Source of the DNA: an uncultured Alphaproteobacteria bacterium
GTDB lineage: Bacteria; Pseudomonadota; Alphaproteobacteria; RF32; CAG-239
Length of the DNA: 64,000 nucleotides
Assembly (NCBI GenBank): GCA_934229625.1
Contig: CAKQDU010000003.1
Span: forward strand, 64,426-128,425
Reading direction: 5' to 3'
In this document: one piece after another, positions 1-64,000 of the stretch
Position numbering within the stretch: position 1 is the stretch's first letter
Layout of the letters: each line of letters opens with the position of its first letter
Made by a program: the position numbers and the translations under genes
The notes under the pieces: model-generated
Told to the model about the DNA's origin: nothing
The model's database searches: none
The model's input: the letters and a program-made list of their open reading frames with translations, nothing else

Positions 1-31
1 GGCAGTAATCAAATTTTATAAAGGAACTGTT

Positions 32-1282
32 ATGAAAAAAATATCCGTAGCTGCTGCTGTGGCATTATTGGCAAGCGCTGGTAACGCTAATGCCGCTGGC
101 TATCAATTAAATGAATTTTCCGTAACCAATTTGGGGCGTTCTTTCGCCGGAATCGGTGTCGCCGGAGATGATTATTCGGCTTTGGGGTACAATCCTGCCG
201 GTATGACTTTAATGAAACGTTCGGGTATGCAAGCCGGTTTGACAATGACCGAGGTTGCTTCTAAAATCCGCGGTGTTGGTAATACGGCCGGTAAAAAAAC
301 AGATATGGATTTTATGATTCCGCTGCCAAGTATGTTTGGACAATATAATGTAAACGATAAATTGTTTTTAGGCGCCGGTATCTATGTTCCGTTTGGTTTG
401 GCTACACGCTATAGCCACGACAGCTTTGTGGCTGATGACAAAAACGGTGTTCGCCGTTCCGAATTAGAAGTTGTTGACGGCAATATTTCTGCCGCCTACA
501 AAGTTGATAATCATTTGTCATTGGGCGTGAGCGGTATTCTGCGCCATATTAAAGGTAAATTAACTTCTAATGTGAATAAAACTCTTCCTGTATATGGATA
601 TAGTAATTTAGCTTATAGTGATTTTAAGGTTTCCGGTTGGTCAACAACAATGAACTTAGGAGCTATGTATGAGTTTGATGAAGATACACGCGTTGGCTTG
701 TCTTATCGCTTTAAGAGTACTCAACGTACCACAGGTCACCATACCGTAACCGTTAATCCGCAATTTGCGTCGATGGCTCCAACGTTGAATAACCGTTTTG
801 ATTCTGTTTCTGACCCGGAACTTCCGGCAAGCTGGATTTTATCCGGTTATCATAAGTTTGGCGAAAAATGGGGTACAACCGCAACTGTTAAATATACGCA
901 ATGGCATCGTTTTTCTGTGTTCCCGGCTTATTCTTCCGGCAGCGGAAATCTGGATGTGCAATATCGTTGGAAAGACGCTTGGAACTTTGCTTTGGGACAA
1001 GATTATTATCTGAATGAAAATTGGACATTGCGCGCCGGCTTGGCTTGGGACCAATCTCCTGTTCCAAACAGCACATACCGCACGAATCGTATTCCTGACA
1101 CCGACCGTTTATGGACTTCTTTCGGTGTAAGTTATGCCACTGGAAACCATCAGTTTGACTTTGGTTATGCTCACTTGTTTATGATGCATGGTAAAGTTTG
1201 GAACTCTGCCGAAAACGATACCAATGCAAAATACAAGAGCTATAGCAATATGTATGCGTTGCAATATCAATATCGATTCTGA
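32..1282 (+). CDS. fadL: FadL/OmpP1-family outer-membrane long-chain fatty-acid / hydrophobic compound transporter
   Basis: Signal peptide MKKISVAAAVALLASAGNANA, then the FadL-type N-terminal hatch motif AAGYQLNEFSVTNLGRSFAG. C-terminal beta-barrel signature ending in ...YQYRF (terminal Phe). Shine-Dalgarno 'aggaact' upstream. Confidence 0.85.
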   Translation: MKKISVAAAVALLASAGNANAAGYQLNEFSVTNLGRSFAGIGVAGDDYSALGYNPAGMTLMKRSGMQAGLTMTEVASKIRGVGNTAGKKTDMDFMIPLPSMFGQYNVNDKLFLGAGIYVPFGLATRYSHDSFVADDKNGVRRSELEVVDGNISAAYKVDNHLSLGVSGILRHIKGKLTSNVNKTLPVYGYSNLAYSDFKVSGWSTTMNLGAMYEFDEDTRVGLSYRFKSTQRTTGHHTVTVNPQFASMAPTLNNRFDSVSDPELPASWILSGYHKFGEKWGTTATVKYTQWHRFSVFPAYSSGSGNLDVQYRWKDAWNFALGQDYYLNENWTLRAGLAWDQSPVPNSTYRTNRIPDTDRLWTSFGVSYATGNHQFDFGYAHLFMMHGKVWNSAENDTNAKYKSYSNMYALQYQYRF

Positions 1283-1308
1283 TATGAACTAATTATAATA
1301 TAAATTAT

Positions 1309-1346
1309 ATACCGGTTTCCAAAATGAGAAACCGGTATATTTTTGT
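1309..1346 (+). terminator. Rho-independent terminator after fadL
   Basis: Hairpin ataccggtttc-caaaatgag-aaaccggtat followed by atttttgtttg. Confidence 0.6.
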
Positions 1347-1406
1347 TTGTCATCAAAAAACATAAATATCAAGTGCGTTTATAAAATCGGTTTGCATTGA
1401 TATATT

Positions 1407-4271
1407 TTAGTGATGTTGTTTTGCATAGTCTGCCGCGGTTTTTCCATATTGGTCCTTTGTTTGGGCATCTATACCCAGCTCGGTCAGTATTTTCAGTAAT
1501 TCTGTATAATACGGAACTTTTATTTTAGCCGCATAGATTAAAACTGTTTCACCATTTCCATTTTGAGTATTGATGTCTACTCCGAATTGCAGCAGTTTTT
1601 GCGCCATGAGTTTAAGTGATGATAAGAGTTTATCTTGTTTCATCTCCTGATTATTTTTCAGGGCTTCGGCAATATAAAACAGGGCAATATTGCCGTTTTT
1701 ATCTCTTATTTCCATATCAACGCCATTTTGCAGTAAATGTTCGGCCAAGACAATGTTCAGATTTTGTACGGCAATCATCAGCAATGTTCTGCCGTCTGGC
1801 GCCATGTACGAGGTATCGGCTCCTTTGTCTAAAAGAAGTTTTGTTATAGCTGCTTTATCGGCTTTTAGTTCTGATAAATAATTGTGTTGCGGTAAATCGG
1901 CGCTGACACCATGTTCCAATAGATTTTTAACCAGTTCCGGATTGTTGTCATCAATGGCGTATTGTAATAATGTTTTTCCGGATGCGTCTTTTATATTTAA
2001 ATCAGGATTGAGCTTTTCTAATGTTTCCAGCCAAATAATATTGTCTTTGTTTTTTATTATCTGCAATGCCGGTTCTTCGCCATTTTTATTTTTAACATTG
2101 GGATTAAAACCTATTGATACCAATTTTTGAAATAATTGTAAATTTTTAGCTGCCATAACTTGCTGCCAATATTCGGGATGCTCGTTTAACCATTGCGAAG
2201 TTATATATGATAAGATGATGCCGGCAATTTTAGAATTTTCTATGTCTTGGAGATTGATTAAAGTCTGAAGCGGAACAATCCCTTGAGCATCTGGTTTATC
2301 CGCTCCTCCGGTTTTGTCAAACAAGCGTTTCAGCAAGTCATATCGTTCTGTTTCCGCCGCCAGCCGCCATAAAGTTTTATGCTGCTTACCGAATAGGCGA
2401 GAGGTGTCTATTTTTTTTGCCATGATTTTTTTGAAAATTTTGGGAGGAACCGGATTTTCTAAGACAAACGATACGGCGCTTTCATTATTATTGTCTGTTA
2501 AATTGATGTCGGCTTTGAGATTTAATAATTTTTCCGTGAGTTCATAGTTTTGTGTTTTTAGGGCGTTCAGCAACAAAAAGTTACCGGCTGCGTCTGGTTT
2601 GTTGATATCCAAACCGGCGTCAATCAGCATGTTTATAATATTTTCATCGCAATGCAAATCAACGGCGTAAAATAATAAATTTTTACCATCTGGCAATAAA
2701 ATATTGAAATCGGCATGATATTTTTGCAGTAGCTTCAATAGTTGCAAATTGTTGTTGCGAATGCTCCATATTACAGGATTTTCTCCGTTTTTATCGGTAA
2801 AATTTATATCCGCACCTGCTTTTAAGAGTTCTTCCAAAATTTCTGGAGCAACGTCATCTTTAATAGATTTGAAAAATATATTTTTTTCGGATTGGATATC
2901 TGCTTTGTGCAGTAGCAAAAATTTAACCATTTCAGGATTATTTAAGCGTATTGCTTCTTGCAACGCTGTACCGCCTCGCGGATTTTCCGCGTTTATTTGC
3001 TGAGGAGCCGCAAATTTTTGCAAGATTTCAAGCGGCGCAGACAAATCAACGGCATAACTCAATGGTGTAAGTCCAAAAAATAAGCGGCGGTTGTAGTCGG
3101 CATATTTTGCCTTGCTTTCACGTTTATATACGGATATATCTTCCAAAGATGCTCCGTACATTTTCATATCTTTTTCCAAATTTTGCAGAATGTTCATATC
3201 TTCGCTGTTCAATCCCAGCCATAAAACCGGATACCAGTAGGATTTTTTTGAAGTGTATTTGCTGATTTGTCCCAAACGATTGGCTGCGGCTATATCGCGG
3301 AGTTCGGTGTCTTGCTCAATATTTATAACGGCAAGCTCAATACCATCAACATAATAGCTGACACTTTTAAGCTCTCCGCCTTGTTTATAAGAACGGCTGA
3401 TACCTTCTAATTTATCATTTTTATAAGTTTCGGCTTGCTGACGTTTACCGTTTTTATAATATTTTAAGCTCATTCCGTTTTTGGCATTGTTTCTATATTC
3501 TGCCTTGTTGGCAATTTTTTTATCAGGATAATAAGCTATTCCCGTGCCGTTTTTCATATCATCAGAGTAGGGGATTTCTATAACGCTTCCGTCGTTGATA
3601 AAATGTCTGGAAATACCATTTTTTTTGCCGTCAACATAATGAATTTCATCGGTTTGATATTCTTTATTATATATTTTTGTTATTCCGTTCAAAACTCCGT
3701 TCACATAATTGTTTTCTTCAGCCAAAGAATTGCCGGAAATAATATGTTCAACACCGTTTTTGACATCGTCTTTAAAATGTTCAATTTTAGTTCTGTTGCC
3801 GTTTTCATCAAAATGAGTTGTTTCGCCATTTTTTTTGCCATTTAGATAATGATTTTGAATTTTTGGTTTTCCATTTTCATAAAATATTGTTTCTTCGCCG
3901 TTTAATATGTTTTCTTTATATGTTTTTTTGTGTTTTGGATTACCGTTTTCATAAAAATATATTTCTTCACCATCTTTTTTGCCTTTGCGATAGGTGATTT
4001 CAAATTCTAGTTTTCCGTCTTCATATTTTGAAGTGATAACACCATTTCGCAGGCCGTTACGATAAAAATATGTTATATTGCGCCCTTCGTCATCTTTTTT
4101 GCGGACGGCGCCTGAAAATAGATTTCCGTCTTTGTCATGCACAATTTCCAGATTATCTTTATCCGAAAAAGAAAGTTCGCCGGCGTCAGTCAAAAGAATT
4201 TCATTGTCTTCGGCGCGCGCAGGTTGAACAATAGATATAATCATCGGCAAAATAAAATAACAAAATTTCAT
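1407..4271 (-). CDS. Secreted MORN_2 (YwqK-like) repeat plus ankyrin-repeat protein, 954 aa
   Basis: N-terminal signal peptide MKFCYFILPMIISIVQPARA. Repeated ~23-aa units (YFYRNGLRNGVITSKYEDGKLEFEITYRKGKKDGEEIYFYENGNPK...) are typical of MORN variant 2. The C-terminal half has many ankyrin repeats (…DINxxDxxGxTLLxxAxxxxNxxxVxxLLxxGAD…). Confidence 0.8.
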   Translation of the reverse strand: MKFCYFILPMIISIVQPARAEDNEILLTDAGELSFSDKDNLEIVHDKDGNLFSGAVRKKDDEGRNITYFYRNGLRNGVITSKYEDGKLEFEITYRKGKKDGEEIYFYENGNPKHKKTYKENILNGEETIFYENGKPKIQNHYLNGKKNGETTHFDENGNRTKIEHFKDDVKNGVEHIISGNSLAEENNYVNGVLNGITKIYNKEYQTDEIHYVDGKKNGISRHFINDGSVIEIPYSDDMKNGTGIAYYPDKKIANKAEYRNNAKNGMSLKYYKNGKRQQAETYKNDKLEGISRSYKQGGELKSVSYYVDGIELAVINIEQDTELRDIAAANRLGQISKYTSKKSYWYPVLWLGLNSEDMNILQNLEKDMKMYGASLEDISVYKRESKAKYADYNRRLFFGLTPLSYAVDLSAPLEILQKFAAPQQINAENPRGGTALQEAIRLNNPEMVKFLLLHKADIQSEKNIFFKSIKDDVAPEILEELLKAGADINFTDKNGENPVIWSIRNNNLQLLKLLQKYHADFNILLPDGKNLLFYAVDLHCDENIINMLIDAGLDINKPDAAGNFLLLNALKTQNYELTEKLLNLKADINLTDNNNESAVSFVLENPVPPKIFKKIMAKKIDTSRLFGKQHKTLWRLAAETERYDLLKRLFDKTGGADKPDAQGIVPLQTLINLQDIENSKIAGIILSYITSQWLNEHPEYWQQVMAAKNLQLFQKLVSIGFNPNVKNKNGEEPALQIIKNKDNIIWLETLEKLNPDLNIKDASGKTLLQYAIDDNNPELVKNLLEHGVSADLPQHNYLSELKADKAAITKLLLDKGADTSYMAPDGRTLLMIAVQNLNIVLAEHLLQNGVDMEIRDKNGNIALFYIAEALKNNQEMKQDKLLSSLKLMAQKLLQFGVDINTQNGNGETVLIYAAKIKVPYYTELLKILTELGIDAQTKDQYGKTAADYAKQHH

Positions 4272-4420
4272 AAACAGCTCCTAAACAGCATTATCTCGTT
4301 GAAACAGTAACATCTTGAAGTCTAAAAATCAACGGAAAAAGCAATTTTCGTAAAACAAAAAAACTTCCGGCATTTGAAAGCGGGAAGTTTTGTATCTTGA
4401 AGATAATTTAATTAAAAATT

Positions 4421-4700
4421 TCTGTCGTGTTTCACAACAAAACAGAAATACCTAAATGCAAAACAAAAATGAGTTTTATTTTAAGATATGTCTGGACTGT
4501 GTTTCACAACAAATCCTAAACTCAGATTTTAAAATTAAAAAATAAGTTTAATTAAATTTATCTGTAGAATTTCATTTAGCAACCATACCGCGTTTCACAA
4601 CGAAGTATGGTCAAAACATGGAACTTACCAATTTTGCTTAAAAGCATATATACAACAAATTGGTAATTGCGAATTATCATGACTTCATTTCACAATGTAG
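4421..4700. repeat. Array of four degenerate 70-95-bp units, each carrying a GTTTCACAAC core
   Basis: Cores at 4431, 4501, 4593 and 4688: tctgtcgtgtttcacaacaa, tctggactgtgtttcacaacaa, ccataccgcgtttcacaacgaagtatgg (core flanked by a ccatac/gtatgg inverted repeat), cattcacaatg. The array lies in the intergenic region upstream of the MORN/ankyrin gene and downstream of cspA. Confidence 0.55.
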
Positions 4701-4744
4701 TGATGAACAACAGATTCATTAAACAAAATAAATAAATAAAAATT

Positions 4745-4777
4745 AAAAAGCGGTTTATATGTAGCATGCCGCTTTTT
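4745..4777 (-). terminator. Bidirectional rho-independent terminator downstream of cspA
   Basis: aaaaagcgg-tttatatgtagcat-gccgcttttt. A/T tracts on both sides. Confidence 0.55.
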
Positions 4778-4799
4778 AATTGTCAAGTTTTTTTATTTT

Positions 4800-5006
4800 T
4801 TAGCTTAATATTTCGATATTTCCGGCGGCAATTCTTCCTCGGTCATCATATAATTTATAGCCGACTTTTTGACCTTCGTATAAGCGGCGCATTCCGATTT
4901 CTTCTAATTTTGTGATATGTACAAAAACATCTTTTCCTCCAACAGAAGGTTGAATAAAACCATAACCTTTGCGAGTGTTAAACCATTTTACAGTTCCGGT
5001 AGACAT
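4800..5006 (-). CDS. cspA: Cold-shock protein, CspA family
   Basis: MSTGTVKWFNTRKGYGFIQP...: canonical cold-shock domain with RNP1/RNP2 motifs. 68 aa. Confidence 0.92.
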   Translation of the reverse strand: MSTGTVKWFNTRKGYGFIQPSVGGKDVFVHITKLEEIGMRRLYEGQKVGYKLYDDRGRIAAGNIEILS

Positions 5007-5102
5007 ATTTACTCCTTAATATTTTTTGTTAAATTTTGTAAATTTATTTACGGAAATGTAGTTAATCACTTTTTGCGGTTATTCAAGGTGCGAAAAATAC
5101 AT

Positions 5103-5561
5103 TTATGCCGGAAAGTAGATATTTTTTTCAATAAGTTGCATTTGTTCGTTTAAAAAGGCCATATCTTCAGCTTTGCGATTTGCGGTTTTGGCGTATTGCT
5201 GCATAATTTTGAAAATTGGTTCAGCATATTTGCTTTCATTTTCGGCAATGCGCCGCAAATAAAAAACAGCGGCCGTAAAAATTTCGGTTTTTTCGGAAAA
5301 AAGCTGACGAGCCACATCAATATACGGAGGATAATCGGTAATCTGAGGTGCTGATTTTTGATTTTCTAAATAGTTTTTTTGTAAAATTTCAGCTTGCGAA
5401 GCGGAAATACGATGTTGTTTATTTTTTTCATTATCACCGACAATAATATTCCAGACACTTTGTAAAAAAGATTTTTTCACCATAATTTTTCTCCTTAACT
5501 TGTAATGTAGCATAGATTTTATAAAAGTGAAGACTTTTTTAACAAAAGATGGGGTCAACAT
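5103..5561 (-). CDS. Hypothetical protein
   Basis: The ORF-track start at 5573 is a TTG. The nearest ATG gives MLTPSFVKKVF.... No recognisable domain. Confidence 0.4.
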   Translation of the reverse strand: MLTPSFVKKVFTFIKSMLHYKLRRKIMVKKSFLQSVWNIIVGDNEKNKQHRISASQAEILQKNYLENQKSAPQITDYPPYIDVARQLFSEKTEIFTAAVFYLRRIAENESKYAEPIFKIMQQYAKTANRKAEDMAFLNEQMQLIEKNIYFPA

Positions 5562-5571
5562 ATATGTTGAC
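5554..5571. promoter_or_regulatory. Perfect 18-bp palindrome GTCAACATATATGTTGAC (operator-like)
   Basis: Read directly. It lies in the divergent intergenic region, overlaps the 5' end of ORF 5103..5561 (-), and contains a TTGACA hexamer. Confidence 0.4.
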
Positions 5572-5704
5572 AAATTATCTTAATTATGTCAAAATACTTG
5601 TAAATCTATCTTAATTTGTGCGGAGTAACGGTCATGAGTGATGAATTTAAAATGAAAAAAGCTGAAGCATATGAAATAAACAGCCTCCAAAAAAACCGGA
5701 TGAG

Positions 5705-6874
5705 ATGAAAAGATGGATACAACATACACCTCAAGAAATAAAAAAACAACTTACTGAAAAAGGTGATTTGTTTACAACCCTTTCAAGTTATGCCTATAGC
5801 GCAACTCAAAAACATGTAGATCCAGAAAGTGAGATGAATCCGGCAAATTATGCTTCTTTTATGATTGCAAAATTGCTTAAAGATTATCGAAATCCTGAAA
5901 ATAAAGCCAAAATGGAAGAAGCCGGTATTGATGATAAATTTATTAAAACTCTAATCCAAGAAGTTGGCTACTCTAATCTGGATAATAGCAACAATCCTAT
6001 TGCAACACACGGCGTTATTGCTGCGGCACTCAAGAATCAGATACACGAAGTCGAAAATTATTTTGAAAAAGAAAAAATACGTGAAAATAACTTAAAAACT
6101 GCAGCTACCATAAGTGAAGAACTTGGTAAAACAGCAGAAAAACGATGGACATGTGGGTATGCAAAACCGCTGGTAGAAATTGAAGAAATAGCAAATAAAT
6201 ATGGTATCATGCCACGTGAAATAGGCGAACATATTGATTGTGCCGTGTCTGGAAAGGATTTTAAACCTTATCAAAATAAACCTGATGAGCTTAATAAAGC
6301 GTTTAAGGAATTATATTCTTGTGGTAAAGATCAATTGAATGCTATGGATTATTTTAACCGTGAACGTAAGTTTAACGCCACATTCAAAGAAACAATGGAT
6401 AATTATAATTCCGGACTTGATAGTTATAGGGATGAGCTTCTACAAAAATTAAAACACTTAGGCATCTCTCCTGATGAAGCAAAGATGGCTCTCTACGCGC
6501 AAAAAGACAAAGAAAGAGAAGCCATGATGGCTGCCGAAAAACAAAAAGAAATTAATAGAAAAGCAGTTATTGAAGCCAAAGAAAAACAGGCACAAGCCGA
6601 GAAAAAAGCTGAACAAGAGCGTTCGGCCGCCGTACAAATTGGCGATTTAATAGTAATATACGACCCTAATAATAAAAATGAAGAAGGACGTTATAATAAT
6701 TTTCGCTATTATGCTCGCAATGACGACGGCTCTTTACATTCTGCGTCATTGGACGAAGCTTGCAAACTTGCCAAAACACCAATTCCTTATAAACACGAGG
6801 CAATTAAAACCGGAGAAAAAATTGACAACGTTGCTCTCTTAAAATCACAAATCAATAAAGGTGCAGAACGTTAA
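5705..6874 (+). CDS. Hypothetical protein, K/E-rich (coiled-coil-like), 389 aa
   Basis: Long ORF with no recognisable catalytic motif. Charged repetitive stretch KEREAMMAAEKQKEINRKAVIEAKEKQAQAEKKAEQER. Confidence 0.45.
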   Translation: MKRWIQHTPQEIKKQLTEKGDLFTTLSSYAYSATQKHVDPESEMNPANYASFMIAKLLKDYRNPENKAKMEEAGIDDKFIKTLIQEVGYSNLDNSNNPIATHGVIAAALKNQIHEVENYFEKEKIRENNLKTAATISEELGKTAEKRWTCGYAKPLVEIEEIANKYGIMPREIGEHIDCAVSGKDFKPYQNKPDELNKAFKELYSCGKDQLNAMDYFNRERKFNATFKETMDNYNSGLDSYRDELLQKLKHLGISPDEAKMALYAQKDKEREAMMAAEKQKEINRKAVIEAKEKQAQAEKKAEQERSAAVQIGDLIVIYDPNNKNEEGRYNNFRYYARNDDGSLHSASLDEACKLAKTPIPYKHEAIKTGEKIDNVALLKSQINKGAER

Positions 6875-7386
6875 TGAACATTCAAGACAAATTAAATGAG
6901 TTGCGCAAAATCGTGGGACGGAAAACATCTGCTGAAAATAATGCTAATGCAGATTTATCGAAGGTGCGTCAAGAGGATAAAACTGAAAGTGATGCCTCAA
7001 ACAATGTAATTAAGCCTATAGAAATCCCTTGCAAAAATTATACTGATGAAAATGGACATTTTGCATATATTGATGTCCAAACAGATAAGGTTGTGCATGT
7101 GAACTTGGAAAGCGAAAAAATTTATACTGAAGATGAAGTTAATCAATTAAGCTTAAAACAAATTACAGACACTTTATCGGATGATTATAAAGAACTGACA
7201 TGGCAAGATGTTGTAAATATTGATACTTTGTATGATAAATTTAACAGACCTGCATTTACATTGCAAGAAGTTGAAGATGCCTTAAAGAAAAAAAATAATC
7301 GTACAAATACAAATGATGAAACTACAAACAGTGGGGACACAACAACCGAAGAAAAACTTATTAGTCAATGGGGACTGCCTTTATAA
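6874..7386 (+). CDS. Hypothetical protein, 170 aa
   Basis: ORF translationally coupled to the previous one (ATGA overlap). No recognisable domain. Confidence 0.4.
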   Translation: MNIQDKLNELRKIVGRKTSAENNANADLSKVRQEDKTESDASNNVIKPIEIPCKNYTDENGHFAYIDVQTDKVVHVNLESEKIYTEDEVNQLSLKQITDTLSDDYKELTWQDVVNIDTLYDKFNRPAFTLQEVEDALKKKNNRTNTNDETTNSGDTTTEEKLISQWGLPL

Positions 7387-7475
7387 AGTTGATAAATTTG
7401 TGACGAATCTTTTTTGTTATAAACATCAATTTTATGCTTTTATTTTACAATGACGTAATTTTTTAACAAAAGTAT

Positions 7476-7504
7476 TTGACAAGCAAAAAAAATTGTCTTA
7501 TTAC
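7476..7504 (+). promoter_or_regulatory. Sigma70-like promoter for tRNA-Gln (TTGACA-17-TATTAC)
   Basis: ttgaca agcaaaaaaaattgtct tattac, ending 23 nt before the tRNA 5' end. Confidence 0.5.
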
Positions 7505-7527
7505 TAGCGTGTGTTTTTGAAGACGAT

Positions 7528-7601
7528 TGCTTCATCGTCTAATGGTAGGACAGCGGATTCTGACTCCGTCAATCTTGGTTCGAGTCCAGGTGAAGCAGCC
7601 A
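7528..7601 (+). tRNA. tRNA-Gln (anticodon CUG)
   Basis: Cloverleaf folded by hand. The U1:A72-type acceptor (tgcttca / tgaagca) matches the E. coli tRNA-Gln pattern. Anticodon loop ttCTGac, T-loop cttgg-ttcgagt-ccagg, discriminator G, encoded CCA. Confidence 0.85.
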
Positions 7602-7650
7602 ATTTGATAATATCTCCCTGATTTTTGGGAGATTTTTTTTGTAATTTTTC
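7585..7650 (+). repeat. attL: direct repeat covering the tRNA-Gln 3' end plus downstream sequence
   Basis: A 66-bp segment (the last 17 nt of tRNA-Gln plus its terminator region) recurs at 18646..18710. The only differences are 2 mismatches/indels in the T-runs. Confidence 0.85.
7613..7640 (+). terminator. Rho-independent terminator after tRNA-Gln
   Basis: tctccc-tgattttt-gggaga followed by T8. Confidence 0.65.
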
Positions 7651-7773
7651 TAAAAAACAGCAAAAAAACGGCTGATACACTATAGTGATACACCAAAGGA
7701 ATTTTCAGCACTTCCCCCTGTTTTATGTTTTTATGAATCACCGCAATACTTATCCACAGAAAAGGATTGCATT

Positions 7774-9543
7774 TTGAACGGTCATTCGGGATTATATTTA
7801 AGAGGCTCAAACTATTATTTCAGAGGCAAGATTCCAACATATCTGCATTATCTTGCTCCTACAAAATATATCTTACATTCTCTAAAAACTAACAATTACC
7901 GGAAAGCAGTGATTGAATGTCGCAAAGAAAGTTATAAACTGGGCATAGAAATAGAACTTTTAGGGAATATTGATATGCTTATCAAAAGTGGACGAATTGT
8001 TTTAGATAAGTCGGACATAGACAATATAATCATTTATAAACTGAATCAACTTACCGAAGATTTAGAAAACAATTATGATGATATTATGCTAAAACAATAT
8101 GATAAGAATAAAACGCTCGTTTTCAAAGATATTAAAGATGATGAACTAACGCAAAATAAAAAAGACGCGCAAAATATTGAAGGTGTCTTTAAAGAATATA
8201 TTACAGACTTAAAGGACAGACCTGGTACCCACCATAATGTTATTAAGCAAATCAATAAGATACTTAAAGACAATATATCTCTGATGAACGATATTTCCGA
8301 AATAAAAAGTACGCAAAAAGAATTATATAGTGCTATGCGTGGTGTCGACAAATACATCAATGATATGTTTAACTGTATGGAAAATGATGCCAATCAAAAC
8401 ACTTGGACACATCCGCGCGTAAAAGATTGTATTGCCATTATGAATGCGCAAAAAAGTGAACAATGCAAAAATAACGCCTTTAAAACACCTTGGAAAGATG
8501 TGTTTGCCGAATATTTACTGACAAAAAAGCGGCAATCAATCAAACAATTAAATGAGAAAAGCCTGAAGAAAGAAGAAACTTGCATTGATACTTGTTTTAA
8601 ACTTGTAAAGAAAAGTTATGTTGAAGACTTGAATTACAAAGATTGCAAAAAGGTTTCCAGAGACATTTTTAATCTTCCGAAAAAATGGGAAGAAAAGAGC
8701 CTCAAAAAAGGCATATCATTAGAGGAGATGTTAGCACAAGAAAATGAAGACCACATTTCATATTCCACCGCCAAAGGATACTTAATAATATTCCGAAACT
8801 TTTTAATTTATTGCAAGAAAAATCACTATATTGATACAGTATTATATGAAGAAGTTGATATTCCAAAGCCTAAAGATAAGCATTGCAGAGCCGGATTTAG
8901 CGAAAATGAACTAATTAAAATATTTAACCCTAAAACATATCCGAAAAGGATTAGTATTGATAGGTTCCATAATTTCTACATTCCGTTAATAGCCCTTTAT
9001 TCCGGTATGAGATTGGGAGAAATCTGTCAACTCTATGTTTCTGATGTGGTAAAATACGGCAAAAATCTATACTATTTTAATATTACAGATGAAAGAAAAG
9101 ACCAACATTTAAAAACAAAGCAATCAAAACGAATCGTTCCAGTACATCCGATGCTTTTGAGTATGGGATTTTTAGATTTAATAAAACAAGCCAAAGAAAA
9201 GCAAGAAGAACGGATATTCTATAAACTGAAATACTCTGTCAAGAATCACTATGTCAATGCTGTCAGCAACTGGTTTCAATATTATAGCAAGAAGATTGGA
9301 ATTGATGACCCTGACAAAGTATTTCACAGTTTTAGGCATACGGCAAAACAACATTTAAGGGATTGTGGCGTTCCGCAGGAATATCAAAATGCCCTTTGCG
9401 GGTGGAAAGGTACCGACACCGGAGAAACCTCATACGGTGGAAATGTCCCGTTTGAAAAACTATATGAGTATATTTCTATGCTACAATATCCATTTTTAGA
9501 AAAGACACTAAAGAAATTAAAGAAACAGAATAAAATCAAATAA
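7774..9543 (+). CDS. int: Tyrosine recombinase / phage-type integrase
   Basis: N-terminal arm-binding-type motif GLYLRGSNYYFRGKIP. C-terminal catalytic region with R...HSFRHT...Y (RHRY tetrad). Confidence 0.85.
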   Translation: MNGHSGLYLRGSNYYFRGKIPTYLHYLAPTKYILHSLKTNNYRKAVIECRKESYKLGIEIELLGNIDMLIKSGRIVLDKSDIDNIIIYKLNQLTEDLENNYDDIMLKQYDKNKTLVFKDIKDDELTQNKKDAQNIEGVFKEYITDLKDRPGTHHNVIKQINKILKDNISLMNDISEIKSTQKELYSAMRGVDKYINDMFNCMENDANQNTWTHPRVKDCIAIMNAQKSEQCKNNAFKTPWKDVFAEYLLTKKRQSIKQLNEKSLKKEETCIDTCFKLVKKSYVEDLNYKDCKKVSRDIFNLPKKWEEKSLKKGISLEEMLAQENEDHISYSTAKGYLIIFRNFLIYCKKNHYIDTVLYEEVDIPKPKDKHCRAGFSENELIKIFNPKTYPKRISIDRFHNFYIPLIALYSGMRLGEICQLYVSDVVKYGKNLYYFNITDERKDQHLKTKQSKRIVPVHPMLLSMGFLDLIKQAKEKQEERIFYKLKYSVKNHYVNAVSNWFQYYSKKIGIDDPDKVFHSFRHTAKQHLRDCGVPQEYQNALCGWKGTDTGETSYGGNVPFEKLYEYISMLQYPFLEKTLKKLKKQNKIK

Positions 9544-9598
9544 TAATTTATTGATTGTTCAGGATTAAAATTCTTTAAGGAAGAAATTTTCCCAAATA

Positions 9599-11923
9599 TC
9601 ATTTTTTAATTTCAAAAGAATATATGGCATTTTGTTCATATATAATATCTAAAAAAGATGACATTGTTATAGATATTTCTTTATTTGTTGTATATTCAGG
9701 ATTAAATAAATCATCAAATTTTTTATCACCCTTTAACTCTATTTCTTTTACTTTCATATCTTTTACACCTGTTTTGCATAAACTAACTTTACTTTTATCA
9801 ATAAATAAAATTGTATTTTTTTTAGCAAAATTTTTATGAAATAAATAATCATCTTTACTAACGTTTATTGTTCCATTTCCAATTTTTATTTTCTCCGCTC
9901 CTATCGGTGCATCATTCATAATTATTCGTTCTATTGGAAAGGCTTTTAATAAAATAGCCTTAGCAGCACTAAAGTTGGTTATAATACAATAATCCGATAA
10001 ATTTTGTGCTGTAATTTCATCAACTGATGAAATTTTTTTTGATATACTTCGTAATTTTTGAAAAAGTTGCCCATACATTTTTTCTTCTAACATACGATAT
10101 ATTTGTTGTTCAAAATCATCATATACTATCAAACGCCCTTTTTCTTTAGTTATTGTAATATTTCCTAAAGCCATTTTGAGAGCAATTGCAGGTATTTCTT
10201 TTTTAACTCCAAATATCCTATTTATAACATTGTCTGGCACTAAAGCATCATACAAATCTTGTTTCAACTCTTTAATTTCAGATATTTGTTTTTGAGATAA
10301 TTTTGAGTTCAAAATATTTTTTCTTCTCATATCCATTTTTTGATGTAATAAGATGATTTGGCCTATTATATAATTTTTATAACTATCATTTATTTGAAAT
10401 GTACTTACAAGTTCTTCATTAGAAAAGAAATCATCCAGAATTTTTTTTATTTTTTCTATATTATTTAAATAGTTAAAAAATAACTCTTCATTAGTTAAAT
10501 GATTAACAAAATCTTGAGAACTATTAGAATATCTACTTATTTCAGTTTGTATATATTGTTGTCTAAAATCATTAACATTCAATTGTTTTAATTTATCCAT
10601 TTTATCTTTTGCATTACACAAAAAAATGAATAGTGTATAAAATATATATCTTTCCGATTGTTGATTTTTACTAAATACCTGATTCTGAGAAAATGAAGAA
10701 TCTTTGCATAAATAACAATTAAATATTTCATCAATATAACGAGGCATTTGCGGGAAACTATATTCGGAATGATTTTCTTTAGGTGTTTCATAATACATAT
10801 AATCGTATGCTTCCTTATACTTACCTTTATATATTAAATATGAAATTATTTGAGTATTCAACTTCAACATCTGTATTTTATCTATTTCGTCAGAATGTAT
10901 ATAATTCTTTATAATATCTTGCCACAATGTTAGTAAACTAAACGGAAAATTATCGTCAATTAGTACTGTAATTACTTGAAAAACTATCACATTTGGGTGC
11001 ATAAGTTTTCTATTTACATTATCTATAATATTAGGAAAAACATTTTTGTAATATTTATTCAGAATATAATAAAAATCAAATAATGATATTATATCATCAT
11101 GTGAAATATTACATTTATCTAATTTATACATAAATTTTTGTACACAACTTTTTATAATTGCGTCTTCAACATAAAATGAATTTGTATGCTTCCACTTTAA
11201 TAACGCGTTATCTAATAATTCATATTGCATAGTAAAAATAATATTTGCAATTTCTTGTTTAGATAAATTAACCCCACGTTGAAAAATATAAGTCATAATT
11301 TCCAATGGTCTAAAGAGATATTCATTTTCTCTATTTAAGCATACAAAATTATGCTCAAATTTATGCTCATTCCAACTAATATTGTTTTTAAATATATCGT
11401 ATATATATGTAGTAGCGGTCGTAAACAAACTTAAATCGTCTTGATATTGTATTGAGTGAATAGCAATCATTTGTAATAATTCTAAATCTTCATTTTTTGC
11501 ATCAGGTGTTAATACAATATTTTTCACTTTGAAGATTTCTTCAGGATTATTGTAATATTGATATAAGATTCTAAAAGAATAATAACTGAAACATATACTA
11601 AATATAGAAAATATAAAGTTTGGTATCAGTATCAATATATAATATTCACTATCCAATAAAGGCAATAATATTATAGAAAATAAATTTATAATTAAAGTAG
11701 ATGTAATAAACTGAAAGTAATAATGTATATAAAATTTTTTATCTAATTTTGTTATAAAAATTTGCGATATATCTTTAAGACTTTTTGTCGTTTCAAATAT
11801 TTTAGGATAAACAAAAGCAACTAACCCAATATTGATAGTTAATAAGGCTGTTAATATAGTTAAAATATCATCTAAAGAAATCACAGATTGATTTTCATAA
11901 AATAGTTGAATTGACATTTGCAA
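9599..11923 (-). CDS. Large hypothetical protein (774 aa): N-terminal multi-pass membrane region plus a large soluble domain
   Basis: Hydrophobic helices in the first ~130 aa (ILTILTALLTINIGLVAFVY..., LIINLFSIILLPLL..., ILILIPNFIFSIFSICF). No Walker or other catalytic motif recognised. Very AT-rich. It lies directly downstream of the MTase-nuclease pair on the same strand. Confidence 0.5.
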   Translation of the reverse strand: MQMSIQLFYENQSVISLDDILTILTALLTINIGLVAFVYPKIFETTKSLKDISQIFITKLDKKFYIHYYFQFITSTLIINLFSIILLPLLDSEYYILILIPNFIFSIFSICFSYYSFRILYQYYNNPEEIFKVKNIVLTPDAKNEDLELLQMIAIHSIQYQDDLSLFTTATTYIYDIFKNNISWNEHKFEHNFVCLNRENEYLFRPLEIMTYIFQRGVNLSKQEIANIIFTMQYELLDNALLKWKHTNSFYVEDAIIKSCVQKFMYKLDKCNISHDDIISLFDFYYILNKYYKNVFPNIIDNVNRKLMHPNVIVFQVITVLIDDNFPFSLLTLWQDIIKNYIHSDEIDKIQMLKLNTQIISYLIYKGKYKEAYDYMYYETPKENHSEYSFPQMPRYIDEIFNCYLCKDSSFSQNQVFSKNQQSERYIFYTLFIFLCNAKDKMDKLKQLNVNDFRQQYIQTEISRYSNSSQDFVNHLTNEELFFNYLNNIEKIKKILDDFFSNEELVSTFQINDSYKNYIIGQIILLHQKMDMRRKNILNSKLSQKQISEIKELKQDLYDALVPDNVINRIFGVKKEIPAIALKMALGNITITKEKGRLIVYDDFEQQIYRMLEEKMYGQLFQKLRSISKKISSVDEITAQNLSDYCIITNFSAAKAILLKAFPIERIIMNDAPIGAEKIKIGNGTINVSKDDYLFHKNFAKKNTILFIDKSKVSLCKTGVKDMKVKEIELKGDKKFDDLFNPEYTTNKEISITMSSFLDIIYEQNAIYSFEIKK

Positions 11924-12026
11924 ACCTGTATTATTATTTAATCCTATTACATAATATAAAAAAACACCACCTATACAAGCAACAGGTAATGTTTTTTAAC
12001 AAATATCTTTTTATTTTACTTAAATT

Positions 12027-13127
12027 CTACACATCACTTTTGCGTCGGTTGCAGTCTCGGCATAACATTTGGCAATTATCTATTGTTGTATGTCCACCTT
12101 TTGCGTACGGCGTAATGTGGTCTGCTTCCATTTCTGAAATATCAAAATGCTTGCCGCACTTTTTACAATTTCCGTTTTGCCTTTCATAGACAGTTCTTTT
12201 TTCACTATCCTTAAATGCTCTAATACTTAAACATTTTTCATCGCCCGACAGCACATATTCATATATACCCTTTTTAGAAGTTATCTCATCAAATTCATCT
12301 TTCATAAGTGTAGAAATCTGTTCTTCAATTTTTTTAGGGTCTAAATCTGCATCTTTATACTTGTTATATAACAGTCCCCACTTTTGACCTTTCATCTCTT
12401 TTCGGTATTTAGTGAAGATTGTTTCTATCCAATTTATTACTGATTGATAATATTCTTTAAGTTCTCTGGCTGTATGCTCTTGTTGGTGTATTCCCATATA
12501 ATCATCAATAGATTTAATGCCGTCTCTTTGCCTTATCCAATCTAAAACAGTTTCCAGATAGTCTTGCCTTATTGGTGTGCCGGTCATATATTTTTCACCA
12601 ATTTTATACGCTATGCAATTAGACTTACTAAAATATTTTTTAGCATCACTTAACCATTCACCGGTAAAGATAGCGTTTCTTAATTCTTGGTCAGTTAATT
12701 CTATTCCGGCAATATTGATTATTTTAAACCAATCCAATTTTTCACTATCCTTTCCCTCGCAAATATAAACCATCAATTCATAGTCCAATATTTTATCTTG
12801 TTCATCATTTTGCAGAGTATAGAAAAATTTACCATCTACAGAGAAATTACCTTCTAAATATTCGCAAATACTTATTGTTCGCTGCTGACCGTCAAGGAGT
12901 TCATAAGTACCATCTTCATTTAGACACCAATACATAACATTTAGAGGGAAACCTTTTTTGACAGTATTGATTACTTCTATCTTATTTTTATCGCCATAAA
13001 TATATTCTCTTTGGTATTTTGGTCTGATATTTAATTTGCCGCTATAACCGACAACCCCTTCTTCATCATTGTTTATATAACCGTCATAAACATCTCTGAT
13101 TTTGATTCTGTGTAATTCAATCTTCAT
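12027..13127 (-). CDS. DUF262 (ParB/GmrSD-like N-terminal domain) plus C-terminal HNH nuclease
   Basis: N-terminal IRPKYQREYIY and LLDGQQRTISI motifs are typical of DUF262. The C-terminal region CKKCGKHFDISEMEADHITPYAKGGHTTIDNCQMLCRDCNRRKSD is a canonical HNH (His-Me) motif. Confidence 0.7.
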   Translation of the reverse strand: MKIELHRIKIRDVYDGYINNDEEGVVGYSGKLNIRPKYQREYIYGDKNKIEVINTVKKGFPLNVMYWCLNEDGTYELLDGQQRTISICEYLEGNFSVDGKFFYTLQNDEQDKILDYELMVYICEGKDSEKLDWFKIINIAGIELTDQELRNAIFTGEWLSDAKKYFSKSNCIAYKIGEKYMTGTPIRQDYLETVLDWIRQRDGIKSIDDYMGIHQQEHTARELKEYYQSVINWIETIFTKYRKEMKGQKWGLLYNKYKDADLDPKKIEEQISTLMKDEFDEITSKKGIYEYVLSGDEKCLSIRAFKDSEKRTVYERQNGNCKKCGKHFDISEMEADHITPYAKGGHTTIDNCQMLCRDCNRRKSDV

Positions 13128-13128
13128 A

Positions 13129-14217
13129 TTATTTTTTCCTTCTAATTAAAACTCTGGCGTAAATGCTTGAATATAATTCCCCTGTTTCTACATCTTTAAA
13201 TGCTGGCGTTTTATCTTTAATTTGATTAAATTTTCTATAAAGAGTACCTTTCGCATTATATGTGAATTTTCCTGTCCCATTTCCATTTTTATCTAATATT
13301 TCCATCTTTTTATTATTAGTAAATTCGCAACTTCCAACTATTCCTAAATCAACAATTTCAAATTGGTCAGGACTATACTTATCTAAAAATGTAATAGGTA
13401 CCCCCATCACTCCATCATAATCCATAGGTATATCACTTGTTTTATCTACATTGATAGCATTATAATTTTCGTAATGAGGATATTCTTCCGGTGTATATTT
13501 TTTATATAAATCTAAATCTTCGTGTCTTTTTGTTGTTTCAATATTTGTATACCATACAACACCTGAAACACGAATCATTCCTTCTTTATGGTCTCCGGCT
13601 GTTGCATAATCTTCATAATATGGATTGATAAAATGTCCTGCACCACCTTTAAAGCCATATCCTAACCATATCTTGTTTTCTTTTATAAGTTTGAATATTT
13701 CCCTATATGTAATAGCATTTTGATGTCCTATAATTAAAAATTTTTTATTATATTTAATCAACTGTTCTACATACTCTCTAAACAATGAAAATGGTGGATT
13801 TGTAATAACAACATCTGCTTCTTTTAATAATTCAATACATTCATCACTTCTAAAATCACCATCACCCTTTAGAGACTTAACGCCAATTTCTTCTATATCA
13901 GGTACCCTGTTGCTATTTTTATCACCATAATATTCCAAATATACCGCTTGTTCGCTGTCATTTTGAGAAAATAAATCCATATTTTTGTTTTTATAACAAG
14001 TAGTAATCAGTTTTTTCAAACCTAAATGTTCAAAAGAATAACTGAAATAATGAAAAAAATTACTAACCCGCGGGTCATCACAATTACATAAAACAGTCTT
14101 GCCTTTTAAAAATGATTTGTAATGTTTCAGTTCATTTTCAATATCACAAAGTTGAGTATAAAACTCATCTTTTTTATTTCTTTTCGCTTGTTTTAAATTG
14201 TCATTTGCCATCTTCAT
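13129..14217 (-). CDS. N6-adenine DNA methyltransferase, EcoRI-methylase family
   Basis: From memory, the N-terminus (KQAKRNKKDEFYTQLCDIENELKHY...CDDPRVSNFF) and the motif IV VVITNPPFSLFREYVEQLIKYNKKFLII match M.EcoRI-type methylases. The stop is 1 nt from the start of the nuclease gene, so the two form an operon. Confidence 0.65.
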   Translation of the reverse strand: MKMANDNLKQAKRNKKDEFYTQLCDIENELKHYKSFLKGKTVLCNCDDPRVSNFFHYFSYSFEHLGLKKLITTCYKNKNMDLFSQNDSEQAVYLEYYGDKNSNRVPDIEEIGVKSLKGDGDFRSDECIELLKEADVVITNPPFSLFREYVEQLIKYNKKFLIIGHQNAITYREIFKLIKENKIWLGYGFKGGAGHFINPYYEDYATAGDHKEGMIRVSGVVWYTNIETTKRHEDLDLYKKYTPEEYPHYENYNAINVDKTSDIPMDYDGVMGVPITFLDKYSPDQFEIVDLGIVGSCEFTNNKKMEILDKNGNGTGKFTYNAKGTLYRKFNQIKDKTPAFKDVETGELYSSIYARVLIRRKK

Positions 14218-14236
14218 AAATGTCCGTTTATGAAGA
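14211..14236. promoter_or_regulatory. 26-bp hix-like palindrome overlapping the MTase start codon
   Basis: TCTTCATAAATG-TC-CGTTTATGAAGA: 11/12 matching half-sites around a 2-bp core. The MTase ATG (14215-14217, minus strand) lies inside it. Confidence 0.4.
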
Positions 14237-14311
14237 CATTCAAATAAGTATTTTTAATATCTTTATTTGAATCTTTGGAACAGCACGGATTTCCTCAGAT
14301 TTATTTTATTC

Positions 14312-14339
14312 TTGCAACTAAATTGCTATGTGTTATTAT
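14312..14339 (+). promoter_or_regulatory. Sigma70-like promoter (TTGCAA-16-TATTAT) inside a segment bracketed by an 11-bp inverted repeat
   Basis: ttgcaa ctaaattgctatgtgt tattat. It lies between the 11-bp inverted repeats at 14220-14230 and 14360-14370, and points toward the recombinase gene at 14425. Confidence 0.35.
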
Positions 14340-14424
14340 GCTAAAAAATTTATATCAACTAAACGGACATCTATTTTATATAGTCTTTTGATAAATACTT
14401 ATGTAATATCAAAGGATTATTAAA

Positions 14425-15021
14425 ATGATTTATTCTTACATTAGAGTCAGTTCAGACCAGCAAAATTGCGCCAATCAAAAATATGAGGTGGAATGTTATG
14501 CCGCTAAAAATAACATAACCATTAATGAGTACATTGAAGAAACAATATCTTCCAGAAAACCGCTTAAAGACAGAAAATTAGGCAAATTATTAAATAAACT
14601 TTCAAAAGGAGATATTGTTATCAGTACCGAAATATCCAGACTTGGGCGAAATATGTTAGAGGTTATGGGAATTTTACAAACTTGTTTAGAAAAAGATTGT
14701 GAGATAATAACCATAAAAGAAAACTATCATCTTGGGGCGGATATTCAGTCCAAAGTTTTGGCGTTTGCATTTTCTCTTGCCGCTGAAATTGAGCGTCAAC
14801 TTATTTCTCAACGCACAAAGGAATGCCTTAAACGCTTAAAAAATGAGGGTAAACATCTTGGCAGACCTTATGGTTTTACATACAAAAAACTAAAAAAGAA
14901 ACACAATAAGATAATTGATTTACTTAATAAAAAAGTATCCAAAGCGGAAATTGCTCGGCTGATGGGGTGTTCGTGGGCAACATTGCATAGATACATTAAA
15001 GAATGCTGTATAATCTCTTAG
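14425..15021 (+). CDS. Serine recombinase (resolvase/invertase family)
   Basis: N-terminal catalytic motif YIRVSSDQQ. Resolvase core ...LGRNMLEVMGIL.... C-terminal HTH (AEIARLMGCSWATLHRYIK). Confidence 0.8.
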   Translation: MIYSYIRVSSDQQNCANQKYEVECYAAKNNITINEYIEETISSRKPLKDRKLGKLLNKLSKGDIVISTEISRLGRNMLEVMGILQTCLEKDCEIITIKENYHLGADIQSKVLAFAFSLAAEIERQLISQRTKECLKRLKNEGKHLGRPYGFTYKKLKKKHNKIIDLLNKKVSKAEIARLMGCSWATLHRYIKECCIIS

Positions 15022-15575
15022 TGTGCTTGTTTATTCAAATATCCATAAACAGTCGGGCGTGTAATGTTAAATTGTCGGGCAATTTGGGCTATCGGTAAAC
15101 CTTGGTCGGCAAGTTTATTCAATTCTGCAACTTGCGCATCTGACAGTTTATTTTTACCGCCTTTGTATTTACCTTTTGCTTTAGCAATAGCCACGCCTTC
15201 TCTTACACGTTGATTGATGAGTTCTCGTTCCAACTGTGCTACCGCGCCAAGCATTGTCATCATCAGTTGTTGGTACGGGTCTTTTTTATCTGGAGAAAAA
15301 GTCAAATTCTCCTTATGAAAAATAACAGTCGCTCCGAGTTTGTTAATTTCTTCCACCAGATTCAACAAATCACGCGTGTTTCGTGCTAATCTATCCATTG
15401 AATGCACATTTACAATGTCGCCTTGTCTTAAATTGCTCATCATTGCCTGCAATTCCGGTCTATCGGTATTCTTACCCGATAATTTGTCTTCATATTCTCT
15501 ATCGCACGCAACGCCGGCTAATTGTCTTTCCGTATTTTGCACAACAGTTGAAACTCTTTTATAATTAAAAATCAT
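15018..15575 (-). CDS. Serine recombinase, Hin/Gin/Pin-like DNA invertase
   Basis: YKRVSTVVQNTERQ catalytic region, DRLARNTRDLLNLV, C-terminal HTH IAQIARQFNITRPTVYGYL. 185 aa. Overall similarity to the Gin/Hin family. Confidence 0.8.
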   Translation of the reverse strand: MIFNYKRVSTVVQNTERQLAGVACDREYEDKLSGKNTDRPELQAMMSNLRQGDIVNVHSMDRLARNTRDLLNLVEEINKLGATVIFHKENLTFSPDKKDPYQQLMMTMLGAVAQLERELINQRVREGVAIAKAKGKYKGGKNKLSDAQVAELNKLADQGLPIAQIARQFNITRPTVYGYLNKQAH

Positions 15576-15790
15576 AGTAAAGTCCTTTTATGTAAAATCA
15601 TCATTTATAATGCTATTTTACATTACTCAAAAAGTGTAAAATTGTCAAGCATTTTAGTTTACATTTTACACTTTTATAAATGTATATTCTGACTACTGTC
15701 TGATTTTCCATTTTTCTAATAATGATTCATTATATTTTAAAAAGAATCGCGTATTATGCTACTAATTAAAAATATCAAAAGGCTTATACA

Positions 15791-16780
15791 ATGGAACAAC
15801 AAGGCGAAATCATTATTTACCAGTCGGCTGACGGCAAAAATAAACTGGATGTAAAATTAGAAAATGAAACTGTTTGGCTTTCTCAATCTCAATTAGTTGA
15901 CTTATACCAAACCAGCAAATCAAACATCAGCGAGCATATAAAAAATATTTTTAATGAGGGTGAACTATCGGCCGATTCAGTTGTTCGGAAATTCCGAACA
16001 ACTGCCGCAGACGGTAAAAATTATTCAACGCAATTTTACAATCTTGATATGATTATTTCCTTAGGGTACCGCATAAAGTCTTCTATTGCCACCCAGTTCC
16101 GCATTTGGGCAACCGAACGCATAAAGGAATATATCATCAAAGGATTTACCATTGATGACGAACGTTTAAAACAAAACGGCGGCGGAAATTATTGGAAAGA
16201 ATTGTTAGACCGCATCAGAGATATCCGCTCCTCTGAAAAAGTTTTATACCGTCAGGTTTTGGATTTATACGCCACAAGTTATGATTATAATGCCAAAGCA
16301 CCGGAAACTATTGAATTTTTTAAAGTTGTCCAAAATAAATTACATTTTGCCGCGCACGGTCATACAGCATCAGAAGTTATATATGAACGTGCAAATGCCG
16401 ATAAGCCTTTTATGGGATTAACCACATTTTCCGGCGACCTGCCAACTAAAGCCGAAGCCAAAATTGCTAAAAATTATTTAAGCGAAAAAGAATTAAAGGT
16501 GCTGAACAATCTTGTTTCCGGATATTTTGACTTTGCAGAAATCTATGCCGTTCGTCACGAACATTTATATATGAAAGATTATCTTAAACAGTTAGACAAC
16601 ATTTTATCGGCAACCGGAGAAAACGTCTTACAAGGCGCAGGTAAAATCAGTCATCAAAAAGCAATGGAAAAAGTTGAGGCTGAATATAAAAAATATCAGG
16701 AAAAGACCTTAACTCCGATAGAACAAGCATATTTGGAAAACTTGAAAAGTTTGGAAAAAAAGATAGAAGACAAAAAATAA
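15791..16780 (+). CDS. rhuM: RhuM-family protein (virulence-associated / Fic-neighbourhood DNA-binding protein)
   Basis: N-terminal IIYQSADGKNKLDVKLENETVWLSQSQLVDLYQTSKSNISEHIKNIF...YNLDMIISLGYRIKSSIATQFRIWATE. Characteristic RhuM-family block. Confidence 0.7.
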   Translation: MEQQGEIIIYQSADGKNKLDVKLENETVWLSQSQLVDLYQTSKSNISEHIKNIFNEGELSADSVVRKFRTTAADGKNYSTQFYNLDMIISLGYRIKSSIATQFRIWATERIKEYIIKGFTIDDERLKQNGGGNYWKELLDRIRDIRSSEKVLYRQVLDLYATSYDYNAKAPETIEFFKVVQNKLHFAAHGHTASEVIYERANADKPFMGLTTFSGDLPTKAEAKIAKNYLSEKELKVLNNLVSGYFDFAEIYAVRHEHLYMKDYLKQLDNILSATGENVLQGAGKISHQKAMEKVEAEYKKYQEKTLTPIEQAYLENLKSLEKKIEDKK

Positions 16781-16825
16781 ACGCTTTTTTTTGATTTTCA
16801 GAGAATGTTTATCCATTACCAAAAA

Positions 16826-16875
16826 TCTAAAAAGCGGGGTTTGCGGAAAATAAAAGTAGGAAATAACAAAAAACA
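16826..16875. repeat. 50-bp direct repeat, copy 1 (copy 2 at 18748..18797)
   Basis: atctaaaaagcggggtttgcggaaaataaaagtaggaaataacaaaa compared with atctaaaaagcggtgttggcgtaaaataaaagtaggaaataacaaaa. Each copy is followed by a different hairpin. Confidence 0.6.
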
Positions 16876-16940
16876 GCACATTTCTGCGCTGTTTCATACA
16901 ACATTTGTAAAAGACTTCAATTTGTTTTTCACATAAGTAT

Positions 16941-17504
16941 TTATCTTGCCGGATATAAAATTGCACCGCGGTCAATTAAATAATTCGCAATATCCAACTC
17001 CATTTTTGCCAAAGCCGTGGTTAGCGGTGTTTGTGCCTGAACATTTAGCCAATTTATGTCCGCTCCCTCATTTATCAAATATGCCACGCCATTCAATTTT
17101 TGTTCTTTCGTCATATTATCATTTAATATCAACAAAATAAGCGCATTATTTCCAAACACATCAGTACGATATACAGAGGCTCCGTTATTCACTAAAAACT
17201 CCGGAATTTCCATATCCGTACACATATAACATGCCATTAAAAATAGTGAAGCGTGGCGGGCATTTATGGAATCATCTATGTTAAAATCTGGATTTTCTTC
17301 CAACATATTTTTGATTTCATCCATATCGTTAATGTTAAAACACTCGTCAACTTCATCATTATAAGGACGATAAACCGGAACTGTCTTCAAGCGTTTTTCT
17401 AAAGCGTCTAATTTTTTACGAATAGCCGGAAGTTGTTCCACCGGCACATATTTAATATAAGTATTATCAAAATTTGCGTTCATATACTTCCCCTTTGCTT
17501 TCAA
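16941..17504 (-). CDS. Hypothetical protein with C-terminal ankyrin repeats
   Basis: ...NGASVYRTDVFGNNALILLI...VAYLINEGADINWLNVQAQTPLTTALAKMELDIANYLIDRGA: 2-3 ankyrin repeats. Confidence 0.55.
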   Translation of the reverse strand: MKAKGKYMNANFDNTYIKYVPVEQLPAIRKKLDALEKRLKTVPVYRPYNDEVDECFNINDMDEIKNMLEENPDFNIDDSINARHASLFLMACYMCTDMEIPEFLVNNGASVYRTDVFGNNALILLILNDNMTKEQKLNGVAYLINEGADINWLNVQAQTPLTTALAKMELDIANYLIDRGAILYPAR

Positions 17505-17632
17505 TTATATTTATTGGCAAAACCAACACCAGCCGCAAAATATAAAAAAGACACCGAATAAAATCCGATGCCTTATATAAAAGATAAAAGTTCTACGTCG
17601 AAAGCATATCAACGCATAACTATTTATCCTCT

Positions 17633-18199
17633 TTATACCGCCTTTTTGAATATTTTACTGTTTATATATGATGGTGTTTCAATCCTCTTTTTATTGAAAT
17701 GCATGTCTTTTTCACAATCGTTGGAATTTATATAATCCAAGCATTTATCAATATCATATATGGCTTCAAATTTGTGAGAGGCTTTCGGATAAATGTCTTT
17801 AAACAGCCTTTGAATAAAGCCTAAAAATATGGATAATTCAGTAATATCTAAACAATTGATGATAAAATGTATATGATTTGATTTACCCTTTTGTTTTTCA
17901 ATAATTCCGGTCCAGTTGAACTGCAAATGTTTTAACTTTATCCATTTGCTACCATATTTCCACCTGTAATATCTTGCTAATATATATTTGAAATCATCTT
18001 CTAACTTAACTTCATCTACACCACAGTTGGGCTGAAGAGTGATAAACCATCGTCCGTTATTTGTTGTCAATGTTTTTGGCTTGTCAACATTCATATCAAT
18101 ATAGGTTGATTTTAATTTTCTCATCATTGATAATGGTTCTTGTGTAATTCTGTTCTGAAAAATATTGTGTATCATTGTTTTACAATCCTCTAATGCCAA
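17633..18199 (-). CDS. HUH-superfamily endonuclease-like protein (rolling-circle Rep / TnpA-like), 188 aa
   Basis: Three motifs in order: WFITLQPN (Rep motif I, FLTLT-like), SNHIHFIIN (HUH motif II), and SYINSKIFKK (Y-x3-K motif III). It is the last gene inside the island, just before attR. Confidence 0.45.
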   Translation of the reverse strand: MALEDCKTMIHNIFQNRITQEPLSMMRKLKSTYIDMNVDKPKTLTTNNGRWFITLQPNCGVDEVKLEDDFKYILARYYRWKYGSKWIKLKHLQFNWTGIIEKQKGKSNHIHFIINCLDITELSIFLGFIQRLFKDIYPKASHKFEAIYDIDKCLDYINSNDCEKDMHFNKKRIETPSYINSKIFKKAV

Positions 18200-18645
18200 T
18201 AATAAAATAAGAAAATTTAGCCAAAGTTTTTAATTCACCATTATTTTTTAAGGGTGTCATATTTTCTCTATTTTTGAGGTCTTTGCTAATACAAAGTAGG
18301 CATCTGCCATTCAGCGTATTATGCTTAAAGCATCTCTAACATCGGGAAGATAATGTTTAAAGATGCCATCTTCCCTTTGATATTTATTATGCCATATTAC
18401 ACTTTTTTATTGCAAAAATAAAATTAGTATTAGTGGTTAAAAATAATATTGACAAATAGAAATTTTTAAATACGGCAATACATCTGAAAAAAACATCAAT
18501 TCATAAAAATCAAAAAAAGCCTTGACGACTTATTTATCCTATGTTATTTGATTAAAAGTACTTATACACTTATTGACAATGTATTGTTAAGATTTAATAA
18601 AAATATAAAGCAATATCAGAGTGATGTTTAATTTTTAACTGGTCT

Positions 18646-18710
18646 TCCAGGTGAAGCAGCCAATTTGATAATATCTCCCTGATTTTTTGGAGATTTTTTT
18701 GTAATTTTTC
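18646..18710 (+). repeat. attR: copy of the tRNA-Gln 3' end plus terminator region
   Basis: tccaggtgaagcagccaatttgataatatctccctgatttttt ggagattttttt gtaatttttc. See attL. Confidence 0.85.
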
Positions 18711-18747
18711 CAAATATTAAAATTGAGTTAGAAATAAATTACCAAGA

Positions 18748-18797
18748 ATCTAAAAAGCGGTGTTGGCGTAAAATAAAAGTAGGAAATAACAAAAGGA
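18748..18797. repeat. 50-bp direct repeat, copy 2
   Basis: See the feature at 16826..16875. This copy is immediately followed by the hairpin aaaggacc-tgaaaataata-ggtccttt. Confidence 0.6.
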
Positions 18798-18818
18798 CCT
18801 GAAAATAATAGGTCCTTT

Positions 18819-19094
18819 AAAATTATGTTGTTTACGTACCAATTCTGTAACAGCCTCACGCCATAAGTCAACCGCAAAATCAAAGCGTTATTATGATCGA
18901 AAGTGTGTAAAAAAAACGACCGTTTAAAATGGACAGTTTTTCGGCTGTTTTTTGCAGTATATCATAATTTATGAAAAATGCAATAACATTATAATTTTAC
19001 GCTATTTTTTATTGATTTTCAGATGTTTTTCCGCCTCCGATTCCGTTGTGTAAAAATAACGGTCGTTTTTTTTACACAATTGAGGAGGAATAAG
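18819..19094 (+). repeat. Conserved ~260-bp upstream cassette, copy 1 (copy 2 at 36148..36426)
   Basis: Module Y (aaattatgttgtttac...taacagcctcacgccataagtcaaccgcaaaatcaaag) plus module Z, ending in the Shine-Dalgarno site and ATG of the downstream gene. About 85% identical to copy 2 apart from a diverged central part. Confidence 0.8.
18904..19078. promoter_or_regulatory. Perfect 21-bp inverted repeats (TGTGTAAAAAAAACGACCGTT / AACGGTCGTTTTTTTTACACA) flanking a 133-bp segment
   Basis: Left arm at 18904-18924, right arm at 19058-19078. The identical arms recur at 36235-36255 / 36390-36410 around a 134-bp partially diverged spacer. Confidence 0.7.
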
Positions 19095-20480
19095 ATGTTT
19101 AACTATTTGAAAAAATATAACATATTCTGTAGTTTAAAGCTTTTTGTAGTTTTGTATGCAGTCAGTATGTTTTCTATTTCTGCGGAAGCCAAAATTTGTT
19201 TTTTACCGGACAGCAGCTGCGGCACCGGTAAAATAAGTTCCGTAAAGCCAAACCCGTCGCAATGTATTTATAGCAGCATGGCTCAAGCCCAAAATGGCAT
19301 ATCAAGCTGCGAAAAAGCGTATAAGCAAAATTTCTGCTTTTACAGACGCTGCAAAACCGAAGACAATAATATATTTGCAGACGAAGCAAGCTGCAAAAAG
19401 AAAGCCAAAGCTGATAATTTAATCTGCGTAAGCTGCGGCGGCTGCTATAAAGTTACGCCGAAAACATGCCCGAGTGGGTACACGGCAGGCTTAACCACCT
19501 GTGCGGAAAAAGCCGGCTATACTGCAAGTTATTCAAGCAACGGCTATGCCGGATATAGTGTCTGCGGCAAGTGCAAATATACCATAAAACCGTGTGAAAG
19601 CGGCTATACGGTAGGTTTGGCCAGCTGTCCGGAAAAACAAGGTTATACTTCGAACTATTCCCGAAACGGAGTTTCCGGCGAGCAGGTTTGCGGCAAGTGC
19701 GACTACACGGCAAAAGGCTGCGCCAGCGGTTATACGGCTGGTTTGACAAGCTGCAGCGAACGGCGCGGCTATAATGCAAGTTATGCCAGCAATGGGTATG
19801 CCGGGGAGTTGGCTTGCGGCAAGTGCGACTACACGGCAAAAGGCTGCGCCGGCGGTTATACAGCAGGTCTGACAAGCTGCAGCGAACGGCGCGGATATAA
19901 TGCAAGCTATGCCAGCAACGGGTATTCCGGCGAGAAAATTTGCGGAAAATGCGACTACACGGCAAGAACTTGTCCAGATGGATATTCTACAAAATATAGC
20001 AGCGTCAGCGCCTGCGGAGAAACAGGAAGCAACGGCTGGAATTATGCTAGCAACGGCTATTCTGGGGAAGCTGTGTGCGGAAAATGTACAAAGAAACCAT
20101 GTCCTAGTGGGTATTATTATTGGTTATATAGTGAAAATATTAAAGATATGTTTAAAAGACCTTGCAATACAAGTACAAGATGTCCGGCAGATAGCGGATA
20201 TTATGAATATTATGAATCTCCAGGGTTTGGTGTCTATTATAATATGTGTAAAAATTATGGCTTTTGGGGGAGAGTTGCCGGTCGTAGCGGAGATGGTATT
20301 TGTTTTAAGACGGGCGATCGTCCTTGTCCTAGTGGTACAATAGGAGGTGGTGCTTCTAAGGCAAGTGAATATTGTGAAAAGACTTATGGTAAAAAATACA
20401 GATATAGATATAGAGAGGTAAAAAATCCAGATGGTAGTGATATGTGTACAGGTTATGAGCATTGTTGGAAATGTTATTGA
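19095..20480 (+). CDS. Secreted cysteine-rich tandem-repeat protein (461 aa from the ATG at 19095)
   Basis: Strong Shine-Dalgarno site gaggagga before ATG 19095 (the ORF-track start at 19023 is a non-ATG start upstream). Signal peptide MFNYLKKYNIFCSLKLFVVLYAVSMFSISAEA. At least 6 copies of a ~40-aa unit: CGKCDYTAKGCASGYTAGLTSCSERRGYNASYASNGYAGE. Confidence 0.75.
   Translation: MFNYLKKYNIFCSLKLFVVLYAVSMFSISAEAKICFLPDSSCGTGKISSVKPNPSQCIYSSMAQAQNGISSCEKAYKQNFCFYRRCKTEDNNIFADEASCKKKAKADNLICVSCGGCYKVTPKTCPSGYTAGLTTCAEKAGYTASYSSNGYAGYSVCGKCKYTIKPCESGYTVGLASCPEKQGYTSNYSRNGVSGEQVCGKCDYTAKGCASGYTAGLTSCSERRGYNASYASNGYAGELACGKCDYTAKGCAGGYTAGLTSCSERRGYNASYASNGYSGEKICGKCDYTARTCPDGYSTKYSSVSACGETGSNGWNYASNGYSGEAVCGKCTKKPCPSGYYYWLYSENIKDMFKRPCNTSTRCPADSGYYEYYESPGFGVYYNMCKNYGFWGRVAGRSGDGICFKTGDRPCPSGTIGGGASKASEYCEKTYGKKYRYRYREVKNPDGSDMCTGYEHCWKCY
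19690..19930. repeat. Two near-identical tandem 120-bp DNA repeats inside the Cys-rich gene
   Basis: The run gcggcaagtgcgactacacggcaaaaggctgcgcc...gcaagttatgccagcaatgggtatgccgg is repeated with about 6 substitutions. Confidence 0.8.
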
Positions 20481-20544
20481 TAACAAATCTTTATAAGGAG
20501 GTGATGAAAGACTTAAAATAAATAACAAATCCTAATTATATCTG

Positions 20545-20580
20545 CACTCTGCCGCACCCCAATGCGGCAGAGTGTTTTCT
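20545..20580 (+). terminator. Rho-independent terminator after the Cys-rich gene
   Basis: cactctgccgca-ccccaa-tgcggcagagtg followed by ttttct. Confidence 0.75.
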
Positions 20581-20642
20581 GAAGACAAAAAAAGATTACT
20601 GTTGTTTTTTGAACAGTAATCTTAAAAATTTGTGATTAAGCG

Positions 20643-20840
20643 TTATTTCAGCTCTGGGTAATTATTATACTGAATCGCTTTTGCCGAAATGGCTATAACT
20701 CCAAAAATTCCGGCAACGGTCAAACTCCAAGCCGAAACATTAAGTTTGTCCATAAAACCGGCAATCCAAAATACAATAATACCGATAGCTGCAATGCTAA
20801 CGCTAATCCACCATATTTTCTCAGATTTTCTCATAAACAT
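20643..20840 (-). CDS. Small membrane protein (2 TM helices), 65 aa
   Basis: KIWWISVSIAAIGIIVFWIAGF...LTVAGIFGVIAISAKAI. No known family recognised. Confidence 0.45.
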   Translation of the reverse strand: MFMRKSEKIWWISVSIAAIGIIVFWIAGFMDKLNVSAWSLTVAGIFGVIAISAKAIQYNNYPELK

Positions 20841-21108
20841 TTGCGGGTTTCTTTAAAGAGAGGATGTCCTGTAACATATCCCGCGCTCTCTGTGCTGTTA
20901 AAAATTAAATAATTAAAACAAATGGAAATTGCGAGTACAAAACATCTTCAACTATAAAACCGTAAATAAAGATAAATCATACACACTAATAACCATAATA
21001 CTTGAAAAACGTAAGCATTATGTCACAAAAATGTGTAAAATACAAGATTAAAATTGGCCTAAATTGAAAAAAAAGCCTCATTGACAAACAATGAAGCTTT
21101 TCTTTTGT

Positions 21109-21185
21109 TGGCGGGAGCGACGAGGCTCGAACTCGCGACCTCATGCGTGACAGGCATGCATTCTAACCAACTGAACTACGCCCCC
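21109..21185 (-). tRNA. tRNA-Asp (anticodon GUC)
   Basis: Reverse complement: GGGGGCGTAGTTCAGTTGGTTAGAATGCATGCCTGTCACGCATGAGGTCGCGAGTTCGAGCCTCGTCGCTCCCGCCA. Anticodon loop ctGTCac, canonical D- and T-loops, encoded CCA. Confidence 0.9.
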
Positions 21186-21361
21186 AACGACAAGAACCCT
21201 TATATATGATAAAAATTTATAATGCAAGAACTTTTTTTATTTTTTTGAAAAAAATTTTTATCTTGTGGAAAAATATGGCTTTTGATTGTATAACTCTATT
21301 ATCTGCTTGCAATAAAATTTAAAATATATCATCATTCGTTCATTGTTGAATTGGAATTGTG

Positions 21362-23200
21362 ATGCCTGGGTTTACGAATTTAAGAAAAAAAGTGCGCCGT
21401 CGCCGTATAGAGACTATTCTGCTTGCCGGATATGCCGTGGCTGTGACGTGTGCGTTGTTTGTATCTATGTTGAATAAAAATGACGCAACCACGGTTGAAA
21501 AAAAGTATGCCGAGGATAACTATGATTTTAATAATGATGTTATGACACCGGCTTATAATGATGTGAAAGATAATCCGTTTGAATTGCTTTACGCTCAGGT
21601 AAACAGCATAAAGCTTTTGAATGAGGATAATGTACTGACGGCAAAATATCGTATAAATCAAAATGGACAATCTGCCGTTGTGATGCCGATTCAGCCAAAG
21701 CCGAAAATGTTTGAGCAGGCCGGAAGTTTTGACGGTATTTATCAAAAAGAGCGCCGAGTTATTATTGTTTCGCCAGGAGACAACTTTATTGGTATTCTTA
21801 CCAACTTGGGAATGGAAAATAAAAGTGCCACAAATGCCTATAACACTTTGAAAAAAGTATATGATGCCCGCAATCTTAAAGCAGGTCAGCACATTGAGCT
21901 GACAGCGACTTTTGATGTCCAGTCCAAATCGCTGGAAGCTTTGGATACGTTGGTTATAGAACCTGTGCGCGGAACACGCTATATTTTGCAGATTAACGAA
22001 TATGACCAGTTTGAGGCAAGAGTTGAGCAAGAAGAATTTGCCTATGAAATTAAAAATATAAAGGGGGCAATTGCCGGAAATGTTAGCGCTTCGCTGAAGC
22101 AGGCCGGTGTTCCTTATAAACTTTGCGGCAAAATAACTCAGATGTTTACTCATTTGATAGATTTTAAGCGAGATGTTAAAAAAGGTGATACGTTTGATGT
22201 CAAATATGAAGTTAACAAGACTTCTGACGGCGAAGTAGTGAGTGTCGGAGACGTTATTTTTGCTTCATTCACAGTCAGCGGACATACATATAAACTATAT
22301 CGCTATAAACCACGCGGCGGCTCAGCTGATTATTATGATGAAAAAGGCGGAGCTAAAAAGACCGGTTTGGATAAAAAGCCTTTAGCTATGCGCAATGCCC
22401 GTATTTCTTCATTGTTTGGTTATCGCCGTCACCCAATTTATAAAACGACAAAATTCCATAGCGGTGTCGATTACGCAGCTCCGCGCGGAACAGCTATATA
22501 TGCCAGCGGCGCCGGAACTATAGAAATGGCTCGCTATGTCAATGGATATGGTAATTTTATTAAGATTCGCCATAATTCTGAATATGAAACAGCTTACGGA
22601 CACATGCATAAATTTGCTTCCGGAATGAAACCGGGAACACGGGTTAAAAAAGGTCAAATTATTGGCTATGTCGGTAGTACAGGGCGTTCTACCGGACCTC
22701 ATCTGCACTTTGAAATTTTGCGTAAAGGACAAAGAATCGACCCTCTGAAAGCAAAAGTTGCAACAGGTAACGATTTGAGCGGCAATCAATTGGCAGAATT
22801 TAAGAGAATCGTTAAAAAAGTGGATGCTATCAAAGTTGATGAACTTGTTTCTGTCGAAAAGAAAAAAGAAGATGCTGAAGTAAAAAAAAAGGCTGCCGCC
22901 GAAAATGCTTTATTAAAACAAAAAGAAGTTTCCGCAGCGCCGGTTGAAAAAATTGCTGACAAAGAAAAAACGGAAACTGAAGCTGCGAAAGCGGTGATAA
23001 CAATTCCGCAGAAAAAAGATTTACTTGCTTCGGCAATAAAAAACGAAAAAAATGAAGAACAGCCAGAAAATACGAATGGACTAAATAAAAAAACGGTATA
23101 TCCGTCCAAAACTCCGGCTCGAAAAAAGAAAAATATGGAAGCAATGAATGCTGATTCCTTAAAAATAGTCCGTTCTATTTCTCATAAGCCGAAAAGATAA
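21362..23200 (+). CDS. M23-family metallopeptidase (NlpD/OapA-like), N-terminal membrane anchor and K/E-rich C-terminal tail
   Basis: HSGVDYAAPRGT (HxxxD) and GPHLHFEIL (HxH) motifs. TM helix ILLAGYAVAVTCALFV. The ATG at 21362 immediately follows the ORF-track GTG. Confidence 0.8.
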   Translation: MPGFTNLRKKVRRRRIETILLAGYAVAVTCALFVSMLNKNDATTVEKKYAEDNYDFNNDVMTPAYNDVKDNPFELLYAQVNSIKLLNEDNVLTAKYRINQNGQSAVVMPIQPKPKMFEQAGSFDGIYQKERRVIIVSPGDNFIGILTNLGMENKSATNAYNTLKKVYDARNLKAGQHIELTATFDVQSKSLEALDTLVIEPVRGTRYILQINEYDQFEARVEQEEFAYEIKNIKGAIAGNVSASLKQAGVPYKLCGKITQMFTHLIDFKRDVKKGDTFDVKYEVNKTSDGEVVSVGDVIFASFTVSGHTYKLYRYKPRGGSADYYDEKGGAKKTGLDKKPLAMRNARISSLFGYRRHPIYKTTKFHSGVDYAAPRGTAIYASGAGTIEMARYVNGYGNFIKIRHNSEYETAYGHMHKFASGMKPGTRVKKGQIIGYVGSTGRSTGPHLHFEILRKGQRIDPLKAKVATGNDLSGNQLAEFKRIVKKVDAIKVDELVSVEKKKEDAEVKKKAAAENALLKQKEVSAAPVEKIADKEKTETEAAKAVITIPQKKDLLASAIKNEKNEEQPENTNGLNKKTVYPSKTPARKKKNMEAMNADSLKIVRSISHKPKR

Positions 23201-23263
23201 GATTGCTCTGTGGTAAAATTTTAAGTGAGACTTGATATTTTTGATAATAAATCCTAGATTTAT

Positions 23264-23740
23264 ATGGTAAATAGGAGAGGTTTTAGTATGGATAATTTGC
23301 CCGAATTAAGAGATATTCATCTTCCGCTGAATGATGTTTCGCTATGGCCTTTGGCCGCTGGCTGGTGGTATTTGCTGTCCGCGGTTATTTTATTTGCAAT
23401 TATAATTAAATTATATCTGTGGCTCAGAAGAAAAAGTAAAAAAATCTACGCATGTTATTTGCTTAATAAAAAATCTGCTGATAATACAGCGGCTTCTGCG
23501 GTTCAAATGTCTGAACTTTTGCGGAGAATATGTGTCAGCAGATATCCCGATGCCGTATCTTATTCAGGTCAACAATGGATTGATTTCTTGAATGAGCATT
23601 CAAAAGAAAAATTAGATGTTCAGACTTCGGAATTGCTTGTGTCTGCTCCGTATGCGCCTGAAGACAGCAGACTGTTTTCAGTTGAAAATATTAAAAATCT
23701 GAGAAATTTTTGCCGCAATTGGATAGGAGCCAATCTATGA
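23264..23740 (+). CDS. DUF4381-like membrane protein preceding the Bat operon
   Basis: LRDIHLP...WPLAAGWWYLLSAVILFAIII pattern. The alternative start is MDNLPEL at 23288. Confidence 0.55.
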   Translation: MVNRRGFSMDNLPELRDIHLPLNDVSLWPLAAGWWYLLSAVILFAIIIKLYLWLRRKSKKIYACYLLNKKSADNTAASAVQMSELLRRICVSRYPDAVSYSGQQWIDFLNEHSKEKLDVQTSELLVSAPYAPEDSRLFSVENIKNLRNFCRNWIGANL

Positions 23741-24741
23741 CTAATCATTTTGCTTGTCCTGAAGCAGCGTGGTTGCTGTTATTGCCTTTTATAATATATT
23801 TTTTGTTGCCGACAGTTAAAAAGTCTTGCGGCGAAGCATTGAAAGTTCCGTTTTTGGCGGATATACGGCAAATTAAGACAATGAGCGGACGAGGATTTGC
23901 CTTAAAAACTCAAATTGTATCGTTTTTACGTTTGGCAATTTTGGCTTTGTTATGGTGTTTTTTGGTGTTGGCTTTATGCCGTCCGCAATGGGTCGGAAAA
24001 CCGATTCCTATTAAGAACGAGGGACGAGACATTTTATTGGTTGTGGATATTTCTAACTCTATGAGTGAAGAAGATTTTGAATATAAAAAAAGAATGTACA
24101 GCCGTTTGACAGCCGTTAAAAATGTGGTAGATGACTTTATAGATAAGCGGGCCGCAGATAAAATGGGACTTGTTTTGTTTGGCACAAGAGCATATTTGCA
24201 GACGCCTCTTACCTATGATAAGCAATCTCTCAAAGAAATGCTATGGTCAGCCGATGCCGGAATGGCCGGAAACTCTACATCTATTGGCGATGCAGTCGGA
24301 GTCGCACTCAAAACTTTATCGGAATCTGCCGGAAAACCTGAAAATAAAGTCATCATTTTGTTAACAGATGGTGAAAATAATGACGGCAGTTTATCTTTAC
24401 CGGAAGCAATTTATTTGGCAAAAGAGGAAAAGGTAAAGATTTATACAATCGGTGCCGGCAGCGATAAAGAGGTCTTTTTCGGCGGTTTGTTCAGTATTCC
24501 GGTCGATAAAGGGCTAGATGAAAAAAGTTTAAAGGCCTTAGCCAAAGAAACAAAAGGCAACTATTTTAGGGCAAAGGATGTGGCGTCATTACAAGAAGTT
24601 TATGATAAAATAGACAAGCTGGAGCCAAGAATTTCGGAAGGGCGGTATGTTCAGGAAGTTAAGGAGCTGTATCCTTATCCGGCAGCGGCTGTATTAGTCT
24701 TGTTTTTGTTATTGCTGATAATGTCAGGAAAGGTAAAATAA
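23737..24741 (+). CDS. batA: BatA-like von Willebrand factor type A (vWA) protein
   Basis: ATGA overlap with the upstream gene. N-terminal TM segments. vWA MIDAS motif LLVVDISNSM. Bat-operon context. Confidence 0.75.
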   Translation: MTNHFACPEAAWLLLLPFIIYFLLPTVKKSCGEALKVPFLADIRQIKTMSGRGFALKTQIVSFLRLAILALLWCFLVLALCRPQWVGKPIPIKNEGRDILLVVDISNSMSEEDFEYKKRMYSRLTAVKNVVDDFIDKRAADKMGLVLFGTRAYLQTPLTYDKQSLKEMLWSADAGMAGNSTSIGDAVGVALKTLSESAGKPENKVIILLTDGENNDGSLSLPEAIYLAKEEKVKIYTIGAGSDKEVFFGGLFSIPVDKGLDEKSLKALAKETKGNYFRAKDVASLQEVYDKIDKLEPRISEGRYVQEVKELYPYPAAAVLVLFLLLLIMSGKVK

Positions 24742-24743
24742 AA

Positions 24744-26639
24744 ATGAGTTGGTGGCATGATTTTCATTTTTTACGTCCGTGGTGGTTGCTGGGACTGATT
24801 ATTCCGTGTTTGATTTATGTTTTTTCATATAGACGAGCAGCAGCTCGTTCAGCATGGTATAAGGTATGCGATGAAAACCTGCTTAATTTTTTATTGGTAA
24901 AAAATGATGGCGAGAAAAATTCGGCTTCTTCTGTGGCCGAGGCTTTGGCTGCTTTATTTTTGGTTTTTGCGCTGGCCGGACCGAGTTGGATAAAAAAAGA
25001 AAATCCGGCTTTGAGTGTTGAAAATCCGGTAATGATATTGTTGAATATGTCCGGAGATATGTGGAATAAAGATGTGTCGCCAAGTCGGATAGAACGTGCC
25101 AAATATGTAATAAAAGATTTGACGAAAGAGCTTAAAAACACAGAAAGCGGTCTTATTGTTTATAGCAAAGAGCCGTTTATGATTACTCCGCTGTCAGAAG
25201 ATTTTTCCATTATAGATAATATGATGCCGGCGCTGTTGCCGAATATTATGCCTCAAGACGGAGACAGGCTTGACAGAGCTATAGATTTGGCGGTGGAGCG
25301 GATGACAGGAGCCGGTTTGCAAAACGGCAGCATTATTGTGATTTCTTCGGATGTCGGAGAACGGTTTGATGCGGCTTTATCAAGTGCTGCCGCTGCGTAT
25401 GACAAAGGTTTTGGCGTAAATGTAATCAATGTAAGCTCTAAAATCGGCGATAAACTGAAAATGGTTGCCGACAAGGGTAATGGACTATACTTGAATTATA
25501 ATCAAAACATGGAAAATTTGGTGGATAAGATAAACGATATTACCGCTAAGGAAATTAAGCAAAGCCAAAATATGCAGACGGTATGGGAGGATGGCGGATG
25601 GTATTTGCTGTGGATACCTGCGTTGTTTATTTTATTCTTTTTTCGGCGCGGATTTTTAGCTGCTTTGTTTATTTGTTTTGCGTTGACCTCGACAGCTCAG
25701 GCTGATTGGTTTTTGAATGACAATCAAAGTGCATTGCGTAAATTTAAGCGGCAGGAATATGCCGAAGCGGCAAAACAATTTAAAGATTTTCAATGGAAAG
25801 CTGCCGCAGAATATAAAAATGGCGATTATTTATCTGCTTATGAAAATTTTTCTAAAAAAGACGATGCTGTTTCTTTATATAATCAGGGAAATGCTTTGGC
25901 AAAAGGCGGAAAAATTGCCGAAGCTATAAAAAAATATGAGGAAGCTTTGCAAAAACAGCCTGATTTTGAAGATGCCGAGTTTAATTTGGAATATCTGAAA
26001 AAACAGCAGCAACAACAAAATCAACAGCAACAGAATAAAAATAATAAAAAACAAAATGAGTCGCAAAAACAGCAAAACAAATCTCAATCACAGTCGGAAA
26101 ACAGTCAAAATAAACCGGAGAATGACAAGCAGTCTGAGAGCAATGCTGAAAATGAGCGGCAGAATAATAAACAAAGTGCTGAAAATTCGCAGTCTCAGAA
26201 AGGTTCTGAACAATCTCAAGACGCGGATAAACAAGCGTCTCAACAACAAAATGAGCAACGTGGAAAAAATGATGAAGCGCAAAATCAGCAAAATGAAATG
26301 TCGGCTGAAAACGCGGCGCAACAGCAATCGTCCGAAAACAGACAAAATCAAACAGACAGCAAAAATATCGCTTCTGAGCCGGAAAATAATAAGGCAAATG
26401 ATGCCCCAATGCCTGACGAGCAAAACATAGATGAAACCCGGTTTAAATCGGCAGAAAACGGCGAAGAAGAACAACAGGGAATGTCTGTTGGAACAGATGA
26501 TGAAAAATCTGCTGAGGAACAAGAAAAAATTAGGGCAAGAATGCAAAAATTCCGTCAAATTCCAGAAGATAAAGGCGGTTTATTGCGAGCGATGATTTAT
26601 AAAGAATACGCAAAAAAAAGATATAATGATTCAAAGTGA
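24744..26639 (+). CDS. batB: BatB-like vWA protein fused to a BatC-like TPR domain, with a long Q/N/S-rich low-complexity tail
   Basis: N-terminal TM segments. vWA region (ILLNMSGDMW). Second TM. TPR-like block YAEAAKQFKDF...LYNQGNALAKGGKIAEAIKKYEEALQKQPDFEDAEFNLEY. Then ~180 aa of QQQNQQQQNKNNKKQNESQKQQNKSQSQSEN... Confidence 0.7.
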   Translation: MSWWHDFHFLRPWWLLGLIIPCLIYVFSYRRAAARSAWYKVCDENLLNFLLVKNDGEKNSASSVAEALAALFLVFALAGPSWIKKENPALSVENPVMILLNMSGDMWNKDVSPSRIERAKYVIKDLTKELKNTESGLIVYSKEPFMITPLSEDFSIIDNMMPALLPNIMPQDGDRLDRAIDLAVERMTGAGLQNGSIIVISSDVGERFDAALSSAAAAYDKGFGVNVINVSSKIGDKLKMVADKGNGLYLNYNQNMENLVDKINDITAKEIKQSQNMQTVWEDGGWYLLWIPALFILFFFRRGFLAALFICFALTSTAQADWFLNDNQSALRKFKRQEYAEAAKQFKDFQWKAAAEYKNGDYLSAYENFSKKDDAVSLYNQGNALAKGGKIAEAIKKYEEALQKQPDFEDAEFNLEYLKKQQQQQNQQQQNKNNKKQNESQKQQNKSQSQSENSQNKPENDKQSESNAENERQNNKQSAENSQSQKGSEQSQDADKQASQQQNEQRGKNDEAQNQQNEMSAENAAQQQSSENRQNQTDSKNIASEPENNKANDAPMPDEQNIDETRFKSAENGEEEQQGMSVGTDDEKSAEEQEKIRARMQKFRQIPEDKGGLLRAMIYKEYAKKRYNDSK

Positions 26640-26646
26640 GGAAATT

Positions 26647-28407
26647 ATGAAGAAAATAGCATTTATAACTCTGGTGTCATTTTTAAAAGTTTCGGCTTTG
26701 TCTGCTGAAACGTTAACGGCAAGCGTTGATTCTTCCGAGGTTCCGATGGGAGAGGTCTTTAATTTAAATTTGTCGTATGATGGCAAAAACGGGGCTTTGC
26801 TGCAGCCTGACTTGAGTGTGCTGCAAAATGATTTTAATATTTATTCAACATCTAGTTCCTCGCAAATCAGTTATATAAACGGTCAAAGTTCCGAGCAACG
26901 TGATTGGGATATAGGTTTATTGCCTAAGCATGAGGGAAATGTGACAATTCCGGCCATAAGCGTCGGTAAATATAAAAGCCGCCCGTTGAATATCAAAATT
27001 TTACCGCAGGGAACAACTGTTTCTTCAAAAGGCACAGAAAAAGTGCAGAATGACAATCAGCTTGCGGAAGCAAACAAATTTTCGGTCGATTTGTCGGTGA
27101 ATATGCAGCAGCCGTATGTCCAGCAGGAAGTTAATGCCGTGCTGACAATCAAAGACAGGGTTGGTTTGCAGCTGACTTCCGAACCGCAGTTTGCCAATGC
27201 TGAAAATTGGATTATAAAACCATTGCAAAAGCCGGAAATAAAACAGCAAAATGCAGAAACTGAAATCAAATTCCATTATGCCATGTTTCCGCAAAAAAGC
27301 GGCGAACAGGATTTGCCTATAGTAAAAATAAACGGTTTTTATACAGAATTTGAAAAAGTGGCAAAACATCCGTTGCTGCATCAGGGAGTCAATAGTTTGT
27401 TTCAGTTGATGAATGTCGATTTTGATGAGATGTTCGGCATACAAAAACCGGTTGAGTTATACACCAAAACAAAGAGTATAAAAGTTTTGCCGGCTGCCGC
27501 CGAATATGGCACAAAATGGTGGCTTCCGTCGGATGAGGTAAAAGTCAAAGCTATATGGAATGAAAAGAAGCCTTTGTTCAAAGTCGGTGAAACCGTGGCG
27601 CGTAAAATTATTATATTAGCTTCCGGCGTGGCCGAAACTCAGCTTCCTGAAATAAATTTTCAGGAAAATGAAAATTTTAAGATATATCCTGAAAATCCAG
27701 AATTGGATTCTAAAGTTTTTGACAATCGGGTTATTGCTCAATCAATAACCGGAGTTGTGTATATTCCGCAAAAAAGCGGCGAGCAAATTTTGCCGGAAAT
27801 TAAAGTTCCGTGGTATGATATAAAAAACAAAAAAGTTGAGATTGCCGTGATTCCGGCAGAAAAAGTTTTTGTTGAAAAAGGTTCCGGCGCCGAAGAAATT
27901 ACTGCTGAAAAAAATATAAAAACTTTAGAAACGGAAAATCCGTTTGATGTATCGCAGCAAAATCAGGAAAAGACATTGCAGAAGATGGAAAAAAACAAAA
28001 ATACGGTTAATATTTTGTGGGTCGCTGCGGCATTTGTCGCCGGATTACTTATAAGTCTGCTGCTGCGTCGCCGGTCGCCGTCCGGAGACACATGCAAAAC
28101 AGGTTATAATTGGTGTGCTGCAATACGAAAAAATTTAGCGGAGAAAGATTATCGTCTATTGCGTGATAATTTAATTTTGTGGGGAAGCAAAACTTTTTAC
28201 GACCAAAATATTGCAAATCTTGAAGATTTATCCGGAATTATAAATAATGAGGATTTCAGCAGTCAGCTGCGTAAGCTTAATCAAAATTTATACGCCGGTG
28301 CTTCCGAAAAAATTGACGAGGGTATAATCATGTCTGTTATAAAAGATTGTAAAAATCATAAATCGGTTCAAGCCGAAAATGAACCTTTGCCAAAACTTTA
28401 TAAATAA
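26647..28407 (+). CDS. batD: BatD-like (oxygen-tolerance) protein
   Basis: Signal peptide MKKIAFITLVSFLKVSALSA. Large periplasmic region, C-terminal TM (ILWVAAAFVAGLLISLLL) and cytoplasmic tail, as in BatD. Follows batA/batB. Confidence 0.65.
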   Translation: MKKIAFITLVSFLKVSALSAETLTASVDSSEVPMGEVFNLNLSYDGKNGALLQPDLSVLQNDFNIYSTSSSSQISYINGQSSEQRDWDIGLLPKHEGNVTIPAISVGKYKSRPLNIKILPQGTTVSSKGTEKVQNDNQLAEANKFSVDLSVNMQQPYVQQEVNAVLTIKDRVGLQLTSEPQFANAENWIIKPLQKPEIKQQNAETEIKFHYAMFPQKSGEQDLPIVKINGFYTEFEKVAKHPLLHQGVNSLFQLMNVDFDEMFGIQKPVELYTKTKSIKVLPAAAEYGTKWWLPSDEVKVKAIWNEKKPLFKVGETVARKIIILASGVAETQLPEINFQENENFKIYPENPELDSKVFDNRVIAQSITGVVYIPQKSGEQILPEIKVPWYDIKNKKVEIAVIPAEKVFVEKGSGAEEITAEKNIKTLETENPFDVSQQNQEKTLQKMEKNKNTVNILWVAAAFVAGLLISLLLRRRSPSGDTCKTGYNWCAAIRKNLAEKDYRLLRDNLILWGSKTFYDQNIANLEDLSGIINNEDFSSQLRKLNQNLYAGASEKIDEGIIMSVIKDCKNHKSVQAENEPLPKLYK

Positions 28408-28467
28408 CTTGCACAAGCAAAAAAATTATGTTCTAATAAGCGAAAATAACAAATCAGAGGTTGACCG

Positions 28468-29406
28468 ATGTTTTTTTTGAAAAAAGTATTTTTATGGGGG
28501 TTATTTGCTGTCCTGATGTATTTTGGCGGTGCCGGAACCCAAAGCGACAGCACTTCGCTTCAGGGAATGGGCTTTATGGGCGTTGTTATCGCATTTGTCA
28601 TTCTATATATATTGTTTAAGTTAATGTGGTCGACCGTAAGTTTTTTATTTACTTTTTTTGTTATAGGCGCTGTTGTGGTTTTTATTTTATATTGCTTGGG
28701 TATAGTTGGCGGCGCAGGTTCTTCGCAGAGTGTCGGCAAACAATTGCTTAGCGAAGGTGAAACTTCTGCAGGATATGCTCAAAACAGCAGCGGTTCTGGC
28801 GGATTGGAGGCGGTTTACACCGGTAATGAACAAAAAAACGAGGAAGAAGGTAATTTTTTTGATAAATTGTCAGAAGTATTCGGTAAAGAGACTGAGCCTG
28901 CTCAAATAAGCGGTTTTAATCCGCTTGATTATCCCGAAATTCACGGAGTTCCTAAGGTTGTGACCGGAAGTATTTTGCGCCTTAACGGTTTGAATATAAA
29001 ATTGCTGGGAGCCGATGCGCCGAATCTTGAACAAAATTGTTCAAATTCTCGCGGACAAGCCTATGATTGCGGTCATAAGTCTGCAAGCTGGCTGCAAAAT
29101 TGGATAAACGGTCAAGAAGTTAAATGTCATATTTTGGGGAATGTTATAAAACATCGGGCAACCGGTGTTTGTTTTTTGGGCGAATATGATGTGGCTGCGG
29201 CGGTTGTAGAAGCCGGATGGGCCGTGGCTTATACAAAAAATACGGATGTTTATGTTCCTTATGAAAAACAAGCGCGCAAAGAACTTAAAGGATTGTGGAG
29301 CGGCCGTTTCTATCGTCCGTCCGATTGGCGAAAGATGCAAGCTCAGCGTGCTAAAATCAGTAATGAAAAAAAATCGGATTGGTTTAATTTTGACGGGTGG
29401 TTCTAA
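28468..29406 (+). CDS. Membrane-anchored thermonuclease (SNase-like) domain protein
   Basis: Two N-terminal TM helices. C-terminal ...ILRLNGLNIKLLGADAPNLEQNC...GQEVKC...DRYGRTVG-like block ...VCFLGEYDVAAAVVEAGWAVAY is typical of the staphylococcal-nuclease fold. Confidence 0.6.
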   Translation: MFFLKKVFLWGLFAVLMYFGGAGTQSDSTSLQGMGFMGVVIAFVILYILFKLMWSTVSFLFTFFVIGAVVVFILYCLGIVGGAGSSQSVGKQLLSEGETSAGYAQNSSGSGGLEAVYTGNEQKNEEEGNFFDKLSEVFGKETEPAQISGFNPLDYPEIHGVPKVVTGSILRLNGLNIKLLGADAPNLEQNCSNSRGQAYDCGHKSASWLQNWINGQEVKCHILGNVIKHRATGVCFLGEYDVAAAVVEAGWAVAYTKNTDVYVPYEKQARKELKGLWSGRFYRPSDWRKMQAQRAKISNEKKSDWFNFDGWF

Positions 29407-29855
29407 TGGAAAAAGTTTTTATATCTGATAGTGAAGCGGATACCGGCGCTTTGGCCGAAAAATTGGCGGCAATCAGCGTGCAGGGAGATGTTTGGGCCTT
29501 AAACGGCACATTGGGAGTCGGCAAGAGTGTTTTTGCCAGAGCGTTTATTCAAAAACTTACCGGAGCCAGAGAAGTTCCAAGTCCGACTTTTACGCTTTTG
29601 CAAACCTACAGCGCCGAGGCCTTTGATATTTATCACTATGATTTGTACCGTTTGGAAAAACCGGCGGAAATATTTGAGCTCGGGGTGGAAGAAGCCTTTT
29701 ATTCGGGAGTGAGCTTGGTCGAATGGCCTGAAAGAATGGGAGCGTTTTCGCCGCGCAATATGTGGAATGTGAATATAGAAATGAATGGTAGCGGACGCAA
29801 AATCACCATTTCTACCGAAGATGTAAATAAACAAAAGCGGCTTGCCAATGTCTGA
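29406..29855 (+). CDS. tsaE: tRNA threonylcarbamoyladenosine biosynthesis ATPase TsaE (YjeE)
   Basis: ALNGTLGVGKSVFARAF (P-loop), ...YHYDLYRL...EL..EEAF...GVSLVEWPE. The stop/ATG overlap (taATGg) shows the ORF-track GTG start is too early. Confidence 0.8.
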   Translation: MEKVFISDSEADTGALAEKLAAISVQGDVWALNGTLGVGKSVFARAFIQKLTGAREVPSPTFTLLQTYSAEAFDIYHYDLYRLEKPAEIFELGVEEAFYSGVSLVEWPERMGAFSPRNMWNVNIEMNGSGRKITISTEDVNKQKRLANV

Positions 29856-30288
29856 GTTATGCACAATGCACGCTTCATTCGTTTTGTGGCGTAATAAGGG
29901 AATTTTGTTTAGGGGTAAATCCGGCAGCGGCAAATCTGAGCTGGCGCTGAAGTTTATAGAAAACAAAGGCGCTGTGTTGGTAGCTGATGACGTCGTTGTT
30001 TTTAAAATGCGGCAAAATCGGCTGATTGGCGAGGCTCCGCAGAATATAAAAGGTTTGTTGGAAATAAGAAATGTCGGTATTTCTCGTTATGATTTTGTCA
30101 ACGAAGCCGAAGTTGGTTTGTTGGTAAATTTGGTTTCGTCAAAAGAAAATCTTGAGCGTCTGCCAAAAAATAAAACAGAAAACATTTTAGGTGTTGAAAT
30201 TCCGGCAATAGATTTGTATGCTGAGGACACGACAATTTTGGAAAAGATTATTGTCAAGCTGCGCGATAATCTTTTGAAAACAGAATAG
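29842..30288 (+). CDS. hprK: HPr kinase/phosphorylase C-terminal-domain-only protein (truncated HprK)
   Basis: ILFRGKSGSGKSELAL P-loop plus LVADDVVV...LLEIRNVGI. The 148-aa size matches the N-terminally truncated HprK form known from alphaproteobacteria. Confidence 0.7.
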   Translation: MPMSELCTMHASFVLWRNKGILFRGKSGSGKSELALKFIENKGAVLVADDVVVFKMRQNRLIGEAPQNIKGLLEIRNVGISRYDFVNEAEVGLLVNLVSSKENLERLPKNKTENILGVEIPAIDLYAEDTTILEKIIVKLRDNLLKTE

Positions 30289-30293
30289 GAAAT

Positions 30294-31091
30294 TTGAATA
30301 TGCTAAAGAAAAACATTGAAGCGTTTTTACAGCTTTTGGGTAAGCCTCTGCTTTCTTTTGTGCTGGAGCTTGGAGCGTTTACGCGTTTTGTGGCAAAGTC
30401 GGTGTATAACTGTTTTGTGCCGCCGTTTTATATTAAGCTGTTTTTTAATCAGTTTTTGAATATGGGGTTTTATTCGCTGCCGGTTGTTGGTTTAACTACG
30501 CTGTTTGCCGGTATGGTGATTGCTATTCAGACCTATTCGGGTTTTTCTAAATTTGGTGCTGAAAGCGCTGTCGCGACGGTAGTTTTGATATCGGTTACGC
30601 GTGAACTCGCTCCGGTTTTGTCGGCTTTAATGGTTGCCGGACGTATTGGCGCGGCGATGGCAGCAGAAATAGGAACAATGCGCGTTACTGAGCAAATTGA
30701 CGCGTTGGTTACACTATCGGCAAATCCGTTTCGCTATTTAATGGCGCCGCGACTCTGGGCCGGTGTGGTGGTTATGCCGCTTTTGGTGCTGTTCGGCGAT
30801 ATTATCGGTATTTTCGGCGGTTATGTGGTCGGAGTTTATAAGCTTGATTTTAATCCGGCTAACTATATTAACGCCACCATGCAGAATCTGCAAGCGATTG
30901 ATGTGATTTCAGGTATGGTGAAAGCCGGTGTTTTTGGTTTTATAATTTCAATAATGGGGTGCTATCACGGCTATCGTTCCAAAGGAGGCGCTCAAGGCGT
31001 GGGCGAAGCTACAACTAATGCCGTGGTTTCGTCGTCCATCCTAATTTTAATCTTTAACTATTTAATTACAGAAATGTTCTTTTCTAAATAA
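30294..31091 (+). CDS. mlaE: Phospholipid ABC transporter permease MlaE
   Basis: 265-aa polytopic permease with MlaE-like conserved blocks (…LPVVGLTTLFAGMVIAIQ…AVATVVLISVTRELAPVLSALMVAGRIGAAMAAEIGTMRVTEQIDAL…). Followed by mlaF. Confidence 0.8.
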   Translation: MNMLKKNIEAFLQLLGKPLLSFVLELGAFTRFVAKSVYNCFVPPFYIKLFFNQFLNMGFYSLPVVGLTTLFAGMVIAIQTYSGFSKFGAESAVATVVLISVTRELAPVLSALMVAGRIGAAMAAEIGTMRVTEQIDALVTLSANPFRYLMAPRLWAGVVVMPLLVLFGDIIGIFGGYVVGVYKLDFNPANYINATMQNLQAIDVISGMVKAGVFGFIISIMGCYHGYRSKGGAQGVGEATTNAVVSSSILILIFNYLITEMFFSK

Positions 31092-31099
31092 GGTGCGCC

Positions 31100-31852
31100 A
31101 TGAGTGAAAATAAAATAGAAATTCGCAATTTATACAAAGCATTCGGTAAAAAGAAAGTGCTTGATGGTGTGGATTTAGATATTAAAAAAGGCGAATCCCT
31201 TGTGGTTATCGGCGGTTCCGGAACAGGTAAGTCTGTTTTGATTAAGTGTATTCAAGGTTTGTTAACGCCTGATTGCGGTTCAATCAAAATTGATGATGAA
31301 GAAACAGTCGGCAGCAAAAAAGATATTCATGAAAAAATGGGAATGCTGTTTCAGGGCGCGGCTTTGTTTGATAGTTTAAGCGTATGGGAAAATGTGGCGT
31401 TCCGGCTGCTGCAGAAAGGCGAAAAGTCACGCAAACAGGCTAAAGTTTCGGCTATCCGCGTGCTGCGTCAGGTTGGTTTGGCTCCGGATGTTGCCGATTT
31501 GTCTCCGGCAGAACTTTCCGGCGGCATGCAAAAGCGCGTCGGCTTGGCGCGGGCGATTATCAGCCGTCCTGAAATTATCTTTTTTGACGAGCCGACAACC
31601 GGTCTGGACCCAATTATGGCTGATGTGATTAACGATTTGATTATAGAATCCGCTCGCGGTTTGGGTGCAACAACTTTGACTATTACTCATGACATGGCTT
31701 CGGCGCGCAAAATTGCCGACCGTATCGCTATGCTGTATAAAGGAAAAATTATTTGGTCCGGTACGGTAAAAGAAATGGATAAGTCCGAGAATCCGTATTT
31801 ACAGCAATTTATTCACGGCTGTTCTCAGGGGCCAATAAAAATGGAAGTGTAG
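31100..31852 (+). CDS. mlaF: Phospholipid ABC transporter ATP-binding protein MlaF
   Basis: Walker A GGSGTGKS, signature LSGGMQKRVGLARA, Walker B IIFFDEPTTGLD, H-loop ITHD. Confidence 0.85.
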   Translation: MSENKIEIRNLYKAFGKKKVLDGVDLDIKKGESLVVIGGSGTGKSVLIKCIQGLLTPDCGSIKIDDEETVGSKKDIHEKMGMLFQGAALFDSLSVWENVAFRLLQKGEKSRKQAKVSAIRVLRQVGLAPDVADLSPAELSGGMQKRVGLARAIISRPEIIFFDEPTTGLDPIMADVINDLIIESARGLGATTLTITHDMASARKIADRIAMLYKGKIIWSGTVKEMDKSENPYLQQFIHGCSQGPIKMEV

Positions 31853-31855
31853 GCT

Positions 31856-33238
31856 ATGGCTAAGAAAAACGTCAGTTTATATGTTTGTCAAAACTGCGGC
31901 GCCGCTTATCCGCGCTGGCAGGGAAAGTGCGATTCTTGCGGTGAGTGGAATACAATTGTTGAAGAAGTGCAGAAAACTGATGGTTTTTCTAAAATAAATC
32001 CGCGTAAAGAGGGTAAAATTATTGATTTTGTACCGCTCAAAGGCGAGCAGAACACTTATGCGCGCCTGCAAACCGGCATTAAGGAAATTGACCGCGTGAC
32101 CGGCGGCGGATTGGTTCCCGGCTCGGTTATTTTAGTGGGCGGCGACCCCGGAATCGGAAAATCCACCTTGCTGCTACAGGTCTGCGCCGGTTTGGCGAAT
32201 AAAGAAGAACACTATCCATGCTATTATATTTCTGGAGAAGAAGCCATTGACCAGGTGCGTATCCGCGCTGGTCGATTGGGACTGGCTGAAAGTCCGGTCA
32301 ATTTGGCAAGTGCCACGGATGTTCGCAATATTATTACCACTCTGGAAAAAACAGATGCCGCGGTTGTGATTATTGACTCTATTCAGACGATGTATCTGGA
32401 TGAGGTAGAATCCACTCCGGGAAGTGTCGGACAGGTGCGTGCCTGTGCATACGAGTTGATAAAACTTGCAAAACGCAAAGGATTTGTGCTGTTTTTGGTC
32501 GGACATGTGACAAAACAAGGCGAAATCGCCGGTCCGCGTGTTTTGGAACACATGGTTGATACGGTGCTTTATTTTGAAGGGGAGCGCGGACATCATTTCA
32601 GAATTTTGCGTGCGGTCAAAAATCGCTATGGCGCGACTGATGAAATCGGCGTATTTGAAATGCAGGATAAAGGCTTGGTTGAGGTAGAAAATCCATCGGC
32701 TTTGTTTTTGGCAGAGCGGCAGGGCAATGTTTCCGGTTCTTGTGTGTTTGCCGGTATAGAAGGCTCTCGTCCGCTGTTGGTTGAAATTCAGGCTTTAGTC
32801 AGTCCGAGCGGCTACTCTACGCCAAAACGGGCGGTTGTCGGCTGGGATTCTAATCGCTTGTCTATGATTTTGGCTGTTTTGGAAGCTCGCTGCAGTATGA
32901 ATTTCAGTTCGCATGATGTCTATTTGAATATTGCTGGCGGCTTGAAAATTACTGAACCGGCGGCAGATTTAGCGGTTGCGATGGCGGTTATATCATCGCT
33001 GACAAACAAGCCTTTGCCGGCAGACATGGCTGTATTTGGAGAAATCGGACTATCTGGAGAAATCCGAGCGGTAAGTCAGCCGAATTTACGCATGAAAGAA
33101 GCTCATAAATTAGGCTTTGTAAGTGCTATTATACCGCCGTCGTTCGGTAAAGATAAAAAAGATAAAGGCGCAAAAAATTATGAACTTTCCTGTTATGAAA
33201 TCGGTAATGTTCATCGTTTAATCAATTGGTTTAATTAG
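31856..33238 (+). CDS. radA: DNA repair protein RadA (Sms)
   Basis: N-terminal C4 zinc finger CQNCGAAYPRWQGKCDSCGEW, RecA-like ATPase GDPGIGKSTLLLQ, KNRYG motif, Lon-protease-like C-terminal domain. Confidence 0.92.
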   Translation: MAKKNVSLYVCQNCGAAYPRWQGKCDSCGEWNTIVEEVQKTDGFSKINPRKEGKIIDFVPLKGEQNTYARLQTGIKEIDRVTGGGLVPGSVILVGGDPGIGKSTLLLQVCAGLANKEEHYPCYYISGEEAIDQVRIRAGRLGLAESPVNLASATDVRNIITTLEKTDAAVVIIDSIQTMYLDEVESTPGSVGQVRACAYELIKLAKRKGFVLFLVGHVTKQGEIAGPRVLEHMVDTVLYFEGERGHHFRILRAVKNRYGATDEIGVFEMQDKGLVEVENPSALFLAERQGNVSGSCVFAGIEGSRPLLVEIQALVSPSGYSTPKRAVVGWDSNRLSMILAVLEARCSMNFSSHDVYLNIAGGLKITEPAADLAVAMAVISSLTNKPLPADMAVFGEIGLSGEIRAVSQPNLRMKEAHKLGFVSAIIPPSFGKDKKDKGAKNYELSCYEIGNVHRLINWFN

Positions 33239-33248
33239 GAGCAAAACT

Positions 33249-34130
33249 ATGGAACAATTAAACAACTTGGATGTGGTGTTTTTGGTAATTGTCGGCGTTT
33301 CGGCGTTAGTTGCAATCGCCCGCGGTGTTACAAAAGAATTGCTGTCCATCACCGGATGGCTTTTAGCCGGTGTCTCGGTTTATTATTTATTGCCTGTTGT
33401 TGACCCAATTATGAAAAAATATATAGCCTCAGATGTGCTGTCCAACCTTGTTTCCGGTATGGTTATTTTAATTATGTTCTGTATTTTTTGGGTGTTGGCA
33501 GCCGACAAAATCAGTACGCAGATTCGTTTTAGCAAGCTTAGTTCGTTGGACCGTATCTTAGGCTTTATTTTTGGTATTTTCCGCGGCGTGATTATTGTAA
33601 TTTTGCTCCAGATTATGATTTCATCGTTGATTCCTGAAGAATCGCAAAAAGGTGTATTTGCAGAATCTCGCTATTTTAAACTTGCCGGAGATGCTTCCGG
33701 ACCGATTAAAGGTCTAATTCCGGAAAAATGGTTTGATGATTTGAAGGCAAAAGGAGAAAGTTTGGGTTTCGGTATTGTTAAAACAGAGGAAACTGAAGCT
33801 GATAAAGATAAAGAAAACACATCTAAGGCAGAAGATTCTAAGGATAAAACTCTTACTGAGGAAAATTCTTCCGACAATATTGGCAATGCGGCTGAGGTTG
33901 CCGGCGATGTTTTGAAGAAAAGCGGTGAGGAATTGTTTAATAAGCTTGCACAGCCAAAGCCTGAGGGAGAAAATAAATCTCAGGATGAAGGTTATAAAAA
34001 TGATGAAACATCGGATTTGGATAAACTCATGGATGAGTTGGAGGACAAGGTTGTGACAACCGATGAAAATTCGGCTCCGGTGAAAAATGACACTCCTAAA
34101 GAAATTAAAAAAATAGATGAAAAATTATAA
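33249..34130 (+). CDS. cvpA: CvpA-family membrane protein with an acidic/K-rich C-terminal extension
   Basis: LDVVFLVIVGVSALVAIARGVTKELLSITGWLLA...LDRILGFIFGIFRGVIIVILL matches CvpA (colicin V production protein). The radA-cvpA adjacency is a common conserved arrangement. Confidence 0.7.
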   Translation: MEQLNNLDVVFLVIVGVSALVAIARGVTKELLSITGWLLAGVSVYYLLPVVDPIMKKYIASDVLSNLVSGMVILIMFCIFWVLAADKISTQIRFSKLSSLDRILGFIFGIFRGVIIVILLQIMISSLIPEESQKGVFAESRYFKLAGDASGPIKGLIPEKWFDDLKAKGESLGFGIVKTEETEADKDKENTSKAEDSKDKTLTEENSSDNIGNAAEVAGDVLKKSGEELFNKLAQPKPEGENKSQDEGYKNDETSDLDKLMDELEDKVVTTDENSAPVKNDTPKEIKKIDEKL

Positions 34131-34197
34131 TTCCGGAATATTCATCAATAATTAAGGATAAGCCTCTGTTGTTTTTTGCATACAGAGGCTTATCAAT

Positions 34198-35028
34198 CTA
34201 AAATCCTACAGATATGTCGCAGTTTGTTTTTCCATCGCATACATCGCAGGCAGCTTTCATTTTAGCAAGAGTTGCATCACGTAAGCATTGAACATCAGGA
34301 GTGCAGAATTTATCGCCAGCAAAAATCTCGGTTGTCGGATTATGGTGCAGCCAAACTTTGTATGCTGCGGAATGCAGAGGATAGAATAAATCCTTAAATA
34401 GTGTCAGGCAGGTTTGTTTAGAAAAACCTTCCGAAACATTTTTTCCGTCGTCATTTTGGCGATATCCGCCGATGTTAACGCTAAATCCAAGTTCATTGTT
34501 GCGTGAAAATAAGGCTATTAAATTACCATTTGAATCCCATATACGAAATGTATCCATTTTTTCCCAGGTTGGCGGAATGAGGCCTGAAGCTTGTAAAACA
34601 TCCACAACTCCGACGGTTGATGAAGTCGGATTAAGATATTTCAAAGTATCAACATGTTCAAGCATACCATGCAAAAGAAAGGTATATTCATCTATCATCT
34701 TATCTATTTTCCACTTTTCCATCGCTTTGGAATATCCAGCGATACCGCCCACGCTTAGCACTCCAACAATGGCCAATACGCCGAGCATTTCAATCATTGA
34801 CCGACCGGCTGAAACCGCGTATAGCGGCGCATCTAAAGCGGTTTTACGCTGTCTCAAAAAATTCATGTACCTCCAATGTACACTAGGATTTTTCTCGCAG
34901 CTAGAAACCACTTTATCTACACCGCTCTCCGCAGTTTTGAAGATTTTTAAGGCGTATTGACGCACAACATCCAAACCCTTTAATGTGATGTTGTTTCCTT
35001 CGGCGTCATTGCGAGCAACGCGAAGCAA
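34198..35028 (-). CDS. Prepilin-like secreted protein, paralog 1 (start uncertain)
   Basis: Class-III (type IV prepilin-like) segment ...AVSAG|RSMIEMLGVLAIVGVLSVGGIAGYSKAM with Glu at +5. Conserved leader block GFGLLRVARND. Cys-framework C-terminal domain. The ORF-track start at 35028 is TTG. The in-frame region stays open upstream as far as the (AG)7 tract. Confidence 0.6.
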   Translation of the reverse strand: MLRVARNDAEGNNITLKGLDVVRQYALKIFKTAESGVDKVVSSCEKNPSVHWRYMNFLRQRKTALDAPLYAVSAGRSMIEMLGVLAIVGVLSVGGIAGYSKAMEKWKIDKMIDEYTFLLHGMLEHVDTLKYLNPTSSTVGVVDVLQASGLIPPTWEKMDTFRIWDSNGNLIALFSRNNELGFSVNIGGYRQNDDGKNVSEGFSKQTCLTLFKDLFYPLHSAAYKVWLHHNPTTEIFAGDKFCTPDVQCLRDATLAKMKAACDVCDGKTNCDISVGF

Positions 35029-35147
35029 TCCAAAACCTAGACCAGAAACGTCCGTCTGTTTCGTTCTGAACTTGTTATTTCCGAATGTGTGATTTTTTAC
35101 GCCGAACTCTGCAAAAACACGCTGAGCGGCAGAAAATACGCCTTTAA

Positions 35148-35204
35148 TCAGATGTTTAGGATTTGCAGAGAGAGAGAGAGACCTTTGAATAGCTTATTTT
35201 TCAT
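35148..35204 (-). other. 18-codon mini-ORF with a strong ribosome-binding site that runs through the (CT)7 tract and stops out of frame
   Basis: On the minus strand: tttagAGGAAAgaaagATGaaaaataagctattcaaaggt(ct)7gcaaatcctaaacatcTGA. Deleting one CT unit fuses this ATG in frame with the prepilin-like ORF. Confidence 0.6.
35167..35180. repeat. (AG)7 dinucleotide tract upstream of pilin-like 1 (identical tract at 36097..36110 upstream of pilin-like 2)
   Basis: Read directly. It is embedded in a ~120-bp module (…ctgcaaaaacacgctgagcggc…gatgtttaggatttgc(ag)7acctttgaatagcttatttttcatctttctttcctctaaa) that is conserved at both loci. Confidence 0.9.
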
Positions 35205-35304
35205 CTTTCTTTCCTCTAAAATTATATTGTTTACACTCTAATTCTATAACAGTCTTTTTTCATAAGTCAACCGGAAAAATCAAAGCGTTAGAATTGTGTT
35301 GCAT

Positions 35305-35970
35305 CTATTTTTTAAAACGAAATACAACATTGCATATATTGGTATTTCTTAGACACTCTTTACAGCTTTCGGTTATTTCAGGCATTGTAAGGTCTTTTAG
35401 GCATTTATACGTATCGTCATATTCTTCCATGTTTTGACATTCTGTAATAAAATGCGGAGCCGTTTTTCCTCCAGATGAATGAGAAGTGTTTTGTGGTGAA
35501 ATAAAATCTATACTACTATACATACCTTTAGCTAAATCTTTAATCAATGTAATGCAAAGTTCTTTTGAATAATCGGAAGATTTTTTATCATTGCTGAAGA
35601 TATTGATATCTACAATAAGAGTATTTTTTATGTTTATATATGGTGCCACTTTGTTTCCTAAAGTATCGGTTATATATATATTTGTAACTTCTTGCCATGT
35701 TTGAGGTACAAAGTTTAAGTCTTTTATAATTTGAGCTAAATACATAGGACGTTCTTTGTTATTTTTGATTAAATCATCTTTATACGATAATAAATCAGTA
35801 ATCATAAAACTATATTCTTCTATTGTTTTATTGACCTTAAATTTTTCCATAGCTTTGGAATATCCAGCGATACCGCCGACTGATAGAACGGCAATAATTG
35901 CCAGTACGCCGAGCATTTCTATCATAGAGCGTCCCACGCTGCAAACGTTATTGCGAGCAACGCGAAGCAA
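35305..35970 (-). CDS. Prepilin-like secreted protein, paralog 2 (start uncertain)
   Basis: ...SGLLRVARNNVCSVG|RSMIEMLGVLAIIAVLSVGGIAGYSKAM. C-terminal Cys framework (C...KCLKDLTMPEITESCKECL...CN). The ORF-track start is TTG. Confidence 0.6.
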   Translation of the reverse strand: MLRVARNNVCSVGRSMIEMLGVLAIIAVLSVGGIAGYSKAMEKFKVNKTIEEYSFMITDLLSYKDDLIKNNKERPMYLAQIIKDLNFVPQTWQEVTNIYITDTLGNKVAPYINIKNTLIVDINIFSNDKKSSDYSKELCITLIKDLAKGMYSSIDFISPQNTSHSSGGKTAPHFITECQNMEEYDDTYKCLKDLTMPEITESCKECLRNTNICNVVFRFKK

Positions 35971-36096
35971 TCCAGACCCCTTTATAGAGTTGCTACTGAA
36001 TGTGTTATTTTCGAATGTGTGATTTTTTGCGCCAAACTCTGCAAAAACACGCTGAGCGGCGAAAAATGCGCCTTTAATCAGATGTTTAGGATTTGC

Positions 36097-36110
36097 AGAG
36101 AGAGAGAGAG
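36097..36110. repeat. (AG)7 dinucleotide tract upstream of pilin-like 2
   Basis: Same module as 35167..35180. The same upstream mini-ORF and ATG (36132-36134 on the minus strand) are one repeat unit out of frame with the pilin-like 2 reading frame. Confidence 0.9.
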
Positions 36111-36147
36111 ACCTTTGAATAGCTTATTTTTCATCTTTCTTTCCTCT

Positions 36148-36426
36148 AAAATTATGTTGTTTACACTCCAATTCTATAACAGCCTCACGCCATAAGTCAA
36201 CCGCAAAAATCAAAGTGTTTTTTTAGGTTAAAAGTGTGTAAAAAAAACGACCGTTTAAAATGGACAGTTTTTAGGCTGTTTTTTATAGTCTAGCAAAGGT
36301 TGCCGGAATTTGCAATAACTTTTTATATTTGCGATGTTTTTTGCTGTTTTTACAACATTTTATTGCCGTCTGTTTCGCTGTGTAAAAATAACGGTCGTTT
36401 TTTTTACACAATTAAGGATAAATAAG
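36148..36426 (+). repeat. Conserved upstream cassette, copy 2, carrying the 21-bp inverted repeats (36235-36255 / 36390-36410)
   Basis: See copy 1 (18819..19094). It ends in the Shine-Dalgarno site aaggataaataag and the ATG of pilin-like 3. Confidence 0.8.
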
Positions 36427-37158
36427 ATGTTTAAGAGTATAGAATTTTTCAAAGGAAAGAGCAGGGGCGTGGGGTTTGGATTGCTTCGTCGTTACACTCC
36501 TCTCAATGACCTTTGCAGCGTGGGACGTTCCATGATAGAAATGCTCGGAGTTTTAGCCATTATCGGAGTGCTGAGCGTAGGCGGTATCGCCGGATATTCT
36601 AAAGCCATGATGAAATGGAAAATAAACAAAATGATAGAAGATTATACCATGCTGATGACTGGTTTAATGGAATATCAGGAAAGTTTATTTAAAACATATG
36701 CAGATTATGACAATAGATTTTTGGCTCAGTTTATTATAGACGCTAAACTGGTGCCGGAAACTTGGAAACAGGAAAATGAGTATTCGATAAATGATTCTCT
36801 TGGCAACAGAATTACACCATATGTTGATACAAAAGAAACAGGTGCTGCATTTACTGCTGATATATACATTGTGCCAAATGGAATAAATAAAGATTCGGAA
36901 TATGCTTATCAACTATGCGTAGCTTTAGCAAAAGATGTTGTTTATCCGCTAGCTGCAAATATGGGGTATGCATCATTATTTATTACAAATGATGCAATTA
37001 CTAACAGAAGTGGCTATATGGTTTATGCAAATAGTTGTTCCGATGCGGAAGTTAACAGGGTGAAATGTCTGTCGGAAATGACGTTGGCGGAAATTAGTAC
37101 AATCTGTAAATCCTGTGTAAAAAAAGCTCCTTGCAATGTTGGAATGAGTTGGAGATAA
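36427..37158 (+). CDS. Prepilin-like secreted protein, paralog 3
   Basis: ATG with Shine-Dalgarno site. MFKSIEFFKGKSRGVGFGLLRRYTPLNDLCSVG|RSMIEMLGVLAIIGVLSVGGIAGYSKAMMKWKINKMIEDY. C-terminal Cys framework ...C..L.KD....C...KCLSEMTLAEISTICKSCVKKAPCNV. Confidence 0.7.
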   Translation: MFKSIEFFKGKSRGVGFGLLRRYTPLNDLCSVGRSMIEMLGVLAIIGVLSVGGIAGYSKAMMKWKINKMIEDYTMLMTGLMEYQESLFKTYADYDNRFLAQFIIDAKLVPETWKQENEYSINDSLGNRITPYVDTKETGAAFTADIYIVPNGINKDSEYAYQLCVALAKDVVYPLAANMGYASLFITNDAITNRSGYMVYANSCSDAEVNRVKCLSEMTLAEISTICKSCVKKAPCNVGMSWR

Positions 37159-37265
37159 TGGCACATTTTTTGCCAGTCTGACTAATATTTGTTAAATAAA
37201 AAAACTTTCATTACAAATTGCTGTACACAATCTGTGATGAAAGTCTTTATTAAAGATACTTGGCG

Positions 37266-38114
37266 TTATTTGCCCATCAATTCTCTGTGGTCACAGCTGC
37301 GATAAATGAGCCATTTGTAAATGGACAGCATTTTCTCGTTTCCGGCAACAGCAAAATCCTCAGGATGCCATTGCACACACAAAATACCATCATCCATATT
37401 GCCCCAAGCTTCTGGAATGCAATCAGATGAAATCGCGTAAATATCCAAATCGCTGTTCTTGTCATCCGGTATAACTCCTTCACGATGGCGGGAATTTACT
37501 GTAATTTTCTTACCTAACCACGCGCGGAGCGGAGTAGCCGGATAAATAATAACCTGATGAGCATTGACTTCAGAAGTCTTGTGTTCAATAGACGAACGAG
37601 TTTCGTTCAGGTTACGGTACAGCTTCATGCCGTGAACACCTGCCACCATCTGAGCGCCTGCGCAAATACCTAAGATAGGAATTGCGTTTTCTTCGGCCAC
37701 GCGGATAGCTTCAATATACGCCTTAGAACGAAGACTCGGTTCTTCAGGACTGTTAACGCGGGTTGCGTAGAATTCATCCGGAGAAACAAACGCTCCGCCA
37801 GGCAGAACAAGTCCGTCAATTTCAGCCATTTGGGTTTCTACTTGAGTATAGGTTAAACCCATGATGCGTCCGCCGGCCATGCAGATTGCCTTAGCGTAGT
37901 TGTAGTCTATAGAATAGTGTCCTTTCTCGCGTCCCAGCAAAAAACCGATTGTCGGAGCATCTGCATCATAGTCAAGTCCTAGTTCTTGCATTTCATCCCA
38001 GGGAAACAGAATTACAGGAAAATCGCCTTGTGCAATAACCTGATTTACTTTTTCGTCTGAAATTACATACGCGTTAAACTGAGGCTCATAAGCCAAATAT
38101 AAAACCTTTTGCAT
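37266..38114 (-). CDS. Class-I glutamine amidotransferase-like hydrolase (peptidase C26 / gamma-glutamyl-GABA hydrolase PuuD-like), paralog A
   Basis: …LPGGAFVSP… and ILGICAGAQM (nucleophile Cys) and …WHPED (His) match the C26/PuuD family. 282 aa. It has a paralog at 46827..47684 with the same motifs. Confidence 0.7.
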   Translation of the reverse strand: MQKVLYLAYEPQFNAYVISDEKVNQVIAQGDFPVILFPWDEMQELGLDYDADAPTIGFLLGREKGHYSIDYNYAKAICMAGGRIMGLTYTQVETQMAEIDGLVLPGGAFVSPDEFYATRVNSPEEPSLRSKAYIEAIRVAEENAIPILGICAGAQMVAGVHGMKLYRNLNETRSSIEHKTSEVNAHQVIIYPATPLRAWLGKKITVNSRHREGVIPDDKNSDLDIYAISSDCIPEAWGNMDDGILCVQWHPEDFAVAGNEKMLSIYKWLIYRSCDHRELMGK

Positions 38115-38203
38115 AAAAATAATAATTTAAAAGTTAATAATAAAAAGAATACTGCTTATTATAAACAGTTGTTTAGTTTTGTCAAATTTTTTTGTATAAA
38201 AAC

Positions 38204-38884
38204 TTAAAGCTTGTCAATAATCGGATAGTCTTGCCAGCCTTTGAGATTGTAGTGCCACCACTCATGCGGAATGCTTTCAAAGCCGTGACTCTCCATTAAG
38301 GCTTTCAAAAACGCACGGTTTTTCAGCGCTTCGCTGTCTGCGTCCATGTAGTCATGACGGGCTTTTTGCAGATGTTTTTGAAATTCGGCAAATTGACCGG
38401 CAGCCACTTGTTGCTGAAATTCTTTTGTATAGGCGTCTACTTCGGTCGGAAAGGCAAGGTTGTTGCCGTTTTCGTCTGTCAGACATACGTCAACAGCAGT
38501 CCCGTGGCAATGATTTGAAGTTTTGTAATCTGCTTTAAAAAAGCCAGGAATAGGCACAGCTTCAAACAGCGCCTGATGAGCCTGAGGCAGACGATAAGCA
38601 TCGCGGATACGCATGCGGTAGTGATGCTTTGCCAGCTCCGGAATGACCGAGAGCAAGGCCTGATAGGCATTTTTGTGCAGATAAGCTTTATTTTGCTGCG
38701 GAAAAGACATATACACAGCTTTGCCCGACATGTTATCCGGAGTTGCGTACATCATATCCACAATAAAATAAGGATTATCAACCAAAACAAGATTGTTGTT
38801 CATATCAGTACCTTTCTTAACAGAATCCAAACTACTAAAGTCATAAGACTGTGACAAACAAGCTAAATTTGTACTTTTTTCCAT
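38204..38884 (-). CDS. ddpX: D-alanyl-D-alanine dipeptidase (VanX/DdpX, M15D family)
   Basis: SNHCHGTAVDV (Zn ligands) and HEWWHY motif. 226 aa. Confidence 0.75.
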   Translation of the reverse strand: MEKSTNLACLSQSYDFSSLDSVKKGTDMNNNLVLVDNPYFIVDMMYATPDNMSGKAVYMSFPQQNKAYLHKNAYQALLSVIPELAKHHYRMRIRDAYRLPQAHQALFEAVPIPGFFKADYKTSNHCHGTAVDVCLTDENGNNLAFPTEVDAYTKEFQQQVAAGQFAEFQKHLQKARHDYMDADSEALKNRAFLKALMESHGFESIPHEWWHYNLKGWQDYPIIDKL

Positions 38885-39416
38885 AATAAAAATTTTAGAA
38901 AATAAATAATAAAATTAACAAAGCAATTATATAAATTTAGAAGATTTTGTCAAGTTGTATCTTGCAATTTGTCATAGCAAAATATAAATGTTGCATTTTT
39001 ATTTTGCAGTTTTGTGTAACATTTCAATAGGGAGTATTATAGGCAATGCAAATATTGCAAAAAGTAGTGAACGTTATAAAGAAAATGCAAATTAAAAAGT
39101 GCAACTTTGTTTTATTTAGCTTGATTTTCCCAAACAATACTGTTATAAAATTTAACGTCCGGTGCTGATATCACTGGACGTTCTTTAATTCTGAAAGGGT
39201 TAAACCCTAGCTTTAACCATTTTCTAAGTTAAAGGTAACCTATTTTTGCTTTAAAGTCAAGACCTAAAGTCAAAACATAGCAAATTTAGGCGGGGTTTAT
39301 CCCTTTCGCAACTGCTCGGATGAGCTGAAAGGTGAAAGATGATAAACTTGAGCAAAGTTTTGAGCATTATTATATATTTGCTTAAAATCATCATTCTGTT
39401 AATGAAATAGTATGGT

Positions 39417-39451
39417 GAGGCGGAGTTTTCAAGCTCCGCCCTTTGTATTTT
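39417..39451 (+). terminator. Rho-independent terminator in an ORF-free region (orphan; candidate sRNA 3' end)
   Basis: gaggcggag-ttttcaag-ctccgccc followed by tttgtatttt. Confidence 0.5.
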
Positions 39452-39858
39452 AGAGCCAATCGGCAACAGTTTTAGATATGTAACCAGAATTAACAAATTG
39501 CCTGAATATGCTAAAAATAGGGGAAAATTTAACATATAAGTTAAAGTGATGTCTGAAAAAAGTCTGAAATCAGACTCTAAAAAAAGTCTGAAGAATTATG
39601 TTGAAATAGAGAAACAAAAAAAAGTCTTGCAAGCTATTGATTCGCAAGGCTTTTGTGATGGCAGGGCCGGAGAGCTTGTTATATTCCTACTCTTGCAAAC
39701 AAGTTTGCGGCGAGCAGTGCCTTTCGCGTCGCAGCGGCTCAACCGTCGCTGCAGCTCGGTTTTGCCGGCTATCCGCTTCGAACTCTCTTATCGAGTTCGC
39801 TTCTTTCGGCCTTAAAACAAAAAACACCCATTCTTGCGAATGAGTGTTTTTAATTTTA

Positions 39859-39945
39859 TGGTAGGGCCGGAGAGAATCGAACTCTCAAGACATTGCTGCC
39901 ACCAGATTTTGAGTCTGGCGCGTCTACCAATTCCGCCACAACCCC
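39859..39945 (-). tRNA. tRNA-Leu (anticodon CAA), class II with long variable arm
   Basis: Reverse complement: GGGGTTGTGGCGGAATTGGTAGACGCGCCAGACTCAAAATCTGGTGGCAGCAATGTCTTGAGAGTTCGATTCTCTCCGGCCCTACCA. Anticodon loop ctCAAaa, T-loop gagag-ttcgatt-ctctc. The acceptor stem needs 3 G·U pairs, which is unusual. Confidence 0.7.
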
Positions 39946-40084
39946 ATAAAAATTACACTACGTTAATATATCATATTTTTTCAAGTGTCAAGACTTTTTT
40001 TGCATTTTTTATAAATATTTTTGCTTTGCATTTGTTTGTAGCTGTGTTATACTCTTTGCCAGTTGATAAAAAATTGAGGTTACA

Positions 40085-41608
40085 GTGGAAAATTTAGAGC
40101 ATCAGGCTTCGGTTTTATTTGGCGAAAAAGAATATAAAAAAGCTTTGGAAATCTACCAACTTTTGTTGCAGGGAAGTCCAAAGACAGAAAAATATGCAAT
40201 CGCCTGCGGAAATTGCTTTGATGCACTTGGAAACAAAGAAAAAGCTATAGAACTGTATGGTTATGCCCTGAAACTTAATAAAAATTCTGAAGCATCACTC
40301 TTAAATCTTTCTACAATAAATTATGAAATCGGAGAATATGATAAATCGGCGGATTTTGCTCAGAAGGCTTTACAACAAAATCCTAAAAATATGACGGCAT
40401 GGCAAAATCTTGCCAATATTGCTTTTTGTCGCGGTAGTTATGAAACTGCTCTGACATATTATCAAAAAATGTATGAGCAGAATAATCATAGTTATATTGC
40501 AATGATTAACCTCGCTAATACTTATTATTCTTTAGGAAAATATGTTTTGGCTCTGGAATTTGCTAAAAAATCTTTAGAGCGGCATCCGTCAAGCGTGGTT
40601 GCAAATATGATTTCCGGCAATGCTTTGGTCGCAATGCAAAAATATGAAAAAGCCATAGATAAATATCTGCGTGCTTATGAATTAGATGAGCATAACCGCG
40701 AAGTTTTAAATGCTTTAAGCGAAACATATCATTCATTAAATGATTGGGAAAATTGTATTATGTTTGCTTGGAGATATGTTAAAACGGCGCCGGAGCAAAC
40801 TGATGACATAAATTTAAATTTTGGTTATTTATTATATGAATGCTTTTCTGAAAAAAGCGAAGACTTGGCTCGTAAATATGCTACAAAATGGCTGAATTTT
40901 TTCCCGAATAATAAAATTGTGCAGCATATGGCTTGCGCTCTGACTAACGGACACGCGCTTTTAAATTCGGACAGCCATTATATTAAAGCTACATTCGATG
41001 CGTTTGCGCAAGATTTTGATGAAACCTTAAAATCTTTAGACTATCAGGCGCCGTCTCTTATTGAATGTGAGGCAGCCAAACATCTTAGAACTTCGGTTTT
41101 TAAGGGATATCATATATTGGATTTGGGATGCGGTACCGGTTTATGCGGCGAAAAAATGAAAAAATTTGCTTCTCGCAAAGGGCTGATTGGCGTTGATTTG
41201 TCTGAAAAAATGCTGGAACAAGCTGAAACGAAAAAAATTTATGCGCAGTTGATTTGCGATGATATTTGTCATTATATGGAAACGACGGAGTATTATTTTC
41301 ATGTGATTGTAGCGTCTGATGTTTTGACTTATTTCGGTGATTTAACAAAAACATTTGTTCGTGTTTCTAAATCGTTGACCTCTGGAGGGATGTTCTTTTT
41401 TACTATATCTGAAAATCATTATAACGAAGATGATTTTTTTATGGCGCCAAGCGGACGTTTTCTGCATAATCCAAACTATGTGGAAAAGGTCTTAAAAAGC
41501 GCCGGTTTAAAAGTTTTGAATTGTGAACGTCATATTTTACGCAATGAAGCGGAAAGTCCGGTATATGGCTATGTGTTTGCCGCGGTTAAACCTGATTTGA
41601 ATAAATAG
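40085..41608 (+). CDS. TPR-repeat protein fused to a class-I SAM-dependent methyltransferase domain
   Basis: N-terminal TPR repeats (…AIELYGYALKLNKNSEASLLNLSTINYEIGEYDKSADFAQKALQQNP…). C-terminal motif I ILDLGCGTGLCGEKM plus motif II/III region VIVASDVLTYF. The ORF-track start at 40085 is a GTG. Confidence 0.7.
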   Translation: MENLEHQASVLFGEKEYKKALEIYQLLLQGSPKTEKYAIACGNCFDALGNKEKAIELYGYALKLNKNSEASLLNLSTINYEIGEYDKSADFAQKALQQNPKNMTAWQNLANIAFCRGSYETALTYYQKMYEQNNHSYIAMINLANTYYSLGKYVLALEFAKKSLERHPSSVVANMISGNALVAMQKYEKAIDKYLRAYELDEHNREVLNALSETYHSLNDWENCIMFAWRYVKTAPEQTDDINLNFGYLLYECFSEKSEDLARKYATKWLNFFPNNKIVQHMACALTNGHALLNSDSHYIKATFDAFAQDFDETLKSLDYQAPSLIECEAAKHLRTSVFKGYHILDLGCGTGLCGEKMKKFASRKGLIGVDLSEKMLEQAETKKIYAQLICDDICHYMETTEYYFHVIVASDVLTYFGDLTKTFVRVSKSLTSGGMFFFTISENHYNEDDFFMAPSGRFLHNPNYVEKVLKSAGLKVLNCERHILRNEAESPVYGYVFAAVKPDLNK

Positions 41609-41618
41609 AAATACGAAT

Positions 41619-42335
41619 ATGAAAAAAATTTGGCTGTGTCTGATTTTGGTGTTTTTTGCGGTGTCGCAGGTTTCGGCTAAAGAACCTCCGATTATCAGAC
41701 AAAACAAAATCAGACAACAGCAGATTCTGAACTATGTAACGCATGTTCCGTTGCCAGCAGTAAAAAATGCACGCTCTCTAGCTGTTTATTTAACTAAACC
41801 ATTTAATAATAAAATAGAAAAAATGCAGGCAATTGCTTATTGGATTGCCACGCATATAGCTTATGATAGCTATAAATTTAATGGTGTTCCTAATCTAAGA
41901 AATATGAAATATCATTATGATGTTTTTAAGGCTCGTACGGGAATATGCATCGATTTTGCAAAATTATTTCAGGAAATGTCGTTATATGCCGGCATACGCG
42001 GTGTGAATATTGTTTCAGGCTTTGTTGTTGATACAAAATATTTTAAGGATAAATACAATCCGAAACAGTTTGAAAATGCTCATGCTTGGAATACGGTGAA
42101 TATTAACGGCTATACTTATTACATAGATACAACATTTATGGCTACGCAAACTATTGCAGTAAAAAATCAGAGCGGTTTTAATCAATGGAGTCATAAACAG
42201 GAAATTATCAAGCGTTCTCGTACAAATAGTATTGTAAAATCAACTTCAGATATTCGTTATTACTATTTTTTATTCACGCCTCAGGATGAAGTGCGTAAAT
42301 TGAGAACACATCATTTTGTTGTGAATGCTGATTAA
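41619..42335 (+). CDS. Secreted transglutaminase-like cysteine protease family protein
   Basis: Signal peptide MKKIWLCLILVFFAVSQVSA. Cys-His-Asp arrangement GICIDFAKLF ... HAWNTV ... YYIDTTF is typical of the transglutaminase-like superfamily. Confidence 0.6.
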   Translation: MKKIWLCLILVFFAVSQVSAKEPPIIRQNKIRQQQILNYVTHVPLPAVKNARSLAVYLTKPFNNKIEKMQAIAYWIATHIAYDSYKFNGVPNLRNMKYHYDVFKARTGICIDFAKLFQEMSLYAGIRGVNIVSGFVVDTKYFKDKYNPKQFENAHAWNTVNINGYTYYIDTTFMATQTIAVKNQSGFNQWSHKQEIIKRSRTNSIVKSTSDIRYYYFLFTPQDEVRKLRTHHFVVNAD

Positions 42336-42775
42336 AGCAATTCTTTTATTTTAGCGCTTAAATCTGCGTCAATTCTAACCGGTCTTTTCAAAGCTAAACT
42401 CATATGAATCAGTTTGACTTCAATTTTAGTCAGCAGAGTGTCGCCGCGGTAAATTTCTTGCAGCACACGCAAACTGGCGCCGCCTACTTCTAAAATTTTA
42501 CAGGTAACGACCAACGTGTCATCTAAACGAGCCGAGGCGATATAGTCAATGTTACAAGAGCGAACGACAAATCCGGTCTGTCCGGCTTCCAGATTTTTTT
42601 CCTGATTAACTCCCAATGTGCGAATAAACTCTGTGCGAGCGCGTTCGGCAAACTTTAGGTAATTGGCATAATAAACAATTCCGCCGGCGTCGGTATCTTC
42701 ATAATAAACCCTCACAGGATAAGCAAAAATTTTGTTTTCTATTTGTCCAAAAGCAGGGATAGTTTTTTCAAACAT
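42332..42775 (-). CDS. ybgC: Tol-Pal-associated acyl-CoA thioesterase YbgC (4HBT fold)
   Basis: YPVRVYYEDTDAGGIVYYANYLKFAERARTEFIR: 4-hydroxybenzoyl-CoA thioesterase-like hot-dog motif. Sits immediately downstream of ruvB. Confidence 0.8.
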   Translation of the reverse strand: MFEKTIPAFGQIENKIFAYPVRVYYEDTDAGGIVYYANYLKFAERARTEFIRTLGVNQEKNLEAGQTGFVVRSCNIDYIASARLDDTLVVTCKILEVGGASLRVLQEIYRGDTLLTKIEVKLIHMSLALKRPVRIDADLSAKIKELL

Positions 42776-42777
42776 TG

Positions 42778-43833
42778 TTAATCCTCCAAAGTTTCCAAAA
42801 GTTCATATTGCTTGGTTTGTTTCGCCGGCATATTGACGCCTAAATAACGATATCCGAGCTGTGAGATAATACGCCCGCGCGGTGTGCGCTGTAAAAATCC
42901 GAGTTTCAGCAAAAACGGTTCCACAACTTCTTCAATAGTATCGCGTTCTTCCGAAAGAGCGGCCGCCAAAGTATCGGCGCCAACCGGACCTCCGCCGTAG
43001 TTTTTGACAATGCAATTCAAATAGCGGCGGTCAAAAGCGTCAAGCCCAAAATCATCAACATCCAAACGTTTAAGCGCTGTGTCTGATATATGCGAATCTA
43101 TGATTTTTTGTGAAGATACAGCGCCAAAGTCGCGTACGCGCCGCAATAATCGTCCGGCGATACGTGGTGTTCCGCGAGAACGTTTGGCAATTTCCATAGC
43201 TCCGTCTTCCGATATTTCTATGTTTAAAAGTTTTGCGTTACGCTGCACGATTTTCTTTAAGTCTTCATGCGAATAAAAATCCAAACGCAAAGGGATGCCA
43301 AAACGCTCACGCAAAGGAGTGGAAAGTAAGCCGGAACGAGTGGTGGCGCCAACCAATGTGAAAGGCTGTAGGTCTATGCGCACCGAGCGAGCGGAAGGCC
43401 CTTCGCCGATAATCAAATCCAGCTGAAAATCTTCCATCGCCGAATATAAAACTTCTTCAATAGCCGGATTTAAGCGGTGTATTTCATCAATAAACAACAC
43501 ATCGTTGCGTTCCAGATTAGTCAAAATCGCCGCTAAATCGCCGGATTTAGAAATCATTGGCGCCGAAGTAGCGCGGAAACCGACGCCCAGTTCTTTGGCT
43601 ACAATAGAAGAAAGCGTGGTTTTACCAAGTCCCGGAGGACCAAATAACAGCACATGGTCAAGCGCTTCTCCGCGTTGTTTGGCGGCGGCTATAAACACTT
43701 TTAAATTATCGCAGACATCACGCTGTCCCACAAAGTCGTCCAAACTTGTCGGACGCAGACTAACCGGATTGTTGCCGATTTGTTCGTCTTCTGCTTGGAC
43801 TTGCGGACTTACGATTCGCGTATCATCTTTCAT
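42778..43833 (-). CDS. ruvB: Holliday junction branch-migration ATPase RuvB
   Basis: [13 protein letters not shown] (Walker A), DEIHRL (Walker B), sensor and winged-helix domains. 351 aa. Confidence 0.95.
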
Positions 43834-43836
43834 GGT

Positions 43837-44484
43837 CTAAAATTCCTTTTGAACAAATTCTTTTAAGGCAAGGCGGATAAGCGTCGGCACATTGGCGTCC
43901 GGATTTTCTGCCATAGCTTTAGATACGGCGCGATAAGCCTCCAAACGTTGATAGCCAAGATTAACCAGAGCCGAAATAACATCTTCGCTTTTAGAATAAT
44001 CGGCATCTTTGGGCAAAACAACCTGAGCCGCCGGAGCGCCCTCTATAGCTTCATCAGCATTGGTGCCGGAAATTCCGACCGGAATTGTAACGATTTTATC
44101 TTTGAGTTCGGTAACTATGCGAGCGGCAAGTTTCGGCCCCACGCCGGAAGCGCGGCAAAATGATGTTTTATCTTGCGCGCTGATAGCTTGAGAAAGCTGC
44201 GCCGGAGTTAAAACTGACAAAATGCTCAAACAAACTTTAGCTCCCACGCCTTGCACTTTTGTAAGAGTTGTAAACCATTCTTTTTCCCAAGCATCGGCAA
44301 AGCCAAACAGCGAAAGGCTGTCTTCACGCACCACCATTTCTGTCAAAAGTGTGGCTTCCTGTCCTTGAACCAATTTGCCAAGAGTTTTAGACGAGGCAGA
44401 AACAAGATAGCCTACGCCGTTCACGTCTATAATACAATAATCATCGCCGATTGTGTCAATCAGCCCGCGTAATTTAGCAATCAT
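43837..44484 (-). CDS. ruvA: Holliday junction DNA helicase subunit RuvA
   Basis: MIAKLRGLIDTIGDDYCIIDVNGVGYLV..., HhH pairs (GVGAKV, GVGPKLAARI), C-terminal RuvB-interaction domain. Confidence 0.92.
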   Translation of the reverse strand: MIAKLRGLIDTIGDDYCIIDVNGVGYLVSASSKTLGKLVQGQEATLLTEMVVREDSLSLFGFADAWEKEWFTTLTKVQGVGAKVCLSILSVLTPAQLSQAISAQDKTSFCRASGVGPKLAARIVTELKDKIVTIPVGISGTNADEAIEGAPAAQVVLPKDADYSKSEDVISALVNLGYQRLEAYRAVSKAMAENPDANVPTLIRLALKEFVQKEF

Positions 44485-44597
44485 CTTTTTACAATCCTTT
44501 TGTTGGCATTAGACTAATGGAAATATGCGTGCAACGCAAGAGTTTTGTTGCTTTTCTGCAAAGCTTAATTTATAAAGGCGGTATTGGATGAAATATA

Positions 44598-45164
44598 ATG
44601 GATTTTTTAGAAATCATATGCCTCGGTTTGGCGTTGGCAGCAGATGTTTTCGGCATAGCGTTTGCCTATGGGTTGATTATTAAGCGTCATCGGTGGATTA
44701 TGGCATTGCGTTTGTCGGGAACTTGCGGTGTGATGCAGTTTGTTATGCCGTTGCTCGGTTTTGCCGGAACAGCTGTTATCAGCGCGTGGATTTCCCGTTT
44801 TGACTATATTTTGGTGTTTTTAGTTTTTACCGCATTGGGTATAAATGTGATTCGTGAGGCAATAGAAGAAAATGCTGAAGAAAATATTGTCAAAAAACGT
44901 AAACGTCTGAGCTGGAAAGTGGCTTTTACCATTGGAATTGCCACCAGTATTGACGCGTTGGTCAGCGGCACGATGCTCTATTTAACTAAAACACCATTGC
45001 TAAAGTCTTCGCTGATTATCGGCGTGGTGTCGTTTGTCATAGGTTTGCTTGGTTTTAATTTAAATTGCTGCTTTAAGAAAATACCGGAAAAATATTTGCA
45101 AATTATTGCCGGCTTGGTCTTAATCGGATTTGGACTGAAGAATCTCCTGTCGCATTTTATTTAA
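44598..45164 (+). CDS. mntP: Manganese efflux pump MntP (DUF204/YebN family)
   Basis: 6-TM protein with the duplicated ...ALAADVFGIAF... / ...TIGIATSIDALVSG... half-repeats characteristic of MntP. Confidence 0.7.
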   Translation: MDFLEIICLGLALAADVFGIAFAYGLIIKRHRWIMALRLSGTCGVMQFVMPLLGFAGTAVISAWISRFDYILVFLVFTALGINVIREAIEENAEENIVKKRKRLSWKVAFTIGIATSIDALVSGTMLYLTKTPLLKSSLIIGVVSFVIGLLGFNLNCCFKKIPEKYLQIIAGLVLIGFGLKNLLSHFI

Positions 45165-45193
45165 AAGATACTTAAAAGCGGTAGACTCAAAAG

Positions 45194-45460
45194 ATGTATG
45201 TTTTTAAACTCTTGCTTGTTAAAAGTTGGAGTTTTTTTATGATTCAAAAGCAAGTTGGTAAAAGAATAAAAGAAATCAGATTATCTCTAAATTTATCTCA
45301 AGAAGATTGTGCCTTAAATTCCGGCCTTAATAGAACATATTTTGGTAGTGTAGAACGTGGCGAGCGGAATATATCTGTAATAAATTTAAATAAAATATGT
45401 AAATCATTTAAAGTTTCATTAAAAGATTTTTTTAATTCAAAACTTTTTACCGGAGAATAA
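45194..45460 (+). CDS. R-M controller (C) protein, XRE-family HTH
   Basis: MIQKQVGKRIKEIRLSLNLSQEDCALNSGLNRTYFGSVERGERNISVINLNKICKSFKVSLKDFF: classic C-protein HTH. 4 nt upstream of the next ORF. Confidence 0.7.
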   Translation: MYVFKLLLVKSWSFFMIQKQVGKRIKEIRLSLNLSQEDCALNSGLNRTYFGSVERGERNISVINLNKICKSFKVSLKDFFNSKLFTGE

Positions 45461-45464
45461 TAGT

Positions 45465-46004
45465 ATGAATATTTCAGAATTTAGAGATGGTATTTTTGCC
45501 TTGAGAACCAGAAGATTTGGCAATGTTGCTGAAATAATGATAAAGAAAATCTATCAATTAGAAGATTCGCATACTTTAGAATATGACAAATTTGATAAAG
45601 AAAACAATAAAAGAATTGAAATTAAATTTTCAACAGTAATGAAAGCAAATGGTAGAAAAATTGATGAAAAAAGTGTTATAGACCAATGCTTAAAAGCCAA
45701 TTTAGCTAACCGTGCAATGAAATATGCAGACATTGAAACATATTCTTTTGACTGCAATATTCAGCAGATAAAATGTGCAGAATTTGACATATTATACTAT
45801 GGTTTGTTTTTTGCTGATAAAATTTTGGTTTTCAAAATGACCTCTGAAGAAGTTAAAAATTGTCAAGGATATAGTAACAAGCAACATCGTAATAATGAAG
45901 GTGAAGGTCAATTCCATATTAATAATGATACATTAAAATATCATTTGGAAAACTACTTCATAAAAGATTTGGATTATGAAAGGTTATATAACATTTTGAA
46001 ATAA
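45465..46004 (+). CDS. Candidate type II restriction endonuclease (unknown family), 179 aa
   Basis: Sits between the C-protein gene and a convergent, overlapping DNA MTase gene, the canonical position of the R gene in C-R/M systems. No family recognised by eye. Confidence 0.45.
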   Translation: MNISEFRDGIFALRTRRFGNVAEIMIKKIYQLEDSHTLEYDKFDKENNKRIEIKFSTVMKANGRKIDEKSVIDQCLKANLANRAMKYADIETYSFDCNIQQIKCAEFDILYYGLFFADKILVFKMTSEEVKNCQGYSNKQHRNNEGEGQFHINNDTLKYHLENYFIKDLDYERLYNILK

Positions 46005-46748
46005 ATCTGATTTTATGCAGTTATCTATACGTTCTTTAGCAATGTTAAAATAATTTTCATCCAACTCAATACCGATAAAATTTCTGTTCAAATTTTTACA
46101 AGCTACACCGGTGGTGCCGGAACCCATAGTAAAGTCTAAAACAGTATCTCCTTCGTTGGTATATGTTTTAATAAGCCATTCCATTAATGATACAGGTTTT
46201 TGTGTCGGGTGTAAGTTTGATGTTAAAATATCTCGTTTAAAATTGACAATTTGCAAAGGGTATCTGATGCCTTTGTCTTGATATTCATTAGGCTTGCGGT
46301 TTTGAGAATCTATTAAAACTCCAAGTTTACCGTTTTTAATTTTGTTAGTTCTTAAAGGACCATCATATTTAACCATTTGCGGATTATATGTACATTGTTT
46401 GTTATAAAAGACATTTATAGTTTCAATTACTTTTGCCGGTCTTTTTTTTAACTGAAAAATATTTGTGGCTCGTTCTTTTTGCCAATAAATATCATATTTA
46501 TATTCATCAATATTTGAAATTCGCAGATAACTGTTAAAAGGTTCGTTGCCAAATAACAGAATCGGACTGTTTTCTTTTCGGATTTCTTTTAGGCGCTTCC
46601 ACATTTTATCAAGCGGAATAATAGTATCCCATGAGCAAGCTGTTGTTCCATAAGGAGGGTCTGTTATGATTGCATCTACTTTTATACCTTTTTTAATTAG
46701 TTGGTTCATAACGTCCAAGCAATCACCGTGAAATAAATCTATACACAT
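45984..46748 (-). CDS. DNA methyltransferase, N4/N6 class (beta group, DPPY motif)
   Basis: Motif IV IITDPPYGTT near the N-terminus. Motif I ...GDTVLDFTMGSGTTGVACKNLNRNFIGIE near the C-terminus (beta-class order). Convergent 21-bp overlap with the putative R gene. Confidence 0.8.
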   Translation of the reverse strand: MCIDLFHGDCLDVMNQLIKKGIKVDAIITDPPYGTTACSWDTIIPLDKMWKRLKEIRKENSPILLFGNEPFNSYLRISNIDEYKYDIYWQKERATNIFQLKKRPAKVIETINVFYNKQCTYNPQMVKYDGPLRTNKIKNGKLGVLIDSQNRKPNEYQDKGIRYPLQIVNFKRDILTSNLHPTQKPVSLMEWLIKTYTNEGDTVLDFTMGSGTTGVACKNLNRNFIGIELDENYFNIAKERIDNCIKSDLFQNVI

Positions 46749-46826
46749 ATCACAACCCTAAAAGAACTTAACAAGAATGACCGTATTATATAAAATATGG
46801 CAGGTTGTGTCAATAAGTTCATTGTG

Positions 46827-47684
46827 CTATGACAGTTTTATTTTGTGGCTTTGCGCTTTTTGCGCCAACCAATTATAAATGCGCTGCATTGATATATCTC
46901 CGTTGGCGGCAAAGTCTTCGGGATGCCATTGAATGCACAGGATATTTTTTTCGGCGTTTCCCCAAGATTCCGGAATATTGTCTTCAGTTCGGGCATAAAT
47001 CGTTAGTTTGCTGTCAGAAGCATAAGGCAGCATGGATTCCGTATGGCGGGAATTTGTTTCAATTTCTTCTGTCTGCAAAATGTCATACAGCGGTGATGGA
47101 TTTTTAATTAAAACTTTGTGCGCGTCTAAAATCTTGGTTTTATGTTCAATATCTGTATTTGTATATTGTTTGGTGTTGCGGTACATTTTCATACCCAGCA
47201 CGCCGCCAATCATTTGCGCACCGGCACAAATGCCCAGCATTGGCAGATGTTCTTTCAAGGCAGTGGCAATACAATTCAAATATGCGGCGGCTCGCGGTTC
47301 GTATTTTGTCGAGGCATTTGGTGCGGCGTCGCAATAAAATTGCTCAGGGGATGGAAATCTGCCGCCCGGCAAAATCAAGCCGTGAATTCCGTTCATTTGC
47401 TCGGCGCAGGAGGAGTAGGTCAAAAAACGGATGTTTACGCCGGATTGTAAAATAGCGCGGGCGTAGTTGTAGTCAATAGTATAGTAATTTTCATCGCGTC
47501 CCAGCAAAAAAGCAACAGTCGGTTTGTTATCTTTAGGTGTGTCGGCAAGCTGCTCAATATCCTGAGGAGCTAAAGAAATTAAAGGAATTATGTTTTGTTT
47601 TTCAAATACGTTTATTTTTTCATCGCTGATGCCGTAAGCTTCATATTGCGGCAGATATTCTAAAGTAACAGATTGTGTGTGCAT
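46827..47684 (-). CDS. Class-I glutamine amidotransferase-like hydrolase (C26/PuuD-like), paralog B
   Basis: LPGGRFPSP, LGICAGAQM, WHPED. About 45-50% identical by eye to the 37266..38114 product. Confidence 0.7.
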   Translation of the reverse strand: MHTQSVTLEYLPQYEAYGISDEKINVFEKQNIIPLISLAPQDIEQLADTPKDNKPTVAFLLGRDENYYTIDYNYARAILQSGVNIRFLTYSSCAEQMNGIHGLILPGGRFPSPEQFYCDAAPNASTKYEPRAAAYLNCIATALKEHLPMLGICAGAQMIGGVLGMKMYRNTKQYTNTDIEHKTKILDAHKVLIKNPSPLYDILQTEEIETNSRHTESMLPYASDSKLTIYARTEDNIPESWGNAEKNILCIQWHPEDFAANGDISMQRIYNWLAQKAQSHKIKLS

Positions 47685-47810
47685 TGCTTTTCCTTTTTTG
47701 TTTTATGCTAATGATTTTTACGAAAATAAATTTTTTGTGTCAAGAGTACATGAAATATAAAATTAAATTTTTTCAATAGAAAAAGTGTAAAATATTTATG
47801 TTGTAAAGCA

Positions 47811-47839
47811 AAAAGCCTCACTTTGCAGCGAGGCTTTTT
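47811..47839 (-). terminator. Rho-independent terminator for the 47846..48622 gene
   Basis: aaaagcctc-actttgcagc-gaggctttt (reads as stem plus U-run on the minus strand). Confidence 0.65.
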
Positions 47840-47845
47840 AGGTGT

Positions 47846-48622
47846 CTATTTAAGTTTATAGACAGTTATCTGACGAACTTTGAAACGCTCAACAATCATA
47901 CCGGGTTTGGCATTTTCCCATGCAGGTTTATTGTACCATTTTGGGTCTTCATAGGTCTGAAGTTTTACTTTTTGACCATTTGTAAATGTCACTTCTATGA
48001 CAGATATTTTTTTCTTTTCTTGAAAAACAACATCTGTTGCATTGTGCTTACCTTGTTTGTATTCTGTTGCCCAAGTTAAAGATTGTTCTGGTATCCAATG
48101 ATAGATGTTTGCCATAAACTGAGCGTTAGTCCAATTTGTGCCTAGTGTTACTTTTTGAGAATTATATTCAGAGCATAACTTTATTGATTTAATTTTCAAA
48201 AGCAGTCTGTACTGCTTGCTAATCATTTCAACAGTTGCGCCGTCAGAGTATAGTAATTGCCCTTTTGTATATGATCCATATGCCAGTGCAGCATTATAAG
48301 GAGTATATGTTTGCATATATTCCATCGGAGGATTGGTGCATTTTGTCACTATACTTATTTTTTCTAAATATCCATCTCGTTTATAGTCTGCATCAATATA
48401 GGTTAAAGAACCGGAGGAACATAAATACTTTCCTTTATAGCTATGATTTTCTGTTTTAGGAAGAAGCAACATACTCTTTCCCATATAAACAATCTTGGTT
48501 CCTGTTGTCTCGTACGCCCTATCTTTAATTTGTATATTATCCAGACTATAGAATCTGATTTGAGCCGAAGCGTTAAAGTTAAACACAAAAGTCATCAAGA
48601 TAACTAAAAATAATCTCATCAT
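47846..48622 (-). CDS. Secreted hypothetical protein, 258 aa
   Basis: Signal peptide MMRLFLVILMTFVFNFNASA. No recognisable domain. Confidence 0.45.
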   Translation of the reverse strand: MMRLFLVILMTFVFNFNASAQIRFYSLDNIQIKDRAYETTGTKIVYMGKSMLLLPKTENHSYKGKYLCSSGSLTYIDADYKRDGYLEKISIVTKCTNPPMEYMQTYTPYNAALAYGSYTKGQLLYSDGATVEMISKQYRLLLKIKSIKLCSEYNSQKVTLGTNWTNAQFMANIYHWIPEQSLTWATEYKQGKHNATDVVFQEKKKISVIEVTFTNGQKVKLQTYEDPKWYNKPAWENAKPGMIVERFKVRQITVYKLK

Positions 48623-48805
48623 AATAAAACCGGAATGTTTAAAGAGTCTTTGTTTGACCGGATACTCTGTATATAATAATAAATTGATAGACGTAATATA
48701 AAATATTTGAAAATTTTTGTCAATATTGTTTGGTAAAAACGGATAAATTTTTTATTGCTATAATTTTTAAATAAGCCTATACTCATTTTCAACCTAGGAT
48801 ACAAA

Positions 48806-49747
48806 ATGAATAACGCATTAATTTTAAATGAAGACTATTTAGAGTTTCATGCAAAGCCAATTCTAAAGTGGGCTGGTGGTAAGGGTATGCTTTTGCCGCA
48901 AATCGCGGATTATTTACCGGCTAAATTGAAATTCGGTGCAATAAAACGCTATATCGAGCCGTTTGTTGGTGGCGGGGCTGTTTTCTTTGAACTGACAAAT
49001 AACTATAATTTGGAGGATGCTTATTTATTTGATGTTAATCCAGAACTGATTATACTTTATAATGTGGTTAAAAATAACGTTGAAGATTTGATTGCTGAAT
49101 TGTCAGTTTTACAACAAGCCCATAATGATGCTCAGGATAGAACGGTCTTCTATTATACTATTCGTGATGAGTATAATCAATTTGATAAAAATATGGATGC
49201 CAATAAATATACAACCGATTTCATTAGGCGTGCGGCTTTAACTGTTTGTTTAAATCGGACTTGCTTCAATGGTTTGTTTAGGGTTAATTCAAATGGGATG
49301 TTTAATGTTCCTATTGGAAAATATAAAAATCCGCGGATTTTGGATGAGAGTAATCTAAGGGAAGTTTCAAAAGCTTTGCAATGCGCAACAATTTTGCAAA
49401 CTGATTTTGCTTCTGCATTGGACTATGTAACTTCGGATACCTTCATTTATTATGACCCACCATATCGACCGATTAACGATAGTTCATTTAATTCTTATGC
49501 GGTAGGTGATTTTGATGATAATGAACAAAGACGTTTAAAAGATGTTTTTGCTAAAGCTAATGAATCGGGAGCTTTGCAAATGCTGAGTAATTCTGATCCG
49601 ACTAATTACAATCCTAAAGATATGTTTTTTGATAGTTTATATCGTGATTACAAGATTCATAGAATTTGGGCAAAAAGAATGATTAACTCCAATCCTGATG
49701 GCCGCGGAGGGGTAAGGGAACTTTTAATTACAAACTATGGAAAATGA
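48806..49747 (+). CDS. Dam-family (DpnM-like) N6-adenine DNA methyltransferase, probable GATC specificity
   Basis: PILKWAGGKGMLLPQI (SAM-binding motif of the D12 class) and YYDPPYRP (motif IV). First gene of a DpnII-type cluster. Confidence 0.85.
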   Translation: MNNALILNEDYLEFHAKPILKWAGGKGMLLPQIADYLPAKLKFGAIKRYIEPFVGGGAVFFELTNNYNLEDAYLFDVNPELIILYNVVKNNVEDLIAELSVLQQAHNDAQDRTVFYYTIRDEYNQFDKNMDANKYTTDFIRRAALTVCLNRTCFNGLFRVNSNGMFNVPIGKYKNPRILDESNLREVSKALQCATILQTDFASALDYVTSDTFIYYDPPYRPINDSSFNSYAVGDFDDNEQRRLKDVFAKANESGALQMLSNSDPTNYNPKDMFFDSLYRDYKIHRIWAKRMINSNPDGRGGVRELLITNYGK

Positions 49748-50529
49748 AAGAAATTTATAATTTATATTGTGCAGACTGTATTGAAAAATTAAAAGATTTT
49801 CCGGAAAATACTTTTGATATGATTTTTGCGGATCCGCCTTATATGCTTTCAAACGGCGGTATAAGCTGTCATAATGGACGTGTTGTTTCCGTTAATAAAG
49901 GCGATTGGGATGAAAGCAAAGGTTTAAAAGAAGATTTTGAGTTTCATAAAAAATGGCTGGAGGCTTGCAGGCGGGTATTAAAGCAAAATGGTACGTTGTG
50001 GGTATCAGGAACATATCATAGCATTTATCAATGTGGCTTTGCTATGCAAGTATTGGGCTATCATATTTTAAACGATATTTCGTGGTTTAAGCCAAATGCA
50101 AGCCCAAATATGTCATGCCGATATTTTACTGCTAGTCACGAAACTTTGATTTGGGCAAGAAAAGATAAGGCATATCGTCACTATTTTAATTATGATTTAA
50201 TGAAAAATGGCGATTATCCAAAAGATTTTATCAAAAAGCCTAATGCACAAATGCGTAGTGTGTGGGCTATCGGAACTCCAACACCAAAAGAAAAAGTGTT
50301 TGGCAAACATCCTACACAGAAACCGGTAGAATTGCTGGAAAGGATTATTTTAGCTTCAACAAAAGAAAATGATTTGATTCTAGACCCGTTTATGGGAAGC
50401 GGTACAACCGGAGTAGTTGCAATGAAACTAGGCCGTCAATTTGTAGGAATTGAAAAAAATCCGAAATTTATTGCATTGGCAGACAGAAGAATTTTTGATG
50501 CATATCAACACAAGGAGAATAAAGAATGA
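49744..50529 (+). CDS. Second DNA methyltransferase of the DpnII-type system (DpnA-like, N4/N6 DPPY class)
   Basis: IFADPPYMLSNGG near the N-terminus. PFMGSGTTGVVAMKLGRQFVGIE near the C-terminus. Start overlaps the upstream stop (ATGA). Confidence 0.8.
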   Translation: MKEIYNLYCADCIEKLKDFPENTFDMIFADPPYMLSNGGISCHNGRVVSVNKGDWDESKGLKEDFEFHKKWLEACRRVLKQNGTLWVSGTYHSIYQCGFAMQVLGYHILNDISWFKPNASPNMSCRYFTASHETLIWARKDKAYRHYFNYDLMKNGDYPKDFIKKPNAQMRSVWAIGTPTPKEKVFGKHPTQKPVELLERIILASTKENDLILDPFMGSGTTGVVAMKLGRQFVGIEKNPKFIALADRRIFDAYQHKENKE

Positions 50530-51869
50530 ATGAAATTGAAAACTTTGTGGACCAATTATTATCATTTGCGCAACGTGATACAAATGGTAAATTGACAATA
50601 TCTACCATTCAAAACATTATAAAAGAAATGAATAGTTTTTTATATACAAAATCTGGTAAGATTGGAAAAACTAATATTTTGGGTGAGAGTTTTGAATATT
50701 TGTCCGATTTTCATAAATTCTGGGAAGAAAACCATAAAGTTATCCTAAATGCTAAAATCAGCGAAGAACAATGTATAAAAGTTGCGAATTCATTACATGA
50801 TGTATTTATACGTACTAAAGGACAAGTCTTCTCTCAATTATGGTCAACAGGCAATGTATCAAATGAAAATATCTGTAAAATTAGATTTCTTACAGCTAAT
50901 CAGGATTTTAAAGGTTCTCGTAATTTTCAGAAATTTTTAGATATTTTTAACACAGATAACTCCATATTTGATGTAAGAAAAATAAATGAAGCTCCTGATG
51001 ATTTTGTTAAATCTATCAAAATTTCTAACTTATCTCAGAATGATAAAAGAATTAGTTATGCTTTAAAGGCTGCACAATTTATTATGAAAAATGAATGTAA
51101 ACCTATTGAACTTGCCAAGAAATTTAATAATGATGCAGACCTACTACGCAAAGCTTTAATAAATGAACAAGGAATGGGATATGGAAACAAAAAGGCTGAT
51201 ATGTTTATACGAGATATGTTTGTGTTGAAAATATGGCCGGATCTTATAAATTTTGATAAGATAGATGTTGCTAGTGATATAAATACAGTAAAAATAGCGT
51301 TGAGAACGGGAATATTAAAAACAGCAATACCTCTACTTTCAAGCTTTTTAGATATTTTTTGTTATCAGTATGGATATATTGATGAAATGTCAGCGAATGC
51401 TTGGAGATGTGTTTGGAAAATATGGAATGATACATATCCTACTGAAACTGTAGCAAGTCCTGCATTATTAGATTTTTTTATATATAATGTAGTAGGTAAG
51501 CAGTTTTGTAAGGATAATTTATATATTTTTGAAGGTGATAAATGTCATCATACATTTAAATGGCATTCAGCTCGTAACAAAACATGCCAAGAGTGTTATA
51601 GAATTGGTAAACTTAATTCGAAAGCTCATAAAATTAATCAAGTTTTACCATGCACAGATCCCAATGGTGATATTGCAATATGCCAAACAGAATTTGTAAA
51701 ATCAGAAATAGCTAATCCTAATTATACTAATTGCCCTTTTAAGGATATTTGTATCGCTAATGGTACTACTAGATTACAACCTCCGAAATCTATAAGTATT
51801 AAGGGGCAAACAGGTTGGATATCAGCATATGCTGATAAAGATAGTGGTGGCGGAGGTTTAATGGCGTAA
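50526..51869 (+). CDS. Hypothetical 447-aa protein inserted between the methylases and the endonuclease of the DpnII-type operon
   Basis: Translationally coupled on both sides (overlapping stop/start). Contains a Gly-rich loop GMGYGNKKADMFIRDM that may be helix-hairpin-helix-like, and a C-terminal cluster of 8+ Cys (CHHTFKWHSARNKTCQECY...PCTDPNGDIAICQTEF...CPFKDIC). No confident family assignment. Confidence 0.4.
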   Translation: MNEIENFVDQLLSFAQRDTNGKLTISTIQNIIKEMNSFLYTKSGKIGKTNILGESFEYLSDFHKFWEENHKVILNAKISEEQCIKVANSLHDVFIRTKGQVFSQLWSTGNVSNENICKIRFLTANQDFKGSRNFQKFLDIFNTDNSIFDVRKINEAPDDFVKSIKISNLSQNDKRISYALKAAQFIMKNECKPIELAKKFNNDADLLRKALINEQGMGYGNKKADMFIRDMFVLKIWPDLINFDKIDVASDINTVKIALRTGILKTAIPLLSSFLDIFCYQYGYIDEMSANAWRCVWKIWNDTYPTETVASPALLDFFIYNVVGKQFCKDNLYIFEGDKCHHTFKWHSARNKTCQECYRIGKLNSKAHKINQVLPCTDPNGDIAICQTEFVKSEIANPNYTNCPFKDICIANGTTRLQPPKSISIKGQTGWISAYADKDSGGGGLMA

Positions 51870-51878
51870 GGAGAATAA

Positions 51879-52778
51879 ATGATGAAAAATAATTCTGCTT
51901 TTAAAAATATTTTAAATTGTAATAATGATGATGAAGTATTTTCGTATCTGATTAGTACTCTAAAAGAGACAATCAAATCGTGGGACTATTTTGTAAATTG
52001 GAAAAAAGTTATTCATAATTACCGCGAAGTTGAACGCTCATTAAATTTATTAAATACTTTGGTTGGTAAAGAAAATATTGAAGAGGAAGCTTTATCACTG
52101 CTTACAGACTATCCTCAAATTATAGGTGTAGTTCCTGCATTATTGGCGGAAAGAGAAAAGAAAATCAGTTTATTGGTTACTCCTAATAATTTTGAGGTCA
52201 GAAGATTTGACTTTTCAAAACCAATGTTGGCAAAAGATGGTGTTTTGTTTTTAAAAGAAAGCGGATTTTTAAAACTTATTTCAGACCGCAATATTAAATC
52301 TATTCCGGATTATTTTATAGGTGTAGAGGTTGGTCTTGATTCAAACGGCCGTAAAAACCGCAGCGGAATATCTATGGAAAATTTGGTTGAATTCTTTGTA
52401 AAAGATATTTGCGGGAGAAATAATTATGAATATATTGCCCAAGCTACTGCAGATAAAATTAAAGCAAAATGGAATAAAAATATTACAGTTACGAAGTCAT
52501 CTAAAAGAATTGATTTTGCAATTAACACGCCTCACAAACTTTATTTAATTGAAACAAACTTTTATGGCGGAGGCGGTTCAAAATTGAAATCTACAGCTGG
52601 AGAATATGCCGATATTTACCATCAATGGACAAATGATGGACACCAATTTATTTGGATAACTGACGGTTATGGCTGGAAAACAACACAACGCCCATTGCGT
52701 GACACATTTAACACGACCGATTATATCATCAATCTTGATATGATACAAAAAGGTGTATTAGAGGAATTGTTGAAATAG
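51879..52778 (+). CDS. DpnII/MboI-family type II restriction endonuclease (GATC)
   Basis: From memory, the blocks IGVEVGLDSNGRKNRSGISMENLVE, YLIETNFYGGGGSKLKSTAGEY and WITDGYGWK match R.DpnII. Ribosome-binding site aaggag. 299 aa. Confidence 0.75.
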   Translation: MMKNNSAFKNILNCNNDDEVFSYLISTLKETIKSWDYFVNWKKVIHNYREVERSLNLLNTLVGKENIEEEALSLLTDYPQIIGVVPALLAEREKKISLLVTPNNFEVRRFDFSKPMLAKDGVLFLKESGFLKLISDRNIKSIPDYFIGVEVGLDSNGRKNRSGISMENLVEFFVKDICGRNNYEYIAQATADKIKAKWNKNITVTKSSKRIDFAINTPHKLYLIETNFYGGGGSKLKSTAGEYADIYHQWTNDGHQFIWITDGYGWKTTQRPLRDTFNTTDYIINLDMIQKGVLEELLK

Positions 52779-52924
52779 TTTAGATATAGATGTTTGGATT
52801 AAATTTAAAAAACACTTGAATTTAAAATTTATTTGCGGTATAAAGCTTTTTGTCTGAGTTGTTCGGGCGAATTGGCATGCCTGACAGCTTGTTGTTTAAT
52901 TCCAGTTTATTGAAAGGGAATAAA

Positions 52925-53119
52925 ATGCCTAAATTGAAAACTAAAAAAGCCGCTGCTAAACGTTTCAGCGTTACAGGCACCGGCAAATTGAAAAGAAACC
53001 ATTCGTTCAAGAGACACCTTCTCTTCAACAAACCGACAAAGCAAAAAAGACAAGCTCGCGGCTCTATGATTATTGCAGCAGCCAACAAGTTTGTTAAAAA
53101 GTTTTTACCGTTTATTTAG
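52925..53119 (+). CDS. rpmI: 50S ribosomal protein L35
   Basis: [31 protein letters not shown].... 64 aa. The ORF-track start at 52850 is an upstream in-frame extension. Confidence 0.92.
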
Positions 53120-53132
53120 GGGAGGATAGGAT

Positions 53133-53492
53133 ATGTCTCGTGTTAAAAGAGGTTTAACGGCTCACGCTCGCCATAAAAAAATTTTGGATATGGCTAAAGG
53201 CTATAGAGGTCGTAATAAAAATGTATTCAGAGTTGCTGTTGAAAAAGTTGAAAAAGGTTTGCAATATGCTTACCGCGACAGAAAAGCAAAGAAAAGAAGT
53301 TTCCGCTCTTTGTGGATTCAACGTATCAACGCTGCTACACGTATCCATGATATGACTTATTCTCGATTTATCAGCGGGCTGATTAAAGCCGGTGTTGAAC
53401 TTGACCGTAAAGTTCTTGCTGATATCGCTTTGAAGGAGCCCCAAGCATTTGCTAAGTTGGTAGAAACTGCCAAAGCGGCTCTTAAGAAATAA
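53133..53492 (+). CDS. rplT: 50S ribosomal protein L20
   Basis: [35 protein letters not shown]...QRINAATR. 119 aa. Shine-Dalgarno site ggggagg. Confidence 0.95.
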
Positions 53493-53515
53493 AATAGATA
53501 CAAAGTAAAAAGAAT

Positions 53516-53560
53516 AAAAAAGAGTTGGCTAAAGGGCAGTCCCGAGGCGGACTCTTTTTT
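53516..53560 (+). terminator. Terminator/attenuator-like hairpin between rplT and pheS
   Basis: aaaaagagt-tggctaaagggcagtcccgaggcgg-actctttttt. No pheM-like leader peptide was seen. Confidence 0.45.
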
Positions 53561-53589
53561 ATGTTTTAAAAAAACTAAGGTTGCAAATA

Positions 53590-54699
53590 ATGGAAAATTT
53601 AGAAGAATTAAAAAACGATACCCTGACAAAAATCAGGGCGGCCGCAAATTTGAAAGAATTAGATGAAATCCGCGTGGCCGTTTTGGGTAAAAAAGGTAAG
53701 CTGACCGAACAAATGAAAGGATTGGGCGCTTTGCCGCTGGAAGAAAAAATTGCCGCCGGTAAGGCTTTGAACGTTATCAAAAACGAAATTGACTCTGCGA
53801 TTACCGAACAAAAATCCGTGTTGGAAGAAAAAGCCTTGAATGAAAAATTGGCAAGCGAAACCATTGATGTCACTTTGCCTGTTCGTCCCGAAACTCAAGG
53901 ACGCATTCACCCTGTATCAAAAATTTATGAAGAAGTTGTCGCTATTTTTGGCGAAATGGGTTTTGAAGTGGCAAACGGTCCGGATATTGAAGACCAATTC
54001 CATAACTTTAACGCTTTGAATATGCCGGCAAACCATCCGGCACGCCAAATGCAGGATACATTCTACCTCAGCAGCAACCCTGAGGAACCGTTTGATATGG
54101 ACACCGCATACGTTATCCGTACTCACACATCGGGAATGCAAATCCGCACTATGGAAAAACAGCAGCCGCCAATCCGCATTATTGCTCCGGGGCGCACATA
54201 TCGCTCGGACTATGACGCCACTCACACTCCGATGTTTCATCAGGTTGAGGGTTTGGTGATTGATAAAAACATCACAATGGCGCATCTTAAAGGCTGCTTG
54301 TATGACTTTATGAAAGCCTTTTTTGAACTGGACGATTTGCCGGTGTGCTATCGTCCGTCATATTTTCCGTTTACCGAACCTTCGGCAGAAATGGATATTG
54401 GCTGTCTGAAAACTAAAAACGAGCTGAAAATTGGCGCAGGGACAGATTGGCTCGAAGTTTTGGGCTGCGGTATGGTACACCCGAATGTTTTGAAAGCCGG
54501 CGGAATTGACCCTAACGAATATCAGGGTTTTGCTTTTGGCTTGGGAATTGACCGTTTGGCTATGCTGAAATATGGTATTCCTGATTTGCGCACATTCTTT
54601 GAATCTGATGTTCGTTGGCTCAAACACTATGGTTTTACGCCGCTTGATTTTTCTTCTATGACCGGCGGTTTAAGCAATAACGGAGGACTTACACGATGA
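53590..54699 (+). CDS. pheS: Phenylalanine--tRNA ligase alpha subunit
   Basis: MENLEELKNDTLTKI.... Class II motifs (…HPARQMQDTFY…, …RTHTS…, …FPFTEPSAE…, …GCGMVHPNVL…GFAFGLGIDRLAML). The ORF-track start at 53581 is a TTG. Confidence 0.92.
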   Translation: MENLEELKNDTLTKIRAAANLKELDEIRVAVLGKKGKLTEQMKGLGALPLEEKIAAGKALNVIKNEIDSAITEQKSVLEEKALNEKLASETIDVTLPVRPETQGRIHPVSKIYEEVVAIFGEMGFEVANGPDIEDQFHNFNALNMPANHPARQMQDTFYLSSNPEEPFDMDTAYVIRTHTSGMQIRTMEKQQPPIRIIAPGRTYRSDYDATHTPMFHQVEGLVIDKNITMAHLKGCLYDFMKAFFELDDLPVCYRPSYFPFTEPSAEMDIGCLKTKNELKIGAGTDWLEVLGCGMVHPNVLKAGGIDPNEYQGFAFGLGIDRLAMLKYGIPDLRTFFESDVRWLKHYGFTPLDFSSMTGGLSNNGGLTR

Positions 54700-57080
54700 A
54701 ATTTACTTTATCTTGGCTCAAAGAACATTTAGACACAACAGCTTCTTTGGAAGAAATCAGCGAAACATTAACCCGTATAGGTTTGGAAGTTGAAGAAGTT
54801 TATAATCCGGCCGCTAATTTAGACGGTTTTATCACCGCTCGTTTGGATAGCGTAGAAAATCATCCGGATTCTGACCATTTGCACGTTTTGTGCGTGAACG
54901 ACGGAACCAATAAATATCAAGTTGTTTGCGGCGCGCCGAATGTTTTTACCGGTTTAATCGGAATTTTCGCTCCGTCCGGAACACTGATTCCTTTGTTTAA
55001 CGAACGTTTGAAACCAACAAAAATCCGTGGTGTTGAAAGCTGCGGTATGATGTGCGCTTTTGATGAATTGGGGATTGGTTCGGACCATAATGCCATTATT
55101 GAATTGCCGGCAGACACGCAACTTGGCAAACCGGCGGCAGAAGTTTTGGCTATTGACCCGGTGATAGAAGTTTCTATTACTCCTAACCGCGCCGAATGTT
55201 TGGGCGTGCGCGGTATTGCTCGCGATTTGGCGGCGGCAGGATTGGGTAAATTAAAACCGCTGAATATTGTTAAAACTCCGGCTAAATTTGCTAATCCGCT
55301 AAAAGTTACGGTGGAATGTCCGGAGGAATGTCCGACTTACATCGCGCGCTATATTCGCAACGTAAATAATAAAGCCGAAACGCCGAAGTGGATGAAAGAC
55401 CGTTTGGAGGCAATAGGTTTGCATTCTATTTCTCCGCTTGTTGATATCACCAATTACATAAACTATGATTTAGCTCGTCCGTTGCATGTTTTTGACGCGG
55501 ATAAGCTAAGTGGTGATATTGTTGTCCGTATGGCAAAAGACGGCGAAAAATTTACCGCGCTGAATGAAAAAGAATATATCTTAAATGATAAGGCCTTAGG
55601 CATTTGTGATGCTGAAGGTGTGCAATGTCTGGGCGGTATTATGGGCGGTTTGGCTAAAGGCTGCTCAGCTGAAACAAGCAATGTTTTGCTGGAATGTGCT
55701 TTGTTTAAGCCGGAATGTATTGCCTGCACCGGCCGTCATCTGCAAATAGATTCGGATTCTCGCTATCGTTATGAACGCTGGGTTGACCCTAAATCAAATA
55801 TCAGCGGTTCGGACTATGCTACGGCAATGATTTTAAGCATTTGCGGCGGCGAGGCGTCGGAATTGACCGTGGTTGGTTCGGAAGAATGCGAACCGCAAGT
55901 GGCTTATTTGCGTCCGGAACGCTTGGAAACTTTAATCGGTTTGCCTGTAAGCGCCGAAAAATCTATGGAAATTTTGAACAAACTCGGTTTTGAAACTTCT
56001 TTGGAAAACGGCAAAATTAAGGCGGTTTCACCAAGTTGGCGCGGCGATATTGAAGGCGAGCATGATTTGGTTGAAGAAGTTGTGCGTATGATTGGTCTTG
56101 ATGAAATTCCGGCTGTGTCTTTACCGCATGATAAATTCCCGAAAGAAACTTTGTCGCCGGCACAGCACAATGCCGTGATTGTAAAACATGAGCTGGCTTC
56201 ACGCGGTATGTATGAAACCGTAACTTGGAGTTTTGCCGACAGCGATTTGGCGCAATATTTCCGTAAAAAACATGAAGCAATCATCTTGGCTAATCCGATT
56301 GCCAAAGAGCTGAATGAAATGCGTCCGTCAATTTTGCCGAATTTGCTTACTGCCGTTAAAAATAATATTGCCCGCGGTTATGCCAATGTTTCTTTGTTTG
56401 AAGTTGGTCCGGAATTTTACGGCCGCAATCCGCAAGAGCAAAATATGGCGGCAAGCGGTGTTCGCTGTGGTCAAACGTCTAAAAAAGATTGGACGCACAG
56501 CAACCGCGATTATGATGTTTTTGACGCTAAAGCCGATGCTTTGGCTGTGATTGCCGCGGCTAAAGGGCCGTTTGAAAATCCGCAGATTACTTTGGATGCG
56601 CCGTTGTATTATCATCCGGGGCGCTCAGGAACTTTGCGTTTGGGTAAAAATGTGTTGGCCTACTTTGGCGAGATTCATCCGGCAGTATTAAAAGCCTTTG
56701 AGATTAAAACCCGTGTTGTTGCTTTTGAGGTGATTTTGGATAATATTCCGTTGCCGCGCAACACTCAAGGCAAGGCTCGTAAAAAACTGGAATTATCGCA
56801 ATTCCAGCCTGTGGATAAGGATTTGGCCTTTGTGGTAGACAAGTCGGTTAGCGCCGCTGCGATTATTGCCGCTGCCAAAAACGCCGACCGCAATCACATT
56901 ACCGATGTGCGCGTGTTTGACGTCTATGAGGGCGAAAATATGCCGGAAGGTAAAAAATCCGTGGCGATTGCTTTGACATTCCAGCCGGTGGAACAAACCT
57001 TTACCGATAAAGATATTGAAAATTTGATGAATAAAGTTATAGCGGAAGTCGGTAAAAAGACCGGCGGCGAATTGAGATAG
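54696..57080 (+). CDS. pheT: Phenylalanine--tRNA ligase beta subunit
   Basis: MKFTLSWLKEHLDT.... tRNA-binding (EMF) domain, B3/B4, B5 and FDX-ACB domains. 794 aa. ATGA overlap with pheS. Confidence 0.95.
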   Translation: MKFTLSWLKEHLDTTASLEEISETLTRIGLEVEEVYNPAANLDGFITARLDSVENHPDSDHLHVLCVNDGTNKYQVVCGAPNVFTGLIGIFAPSGTLIPLFNERLKPTKIRGVESCGMMCAFDELGIGSDHNAIIELPADTQLGKPAAEVLAIDPVIEVSITPNRAECLGVRGIARDLAAAGLGKLKPLNIVKTPAKFANPLKVTVECPEECPTYIARYIRNVNNKAETPKWMKDRLEAIGLHSISPLVDITNYINYDLARPLHVFDADKLSGDIVVRMAKDGEKFTALNEKEYILNDKALGICDAEGVQCLGGIMGGLAKGCSAETSNVLLECALFKPECIACTGRHLQIDSDSRYRYERWVDPKSNISGSDYATAMILSICGGEASELTVVGSEECEPQVAYLRPERLETLIGLPVSAEKSMEILNKLGFETSLENGKIKAVSPSWRGDIEGEHDLVEEVVRMIGLDEIPAVSLPHDKFPKETLSPAQHNAVIVKHELASRGMYETVTWSFADSDLAQYFRKKHEAIILANPIAKELNEMRPSILPNLLTAVKNNIARGYANVSLFEVGPEFYGRNPQEQNMAASGVRCGQTSKKDWTHSNRDYDVFDAKADALAVIAAAKGPFENPQITLDAPLYYHPGRSGTLRLGKNVLAYFGEIHPAVLKAFEIKTRVVAFEVILDNIPLPRNTQGKARKKLELSQFQPVDKDLAFVVDKSVSAAAIIAAAKNADRNHITDVRVFDVYEGENMPEGKKSVAIALTFQPVEQTFTDKDIENLMNKVIAEVGKKTGGELR

Positions 57081-57091
57081 GGAGAAAATAA

Positions 57092-58609
57092 ATGGCTTTG
57101 AAAAACAGTCGTAAACAAAATTATCCGGAATGGTATCAAAGTGTGGTTGCCGAAGCCGATATGGCAGAAAACTCAGTTTCTCCGGGGTGTATGGTTATAA
57201 AATCCTGGGGCTACGGAATTTGGGAACGTATCCAGCACGAAATGGATTATCGTTTTAAGGAAACAGGCCACGAAAACTACTATTTTCCGCTGTTTATTCC
57301 GCTTTCATTCTTTCAAAAAGAAGCCGACCACGTTGAGGGATTTGCCAAAGAAATGGCTGTGGTTACGCACTCTCGTTTGGTTAATGAAGACGGTAAGCTG
57401 AAACCGGCTTCTGAGTTGGACGAGCCTTTGATTGTGCGTCCGACCAGCGAAACCATTATCGCCGACTCATTTTCTAAATGGGTGAAATCTTATCGTGATT
57501 TGCCGATTTTGCTGAACCAATGGGCAAACGTTGTGCGTTGGGAAATGCGTCCGCGTTTGTTTTTGCGCACGCGTGAATTTTTGTGGCAAGAGGGACATAC
57601 CGTACACGCCACGGCTAAAGAAGCTGAAGCCGAGACAACTAAAATGTTGAATGTGTATAAAGAAGTTTCCGAAGATGTTTTGGCTATGCCGGTGATTGCT
57701 GGACGCAAGCCGGAACACGAAAAATTCCCTGGGGCGGTAGATACATATTGTATTGAAGCCATGATGCAGGACGGTAAAGCTCTGCAAGCCGGAACCTCTC
57801 ACTTCTTGGGGCAAAATTTTGCTAAATCGGCAGATATTAAATTTGTTAATCAAAACAATGAGCAAGAATACGCTTACACCACTTCTTGGGGCGTTTCCAC
57901 CCGCTTAATCGGCGGTGTGATTATGTCGCACGCTGATGACGAGGGAATGGTTGTTCCTCCAAGAATTGCACCGTATCAGATTATCTTTATTCCGTTGATT
58001 AAAAAGAATGATGATGCCGCAAAAATTATGGAGTATATTGAAAACATTCAAGCTCAGCTGAAAAATAAAACCGCGTTTGGCGAAAGACTGCGCACCAAAA
58101 TTGATTCTCGCGACAAATCCAGCGTGGATAAAGTTTGGGAGTGGGTTCGCAAAGGCGCGCCTATGGTTTGCGAAATCGGCGCCCGTGATATTGAAAACGG
58201 CGGTTTGATGGTTAAAGAGCGTATTTTCTTTGGTCAGCCGGAAGGCAAAAAAATTCTGAAAACAGAAGAATTTGCGGCTACTGTCAGCGAACGTTTGGAA
58301 TTTTTGCAACATGAGATGTTTAAGCGCGCAAAAGAGCGTTTGGAACAAAATATCCGCACAGATATTAAAACTCCGGAAGAATTTGCCGCTTATTTTGCCA
58401 GCGGCAATGAATGGATTGAAGATGGTAAACAAGGCAAAGTTGCGTTTGTGCGCGGTAAATGGTGCGCAGAACCGGCAACCGAAGAATTGCTCAAAGCTAT
58501 GAAAATCACCATTCGCTGCATTCCGTTTGACCAAAGCGGCACAACAGGCAAATGTCTGCTGACCGGTAAAGATGCGACTTTAGATGTGATTTATGCACGC
58601 AGTTATTAG
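57092..58609 (+). CDS. proS: Proline--tRNA ligase, archaeal/eukaryote-like type (no INS editing domain, C-terminal zinc-binding domain ending in Tyr)
   Basis: PEWYQSVVAEADMAE...GCMVIKSWGYGIWERIQ, ...RPTSETIIADSFSKWVKSYRDLP, ...FLRTREFLWQEGHT. C-terminal ...KWCAEPATEE...IRCIPFDQ...GKCLLTGKDATLDVIYARSY. Confidence 0.9.
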   Translation: MALKNSRKQNYPEWYQSVVAEADMAENSVSPGCMVIKSWGYGIWERIQHEMDYRFKETGHENYYFPLFIPLSFFQKEADHVEGFAKEMAVVTHSRLVNEDGKLKPASELDEPLIVRPTSETIIADSFSKWVKSYRDLPILLNQWANVVRWEMRPRLFLRTREFLWQEGHTVHATAKEAEAETTKMLNVYKEVSEDVLAMPVIAGRKPEHEKFPGAVDTYCIEAMMQDGKALQAGTSHFLGQNFAKSADIKFVNQNNEQEYAYTTSWGVSTRLIGGVIMSHADDEGMVVPPRIAPYQIIFIPLIKKNDDAAKIMEYIENIQAQLKNKTAFGERLRTKIDSRDKSSVDKVWEWVRKGAPMVCEIGARDIENGGLMVKERIFFGQPEGKKILKTEEFAATVSERLEFLQHEMFKRAKERLEQNIRTDIKTPEEFAAYFASGNEWIEDGKQGKVAFVRGKWCAEPATEELLKAMKITIRCIPFDQSGTTGKCLLTGKDATLDVIYARSY

Positions 58610-58627
58610 TTTTTGAAAGGTAATATA

Positions 58628-58963
58628 ATGTCAAAACAAACTTGTTTTATGATTTTTATTGCGGCTTTGGTGGTGATTATGGCGTCATTTATTTTTGGTT
58701 TTGGCGCTGTAACCGCTCCGGTTTCGGAAACATTCGGCGCAATGAAAGGGTTATATTTAGCTATATCCGCCTTAGTAATTTCTTTGCTGCTCTTGAAGCA
58801 AAAATATTATTGGCTGCTGATTTTGGGCTGCGCGGTTATTGCGGCTGTTTTAATCCAGCTTTTAATTGTCGGCGGTTCGGTTATGAGCATTGCCGTGCTT
58901 TATAAAATTGCCGCATTTGCGGTGTATGCTTATCTGGTGCAGCTTGTCCGCTTTATGCTGTGA
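58628..58963 (+). CDS. Small membrane protein (3-4 TM), 111 aa
   Basis: MSKQTCFMIFIAALVVIMASFIFGF...LLILGCAVIAAVLIQLLIVGG.... ATG at 58628 (the ORF-track start at 58613 is a TTG). Confidence 0.5.
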   Translation: MSKQTCFMIFIAALVVIMASFIFGFGAVTAPVSETFGAMKGLYLAISALVISLLLLKQKYYWLLILGCAVIAAVLIQLLIVGGSVMSIAVLYKIAAFAVYAYLVQLVRFML

Positions 58964-59066
58964 TTTTATTTGTCAAGCGGTACGCGTTTTTTATGCGTAC
59001 TGCCTGACAAAATGCAGAGTATCCATACTTATTTTATAAAACGTTTGGCAACATAATGAATAACTG

Positions 59067-59094
59067 TTGACAAAAAAATAAAGATGATTATACT
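59067..59094 (+). promoter_or_regulatory. Sigma70-like promoter TTGACA-16-TATACT for paralog A
   Basis: ttgaca aaaaaataaagatgat tatact. The same hexamers and spacing recur at 59867..59894. Confidence 0.55.
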
Positions 59095-59136
59095 TATCGG
59101 AAGATTTTAATTATTAACTTTTAAATATTTTTGTGT

Positions 59137-59817
59137 ATGAGGTTTTTAAAAAGAATGTATTTGCTGCACATGGCAAAGAAAGGTATTATTTCTGTCGGTG
59201 TGTTAGAAAATTTGTGTGAAATGTATGAGTATGAAACACATATCGGCAAATCATGGGGCGGAGAAATTGCTTGGAGTTTGAAGTGGAAAGAGAAAAACGG
59301 CAAAACAACCGACCGTGAACTTCGCGGAATTTTGAGCGTTTTCTTTCTGAATCATACTTTTGTAAGCAATAAGATTTGCGCTTATGTTTTGGCTAACCGC
59401 AAACGTGTTTTACCATTGTTTATGGCATGTCTCAAAAAGCGTCAATATTCGCTGACCAAAGCCGAAAGTGAGGTTATTGCCGGCTTGCCGCAAGAAGATT
59501 TTGAACTTTTGCGAAAGCCGTTGCATCCGTGGATTGAAAAAGAGCTTTTGTCCGGTGGTAATGTTGCAAAAATTAAATGGTATTGCCATAAGTTTGAACT
59601 TTCTTCAGATGCGGAAATGCATTTTGTGCTTTTAGCTTCGCAGTTGGGAGCTAGATTACCGATAAATAAAAATCTGGATTATCAGGGATTGTTGCTTGAC
59701 TATGTAAAAACTCAGACATCTGCATTTGATAACGAATATTCATATGATTTTTTGCGTAAGCAAAGCGGACTTTCTGATGTGGTAGATGTGGTTTTAAGCC
59801 GCCGTGCCGATAAATAA
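59137..59817 (+). CDS. Hypothetical protein, paralog A (226 aa from ATG 59137)
   Basis: Shares the block ...KIKWYCHKFELSSDAEMHFVLLASQ... with the next gene (KIEWYIKHFALSFETLLQLIKQ). The ORF-track start is a TTG. Confidence 0.5.
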   Translation: MRFLKRMYLLHMAKKGIISVGVLENLCEMYEYETHIGKSWGGEIAWSLKWKEKNGKTTDRELRGILSVFFLNHTFVSNKICAYVLANRKRVLPLFMACLKKRQYSLTKAESEVIAGLPQEDFELLRKPLHPWIEKELLSGGNVAKIKWYCHKFELSSDAEMHFVLLASQLGARLPINKNLDYQGLLLDYVKTQTSAFDNEYSYDFLRKQSGLSDVVDVVLSRRADK

Positions 59818-59830
59818 GAAAACAAATAAA

Positions 59831-59869
59831 AAAACAGCGCTTTTTAGAAAAGTGCTGTTTTTTTATTTG
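59831..59869 (+). terminator. Rho-independent terminator between the paralogs
   Basis: aaaaacagc-gctttttagaaaagt-gctgttttttt. Confidence 0.55.
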
Positions 59870-59894
59870 ACAAACTTTGAGATTTGTCTATACT
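59867..59894 (+). promoter_or_regulatory. Sigma70-like promoter TTGACA-16-TATACT for paralog B
   Basis: ttgaca aactttgagatttgtc tatact. Followed by the shared ttttaattattaact motif. Confidence 0.55.
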
Positions 59895-59931
59895 CAGATA
59901 AATTTTAATTATTAACTAAATTTATATTTTT

Positions 59932-61023
59932 ATGGTGAAATTAGATTATTTTAAATTACTTGCAAAAGCATGTTTGGGACAACTTGATGAAATATCGGTG
60001 GATGGTTTGTGTCAAGAATATTGCCGTGAAGGTATAGATAAGATTGGATATTTGCTTTCTCAGCAGTTTAAAAAAATGTCAAACGATGAAATAGCCAAGT
60101 TTTTGAAGGTTTATGGAATTAAGCTTTGGAAACTCTATTTTAAGACAACAGGCGCAAAGCCATATAGTCTTGAAATTGAAAAAATGCTTATTTACAGCGC
60201 TCCGCAAGAAACTTTTGAGCTGATTGAACATTGTTTCAGCGTGGATGGCGAAAAGCTTTTGATTGAAATGCAAAAGCTTAATGAAACGCCGGAAGACAGC
60301 TTTATTAAGCCTAAAATTGAGTGGTATATAAAGCATTTTGCGCTTTCGTTTGAAACTTTATTGCAGCTGATAAAGCAAACAGCCAAACAAAAAGATGAAA
60401 AGGACTATTGCCGGTTGTTAGAAATGGCGGTGCAGAAATTAGCCGAAAGTCCTAAGCCAAACGCTCTTGCCAGTATTGAAACTCAACTCAAATTGCTGGA
60501 ATTTACGCAAGATGATGCGATAATTATCAATTTACTGCACTATTTTGATATGGAAAATCTTCCGGATGCTAAAGTTGTGCAAAGATTGATAGATATAGGC
60601 TGTGAAACATATTTCAGAGAGTTGTTGGCGCACAGTAGTGTCCGCGAGCAAAAAAATGCTGTGTTTAAGGCGTTTCCAAAATTGAAAGCAGAGCTTCTGC
60701 TTTCTGAATTGGGGTATGCCGCTTATAAGCAAAATCGAGCAGAGCAGCAATACTTTAATAGCGATGCTTATCGCAAAAGTGTGGAAGGATACCGTGTTAA
60801 GCGGGTTGAAAAACAAAATCCTTTGTATAACAATGAATGTATTCATTTGCTGCAAATTTGTATGGAGTTGTATATCAATGAAATAAGTACGCAGGCCGCG
60901 CGTTGCGAATGGATTAAAAAAGCTATTGCATATTGCGCTCACAATCCGGCGATTGCCGATTTGGTTCAGTCAGTTCCATTGTTGGAAAAATTATTAGAGG
61001 AAGAACAGCGTAAGTTGGTCTGA
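59932..61023 (+). CDS. Hypothetical protein, paralog B (363 aa)
   Basis: ORF. Distant paralog of the 59137..59817 product. Confidence 0.5.
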   Translation: MVKLDYFKLLAKACLGQLDEISVDGLCQEYCREGIDKIGYLLSQQFKKMSNDEIAKFLKVYGIKLWKLYFKTTGAKPYSLEIEKMLIYSAPQETFELIEHCFSVDGEKLLIEMQKLNETPEDSFIKPKIEWYIKHFALSFETLLQLIKQTAKQKDEKDYCRLLEMAVQKLAESPKPNALASIETQLKLLEFTQDDAIIINLLHYFDMENLPDAKVVQRLIDIGCETYFRELLAHSSVREQKNAVFKAFPKLKAELLLSELGYAAYKQNRAEQQYFNSDAYRKSVEGYRVKRVEKQNPLYNNECIHLLQICMELYINEISTQAARCEWIKKAIAYCAHNPAIADLVQSVPLLEKLLEEEQRKLV

Positions 61024-61219
61024 AAAACGAGAAAAGAGTGTTCTTAAATGAATGCTCTTTTTTTGTTTTTTTATATTCTAATCAGTTGATTAGACAAACT
61101 CCAAGACTTTATCGGCTTTTTTCAATAGAGTACAAAGATTCTGTAAAATTAACAGATTATTAGGTAATATCCTGTATATATAAATATATTTATATAATAT
61201 CGGTGAGGATATGTAAATT

Positions 61220-63103
61220 ATGTTGCCGAAAATATCTGTTGTTATTCCGGTTTATAATGCCGGTCAGTATATATCACGCTGTTTGGACAGTATACTTGTT
61301 CAGAAATATGCCGGTGAGTTGGAGATAATATGTGTTGATGATGGTTCTACAGACAATTCATCGCAAATAATTAGAGAATATGCCAATCATAATTCTAATA
61401 TAAGAATTATATCTCAGTCTAACAAAGGTGCTGCTGCGGCTCGCAATGCCGGAATGGATGCGGCAAGAGGAAAATATATTTCATTTATTGATGCCGATGA
61501 CTATATTTTAGATGGCTTATATTCAGAATTTTCCAGAGTTATAAGTAATGGCGACATTGATATATATATGTTTAATGGTTTGGTGGAAAATGGTGTATAT
61601 AACACTCAGTCAACATTTTTTACGTCTAACATATTTAAGCTTGGCGTTACGGAAAATGATTGTTTCAATTACAGCAAAATTGCCGATTTTTTTTATGGCA
61701 ATCAGGGAATATGGAATAAAATTTATCGTGCCGATTTTTTGAAGCGGCATAACTTTCGGCTATTGGAAGGATGTATTTTTGAGGATACGCTTTTCAATTT
61801 TGTTACAATAATAAATGCTGAAAAAATTCGCTTTACTTATAAAAAATTTTATAAATATATGATAAATCCGCGTTCAGTTACAAATTCAATCGGCAAAAAT
61901 TCGTTGGATTTGTTCAAAATTTTTGAGGCAATGGAGTGTGAGGCAAAAAAAATAAATTTAGAATATTTTTTCAGTTATGCTCTGTTTCAGCTTGAATATG
62001 AAAAAATTATAGAAACATTGGGGCTAACTAAGCCTGAATTTCGCCAAGAGTTATTTAATAAAGCACAAGAATTTTTGAAAAATAGAATAACCAGACTTAA
62101 TCCGCAGATTTATCTCAAATTGATAAATATTAACTTCGGTTTGGCATTGCTTAATTATACTTATGAGCAGTTCTGCAATACGTTGCTGCTTTCTAAAGAT
62201 ACATTTCATTTTAGTCAAATAAAACCAAAAAATCCGATGTTTTCGATTATTGTTCCGGTTTATAATGTACAGCGTTTTTTGCCGTTGTGTATCAAGAGTT
62301 TGACTAATCAAAGCTATGATAATTTTGAAATCATCTGTATAAACGATGGTTCAACCGATAATAGTAAAGAATTATTGGAGCAATATGCTAAAGCTGATGC
62401 TCGAATTACTGTGATAAATCAAAAAAATAAAGGCTTGGGAGGAGCCAGAAATACAGGCGTGCGCGCGGCGAAGGGCGAATATTTGCTTTTTGTGGATAGT
62501 GACGATTGGTTGGCGTTAGATGCTTTGCAAAAGCTAAATGAAAGCGTAAATCAAAATAAGGCGGATGTGTATATGTTTGGACTTTTGGAGTTTATGGACC
62601 GGACTATGAAAATCCGACCAAGTGAATATATGGAACACTTTTCCGGTTTTTCAACATGTAACATAAATGATATCGCTGATAAAATGTATATTGCTCCCGG
62701 CGCATGGAACAAATTGTATAGACGAGAATATTTTATACAAAATGATTTGTTCTTTGAGGAAAAAGTTTATTTTGAAGATGTGCTGATTCATACTAAATCG
62801 TTGATTTGTGCTGAAAAAATAGCTTTTTGTTGCCATAATTTATACTATTATCGCATTCGTGCCGGCAGTATAATAAATTCTGGTTACAGCGATAAAAAAA
62901 TTGATGACTTGATTCATGCTTTTGTCAGCACAATAAATTGGCTCAAGCAAAAAGGTATATATGCTGAATATAGGCAAAAACTGTCTGATTTTGCCTATAT
63001 CAGTTTTAATATGCAGCTACGCATATTAGGAAAACAATTTGCTGAAATTGTTCAAAATAAAATCAAAAACAGTCTGGAATTATCAGAGCTGATGGAGAAG
63101 TAA
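61220..63103 (+). CDS. Tandem two-domain family-2 glycosyltransferase
   Basis: Two GT-A/GT2 N-terminal signatures: ISVVIPVYNAGQYISRCLDSILVQKY...ICVDDGSTDNS...IDADD, and FSIIVPVYNVQRFLPLCIKSLTNQSY...ICINDGSTDNS...VDSDD. Confidence 0.8.
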   Translation: MLPKISVVIPVYNAGQYISRCLDSILVQKYAGELEIICVDDGSTDNSSQIIREYANHNSNIRIISQSNKGAAAARNAGMDAARGKYISFIDADDYILDGLYSEFSRVISNGDIDIYMFNGLVENGVYNTQSTFFTSNIFKLGVTENDCFNYSKIADFFYGNQGIWNKIYRADFLKRHNFRLLEGCIFEDTLFNFVTIINAEKIRFTYKKFYKYMINPRSVTNSIGKNSLDLFKIFEAMECEAKKINLEYFFSYALFQLEYEKIIETLGLTKPEFRQELFNKAQEFLKNRITRLNPQIYLKLININFGLALLNYTYEQFCNTLLLSKDTFHFSQIKPKNPMFSIIVPVYNVQRFLPLCIKSLTNQSYDNFEIICINDGSTDNSKELLEQYAKADARITVINQKNKGLGGARNTGVRAAKGEYLLFVDSDDWLALDALQKLNESVNQNKADVYMFGLLEFMDRTMKIRPSEYMEHFSGFSTCNINDIADKMYIAPGAWNKLYRREYFIQNDLFFEEKVYFEDVLIHTKSLICAEKIAFCCHNLYYYRIRAGSIINSGYSDKKIDDLIHAFVSTINWLKQKGIYAEYRQKLSDFAYISFNMQLRILGKQFAEIVQNKIKNSLELSELMEK

Positions 63104-63231
63104 ATACATGAATAAGGTGAAAATAAATTTTGCTTGCAATTAAAAAGATGTATGTTATGCTGCTAGTTATATCATATATCAATTTGATTTATTTAAATTT
63201 ACATAATTATTTTATATAAGGGGATAGAATA

Positions 63232-64000
63232 TGAGATATACACGCACCGCACTTGGACTTTTGAATGCGCAATATCGTAGTGTTTTGAAAAAATGCTTTT
63301 TGATTAACATGGGGTTGTTTGCTTGCGGAGCGGCGGCGTCGGCAGCCGATGCCGCAGTGACTTTGTCGCCTACATTGGATGGGTTAAAGACTGAAGCGCA
63401 AAAAACCGGTGCGGTTTCGAGCGAAGTATATACCCTAACTAAGCTGAATGATGGCGGAATAGTGCCTGAAGGCAAAGCTACTGTTAGAATCGGTGGTAGT
63501 GTTTACTATTTTTCACCAAAAGCCGGCGAAAACGCAAAGTTGCTTTCTATTTTAGCCGGTACACCGGTGGCAAGCGTTGATAATGCGGCAAATCCGAATG
63601 AAATAAAGTTTGATGTGGCAAATATATCTACAAAATTCCCGAGTAGTGTGTTTAAATATGACGAAAAAGGTACAGAAAACGACCATAACTTTGTGGTTCA
63701 GGAAGCCAACCAAGACGGCAATATTACAAAAAAATATTACAAAATTTTTTTGAAGACGGATAATATGCACACCTCGCCAAACATCAGCTGGGAAAAGGTT
63801 GGTGCAGATAAAAAAGATGAATCCAGAGTAATTGCCGTAAAACTTCCAAACGGACAGACGGAATATTATAAATATAATAATCAACCTTCAGGCAAAAGGG
63901 TATATTCTACAAGACAAAACGATTTATCTGGTGATATAAATGCAGATTTTATAAATAGTTCAGTCGATAGTACATCTGCTATCGCTCAAGGCGGCGTGAT
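63232..64000 (+). CDS. Secreted repetitive surface protein, possibly an autotransporter/adhesin passenger domain. 5' partial, runs off the window.
   Basis: The open frame from ATG 63232 is not in the ORF track because it has no stop in the window. MRYTRTALGLLNAQYRSVLKKCFLINMGLFACGAAASAADA (long signal peptide). The T/S/N/G-rich beta-rich sequence ends ...ADFINSSVDSTSAIAQGGV. The opposite-strand ORFs here are antisense artefacts. Confidence 0.55.

Follow-up and report, generated by a model that had tools for sequence, protein, structure and literature searches.

A probable contingency gene family for pilin-like envelope proteins of uncultured Alphaproteobacteria from the gut

Described systems and the family

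Type IV pilins and T2SS pseudopilins, such as Escherichia coli PpdD, GspG, and GspH, carry a glycine at position -1, a glutamate at position +5, and about 20 hydrophobic residues, and all of these features recur in the gene family described here. The pilin residues A11-I12-I13-G14-(I/V)15-L16 and Y24 likewise fall in register in the family, a predicted N-terminal helix of about 50 residues leads into a globular domain with probable disulfides, and some family members have short basic leaders. However, position +1 is Phe or Met in pilins and Arg in the family, family leaders extend to about 200 aa, and a single genome has dozens of family genes, none of which forms part of a machinery operon. 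Moreover, the cut-offs of the curated pilin HMMs are not reached, no solved pilin fold matches the family, and pilus machinery for it was not found in the DNA searched (see below).

A conserved prepilin-type N-terminus joined to a variable domain, encoded mostly away from machinery genes, is also seen in the DUF1559 (H-X9-DG) proteins of Planctomycetes and Verrucomicrobia, which have dozens of paralogs per genome. These proteins differ from the family in their C-terminal domain and in having a canonical G|F(T/S)LIEL signal, and we know of no repeat-tract switch in them. Contingency loci driven by repeats typify pathogens with a restricted host range, such as Neisseria, Haemophilus, Helicobacter, and Campylobacter, whereas Bacteroides, the best-studied gut commensals, rely mostly on invertible promoters. 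Neisseria opa genes have CTCTT repeats, and pilC has a poly-G run, in the signal-peptide region, and the principle, translational on/off switching by a leader-region repeat in each member of a multigene surface-protein family, resembles the one proposed here; the Neisseria repeats are, however, pentamers or homopolymers, there are 11 to 12 opa genes as against at least 35 genes here, and the proteins belong to another class. Rickettsia palindromic elements (RPEs) are inserted in frame within coding genes, and the family similarly has short palindromic modules inside ORFs with the frame unbroken, a likeness for which we claim no homology; the modules of the family differ in accumulating within a leader that probably does not persist in the mature protein and, in the sampled DNA, in occurring almost only at family 5' regions. 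In Helicobacter pylori, hopH/oipA and hopZ have CT repeats in the 5' coding region (PMC3960876), and in the Hop genes (hopH/oipA, hopZ, sabA, and babB) a CT/TC unit within the first leader codons sets the frame, again in a paralogous surface-protein family whose members recombine with one another (PMC3960876). H. pylori belongs to the Epsilonproteobacteria, however, and Hop proteins are beta-barrel outer membrane proteins with Sec signals and short leaders, whereas the leaders of our family are long and modular.

The family is unnamed, unannotated, and without a Pfam model, a few members having been named “GspH family” or “FimT/FimU” by NCBI. Genome collections contain no fewer than 564 of its loci, every one in a metagenome-assembled genome (MAG) of gut Alphaproteobacteria, and clustering at 50% identity yields 5462 groups; one MAG alone carries at least 35 of the genes, of which 15 have repeat tracts. 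The lineage is uncultured and widespread, with Hadza and Nepali humans, deer, and other animals among its hosts. This size, together with the on/off switch described below, fits the proposal in a preliminary description of the locus that these genes form a variable surface protein family rather than housekeeping pilins. Our main reading, to which we assign a high probability of roughly 0.7 as regards the family and its switch, is that the three genes of this locus belong to a contingency multigene family of pilin-like envelope proteins.

Three paralogs with a prepilin-type N-terminus

In the window (the whole 64,000-nucleotide stretch of DNA that was analyzed), three ORFs lie where the preliminary description had placed its paralogs, and the motif G-R-S-M-I-E-M-L-G-V-L-A-I occurs at these three sites only. 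The ORF of paralog 1 (34198..35028, minus strand, TTG start at 35028) has its G-1 codon at 34806-34804 and its mature part at 34803-34201. That of paralog 2 (35305..35970, minus strand, TTG start at 35970) has its G-1 codon at 35934-35932, and the database protein P0088 is identical to this paralog. The ORF of paralog 3 (36334-37158, plus strand, ATG start at 36334) has its G-1 codon at 36523-36525 and encodes a mature protein of 210 aa. These ORF starts, as given earlier, turn out to be merely the mechanical first start codons. Common to all three paralogs are G|RSMIEMLGVLAI..GYSKAM and a C-terminal domain with six cysteines.

The N-terminus is in register with type IV pilin and pseudopilin signals (G-1, E+5, AIIGVL at +11 to +16, and Y+24), in agreement with its original description as prepilin-like, and has the form of a class III (prepilin-type) signal. 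When the motif left the scored position free, Gly was found at -1 in 155 of 165 sites, with all four Gly codons in use, and Arg at +1 in 154 of 165; Glu occupied +5 in 155/165, and the other 10 or so sites, which were off at nearly every scored position, were taken as spurious matches to a loose motif. The unusual Arg +1 is real and nearly invariant, and G|RSMIE occurs in 258 database proteins, with H, K, S, or Q rarely at +1. It is not one of the hydrophobic, N-methylatable residues (Phe, Met, Leu, and Val), and to our knowledge it has no precedent among processed pilins. In a set of 130 genes, the residues from -11 to -2 vary, none exceeding 35% at its position, and those from -1 to +28 are almost invariant despite saturated synonymous codons, R+1 being encoded by CGN and AGA and S+2 by TCN and AGY. 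At -2, S, F, L, V, and A have about equal shares. The onset of protein-level conservation is precisely at G-1, as would be expected of a cleavage site. In tblastn searches, residues 6-46 of E. coli PpdD aligned with family genes from exactly G-1 (36% identity, E 0.004), and the NCBIfam and Pfam models of the pilin N-terminus match in the right place at scores below their cut-offs (9.9-11.3 bits against 21.2 for PF07963 [N_methyl] and 10.8-12.4 bits against 16.3 for TIGR02532).

The C-terminal cysteine framework proposed for the three paralogs extends to the family: an alignment of 42 members has five invariant cysteines and a sixth in at least 90% (C132, C172, C182, C195, C198, and C204 of mature paralog 3), with P78, W81, D91, and G94-N95 likewise conserved. 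In the AlphaFold model, residues 6-50 form a single helix that leads into an alpha/beta domain (pLDDT 83.8, and 87.9 for the globular domain alone). A Foldseek search of the PDB with the globular domain gave no match to a solved pilin (best E 0.014-0.03, TM < 0.3), and a profile search found no pilin among PDB sequences.

No prepilin peptidase (A24), platform protein (PilC/GspF), or secretin was found in the window, and none was detected in 1.46 Mb of lineage DNA by motif scans or by tblastn with E. coli HofC, GspF, GspO, and GspD. The sole relative of such machinery that was found is a PilT/ComGA-like T2SSE ATPase of 317 aa encoded 256 nt upstream of the window, which is conserved in the lineage and an orphan in all contexts examined. 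Because only this orphan ATPase turned up, with no peptidase, platform protein, or secretin in 1.46 Mb, a pilus reading stays unproven, as does the idea that the proteins are pilus tip or adhesin subunits. The absence of A24, PilC/GspF, and secretin homologs from the 1.46 Mb, the unreached cut-offs of the curated pilin HMMs, and a fold not recognized as that of a pilin would all suit an alternative that we consider unlikely but by no means negligible, namely, that the proteins are not pilins. They would then carry either an ordinary Sec signal peptide, with signal peptidase I cutting after ...GYSKA|M, or a signal anchor that stays uncleaved, leaving a Cys-rich domain that is merely periplasmic or membrane tethered, with neither fibre nor prepilin peptidase. 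S-K-A at +25 to +27 does conform to the -3/-1 rule. However, 28 near-invariant positions under saturated synonymous change, across more than 5000 clusters, are atypical of Sec signal peptides; the invariant Glu +5 and Gly -1, with AIIGVL and Y24 in register, match the pilin consensus; the predicted helix runs unbroken past the putative signal peptidase I site to residue 50; and an ATPase of the T2SSE family is conserved in the lineage.

Modular 5' regions, the (TC)n tract, and the long leaders

The intergenic regions are built from repeats, as originally described, with a 224-nt direct repeat, a 34-nt palindromic element, and a 24-nt inverted repeat. Copy 1 of the 224-nt 5' module (35066..35289, minus strand), upstream of paralog 1, contains a Shine-Dalgarno (SD) sequence (AGAGGAAAG), an ATG, a TC tract, and the beginning of the leader frame (ANPKHLIKG...), together with a promoter-like site (TTGACT-N18-TAGAAT, 35270-35241). 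Copy 2 (35996..36219, minus strand), upstream of paralog 2, is 92% identical to copy 1 and has its promoter-like site at 36200-36171. A second type of 5' module precedes paralog 3 (36232..36413, plus strand) and has the 24-nt inverted repeat (arms 36232-36255 and 36390-36413, 96% complementary) around promoter-like sites, as well as an A8 run, which lies in sequence homologous to promoters that distant members of the family have (TTGCA-A(9-13)-CGGTTTAGAAT); this type is found again at 18871-19102 of the window. The palindromic module (GGATTGCTTCGCGTTGCTCGCAATGACG, 34 nt, 35004..35037, minus strand) lies within the leader frame and translates as GLLRVARND; a second 34-nt copy lies at 35946-35979, and paralog 3 has a variant at 36478-36510 (GLLRRYTPLND). 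In the sampled DNA, palindromic modules are almost confined to family 5' regions. A conserved leader block, GFGLLR(V/R), noted in the preliminary description does recur, but it is the translation of this palindromic DNA module and reads GSGLLRV in paralog 2.

The extra leader segment of about 60 aa reported for paralog 1 is a real insertion of about 190 nt relative to paralogs 2 and 3, forming a module of about 63 aa that ends ...MNFLRQRKTALDAPLYAVSAG. Some leader modules contain candidate internal starts, with GGAGGTACATG ahead of MNFLRQRK in paralog 1 and a TTG within GLLRV. More generally, leaders are mosaics of repeat modules in which the frame is preserved, and five leader types occur within one cluster at 90% identity. 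Recombination of these modules is borne out by cases such as P0077, a chimera of the paralog 1 leader and the paralog 2 mature domain.

The sole start codons with a good SD sequence in paralogs 1 and 2 are the ATGs at 35204 and 36134, both out of frame in the window. The pilin frame of each gene is open back to its MKNKLFKG ATG (35204-35202 and 36134-36132, respectively), yet a (TC)7T tract (35167..35181 and 36097..36111, minus strand) that begins 8 codons past the ATG puts the two out of frame; the repeat unit is a dinucleotide, not a multiple of three. The long leaders first described for the three genes are thus not fixed traits, the tract that sets the reading frame having gone unnoticed. 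With n = 7 or 8, translation from the ATG ends after 17-18 codons (18 in paralog 1 as it stands in the window), so that both genes are OFF. When tract lengths were simulated, n = 6 or 9 gave uninterrupted ORFs for both genes, extending over 34198..35204 (minus strand) for paralog 1 (334 aa with (TC)6, 336 aa with (TC)9) and over 35305..36134 (minus strand) for paralog 2 (275 and 277 aa, respectively). Paralog 3 has no tract and is always in frame; its start is most likely the ATG at 36428 (MFKSIEFFKGKSRG...), which matches the starts of dozens of homologs and would give an ORF at 36428..37158 (plus strand) with a leader of 33 aa (MFKSIEFFKGKSRGVGFGLLRRYTPLNDLCSVG).

Tract length varies between assemblies of different samples. 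The contigs L084 and L085 have no mismatches over 7128 nt and differ by a single 4-nt (TC)2 indel in the tract, and L088 and L094 have none over 1938 nt and differ by a single TC unit. One locus, situated downstream of rpsI, has two adjacent genes that vary: gene 1 occurs with n = 6 (the 375-aa P0124, 19 contigs) or n = 7 (called as the 312-aa P0122, 23 contigs), and gene 2 occurs with n = 6, 7, or 8 independently of gene 1. Proteins beginning MKNKLFKG(LS)2-3AN... are called solely where n = 6 or 9, and full-length in-frame products are represented by P0124, P0077, P0052, P0101, and P0110. In 1.36 Mb, (TC)n tracts with n of at least 6 were almost restricted to family 5' regions. Among 56 distinct tracts, n was 6 in 7, 7 in 35, and 8 in 14; in unbiased DNA sets 3 of 38 tracts were in frame, so that most copies must be silent or use another start. 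On these sequence grounds, paralogs 1 and 2 are probably members of a contingency family turned on and off by (TC)n.

Leader length is not the stable trait, of 30 to more than 100 aa, that was first described: near-identical mature proteins carry leaders of 7 to more than 160 aa. The shortest of these (7-10 aa, e.g., MQKRKSCDFG, MYKNFEKG, and MKQNQFG) resemble classical prepilin leaders, 35 + 14 of the 56 tracts are out of frame, and in paralog 1 a GGAGG lies 3 nt ahead of an ATG that is in frame and precedes the cleavage site by 21 codons. Such observations would be expected if the long leaders were untranslated, repeat-packed 5' regions, with translation starting near Gly-1 (at the TTG in GLLRV, the ATG of MNFLRQRK, or short MKQNQFG-type starts) and MKNKLFKG-(TC)n forming a separate upstream mini-ORF whose changes in length have little or only indirect effect. 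We regard this explanation as improbable. Counting back from G-1, the pilin frame is free of stops over a median of 55 codons, compared with medians of 9 and 7 codons for the alternative frames, and it remains open for at least 100 codons in 26 of the 107 genes, a length that neither alternative frame reaches in any gene. Such openness is far above chance, and untranslated repeat insertions would not be expected to grant it to one frame alone. Furthermore, in tract-bearing genes the frame is open exactly as far as the ATG and tract, and only n = 6 or 9 joins that ATG to the pilin frame, alleles that were indeed observed. A bacteriocin-type leader, which the preliminary description named as a refuting alternative, or a RiPP-type leader, either of which would imply secreted toxins or peptides, is very hard to credit: the variable leader ending in Gly and the Cys-rich C-terminal part are the sole points for it, there is no double-glycine motif (-2 being variable), the product after Gly would begin with a 20-residue membrane helix and comprise about 200 aa with a folded alpha/beta domain, and no C39-peptidase ABC transporter or modification enzymes adjoin family genes in the contexts seen.

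Proposed mechanism and implications

In the contingency family that we propose, each protein is made up of a leader that varies, the invariant Gly -1, a pilin-type N-terminal helix of 28 nearly invariant residues (R1 S2 M3 I4 E5 ... A11 I12 I13 G14 V15 L16 ... Y24), and a divergent alpha/beta domain of about 180 residues locked by three probable disulfides. Slipped-strand mispairing in (TC)n would set the expression of a large subset of genes, paralogs 1 and 2 included. At n = 6 or 9, ribosomes would traverse a long leader, modular and without stops, and go on to translate the pilin-like domain (ON), and n = 7 or 8 would be OFF; paralog 3 would be constitutively in frame by virtue of its tract-free leader. 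The hydrophobic helix would enter the inner membrane in an N-in/C-out orientation, a prepilin-type peptidase would remove the leader after Gly-1, and the Cys-rich domain would come to face the periplasm or the cell exterior, perhaps carried by a pilus-like fibre. We infer export along with cleavage and surface exposure, and we see roughly even odds for the steps of prepilin-type cleavage and surface display. Recombination at the near-invariant N-terminal coding segment and at the repeated 5' modules probably also exchanges leaders and mature domains among the genes. The purpose of such a system is likely to be stochastic on/off switching and antigenic variation of the surface repertoire under host immune or phage pressure.

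A bolder possibility, which we hold only tentatively and think doubtful, is that the family represents an unrecognized surface-variation system in which the products of dozens of individually (TC)n-switched pilin-like genes, with an Arg +1 cleavage site, are processed and displayed with no involvement of a classical type IV pilus or T2SS apparatus. Display might then depend on, for example, a divergent peptidase together with the orphan T2SSE ATPase, a new envelope display route rather than a pilus. The long, translated leaders would be disposable and built from mobile palindromic modules, and the fold of the head would be unlike solved structures.

If the contingency reading is correct, uncultured gut Alphaproteobacteria carry a very large repeat-switched repertoire of pilin-like proteins, adding to the unannotated proteins more than 5000 clusters with a fold that is confidently predicted yet unmatched. 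The family would explain assembly breaks at its genes, and it raises the mechanistic question of whether a prepilin-processing peptidase can cope with an Arg at +1 and with leaders that are 100-200 residues long. Tract length may provide an easily scored marker of within-host population dynamics in existing metagenomes, and the family may offer a handle on the dealings of these organisms with host immunity or phage.

Organization of the paralog locus

Paralogs 1 (34198-35028) and 2 (35305-35970) are encoded on the minus strand and paralog 3 (36334-37158) on the plus strand, and a scan of the 64-kb window found the motif G-R-S-M-I-E-M-L-G-V-L-A-I encoded at only three sites, which are the three paralogs. 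The region is flanked by cvpA (33249-34130) and by a glutamine amidotransferase/peptidase C26 gene (37266-38114), and the rest of its surroundings is housekeeping in character (Bat operon, tsaE, mlaE, radA, ruvAB, and pheST). A 224-nt repeat occurs once before paralog 1 (35066-35289) and once before paralog 2 (35996-36219), the two copies being 92% identical, and the module upstream of paralog 3 is of another type and lies between the arms of a 24-nt inverted repeat (36232-36255 and 36390-36413). All three leaders (the residues before the putative cleavage site) contain a 34-nt palindromic element in frame, and that of paralog 1 carries an insertion of ~190 nt relative to those of paralogs 2 and 3. 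The preliminary description, which had reported three paralogous ORFs with repeat-built 5′ regions and an extra leader segment in paralog 1, is therefore borne out in each of these respects. The idea of an invertible promoter at the inverted repeat of paralog 3 was rejected, as ~15 homologous copies are all colinear and give no evidence of inversion.

The divergent promoter cassette between paralogs 2 and 3 recurs at 18830-19102 (79% identity over 235 nt), again with a 24-nt inverted repeat (18903-18926 and 19049-19072). There it precedes an ORF (19095-20480, plus strand) encoding a Cys-rich protein with a Sec signal and repeats of the type ...GYTAGLTSC...GKCDYT..., and the 5′ modules are therefore not exclusive to the family but occur with at least one further class of secreted protein. 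A perfect 10-bp hairpin (AAGCCTCTGT ... ACAGAGGCTT, with a 12-nt loop; 34160-34191) separates the stop codons of cvpA and paralog 1, which converge on it, and is probably a bidirectional terminator; a terminator scan returned none under its criteria, missing this hairpin because its loop exceeds the limit of the scan. Scanning the paralog region against Rfam, with gathering as well as E-value thresholds, gave no RNA family.

Elsewhere in the window, a probable integrated island of low GC content (23-31%) adjoins a tRNA gene (7528-7598) and extends to 15575. It encodes an integrase (7774-9543), an unannotated 774-aa ORF, a GmrSD/HNH nuclease (12027-13127), an EcoRI-type adenine methylase (13129-14217), and two serine recombinases/resolvases (14425-15021 and 15018-15575). 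Several DNA methyltransferases are encoded at 45984-46748 and 48806-52778, including a DpnII-type restriction-modification system made up of a Dam-like methyltransferase (48806-49747), an N6/N4 methyltransferase (49744-50529), an unannotated 447-aa ORF, and a DpnII endonuclease (51879-52778). The minus strand also encodes a 954-aa protein with ankyrin and MORN repeats (1407-4271) and a small ankyrin protein (16941-17504). Proteins of this kind are eukaryote-like repeat proteins that are unusual in a free-living bacterium, and their sequences are suggestive of host interaction.

A pilin-type N terminus behind leaders of many lengths

The N terminus of the family consists of Gly at -1 and Glu at +5 followed by a 20-residue hydrophobic stretch, and its residues A11-I12-I13-G14-V15-L16 and Y24 fall in the same register as in Escherichia coli PpdD and GspG. 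When residues 6-46 of E. coli PpdD were aligned with the family genes (tblastn against 1.46 Mb, E 0.004), the alignment began exactly at the Gly. Across 130 distinct genes, the residues at -11 to -2 vary, the most common one reaching at most 35%, and positions -1 to +28 are near-invariant despite saturation at every degenerate codon position; Arg at +1 is encoded by CGC, CGT, CGG, CGA, and AGA, and Ser at +2 by six codons drawn from both Ser families. Selection at the protein level therefore starts exactly at Gly-1. This sharp boundary, which was unchanged when a looser detection motif was used, is what a cleavage site predicts, and it also means that translation must start upstream of Gly-1.

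From these data, we concluded that the N terminus of the family shares ancestry with the class III signal and helix of pilins. The pilin- or pseudopilin-like signal proposed earlier thus holds for Gly-1, Glu+5, and the register shared with PpdD and GspG, but curated pilin N-terminal models, although they match the family at the right position, score below their cut-offs, and Arg at +1 is nearly invariant across the family, which to our knowledge is not a feature of pilins. One of the two main rival explanations is that the hydrophobic segment is a Sec signal or a signal anchor without pilus-type processing. The suggestion of a bacteriocin leader was rejected.

Leaders fall into classes of 7 to 10 aa (MYKNFEKG, MQKRKSCDFG, and MKQNQFG), 13 to 15 aa, 31 to 33 aa (MFKSIEFFKGKSRG..GLLRRYTPRNDVCSVG, the type found in paralog 3), and 50 to 207 aa. 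The longest class is built of recurring modules (for example, ...PAPVILGLVPRIL..., ...KYPSPDAKASPSP..., and ...WCDKILGTGPSMTGG...) whose sequences resemble palindromic intergenic repeats of Alphaproteobacteria. Within a single 90%-identity cluster, near-identical mature proteins carry many unlike leaders, and mechanically listed ORF starts are therefore not meaningful; the leaders of 30 to more than 100 aa described earlier are not stable features of the three genes, since near-identical mature proteins have leaders of anything from 7 to 207 aa. Counted back from Gly-1, the open stretch has a median of 55 codons in the pilin frame, compared with 9 and 7 in the other frames, and it reaches at least 100 codons in 26 of 107 genes, compared with none in either control frame. 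Long leaders are thus kept in frame and are not artefacts of gene calling.

AlphaFold models were confident (pLDDT 83.8 and 87.9; pTM 0.80 and 0.86) and consisted of a single helix spanning residues 6-50 and, after it, an alpha/beta domain, the Cys-rich head. Foldseek searches of the PDB with full-length and head-only models gave noise alone (best E 0.014-0.03, TM <0.3), and the top matches, mainly Cas7-type chains with TM 0.2-0.28, were dismissed as such. A profile search of PDB sequences gave no match to the head domain, its sole output being spurious matches to the gp41 coiled coil. The predicted long helix with a domain behind it speaks for a pilin-type protein, and the lack of a PDB match for the head, which may represent a new fold, speaks against it.

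Pfam scans of 40 ORFs found no pilus or type II secretion system (T2SS) genes in the window. In related DNA, regular-expression scans for A24 GxGD[..]K and GspE Walker A sequences (1.27 Mb) and tblastn with E. coli HofB, HofC, and GspC, D, E, F, L, M, and O (1.46 Mb) returned an orphan ATPase alone, from a sample that amounts to perhaps 15-20% of any single genome, too little to show absence. This 317-aa T2SSE-family protein (8792-9745 of contig L097) is encoded 256 nt upstream of the window start, divergently from a fadL-like gene (window 32-1282) and its gene is followed by one for an FxLYD-domain protein. Although PilT/ComGA-like (E 1e-32), it scores far below all curated cut-offs; it is conserved across the lineage. 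In the four genomic contexts examined for a pilus operon, that of the window and three others, it is an orphan each time, with no pilus or secretion neighbours. The pilus reading is thus neither confirmed nor refuted by the search for machinery, which found this ATPase but no other component.

A (TC)n tract sets the reading frame

On the minus strand, the 224-nt module comprises a promoter-like sequence (TTGACT-N18-TAGAAT), AGAGGAAAG-N4-ATG, the codons AAA AAT AAG CTA TTC AAA GG, and a (TC)7T tract (35181-35167 for paralog 1 and 36111-36097 for paralog 2). Translation from the ATG of the module ends after 18 codons at (TC)7, and the other main rival explanation is that the tract acts on this mini-ORF only, the long leaders being untranslated. 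Against this stands the pilin frame itself, which in paralogs 1 and 2 is open back to a stop codon overlapping the ATG region and joins the ATG when n is 6 or 9. Simulated tracts of these lengths gave uninterrupted ORFs of 334 and 336 aa for paralog 1 and of 275 and 277 aa for paralog 2. No exact copy of these predicted ON-state proteins was found in the protein collection, and alleles of both lengths exist in the family: database proteins P0124 and P0077 begin MKNKLFKG-LSLS-ANPKH... (n = 6), and P0052, P0101, and P0110 have -LSLSLS-AN... (n = 9).

Sequences that are identical in every other respect differ in the length of the tract, and this length determines whether the start codon is in frame. 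At a locus downstream of rpsI, two family genes lie in tandem, both with tracts. Among the contigs compared, gene 1 has n = 6 in five and n = 7 in eight; overall, its product is 375 aa in 19 contigs with n = 6 and is called as 312 aa in 23 contigs with n = 7. The tract of gene 2 has 6, 7, or 8 units and varies independently of that of gene 1. Contigs L084 and L085 match over 7128 nt with no mismatches, the sole difference being a 4-nt (TC)2 indel in the tract of gene 2, and between contigs L088 and L094 one TC unit is the only difference in 1938 nt. Across 1.36 Mb, (TC)n tracts with n ≥ 6 are essentially confined to family 5′ regions. The same design, with CT repeats in the 5′ coding region setting the frame, is established for hopH/oipA and hopZ of Helicobacter pylori (PMC3960876).

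In a census of 56 distinct tracts, n was 6 in 7 (with read-through to the pilin motif in 5 of them), 7 in 35, and 8 in 14, and two unbiased DNA sets gave counts of 3, 26, and 9 for the same lengths. Because n = 7 and n = 8 dominate, most copies would be OFF at any time, as is typical of contingency families. The logic of a frame set by repeat number applies as well to the opa genes of Neisseria. In distant genera (contigs L051, L063, L068, L070, L072, L074, L077, and L079), family genes are preceded by a conserved promoter, TTGCA-A(9-13)-CGGTTTAGAAT, with poly-A inside the -35/-10 spacer, and the paralog 3 module contains a homologous stretch with A8 (compare window 36236-36258). From its sequence, the poly-A run might be a second, transcriptional, length-dependent switch.

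A large, recombining family

The three paralogs belong to a huge paralogous family with this pilin-type N terminus. A search with paralog 3 gave at least 7874 significant protein matches, none of which has a Pfam domain, and a profile search of 1.84 billion representatives gave 5462 clusters at E ≤ 0.001 and 3795 at E ≤ 1e-10. NCBI names a few members, as "type II secretion system GspH family protein" or "FimT/FimU," and leaves most unnamed. Every genomic match lies in a metagenome-assembled genome (MAG) of a gut alphaproteobacterium that has not been cultured; the hosts are humans (Hadza and Nepali), deer, and other animals, and the taxonomic labels of a few bins are wrong. At least 564 family loci are present in the species-representative genome collection, and at least 35 distinct family genes were counted in just 264 kb of DNA from a single MAG (CAKQRZ01). 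Copies often lie at contig ends, as expected because repeats break assemblies.

Database protein P0077 joins the leader of paralog 1, extra module included, to the mature domain of paralog 2, a chimera that agrees with the earlier view of the 5′ regions as recombined modules. In contig L003 (1-1900), an exact copy of the paralog 2 gene adjoins a different family member (210 aa, n = 8), with porin/UDG/lexA beyond, as opposed to paralog 1 and cvpA in L001 and L004; either family loci were truly rearranged here or the assembler joined two loci through the 224-nt repeat. Obvious points of exchange would be the invariant stretch that encodes the N terminus and the 5′ modules that the genes have in common.

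We propose that family proteins are inserted into the membrane N-in/C-out and would be cleaved after Gly-1 by a prepilin-type peptidase tolerant of Arg at +1 and of long leaders. With disulfides formed, they may then be displayed on the surface or on a fibre, where host immunity or phage could be the selective force. A literature search for the family motif and for secretion systems of the lineage found nothing relevant. Taken singly, both the switch mechanism and the pilin-type signal are of known kinds. What appears to be undescribed is the pairing of the two across a repertoire of at least 35 genes of a commensal alphaproteobacterium of the gut, together with the Arg at +1, leaders made of repeat modules that stay in frame and reach ~200 residues, and a head domain without structural relatives.

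Follow-up and report, generated by a model that had tools for sequence, protein, structure and literature searches.

A CT-repeat tract in the leader-coding region of type IVb-like pilin genes as a probable slipped-strand ON/OFF switch in an uncultured gut alphaproteobacterium

The opa genes of Neisseria, which encode outer-membrane adhesins, carry a pentameric CTCTT repeat. Type IVb prepilins have leaders of about 13–30 residues, and we know of no switching by intragenic repeats for the pilins CofA (ETEC CFA/III), TcpA (Vibrio cholerae) or PilS (Salmonella Typhi). In Helicobacter pylori, the genes oipA, sabA and babA contain CT dinucleotide repeats and undergo slipped-strand switching (PMC10564699). 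For the Neisseria opa family, the count of 11 phase-variable genes per gonococcal genome is one cited in PMC11868660. Pilins are diversified by gene conversion between pilE and pilS in Neisseria (antigenic variation), and by inversion in Moraxella bovis (PMC11868660).

Here we describe two minus-strand genes, A and B, and a plus-strand paralog in a 64,000-nucleotide stretch of DNA (hereafter, the window) from an uncultured gut alphaproteobacterium. Genes A and B very probably belong to a family in which each member is an independently switchable pilin gene, turned ON and OFF by slippage in a CT tract. The host alphaproteobacterium is found in the Hadza and in other human cohorts. A first-pass annotation of the window had described a conserved module 5' of both minus-strand pilin-like genes, and we found all the described elements in their places. 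Alignment delineates two minus-strand copies of this module, each of ~215 bp (about 36215–35985 and 35285–35060), which are near-identical from the -35-like hexamer to ~130 nt beyond the tract. The features discussed below are the following (a slash marks the predicted cleavage site).

36236–36409: perfect 20-bp inverted repeats around 134 bp with a promoter-like site, between the gene A module and the third paralog
36171–36200, minus strand: promoter-like site of module A, TTGACT-N18-TAGAAT, from a consensus scan; putative function
35241–35270, minus strand: promoter-like site of module B, TTGACT-N18-TAGAAT, from a consensus scan and alignment with copy A
36135–36145, minus strand: Shine-Dalgarno sequence AGGAAAGAAAG of module A, abutting the ATG at 36134, read in the sequence and in the alignment
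35205–35215, minus strand: Shine-Dalgarno sequence AGGAAAGAAAG of module B, abutting the ATG at 35204, read in the sequence and in the alignment
36078–36134, minus strand: 18-codon mini-ORF of module A in the 7-unit (OFF) state, with its ATG at 36134, from frame arithmetic
35148–35204, minus strand: 18-codon mini-ORF of module B in the 7-unit (OFF) state, with its ATG at 35204, from frame arithmetic
36097–36110, minus strand (AG7 on the plus strand): (CT)7 tract of gene A, the proposed switch, from a tract scan and shuffles
35167–35180, minus strand (AG7 on the plus strand): (CT)7 tract of gene B, from a tract scan and shuffles
35305–36096, minus strand: gene A, a leader of 54 codons past the tract and a type IVb-like pilin with a 208-aa mature part
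35932–35934, minus strand: predicted cleavage site of gene A, G/RSMIEML
34198–35166, minus strand: gene B, a leader of 120 codons past the tract and a pilin-like mature part of 201 aa
34781–34806, minus strand: G/RSMIEML motif of gene B
36427–37158, plus strand: third paralog, with AAGGA-N8-ATG and no CT tract, from the ORF list, the sequence and the homologs P0028, P0032 and P0070

The Shine-Dalgarno sequence and the ATG that opens an 18-codon mini-ORF running through (CT)7 can be read directly in both copies, as the first-pass annotation had it, and in both copies the ATG and the tract are separated by eight codons, MKNKLFKG. The Shine-Dalgarno sequence is invariant among the related copies listed, and the promoter-like site recurs in L049, L050 and L008, there as TTGACT-N17-TATAAT. 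The two (CT)7 tracts are the only dinucleotide tracts of at least 6 units in the window, the number expected from 100 dinucleotide-preserving shuffles being 0. The spacing between the ATG and the tract, 24 nt, is the same in 61 of 61 distinct instances.

The tract is a simple-sequence repeat within a reading frame, 3' of the start codon, and in the computed frames the gain or loss of a unit toggles between the full-length ORF and early termination, which is how slipped-strand phase-variable loci are defined. With n = 7, the module ATG opens 18 codons, MKNKLFKGLSLSLQILNI, ending at a TGA just past the tract; with n = 8, it opens 16 codons that end at a TAA; and with n = 3, 6, 9 or 12, it is joined to the full ORF of 273–279 aa (gene A) or 332–338 aa (gene B). 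Thus, the earlier calculation that 6 or 9 units would fuse the mini-ORF ATG to the full ORF is correct and extends to 3 and 12, and the frame that follows the tract is indeed open right into the gene in both copies. The accompanying claim that this long frame has no canonical start codon of its own needs a correction, as possible starts are present: an in-frame TTG, from which ORF calling starts both genes, lies within GLLRVARN, and gene B additionally has an internal GGAGG-N3-ATG (MNFLRQRK...) located 21 codons 5' of the cleavage site. A pattern search for the DNA of GLLRVARND as a dispersed repeat detected no copy elsewhere in the window; the notion that this segment is a widespread repeat translated in a different frame is not used here.

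The closest match to this arrangement is the oipA type of H. pylori, where the same CT unit occupies the same place, the 5' coding region of a leader or signal peptide that is removed, slippage likewise shifts the frame so that the wrong frames reach early stops, and the mature protein is likewise unaffected by the Leu-Ser stretch that the repeat encodes (PMC10564699). The architecture of a contingency locus that had been proposed for the module is accordingly supported, but its dinucleotide repeat is not a new twist, because oipA and sabA of H. pylori use CT repeats in the same way (PMC10564699). The slipped-strand CT switch itself is already known, and what is new is the gene family that carries it. 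The particular features are the cargo, here a type IVb-like pilin with a class III (prepilin) signal as opposed to a Sec-exported beta-barrel in H. pylori; the long, neutral leader, with 60–230 codons from the tract to the cleavage site compared to a few codons in H. pylori; a near-identical 5' cassette on ~15 genes; and the uncultured gut host. Furthermore, oipA is ON in the majority of strains, whereas most of the copies described here are OFF. The Neisseria opa genes are alike in the latter respect and in forming a multigene surface family in which each gene has its own intragenic repeat in the leader-coding region, although the proteins are not homologous. We found no prior description of this pilin CT-switch system in the literature searched.

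All three genes of the window contain G/RSMIEMLGVLAIIAVLSVGGIAGY, a class III signal with its terminal Gly, Glu at +5 and ~20 hydrophobic residues. Across 49 homologs, the motif G/RSMIEMLGVLAII.VLSVGGIAGYSKAM, with Glu at +5, is invariant, as are G55, E60 and the hydrophobic stretch. Some members of the family have ordinary leaders of 7–10 residues (MSNNSEKG/, MYKNGEKG/, MIGGQRG/, MHKNFEKG/), and because these relatives start 7–10 residues before the Gly, the predicted processing site is fixed at this residue. The leader of the third paralog, which has a normal RBS-ATG, consists of 33 residues (MFKSIEFFKGKS...CSVG/RSMIEML). The leaders behind the CT tract, at 60–230 residues, are several times longer than known type IVb prepilin leaders. 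The profiles PF07963 (9.9–11.3 bits vs the cut-off of 21.2) and TIGR02532 (10.5–15.3 vs 16.3) are correctly placed yet score below threshold, probably owing to the replacement of Phe-Thr-Leu by Arg-Ser-Met. A profile search of PDB sequences gave no significant match. The mature part has a pilin fold, in which a long N-terminal alpha-helix packs against a globular domain of beta-sheet, and six cysteines, candidates for the C-terminal disulfide-bonded region of type IV pilins, of which C181 and C245 are invariant and C220, C232, C248 and C255 are each present in at least 90% of the homologs. Sequence identity to CofA, TcpA and PilS is only 10–12%, and, compared to these pilins, Arg or His at +1 is unusual; the fold matches further include the minor pilins CofB and TcpB and other type IV pilins. 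These features point to type IVb-like pilins with predicted prepilin cleavage. Pfam searches of the 64-kb window turned up nothing beyond housekeeping, Bat, restriction-modification and island genes; neither a prepilin peptidase nor pilus machinery was among them.

When the conceptual 6-unit fusion was used as the query in a protein search, many full-length proteins were found to begin with MKNKL(F/S)KGLSLSANPKHLIKG (6 units), whereas LSLSLS (9 units) is present in P0007, P0020, P0022 and P0024, and LSLSLSLS (12 units) in P0042. The C-terminal domains of these fusion proteins differ widely. Thus, many metagenomes have annotated long products that begin at the predicted ATG, at n = 6, 9 or 12. 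For sampling independent of tract length, we used a DNA pattern located just 3' of the tract, which yielded 19 loci in three uncultured gut Alphaproteobacteria MAGs and 24 metagenome contigs. In the resulting 46 distinct leaders (144–654 nt), the frame that leads into the pilin contains 0 stops in 15,156 nt, compared to 272 and 435 stops in the other two frames, and in 46 of 46 the first codon past the tract shares its frame with the cleavage motif, whatever the tract length. The leader frame being open in all 46 at any tract length, translation through the leader from an upstream start has been selected, and the only start upstream of the open leader is the module ATG, always 24 nt 5' of the tract.

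Substitution patterns separate the leader from the pilin. In the first 31 leader codons, pS is 0.15 and pN/pS is 0.85 (where the search pattern itself imposes part of the conservation of the first five residues), against a pS of 0.67 and a pN/pS of 0.11 in the 31 codons that run from G(-1) into the alpha-1 helix. This contrast indicates that the gene bodies are old and constrained whereas the 5' module is young or homogenised. The similarity of the leader products of genes A and B that the first-pass annotation took as conservation is real but is owed to DNA identity rather than to selection at the protein level. By these values, the leader peptide is almost unconstrained beyond its openness, as would suit a stretch that is removed once it has been translated. 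The lack of stops, the pN/pS of 0.11 and the pilin fold together suggest that the ON frame encodes a functional, selected product.

The first-pass annotation had also predicted 6/7/8-unit heterogeneity among related genomes, and such heterogeneity was found when we looked for it in consensus assemblies from different samples. The most informative pairs are listed with their unit counts.

rpsI-pilin-pilin-sulfatase locus, gene 1: L053 (6) vs L058 and L063 (7); flanks identical over 300/300 upstream and 1000/1000 downstream
rpsI-pilin-pilin-sulfatase locus, gene 2: L053 (8) vs L054 (6); flanks identical over 1300/1300
second ortholog group: L051 (6) vs L016 (8); flanks identical over 1298/1300
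Fic-pilin-TrcR locus: L049 (6) vs L008 (7); 8 mismatches in 1087

Thus, the repeat number varies between consensus assemblies of different samples while the flanks remain constant, which is the pattern of localised hypermutability. Gene 2 of the rpsI locus has 7 units in L058, and the states of the two adjacent genes across samples are (6,8), (6,6), (7,7), (7,6) and (7,8). The Fic-pilin-TrcR locus also has a 9-unit allele, in L050, that is only ~95% identical to the other two. For a single gene, the in-frame product P0124 comes from 19 contigs and the out-of-frame call P0122 from at least 23. The ortholog of gene B has 8 units in L066 and L067, as opposed to 7 in L001–L003 and L068. Gene A has 7 units in 5 of 5 assemblies, although the look-up in this case could return only OFF alleles; given that searching with the short product P0002 returns 7-unit alleles only (ascertainment bias), we used length-independent scans for DNA patterns instead. 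With the census pattern relaxed to take in the variant copies CCTGAACA and CCTAAGCA, the 61 distinct instances include 8 with n = 6, 37 with n = 7, 14 with n = 8 and 1 with n = 9. In the length-unbiased subset, 3 of 37 copies are in frame, and one MAG contains 15 distinct copies that all have 7 or 8 units and hence are out of frame, so that the ON state is rare among consensus sequences.

An alternative that dispenses with the switch is that the pilins are made from internal starts at any tract length, the upstream ATG, tract and mini-ORF being a 5'-UTR uORF that modulates expression at most. The in-frame TTG in both genes and the ATG in gene B are available for this purpose, most copies have 7 or 8 units, and in gene B, MNFLRQRKTALDAPLYAVSAG/ resembles an ordinary 21-residue prepilin leader with GGAGG 3 nt upstream, which is seen again in P0001, P0023, P0043 and P0136. 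However, neither the absence of stop codons from one frame over 15 kb of leader nor the in-frame state of all 46 leaders, of many lengths, would be maintained in a mere UTR; moreover, at n = 6, 9 or 12 gene callers always report the long form, and the TTG has no consistent Shine-Dalgarno sequence in other copies (for example, AAAGAGTTCTGGATTG in L049). We consider this explanation unlikely, but the internal-start and upstream-ATG routes could coexist, and there may be some leaky expression from internal starts, independent of the tract. It also seems quite improbable that the 7- and 8-unit copies are mainly a silent pilin reservoir that is recombined into short-leader expression sites, as with Neisseria pilS and pilE, with tract length playing a minor role. 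Exchange does take place: the gene A mature domain is found behind three 5' regions (the long leader here, the short leader MHKNFEKG/ at the same locus in other strains, L066–L068, and, at the rpsI-sulfatase locus, a long leader of another kind), and P0001 is a mosaic of the gene B leader and the gene A body, so that 5' regions and bodies recombine; the 5' module, furthermore, is far less diverged than the gene bodies in terms of pS. Against the reservoir stands the presence of in-frame versions of the same loci in many samples, and cassette exchange is compatible with the switch, as an added layer more than a rival. Unlike pilS-type silent cassettes, which have no promoter, RBS or 5' coding end, every copy here has its own promoter-like site, Shine-Dalgarno sequence and ATG.

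Two further possibilities concern the RNA, and we give little credence to either. In one, which is reasoned only, the 7- and 8-unit alleles are not truly OFF thanks to ribosomal or transcriptional slippage on the CU repeat, with tRNAs re-pairing 2 nt away. CUC and UCU codons occur every 2 nt, so +2/-2 re-pairing is sterically conceivable, and 7 and 8 units do predominate; but these two lengths need opposite shifts, and therefore one programmed event would be unable to serve both, no stimulatory RNA structure is apparent (fold z-score +0.47; no Rfam match), and the 6-, 9- and 12-unit alleles with identical flanks are what DNA slippage predicts. In the other, hardly to be favoured, the CU tract pairs with the purine-rich Shine-Dalgarno sequence (AGAGGAAAG) and masks it, so that tract length tunes initiation gradually. 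The predicted pairing probability of the Shine-Dalgarno sequence does rise from 0.55 to 0.79 between 6 and 9 units, but this effect is monotonic, with no period of 3, shuffled sequences fold at least as stably, and masking leaves the open leader frame unexplained; the unremarkable fold and the graded pairing rule out masking as the principal mechanism. A riboswitch or other known cis-regulatory leader RNA can likewise be set aside, given the same fold score and the Rfam scans: that of positions 33500–38000, with E up to 1, gave only a chance miRNA match, and that of L066, only a tRNA. Finally, there is a negligible chance that the length differences are sequencing or assembly errors. Repeats are prone to miscalls and many contigs break at the module; however, a 14-bp dinucleotide tract is short for Illumina error, and each state is present in many independent assemblies (the 19 and at least 23 contigs above), some with 10–150x coverage according to the contig names.

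Under the slippage switch that we favour, a constitutive-looking, putative promoter and a strong RBS would drive translation from the fixed ATG, and 24 nt on the ribosome would meet (CT)n. We infer that replication slippage is what causes units to be gained and lost there, presumably reversibly. Whenever n is a multiple of 3 (6, 9 or 12), the ATG would be in frame with the long leader and the pilin, and the prepilin would be made; prepilin peptidase would then cut at G/RSMIEML, and the leader would be discarded together with its variable Leu-Ser stretch, so that the mature pilin is proposed to be identical at any tract length. With n = 7 or 8, translation would end after 18 or 16 codons, at stop codons that closely follow the tract in each of the two wrong frames, which would leave the gene silent; both genes in the window would be in this silent 7-unit state. 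With ~15 such genes per genome family having one homogenised 5' module in common, a population could, we propose, show varying subsets of pilin variants, which is the presumed benefit.

A tentative reading is that, in uncultured gut Alphaproteobacteria, the CT switch is possibly only a part of a more extensive and as yet undescribed system of variation. Such a system would combine a portable, homogenised promoter-SD-ATG-(CT)n-leader cassette on ~15 anciently diverged type IVb pilin genes per genome, leaders of 60–230 residues into which repeat elements can insert in frame, the exchange of cassettes among loci, and site-specific recombination at the 20-bp inverted repeats that re-aims the internal promoter. 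The inverted-repeat element is a candidate recombination or inversion element with a putative role: invertible promoter switches of the fimS or Bacteroides type occur in both orientations, the element here has one orientation relative to the RBS-ATG flank in at least 15 assemblies, the same in every assembly of this locus, and one contig, L038, arose by inversion between the inverted repeats of two separate elements. The element that adjoins the genes and this single inversion product are reminiscent of the pilin inversion of Moraxella bovis, and, as in both M. bovis and Neisseria pilE/pilS, pilin diversity comes from multiple genomic copies, here as cassettes behind different 5' regions and as mosaics. 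In contrast to the promoterless silent cassettes of Neisseria pilS, the copies described here are complete genes (promoter-like site, Shine-Dalgarno sequence and ATG) that would be ON or OFF by the repeat tract. If the layered-system reading is true, this would be the largest phase-variable pilin repertoire known, and its members would be the first prepilins with demonstrated processing of leaders of such length.

Genes of this type are routinely mis-called as short ORFs from internal TTG codons, which calls for caution in annotation. The very long, nearly neutral leaders pose a testable question on what prepilin peptidase accepts, and the tract length is a natural marker for within-host population dynamics in metagenomic reads. 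Most of what is known about phase variation by repeat slippage comes from a few cultured pathogens; this device, with the CT unit of H. pylori, is found here on a repertoire of ~15 pilin genes in an uncultured, commensal-type gut alphaproteobacterium, which suggests strong, fluctuating selection on the pili by host immunity, phages or attachment sites.

The inverted-repeat (IR) element occurs twice in the window, one copy lying between the CT module of the pilin gene A (promoter-like site, Shine-Dalgarno (SD) sequence, ATG, CT tract and leader start) and the third, tract-less paralog.

IR elements and the surroundings of the second copy
36236-36409: IR element, copy 1, perfect 20-bp inverted repeats
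18905-19077: IR element, copy 2, perfect 20-bp inverted repeats
18800-18905, minus strand: module relic
19023-20480, plus strand: ORF for a Cys-rich repeat protein, on the ribosome-binding-site (RBS) side of copy 2

The perfect 20-bp repeats (GTGTAAAAAAAACGACCGTT / AACGGTCGTTTTTTTTACAC) enclose 133-134 bp that include a promoter-like site, an architecture that resembles an invertible promoter. Outside the window, the element was found in L001, L005, L008, L012, L019, L029, L038, L039, L047, L049, L050, L052 and L066-L068, all related loci from MAGs and metagenome assemblies. In every assembly except L038, one side of the element is an RBS-ATG gene of the MFK... pilin type, and the opposite flank is usually a CTTTGATTTT..TTGACTTATGG promoter region. 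The orientation of the element is, however, constant in all assemblies with the RBS-ATG flank.

The exception, L038 (1066-1910), was set against L050 (2-427) and L008 (6894-7738) and consists of two parts joined inside the 20-bp IR. The first is the reverse complement of the Fic-side flank of L050 together with the entire L050 element, at 99% identity; the second is the L008 promoter-side flank with its CT-tract gene. Two neighbouring elements, probably spaced by an estimated ~8.5 kb, should yield this arrangement when the DNA between their outer IRs inverts. The junction, one example from a co-assembly, suggests site-specific recombination that re-aims the internal promoter of the element. 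The putative enzyme acting on these elements could be the tyrosine recombinase of a probable genomic island (7528-18200) that adjoins tRNA-Gln.

The probable island and the ankyrin/MORN gene
7528-7601: tRNA-Gln, beside the island
7774-9543: tyrosine recombinase with DUF6538, candidate for action on IR elements
12027-13127: GmrSD/HNH endonuclease, in the island
13129-14217: EcoRI-type methyltransferase, in the island
15791-16780: RhuM, in the island
16941-17504: small ankyrin protein, in the island
1407-4271, minus strand: ankyrin and MORN repeat protein, 954 aa

The relic beside copy 2 retains the promoter region and 5'UTR of the module (TTGACTTATGGCGTGAGGCTGTTACAGAAT...AACATAATTTTA), with a hairpin and T-run (aaggacctattattttcaggtccttttgtt) where the SD, ATG and tract would stand, and no gene lies downstream of it. 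The ORF on the RBS side likely starts at an internal ATG (MFNYLKKYN), directly past the element. Its Cys-rich product combines a signal-peptide-like N-terminus with about seven ~35-residue repeats (C.SGYTAGLTSC.E..GY..SY.SNGY.GE..CGKC.YT), has no Pfam match and is probably another variable surface protein controlled by the same kind of IR element.

Other strains have at this locus (L066, 7700-8000) an allele of gene A in which the place of the CT module is taken by a short leader of the classical type (GGAGG-N8-ATG, MHKNFEKG|RSMIEML). The ~300 bp upstream are unrelated, end in a terminator-like hairpin (ccgcccgccattttggtgggttttgtttt), have no Rfam match and could be an uncharacterised leader RNA. 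The long leaders are made up of blocks that recur in frame, among them APVILGLVPRILLQRVSNLVNKLALLLHK, QDSRDKPENDG, TSPLAGEVGASLRVRG and AESGVDKVVSSCEKNPSVHWRY, drawn from the homologous proteins P0005, P0007, P0076, P0114, P0122 and P0124 and loci L014, L018, L019, L024 and L048. They resemble short repeats of the dispersed kind that entered the leaders with the frame kept, and may be mobile or REP-like DNA.

The 954-aa protein, with numerous ankyrin repeats and also MORN repeats, is a eukaryote-like repeat protein of a kind unusual for a free-living gut bacterium, and hints at interaction with a host or a protist.

Numerous metagenome contigs stop within or immediately beside the module (L027-L036, L040-L042, L046), assemblies being fragmented there because the module is a multi-copy repeat; MAGs therefore probably under-represent the pilin genes of this lineage or contain them in truncated form.

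Follow-up and report, generated by a model that had tools for sequence, protein, structure and literature searches.

Canonical DpnII, MboI and LlaDCHI restriction-modification (R-M) systems are encoded by a three-gene cassette, dpnM-dpnA-dpnB, comprising a DpnM-like methylase, a DpnA-like methylase and a DpnII-family endonuclease. Among restriction glycosylases, the R.PabI superfamily is the only one known according to a 2023 review (PMC10273834). Members of this family (R.PabI, R.HpyAXII and R.CcoLI) are partnered with a cognate adenine methylase, excise unmethylated adenine from a 4-bp palindrome (GTAC for R.PabI), nick by means of an AP-lyase activity, and reside in small mobile cassettes of methylase and restriction enzyme. 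Here we compare with these systems a DpnII-type locus that carries an additional, uncharacterised gene.

Organization of the locus

The window, by which we mean the whole 64,000-nt stretch of DNA analysed, contains four co-directional ORFs between 48806 and 52778 (Table 1). Strong matches were obtained to all three components of a DpnII-type system. In comparisons with the PDB, the 313-aa methylase matched DpnM (2dpm, 5e-50), and the 261-aa methylase best matched the catalytic domain of CcrM (1e-61) and 5hek (2e-27), a chain listed under the name DpnA. Unlike the three-gene cassette, the locus carries a fourth conserved gene between the second methylase and the endonuclease, encoding a 447-aa protein referred to here as X447. 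The ORFs and profile matches agree with the order given in an earlier note on this DNA (Dam-like methylase, DpnA-like methylase, 447-aa unknown, DpnII). The same note described all four genes as joined by stop/start overlaps, which is correct for the first two junctions, both ATGA, but not for the third, where the X447 stop codon (TAA, 51867-51869) is separated from the endonuclease ATG by a 9-nt spacer containing a GGAG motif.

Table 1. Features of the DpnII-type locus, in positions of the window
Feature	Position	Strand	Basis
Dam/DpnM-like (D12, alpha-class) N6-adenine DNA methylase, 313 aa	48806..49747	+	PF02086 8e-60; TIGR00571 dam 8e-83
DpnA-like (N6_N4, beta-class) DNA methylase, 261 aa	49744..50529	+	PF01555 N6_N4_Mtase 4e-63
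X447, uncharacterised 447-aa protein, predicted HhH-glycosylase fold, Cys-rich insert, conserved C-terminal tail	50526..51869	+	predicted structure, Foldseek
Predicted helix-hairpin-helix, residues 204-233, with G218-x-G220 and Lys222/Lys223 (codons 51189-51194)	51135..51224	+	predicted secondary structure
Asp251 codon, candidate catalytic aspartate, VASDxNT...ALRTG motif	51276..51278	+	invariant in both alignments
Cys/His-rich segment, residues 328-409: C328, H342, C354-x2-C357, C376, C403-x5-C409	51507..51752	+	invariant, close homologs
Conserved C-terminal tail LQPPKSISIxGQTGW...GGGGLMA-COOH	51774..51866	+	kept in members of 22-35% identity
GGAG ribosome-binding motif in the X447-endonuclease spacer	51870..51873	+	read from sequence
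DpnII-family type II restriction endonuclease (GATC), 299 aa	51879..52778	+	PF04556 4.6e-92, profile positions 2-278/278

Predicted fold and conserved residues of X447

X447 gave no match in Pfam, NCBIfam, PADLOC, PHROGs or PDB sequences; in Pfam this includes HhH-GPD (PF00730) and related curated models. An AlphaFold model (pLDDT 86.5, pTM 0.85) was compared with known folds using Foldseek. The top PDB match was Qng1 (DUF2419), a queuosine-5'-monophosphate N-glycosylase (E 2e-4, prob 1.0, ~305 aligned columns, target-normalised TM ~0.56), and MutY (prob 0.92) and AGOG (prob 0.82) were also matched; E-values against DNA glycosylases were 0.25 or worse, compared with ~2e-4 for Qng1 structures. 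The fold also matched a viral EndoIII (E 7e-3, prob 1.0, TMt 0.65), and the second viral match was an amino acid:DNA transferase domain (prob 0.94, TM ~0.3). The predicted structure has the two-lobed helical fold with a central helix-hairpin-helix (HhH) that is characteristic of the HhH-GPD superfamily, together with its Gly-rich hairpin, the HhH lysine of bifunctional members and the invariant downstream aspartate. In the predicted secondary structure, a helix at residues 204-213 and a second at 221-233 flank a loop. Overall, the model supports a DNA-glycosylase fold of the HhH superfamily for the X447 family.

Residues G218, G220, K222, K223, R229, D230, D251, C328, H342, C354, C357, C376, C403 and C409 are invariant among 25 homologs. 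The candidate catalytic residues K222 and D251, like G218, do not vary in either of the two alignments, which include members down to 22% identity, and G220 is invariant among the 25 close homologs. Many other basic residues show no or almost no variation (R120, R132, K174, R175, K256, R260, R294, K329, K421). Against HhH-GPD-related Pfam models, divergent members stayed below threshold throughout, with matches to DUF2400 (7e-5; 23 bits, cutoff 25), Q_salvage (7e-3) and Ogg-HhH (0.09), the first two of which map to the region of Asp251. The earlier note had pointed to a Gly-rich segment, GMGYGNKKADMFIRD, and to a cluster of C-terminal cysteines, both of which are present and conserved among homologs, and had guessed at an HhH-like, glycosylase-like DNA enzyme; structure prediction, fold searches and the invariant Gly-x-Gly-x-Lys...Asp pattern all support that guess. 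Its alternative, that the protein is an N-terminally extended, split form of the endonuclease, fails because X447 is unrelated to DpnII.

To Endonuclease III (EndoIII) and to MutY, which is an adenine glycosylase, X447 is akin in fold but without significant sequence similarity. Alignment with EndoIII (2ABK) using hhalign placed the G-x-G-x-K...D motif on the catalytic pair, K222 on K120 and D251 on D138, at an E-value of 0.088 that is not significant, and the lysine and aspartate are 29 residues apart in X447 compared to 18 in EndoIII. X447 is about twice as large and lies in an R-M context rather than one of housekeeping repair. As in these enzymes, a Cys cluster follows the catalytic domain, but the X447 cysteine spacing does not match their [4Fe-4S] loop (C-x6-C-x2-C-x5-C). 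The middle of the Cys/His-rich segment is variable, missing or enlarged in divergent members, while C403..C409 is retained, and some family members match Zn-ribbon Pfam models. The segment is likely a metal-binding insert.

Qng1 and X447 share the Lys/Asp pair of the HhH superfamily, at only 10-13% identity. The Qng1 HhH has a beta-hairpin insertion, whereas that of X447 is predicted to be plain and strandless, and X447 has an extra Cys-rich C-terminal domain and is always linked to a methylase. X447 does not match Q_salvage (PF10343), and its context is R-M, with no queuosine-salvage context. Qng1 acts on a free nucleotide, its DNA cleft being blocked, and its functionally important C-terminus places a carboxylate in the active site (PMC9881137). 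The invariant C-terminal tail of X447, in which G441 and G444 are invariant and model confidence is low, is reminiscent of this carboxylate.

Distribution and genomic context

Homologs of X447 form 877 protein clusters across bacteria and archaea, and are found in both domains at 41-59% identity. In a collection with one genome per species, 79 distinct loci were identified, and methylase genes are present at all of them. Where 2.5 kb or more of flank was available on each side (47 loci), a D12 and/or N6_N4 methylase lies in every case (47/47) within a few genes of the X447 homolog and is usually adjacent to it, and loci initially scored as containing X447 alone proved to have a methylase too. 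Deeply divergent members (22-35% identity) are likewise methylase-linked. The suggestion that X447 might be a common stand-alone gene outside R-M contexts is thus contradicted, and its presence in the DpnII operon is not a chance insertion.

The nuclease is the variable part of these loci: DpnII is found at 24 of the 47, a MutH/Sau3AI-like nuclease at a minimum of 4, and no recognisable nuclease at ~18. These last are cassettes of methylase and X447 alone that lie between housekeeping genes, for example a Dam-X447 pair between FtsY and MiaB, and methylase-X447 pairs between ThrRS and enoyl-CoA hydratase, next to DnaE, and next to EPSP synthase. Gene order also varies, DpnA-X447-DpnII, as in the window, occurring at 3 non-redundant loci compared to 16 with DpnII-X447-DpnA. 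The median gap between X447 and the adjacent R-M gene is 6-10 nt. The gene is not peculiar to this locus, and its description in the earlier note as an extra gene in a DpnII operon is misleading: the constant partner is the methylase, DpnII is present at only about half of the loci, and the order seen in the window is in the minority. Across the family, in contrast to canonical DpnII, MboI and LlaDCHI systems, the endonuclease is dispensable. Genes of other defence systems (GmrSD, ThsB-TIR, HEPN) are found beside or within some of the cassettes.

Either methylase class alone can accompany X447, and canonical DpnII systems function without it, so that X447 depends on methylation and not the reverse. 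The DpnII and MutH/Sau3AI-family partner nucleases point to GATC, and in function the X447 family is bound up with adenine methylases specific for GATC.

GATC avoidance

The window contains 9 GATC sites, compared to 165-214 expected. GATC was also counted in the chromosomal flanks of X447 loci (~6 kb on each side). At loci with a methylase and X447 only, the observed/expected ratio (O/E) was 0.40 (median 0.31), and 12 such loci checked with Pfam had 54 sites against 363 expected. The ratio at DpnII-containing loci was 0.37, indistinguishable from the former (Mann-Whitney p = 0.72), and no other 4-bp palindrome was as depleted as GATC in either class. In comparison, the ratio is 0.88 in E. coli, which has an orphan Dam. 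Avoidance in the hosts with methylase and X447 only could, however, originate from other GATC restriction systems elsewhere in the genome.

Discussion

Since X447 is always found beside adenine methylases, and often without an ordinary restriction enzyme, we consider a base-excising restriction enzyme its most likely function. We tentatively propose, with a little less than even confidence, that X447 is a methylation-sensitive, GATC-directed restriction glycosylase/AP lyase. Like R.PabI, it shares small mobile cassettes with a cognate DNA methylase, and the two-gene cassettes suggest that X447 itself can be the restriction partner. The term accessory factor, used in the earlier note, probably undersells the protein in view of these cassettes. 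Evidence for methyl-inhibited excision and restriction at GATC is indirect, namely the GATC avoidance in hosts with methylase and X447 only.

For X447 we infer the substrate, the inhibition by methylation and the lyase step as follows. X447 would bind the GATC duplex, flip out the unmethylated adenine and use Asp251 to cleave the N-glycosidic bond; Lys222 would then form a Schiff base at the abasic site and nick it by beta-elimination. With both strands damaged at neighbouring base pairs, a double-strand break would result whose ends are difficult to rejoin. Host DNA would be protected because excision would be blocked once the Dam-like and/or DpnA-like methylase had N6-methylated the adenine. 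In the window, X447 would act in parallel to the phosphodiesterase DpnII, with one and the same methylation shielding the host from both, and many other genomes would have X447 as their sole restriction component.

Several observations count against a restriction glycosylase. X447 would be redundant wherever DpnII is present, its closest structure is a free-nucleotide enzyme whose active-site carboxylate the invariant X447 tail recalls, its alignment with EndoIII is non-significant, it matches no HhH-GPD Pfam model, and the family is not basic, with a near-neutral median pI of 6.6. With a mean pairwise identity of ~0.55, it is also more conserved than restriction enzymes usually are.

The ranking of Qng1 far above the DNA glycosylases raises the alternative that X447 does not act on DNA at all, but hydrolyses N6-methyl-(d)AMP or N6-methyl-deoxyadenosine from the turnover of methylated DNA, either keeping m6A out of the nucleotide pool or removing an m6dAMP danger signal. 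The sub-threshold Q_salvage matches of divergent members and the near-neutral pI would fit, and, with the substrate produced by the adenine methylase, the dependence of X447 on that enzyme would make sense. We nevertheless consider such a nucleotide hydrolase unlikely. The predicted HhH lacks the Qng1 insertion, and the many conserved basic residues and the Cys-rich domain exceed the needs of a nucleotide pocket. A context-blind sanitiser should also join Type I, Type III and other m6A methylases, but the partners are only GATC-type D12 and N6_N4 methylases; canonical Dam and DpnII systems cope without such an enzyme, and GATC avoidance in hosts with methylase and X447 only is left unexplained.

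We judge it to be just as unlikely that X447 is a repair glycosylase guarding the host genome against a lesion or mismatch arising from GATC adenine methylation, for instance a base that has been deaminated or mis-alkylated. There is precedent for repair genes linked to methylases, namely vsr-dcm and Mig.MthI with M.MthTI, and such a role would agree with the HhH-glycosylase fold bearing Lys and Asp and with the occurrence of X447 beside methylases without any nuclease. However, N6-adenine methylation is not known to have a mutagenic by-product of the kind that m5C gives on deamination, and Dam, DpnA and DpnII methylases do not need X447, since the great majority of such systems lack it. A methylase with a repair enzyme provides neither defence nor addiction, and would give little reason for a tight cassette to have spread so widely by horizontal transfer. 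GATC sites should also be retained, but depletion is seen instead (O/E ~0.4).

Glycosylases of the HhH fold that defend against 7-deazaguanine-modified phages have been described (bioRxiv 10.1101/2025.10.29.685425). By analogy with these enzymes (Dag1/Dag2) or with Brig1, X447 might excise hypermodified phage bases, for example 7-deazaguanines, that evade GATC restriction, as a counter-counter-defence stacked on the R-M operon. Dag1/Dag2 likewise recruit an HhH-glycosylase scaffold and have no sequence similarity to known glycosylases; in addition, Qng1 binds a 7-deazaguanine base, and other defence genes adjoin some X447 loci. A methylase would be unneeded for this role, yet all 47 loci and the members of 22-35% identity are methylase-linked, and two-gene cassettes with a methylase are common. 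Dag proteins, as described, are compact, single-domain and encoded in stand-alone integron cassettes with no methylase link, and the targeting of modified phage bases appears to us a slightly more doubtful role than the preceding two. Least probable of all, we believe, is a non-destructive enzyme or reader, which would further modify (methylated) GATC by base exchange or transfer or serve as a catalytically silent sensor regulating the operon: HhH scaffolds are reused for non-hydrolytic DNA chemistry, and the transferase domain is among the viral fold matches, but that match is weak, no biosynthetic or donor-substrate genes were seen in the cassettes, the invariant Lys and Asp suit hydrolysis or lyase chemistry, and 447 highly conserved residues would be more than a regulator requires.

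Returning to the restriction glycosylase, the comparison with R.PabI also reveals differences. The folds are unrelated, and the PDB fold matches listed for X447 are HhH enzymes, with no PabI-family ('HALFPIPE') structure among them. The target of the putative X447 activity would be GATC rather than GTAC, and a conventional endonuclease often coexists with X447. If the proposal is true, X447 would represent the second structural class of restriction glycosylase after R.PabI. Tentatively, and short of even confidence, we suggest that this structurally independent class would have an HhH fold, probably with a metal cluster, and would excise the adenine of unmethylated GATC and nick the abasic site. 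In anaerobic bacteria and archaea it would be the sole restriction component of many methylase-X447 cassettes, and in the window it would add a second restriction activity to that of DpnII.

A DpnII-type operon with a fourth gene

Judged by its sequence matches, the four-gene operon is a complete DpnII-type restriction-modification (R-M) system to which a fourth gene has been joined, encoding a 447-aa protein (X447, hereafter X). The four ORFs run in the same direction, and their assignments are listed in the table below. The earlier note had described all four genes as overlapping. This holds for the first two junctions, ORF1/ORF2 and ORF2/X, both of which are ATGA overlaps, but not for the third, where the stop codon of X (TAA, 51867-51869) is followed by GGAG and then by the endonuclease start, without overlap. 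Promoter and terminator scans gave background level only.

The G+C content of the operon is ~31%, compared with ~45% in the adjoining pheST/proS genes. In two metagenome-assembled genome (MAG) contigs, L004 and L037, the operon and the housekeeping genes that follow it recur at ~91% nucleotide identity to the window, and the operon is therefore resident in the lineage and not a one-off. The taxon labels of these contigs conflict (Bacteroidaceae bacterium and Eubacteriales bacterium) despite the ~91% identity of both to the window over the operon and pheST, and at least one of the MAG bin labels is probably wrong. A 258-aa ORF directly upstream of the operon is missing from both contigs, which are otherwise collinear. 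An unrelated R-M system lies ~2 kb upstream of the operon in a patch of 28% G+C, and the region 38971-46833 has no counterpart at the equivalent position in L004 or L037.

Features in the window and at loci containing X homologues (L numbers denote such loci; positions without an L number refer to the window)
Feature	Position	Size	Matches and remarks
R-M operon, ORF1-ORF4	48806-52778		
ORF1, Dam/DpnM-type D12 methylase		313 aa	PF02086 8e-60; TIGR00571 8e-83; PDB DpnM 2dpm 5e-50
ORF2, beta-class N6_N4 methylase		261 aa	PF01555 4e-63; best solved relatives, CcrM catalytic domain and a chain named DpnA
ORF3, X	50526-51869 (+)	447 aa	no family match
ORF4, DpnII-family endonuclease	start 51879	299 aa	full-length; PF04556 4.6e-92
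ORF upstream of operon	47846-48622 (-)	258 aa	hydrophobic N-terminus; no family match
Unrelated R-M system	45194-46748		
HTH controller-like protein	45194-45460		PF01381
ORF of unrelated system	45465-46004	179 aa	PADLOC Type II REase model, 1e-11
N6_N4 methylase of unrelated system	45984-46748 (-)		convergent
GATC sites	5819, 6329, 18895, 20316, 48273, 49595, 49831, 51240, 51657		
GmrSD type IV enzyme	L033 7376-9040		inserted between X and DpnA-like methylase
ThsB-like TIR protein	L008 8227-8751		after DpnII
DUF5343 + HEPN_Swt1	L001 10104-11328		downstream of X cassette
HEPN-domain proteins	L048 4473-4883; L054 4254-4673		upstream of X cassette
Broken DpnII homologue	L057 4029-4960	123 + 236 aa	two overlapping ORFs
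Second-type N6_N4 methylase	L009 8231-8974; L013 3257-4015; L015 3546-4292; L017 8216-8962		
Second-type N6_N4 methylase	L051 4308-5984; L060 4401-5975; L076 4559-5986		

Distribution and gene context of the X family

In a large protein collection, the X family comprises 877 clusters at E <= 1e-3. The best 120 of these are nearly all ~440-450 aa in length, and the named ones are mostly annotated as 'hypothetical protein'. When a single genome from each species was scanned, 79 loci were returned whose products are 41-94% identical to the window protein, distributed among bacteria (Bacteroidota, Bacillota, Spirochaetota, Elusimicrobia, Akkermansia and Deltaproteobacteria), candidate phyla and archaea (Heimdallarchaeota, Nanoarchaeota, Altiarchaeales and Methanocellales). 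The hosts, as labelled, appear to be mostly anaerobes from gut, rumen, groundwater and sediment. Streptococcus, Lactococcus and Enterobacteriaceae are absent from the 79 loci, although streptococci and lactococci are familiar carriers of DpnII-type systems. This distribution may point to a metal cluster in X that is sensitive to oxygen. Since no matches to X were found in plasmids, GenBank phages or IMG/VR, an origin as a phage or plasmid accessory gene was dropped.

The ORFs at these loci were compared with the four proteins of the window, and unexplained neighbours were scanned against Pfam. At 47 loci, X is flanked on either side by at least 2.5 kb of sequence. In every one of these, including four that initially appeared methylase-free, a D12 and/or N6_N4 methylase is found close to X, usually as its direct neighbour, and the linkage is thus obligate. 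DpnII is also present in 24 of the 47. In at least four it is replaced by a nuclease of 205-234 aa from MutH/Sau3AI, another family recognising GATC, and in ~18 a recognisable nuclease is missing. The loci of this last kind are clean cassettes flanked by housekeeping genes, for example FtsY/Dam-X/MiaB, Dam-X/SHMT, ThrRS/M-X/enoyl-CoA hydratase, M-X/DnaE, M-X/EPSP synthase and XseA/M-X/TlyA-like (M, methylase). The divergent members P0122, P0147, P0149 and P0179 are methylase-linked too; the contig of another, P0142, is too short to judge.

The genes are tightly packed, with a median gap of 6-10 nt between X and its R-M neighbour, and occur in several orders: DpnII-X-DpnA (16 loci), Dam-X-DpnII (8), Dam-X-DpnA (7) and the order of the window, DpnA-X-DpnII (3). 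Because X is found with either methylase class alone, its constant partner is a GATC-type methylase and not DpnII. Mirror-tree correlations between gene pairs (0.39-0.50) were too alike to single out the co-evolving partner of X. The context survey rules out a fortuitous insertion, and the framing of X as an oddity within one DpnII operon gives way to that of a conserved, methylase-dependent family.

Defence-type genes adjoin or sit within some X cassettes (L033, L008, L001, L048 and L054). In Acetivibrio straminisolvens JCM 21531 (L057), the DpnII homologue is broken by what looks like a frameshift, and the adjoining X gene is intact (450 aa). At some loci, X lies beside a second type of N6_N4 methylase of ~247 aa or 475-558 aa, too divergent from the DpnA-like enzyme of the window for BLAST. 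The Pfam profile aligns to this methylase in two separate segments, and the segment near the N-terminus of the protein corresponds to the C-terminal part of the profile, an arrangement that suggests a permuted order.

Predicted fold and conserved residues

No match to X was found in Pfam, NCBIfam, PADLOC or PHROGs, and phmmer and profile searches of PDB sequences returned nothing but chance matches to DrrA. When 1.84 billion representatives were searched exhaustively with a profile, 162 matches were obtained, apparently family members or fragments, and no bridge to any known family. Divergent members gave just-sub-threshold Pfam matches to DUF2400 (7e-5) and Q_salvage (7e-3), which fall on the hairpin/Asp251 region described below. 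No description of the family was found in open-access papers. X is not a split or extended form of DpnII: DpnII alone is a full-length Pfam match, and the fold of X is different.

An AlphaFold model of X, with 25 homologues as input, was confident (pLDDT 86.5, pTM 0.85). The top Foldseek match in the PDB was Qng1/DUF2419 (E ~2e-4, probability 1.0, ~305 aligned columns), a queuosine-5'-monophosphate glycosylase, followed by MutY (0.92) and the archaeal 8-oxoG glycosylase AGOG (0.82). Among viral models, the best match was endonuclease III (E 7e-3, probability 1.0, TMt 0.65). [quoted passage not shown] The matches to Qng1, viral endonuclease III and MutY support the earlier note's guess that X is glycosylase-like. 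Its suggestion that the Gly-rich loop is possibly HhH-like also agrees with the model, in which this segment, containing G218-x-G220-N-K222-K223, is predicted to form a helix (204-213), a loop and a second helix (221-233).

Downstream of the hairpin lies the motif VASD251xNT...ALRTG. Residues G218, K222, R229, D230 and D251, which include the candidate catalytic residues, are invariant even in members at only 22-35% identity. In a single hhalign alignment with E. coli EndoIII (2ABK), which was not significant (E 0.088), K222 falls on K120, the lysine that forms the Schiff base, and D251 on D138, the catalytic Asp. Residues 328-409 contain six Cys and one His, all invariant. The middle of this region behaves like a variable insert of zinc-ribbon type, missing from short variants and enlarged in longer proteins. 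Two features are retained throughout the family: the pair C403-x5-C409 and the C-terminal tail, PPKSISIxGxTGW...GGGG-x-x-x-COOH. The cysteine pattern differs from that of the cluster loop in EndoIII and MutY.

GATC avoidance

The window contains 9 GATC sites in 64 kb, compared with expected numbers of 165 (second-order Markov model) and 214 (base composition). The observed/expected ratio (O/E) of ~0.05 is by far the lowest among the 16 palindromic tetramers, and four of the nine fall within the operon itself. Avoidance of a palindrome is classically a sign of restriction and not of methylation by itself.

In the flanks of the surveyed loci (cassette masked, ~6 kb per side, other GATC systems being possible elsewhere in the genomes), the GATC O/E was 0.37 for DpnII-containing loci (30 loci) and 0.40 for loci with methylase and X only (29 loci, 240 kb, median 0.31), with no difference between the two (Mann-Whitney p = 0.72). 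In each class, GATC ranked first in depletion among the tetramer palindromes. Twelve Pfam-checked methylase-and-X loci have 54 GATC sites versus 363 expected, and in three of these loci the site is missing altogether over 6-11 kb. By comparison, the O/E was 0.88 over 50 kb of E. coli K-12, whose Dam is an orphan and which lacks GATC restriction. Undiminished avoidance at loci where X is the sole candidate effector close to the methylase gives indirect support for a GATC-directed, DNA-damaging activity.

Proposed role of X

We tentatively propose that X is a restriction enzyme on an HhH scaffold that acts by methylation-sensitive base excision at GATC; its substrate, its sensitivity to methylation and its lyase activity are inferred. 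In this scheme, Asp251 would help to cleave the glycosidic bond at unmethylated adenine, Lys222 would carry out AP-lyase nicking, and the host would be shielded by the N6-methylation that either methylase provides. X and DpnII would act in parallel in the window, under the same methylation.

A role as a nucleotide glycosylase of Qng1 type, clearing m6A nucleotides, would fit the best structural match of X, its conserved C-terminus, which recalls Qng1, and the near-neutral isoelectric point of the family (median 6.6), a weak counterpoint to our proposal in that it gives no support for a strongly basic DNA binder. Such a role is nevertheless unlikely: the partners of X are limited to GATC-type methylases, its HhH is predicted to be plain, it has numerous conserved basic residues and a Cys-rich domain, and GATC avoidance would be left unexplained. 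A Vsr-like repair accessory is similarly improbable, given that X is missing from most Dam and DpnII systems and that GATC is lost, not preserved; m6A is also not known to give rise to a mutagenic by-product on a par with m5C deamination. There is little chance that X is a Dag-like glycosylase acting against hypermodified phage DNA (bioRxiv 10.1101/2025.10.29.685425), as such an enzyme does not need a methylase, yet the linkage of X to one is universal. A non-destructive base-transfer enzyme or reader is very unlikely; the one pointer to it is an amino acid:DNA transferase domain among the viral models, which X matches weakly in fold.

The R.PabI type is the only restriction-glycosylase superfamily in a 2023 review (PMC10273834), and a 2025 review gives no further one (PMC12707154). 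X as proposed would resemble the R.PabI-type enzymes in its way of working and, because its fold differs, is not a member of their family. The X family, which is conserved, methylase-dependent and of HhH-glycosylase fold, may well be a new class of restriction glycosylase.

Even if the restriction reading is wrong, a family of ~880 clusters that is obligately partnered with a methylase, and that neither Pfam nor any other model covers, needs a function. If it is right, restriction by glycosylase chemistry would have evolved more than once, with a second family, unrelated to R.PabI and much more widespread, performing base-excision restriction on a classic DNA-repair HhH scaffold, and X could provide a new GATC-specific, methylation-sensitive reagent. 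The class would span several archaeal phyla as well as bacteria of the gut, rumen and groundwater, many GATC methylases that look like orphans would be reclassified as parts of complete R-M systems, and the activity of X could partly explain the extreme GATC avoidance in the genomes that carry it.
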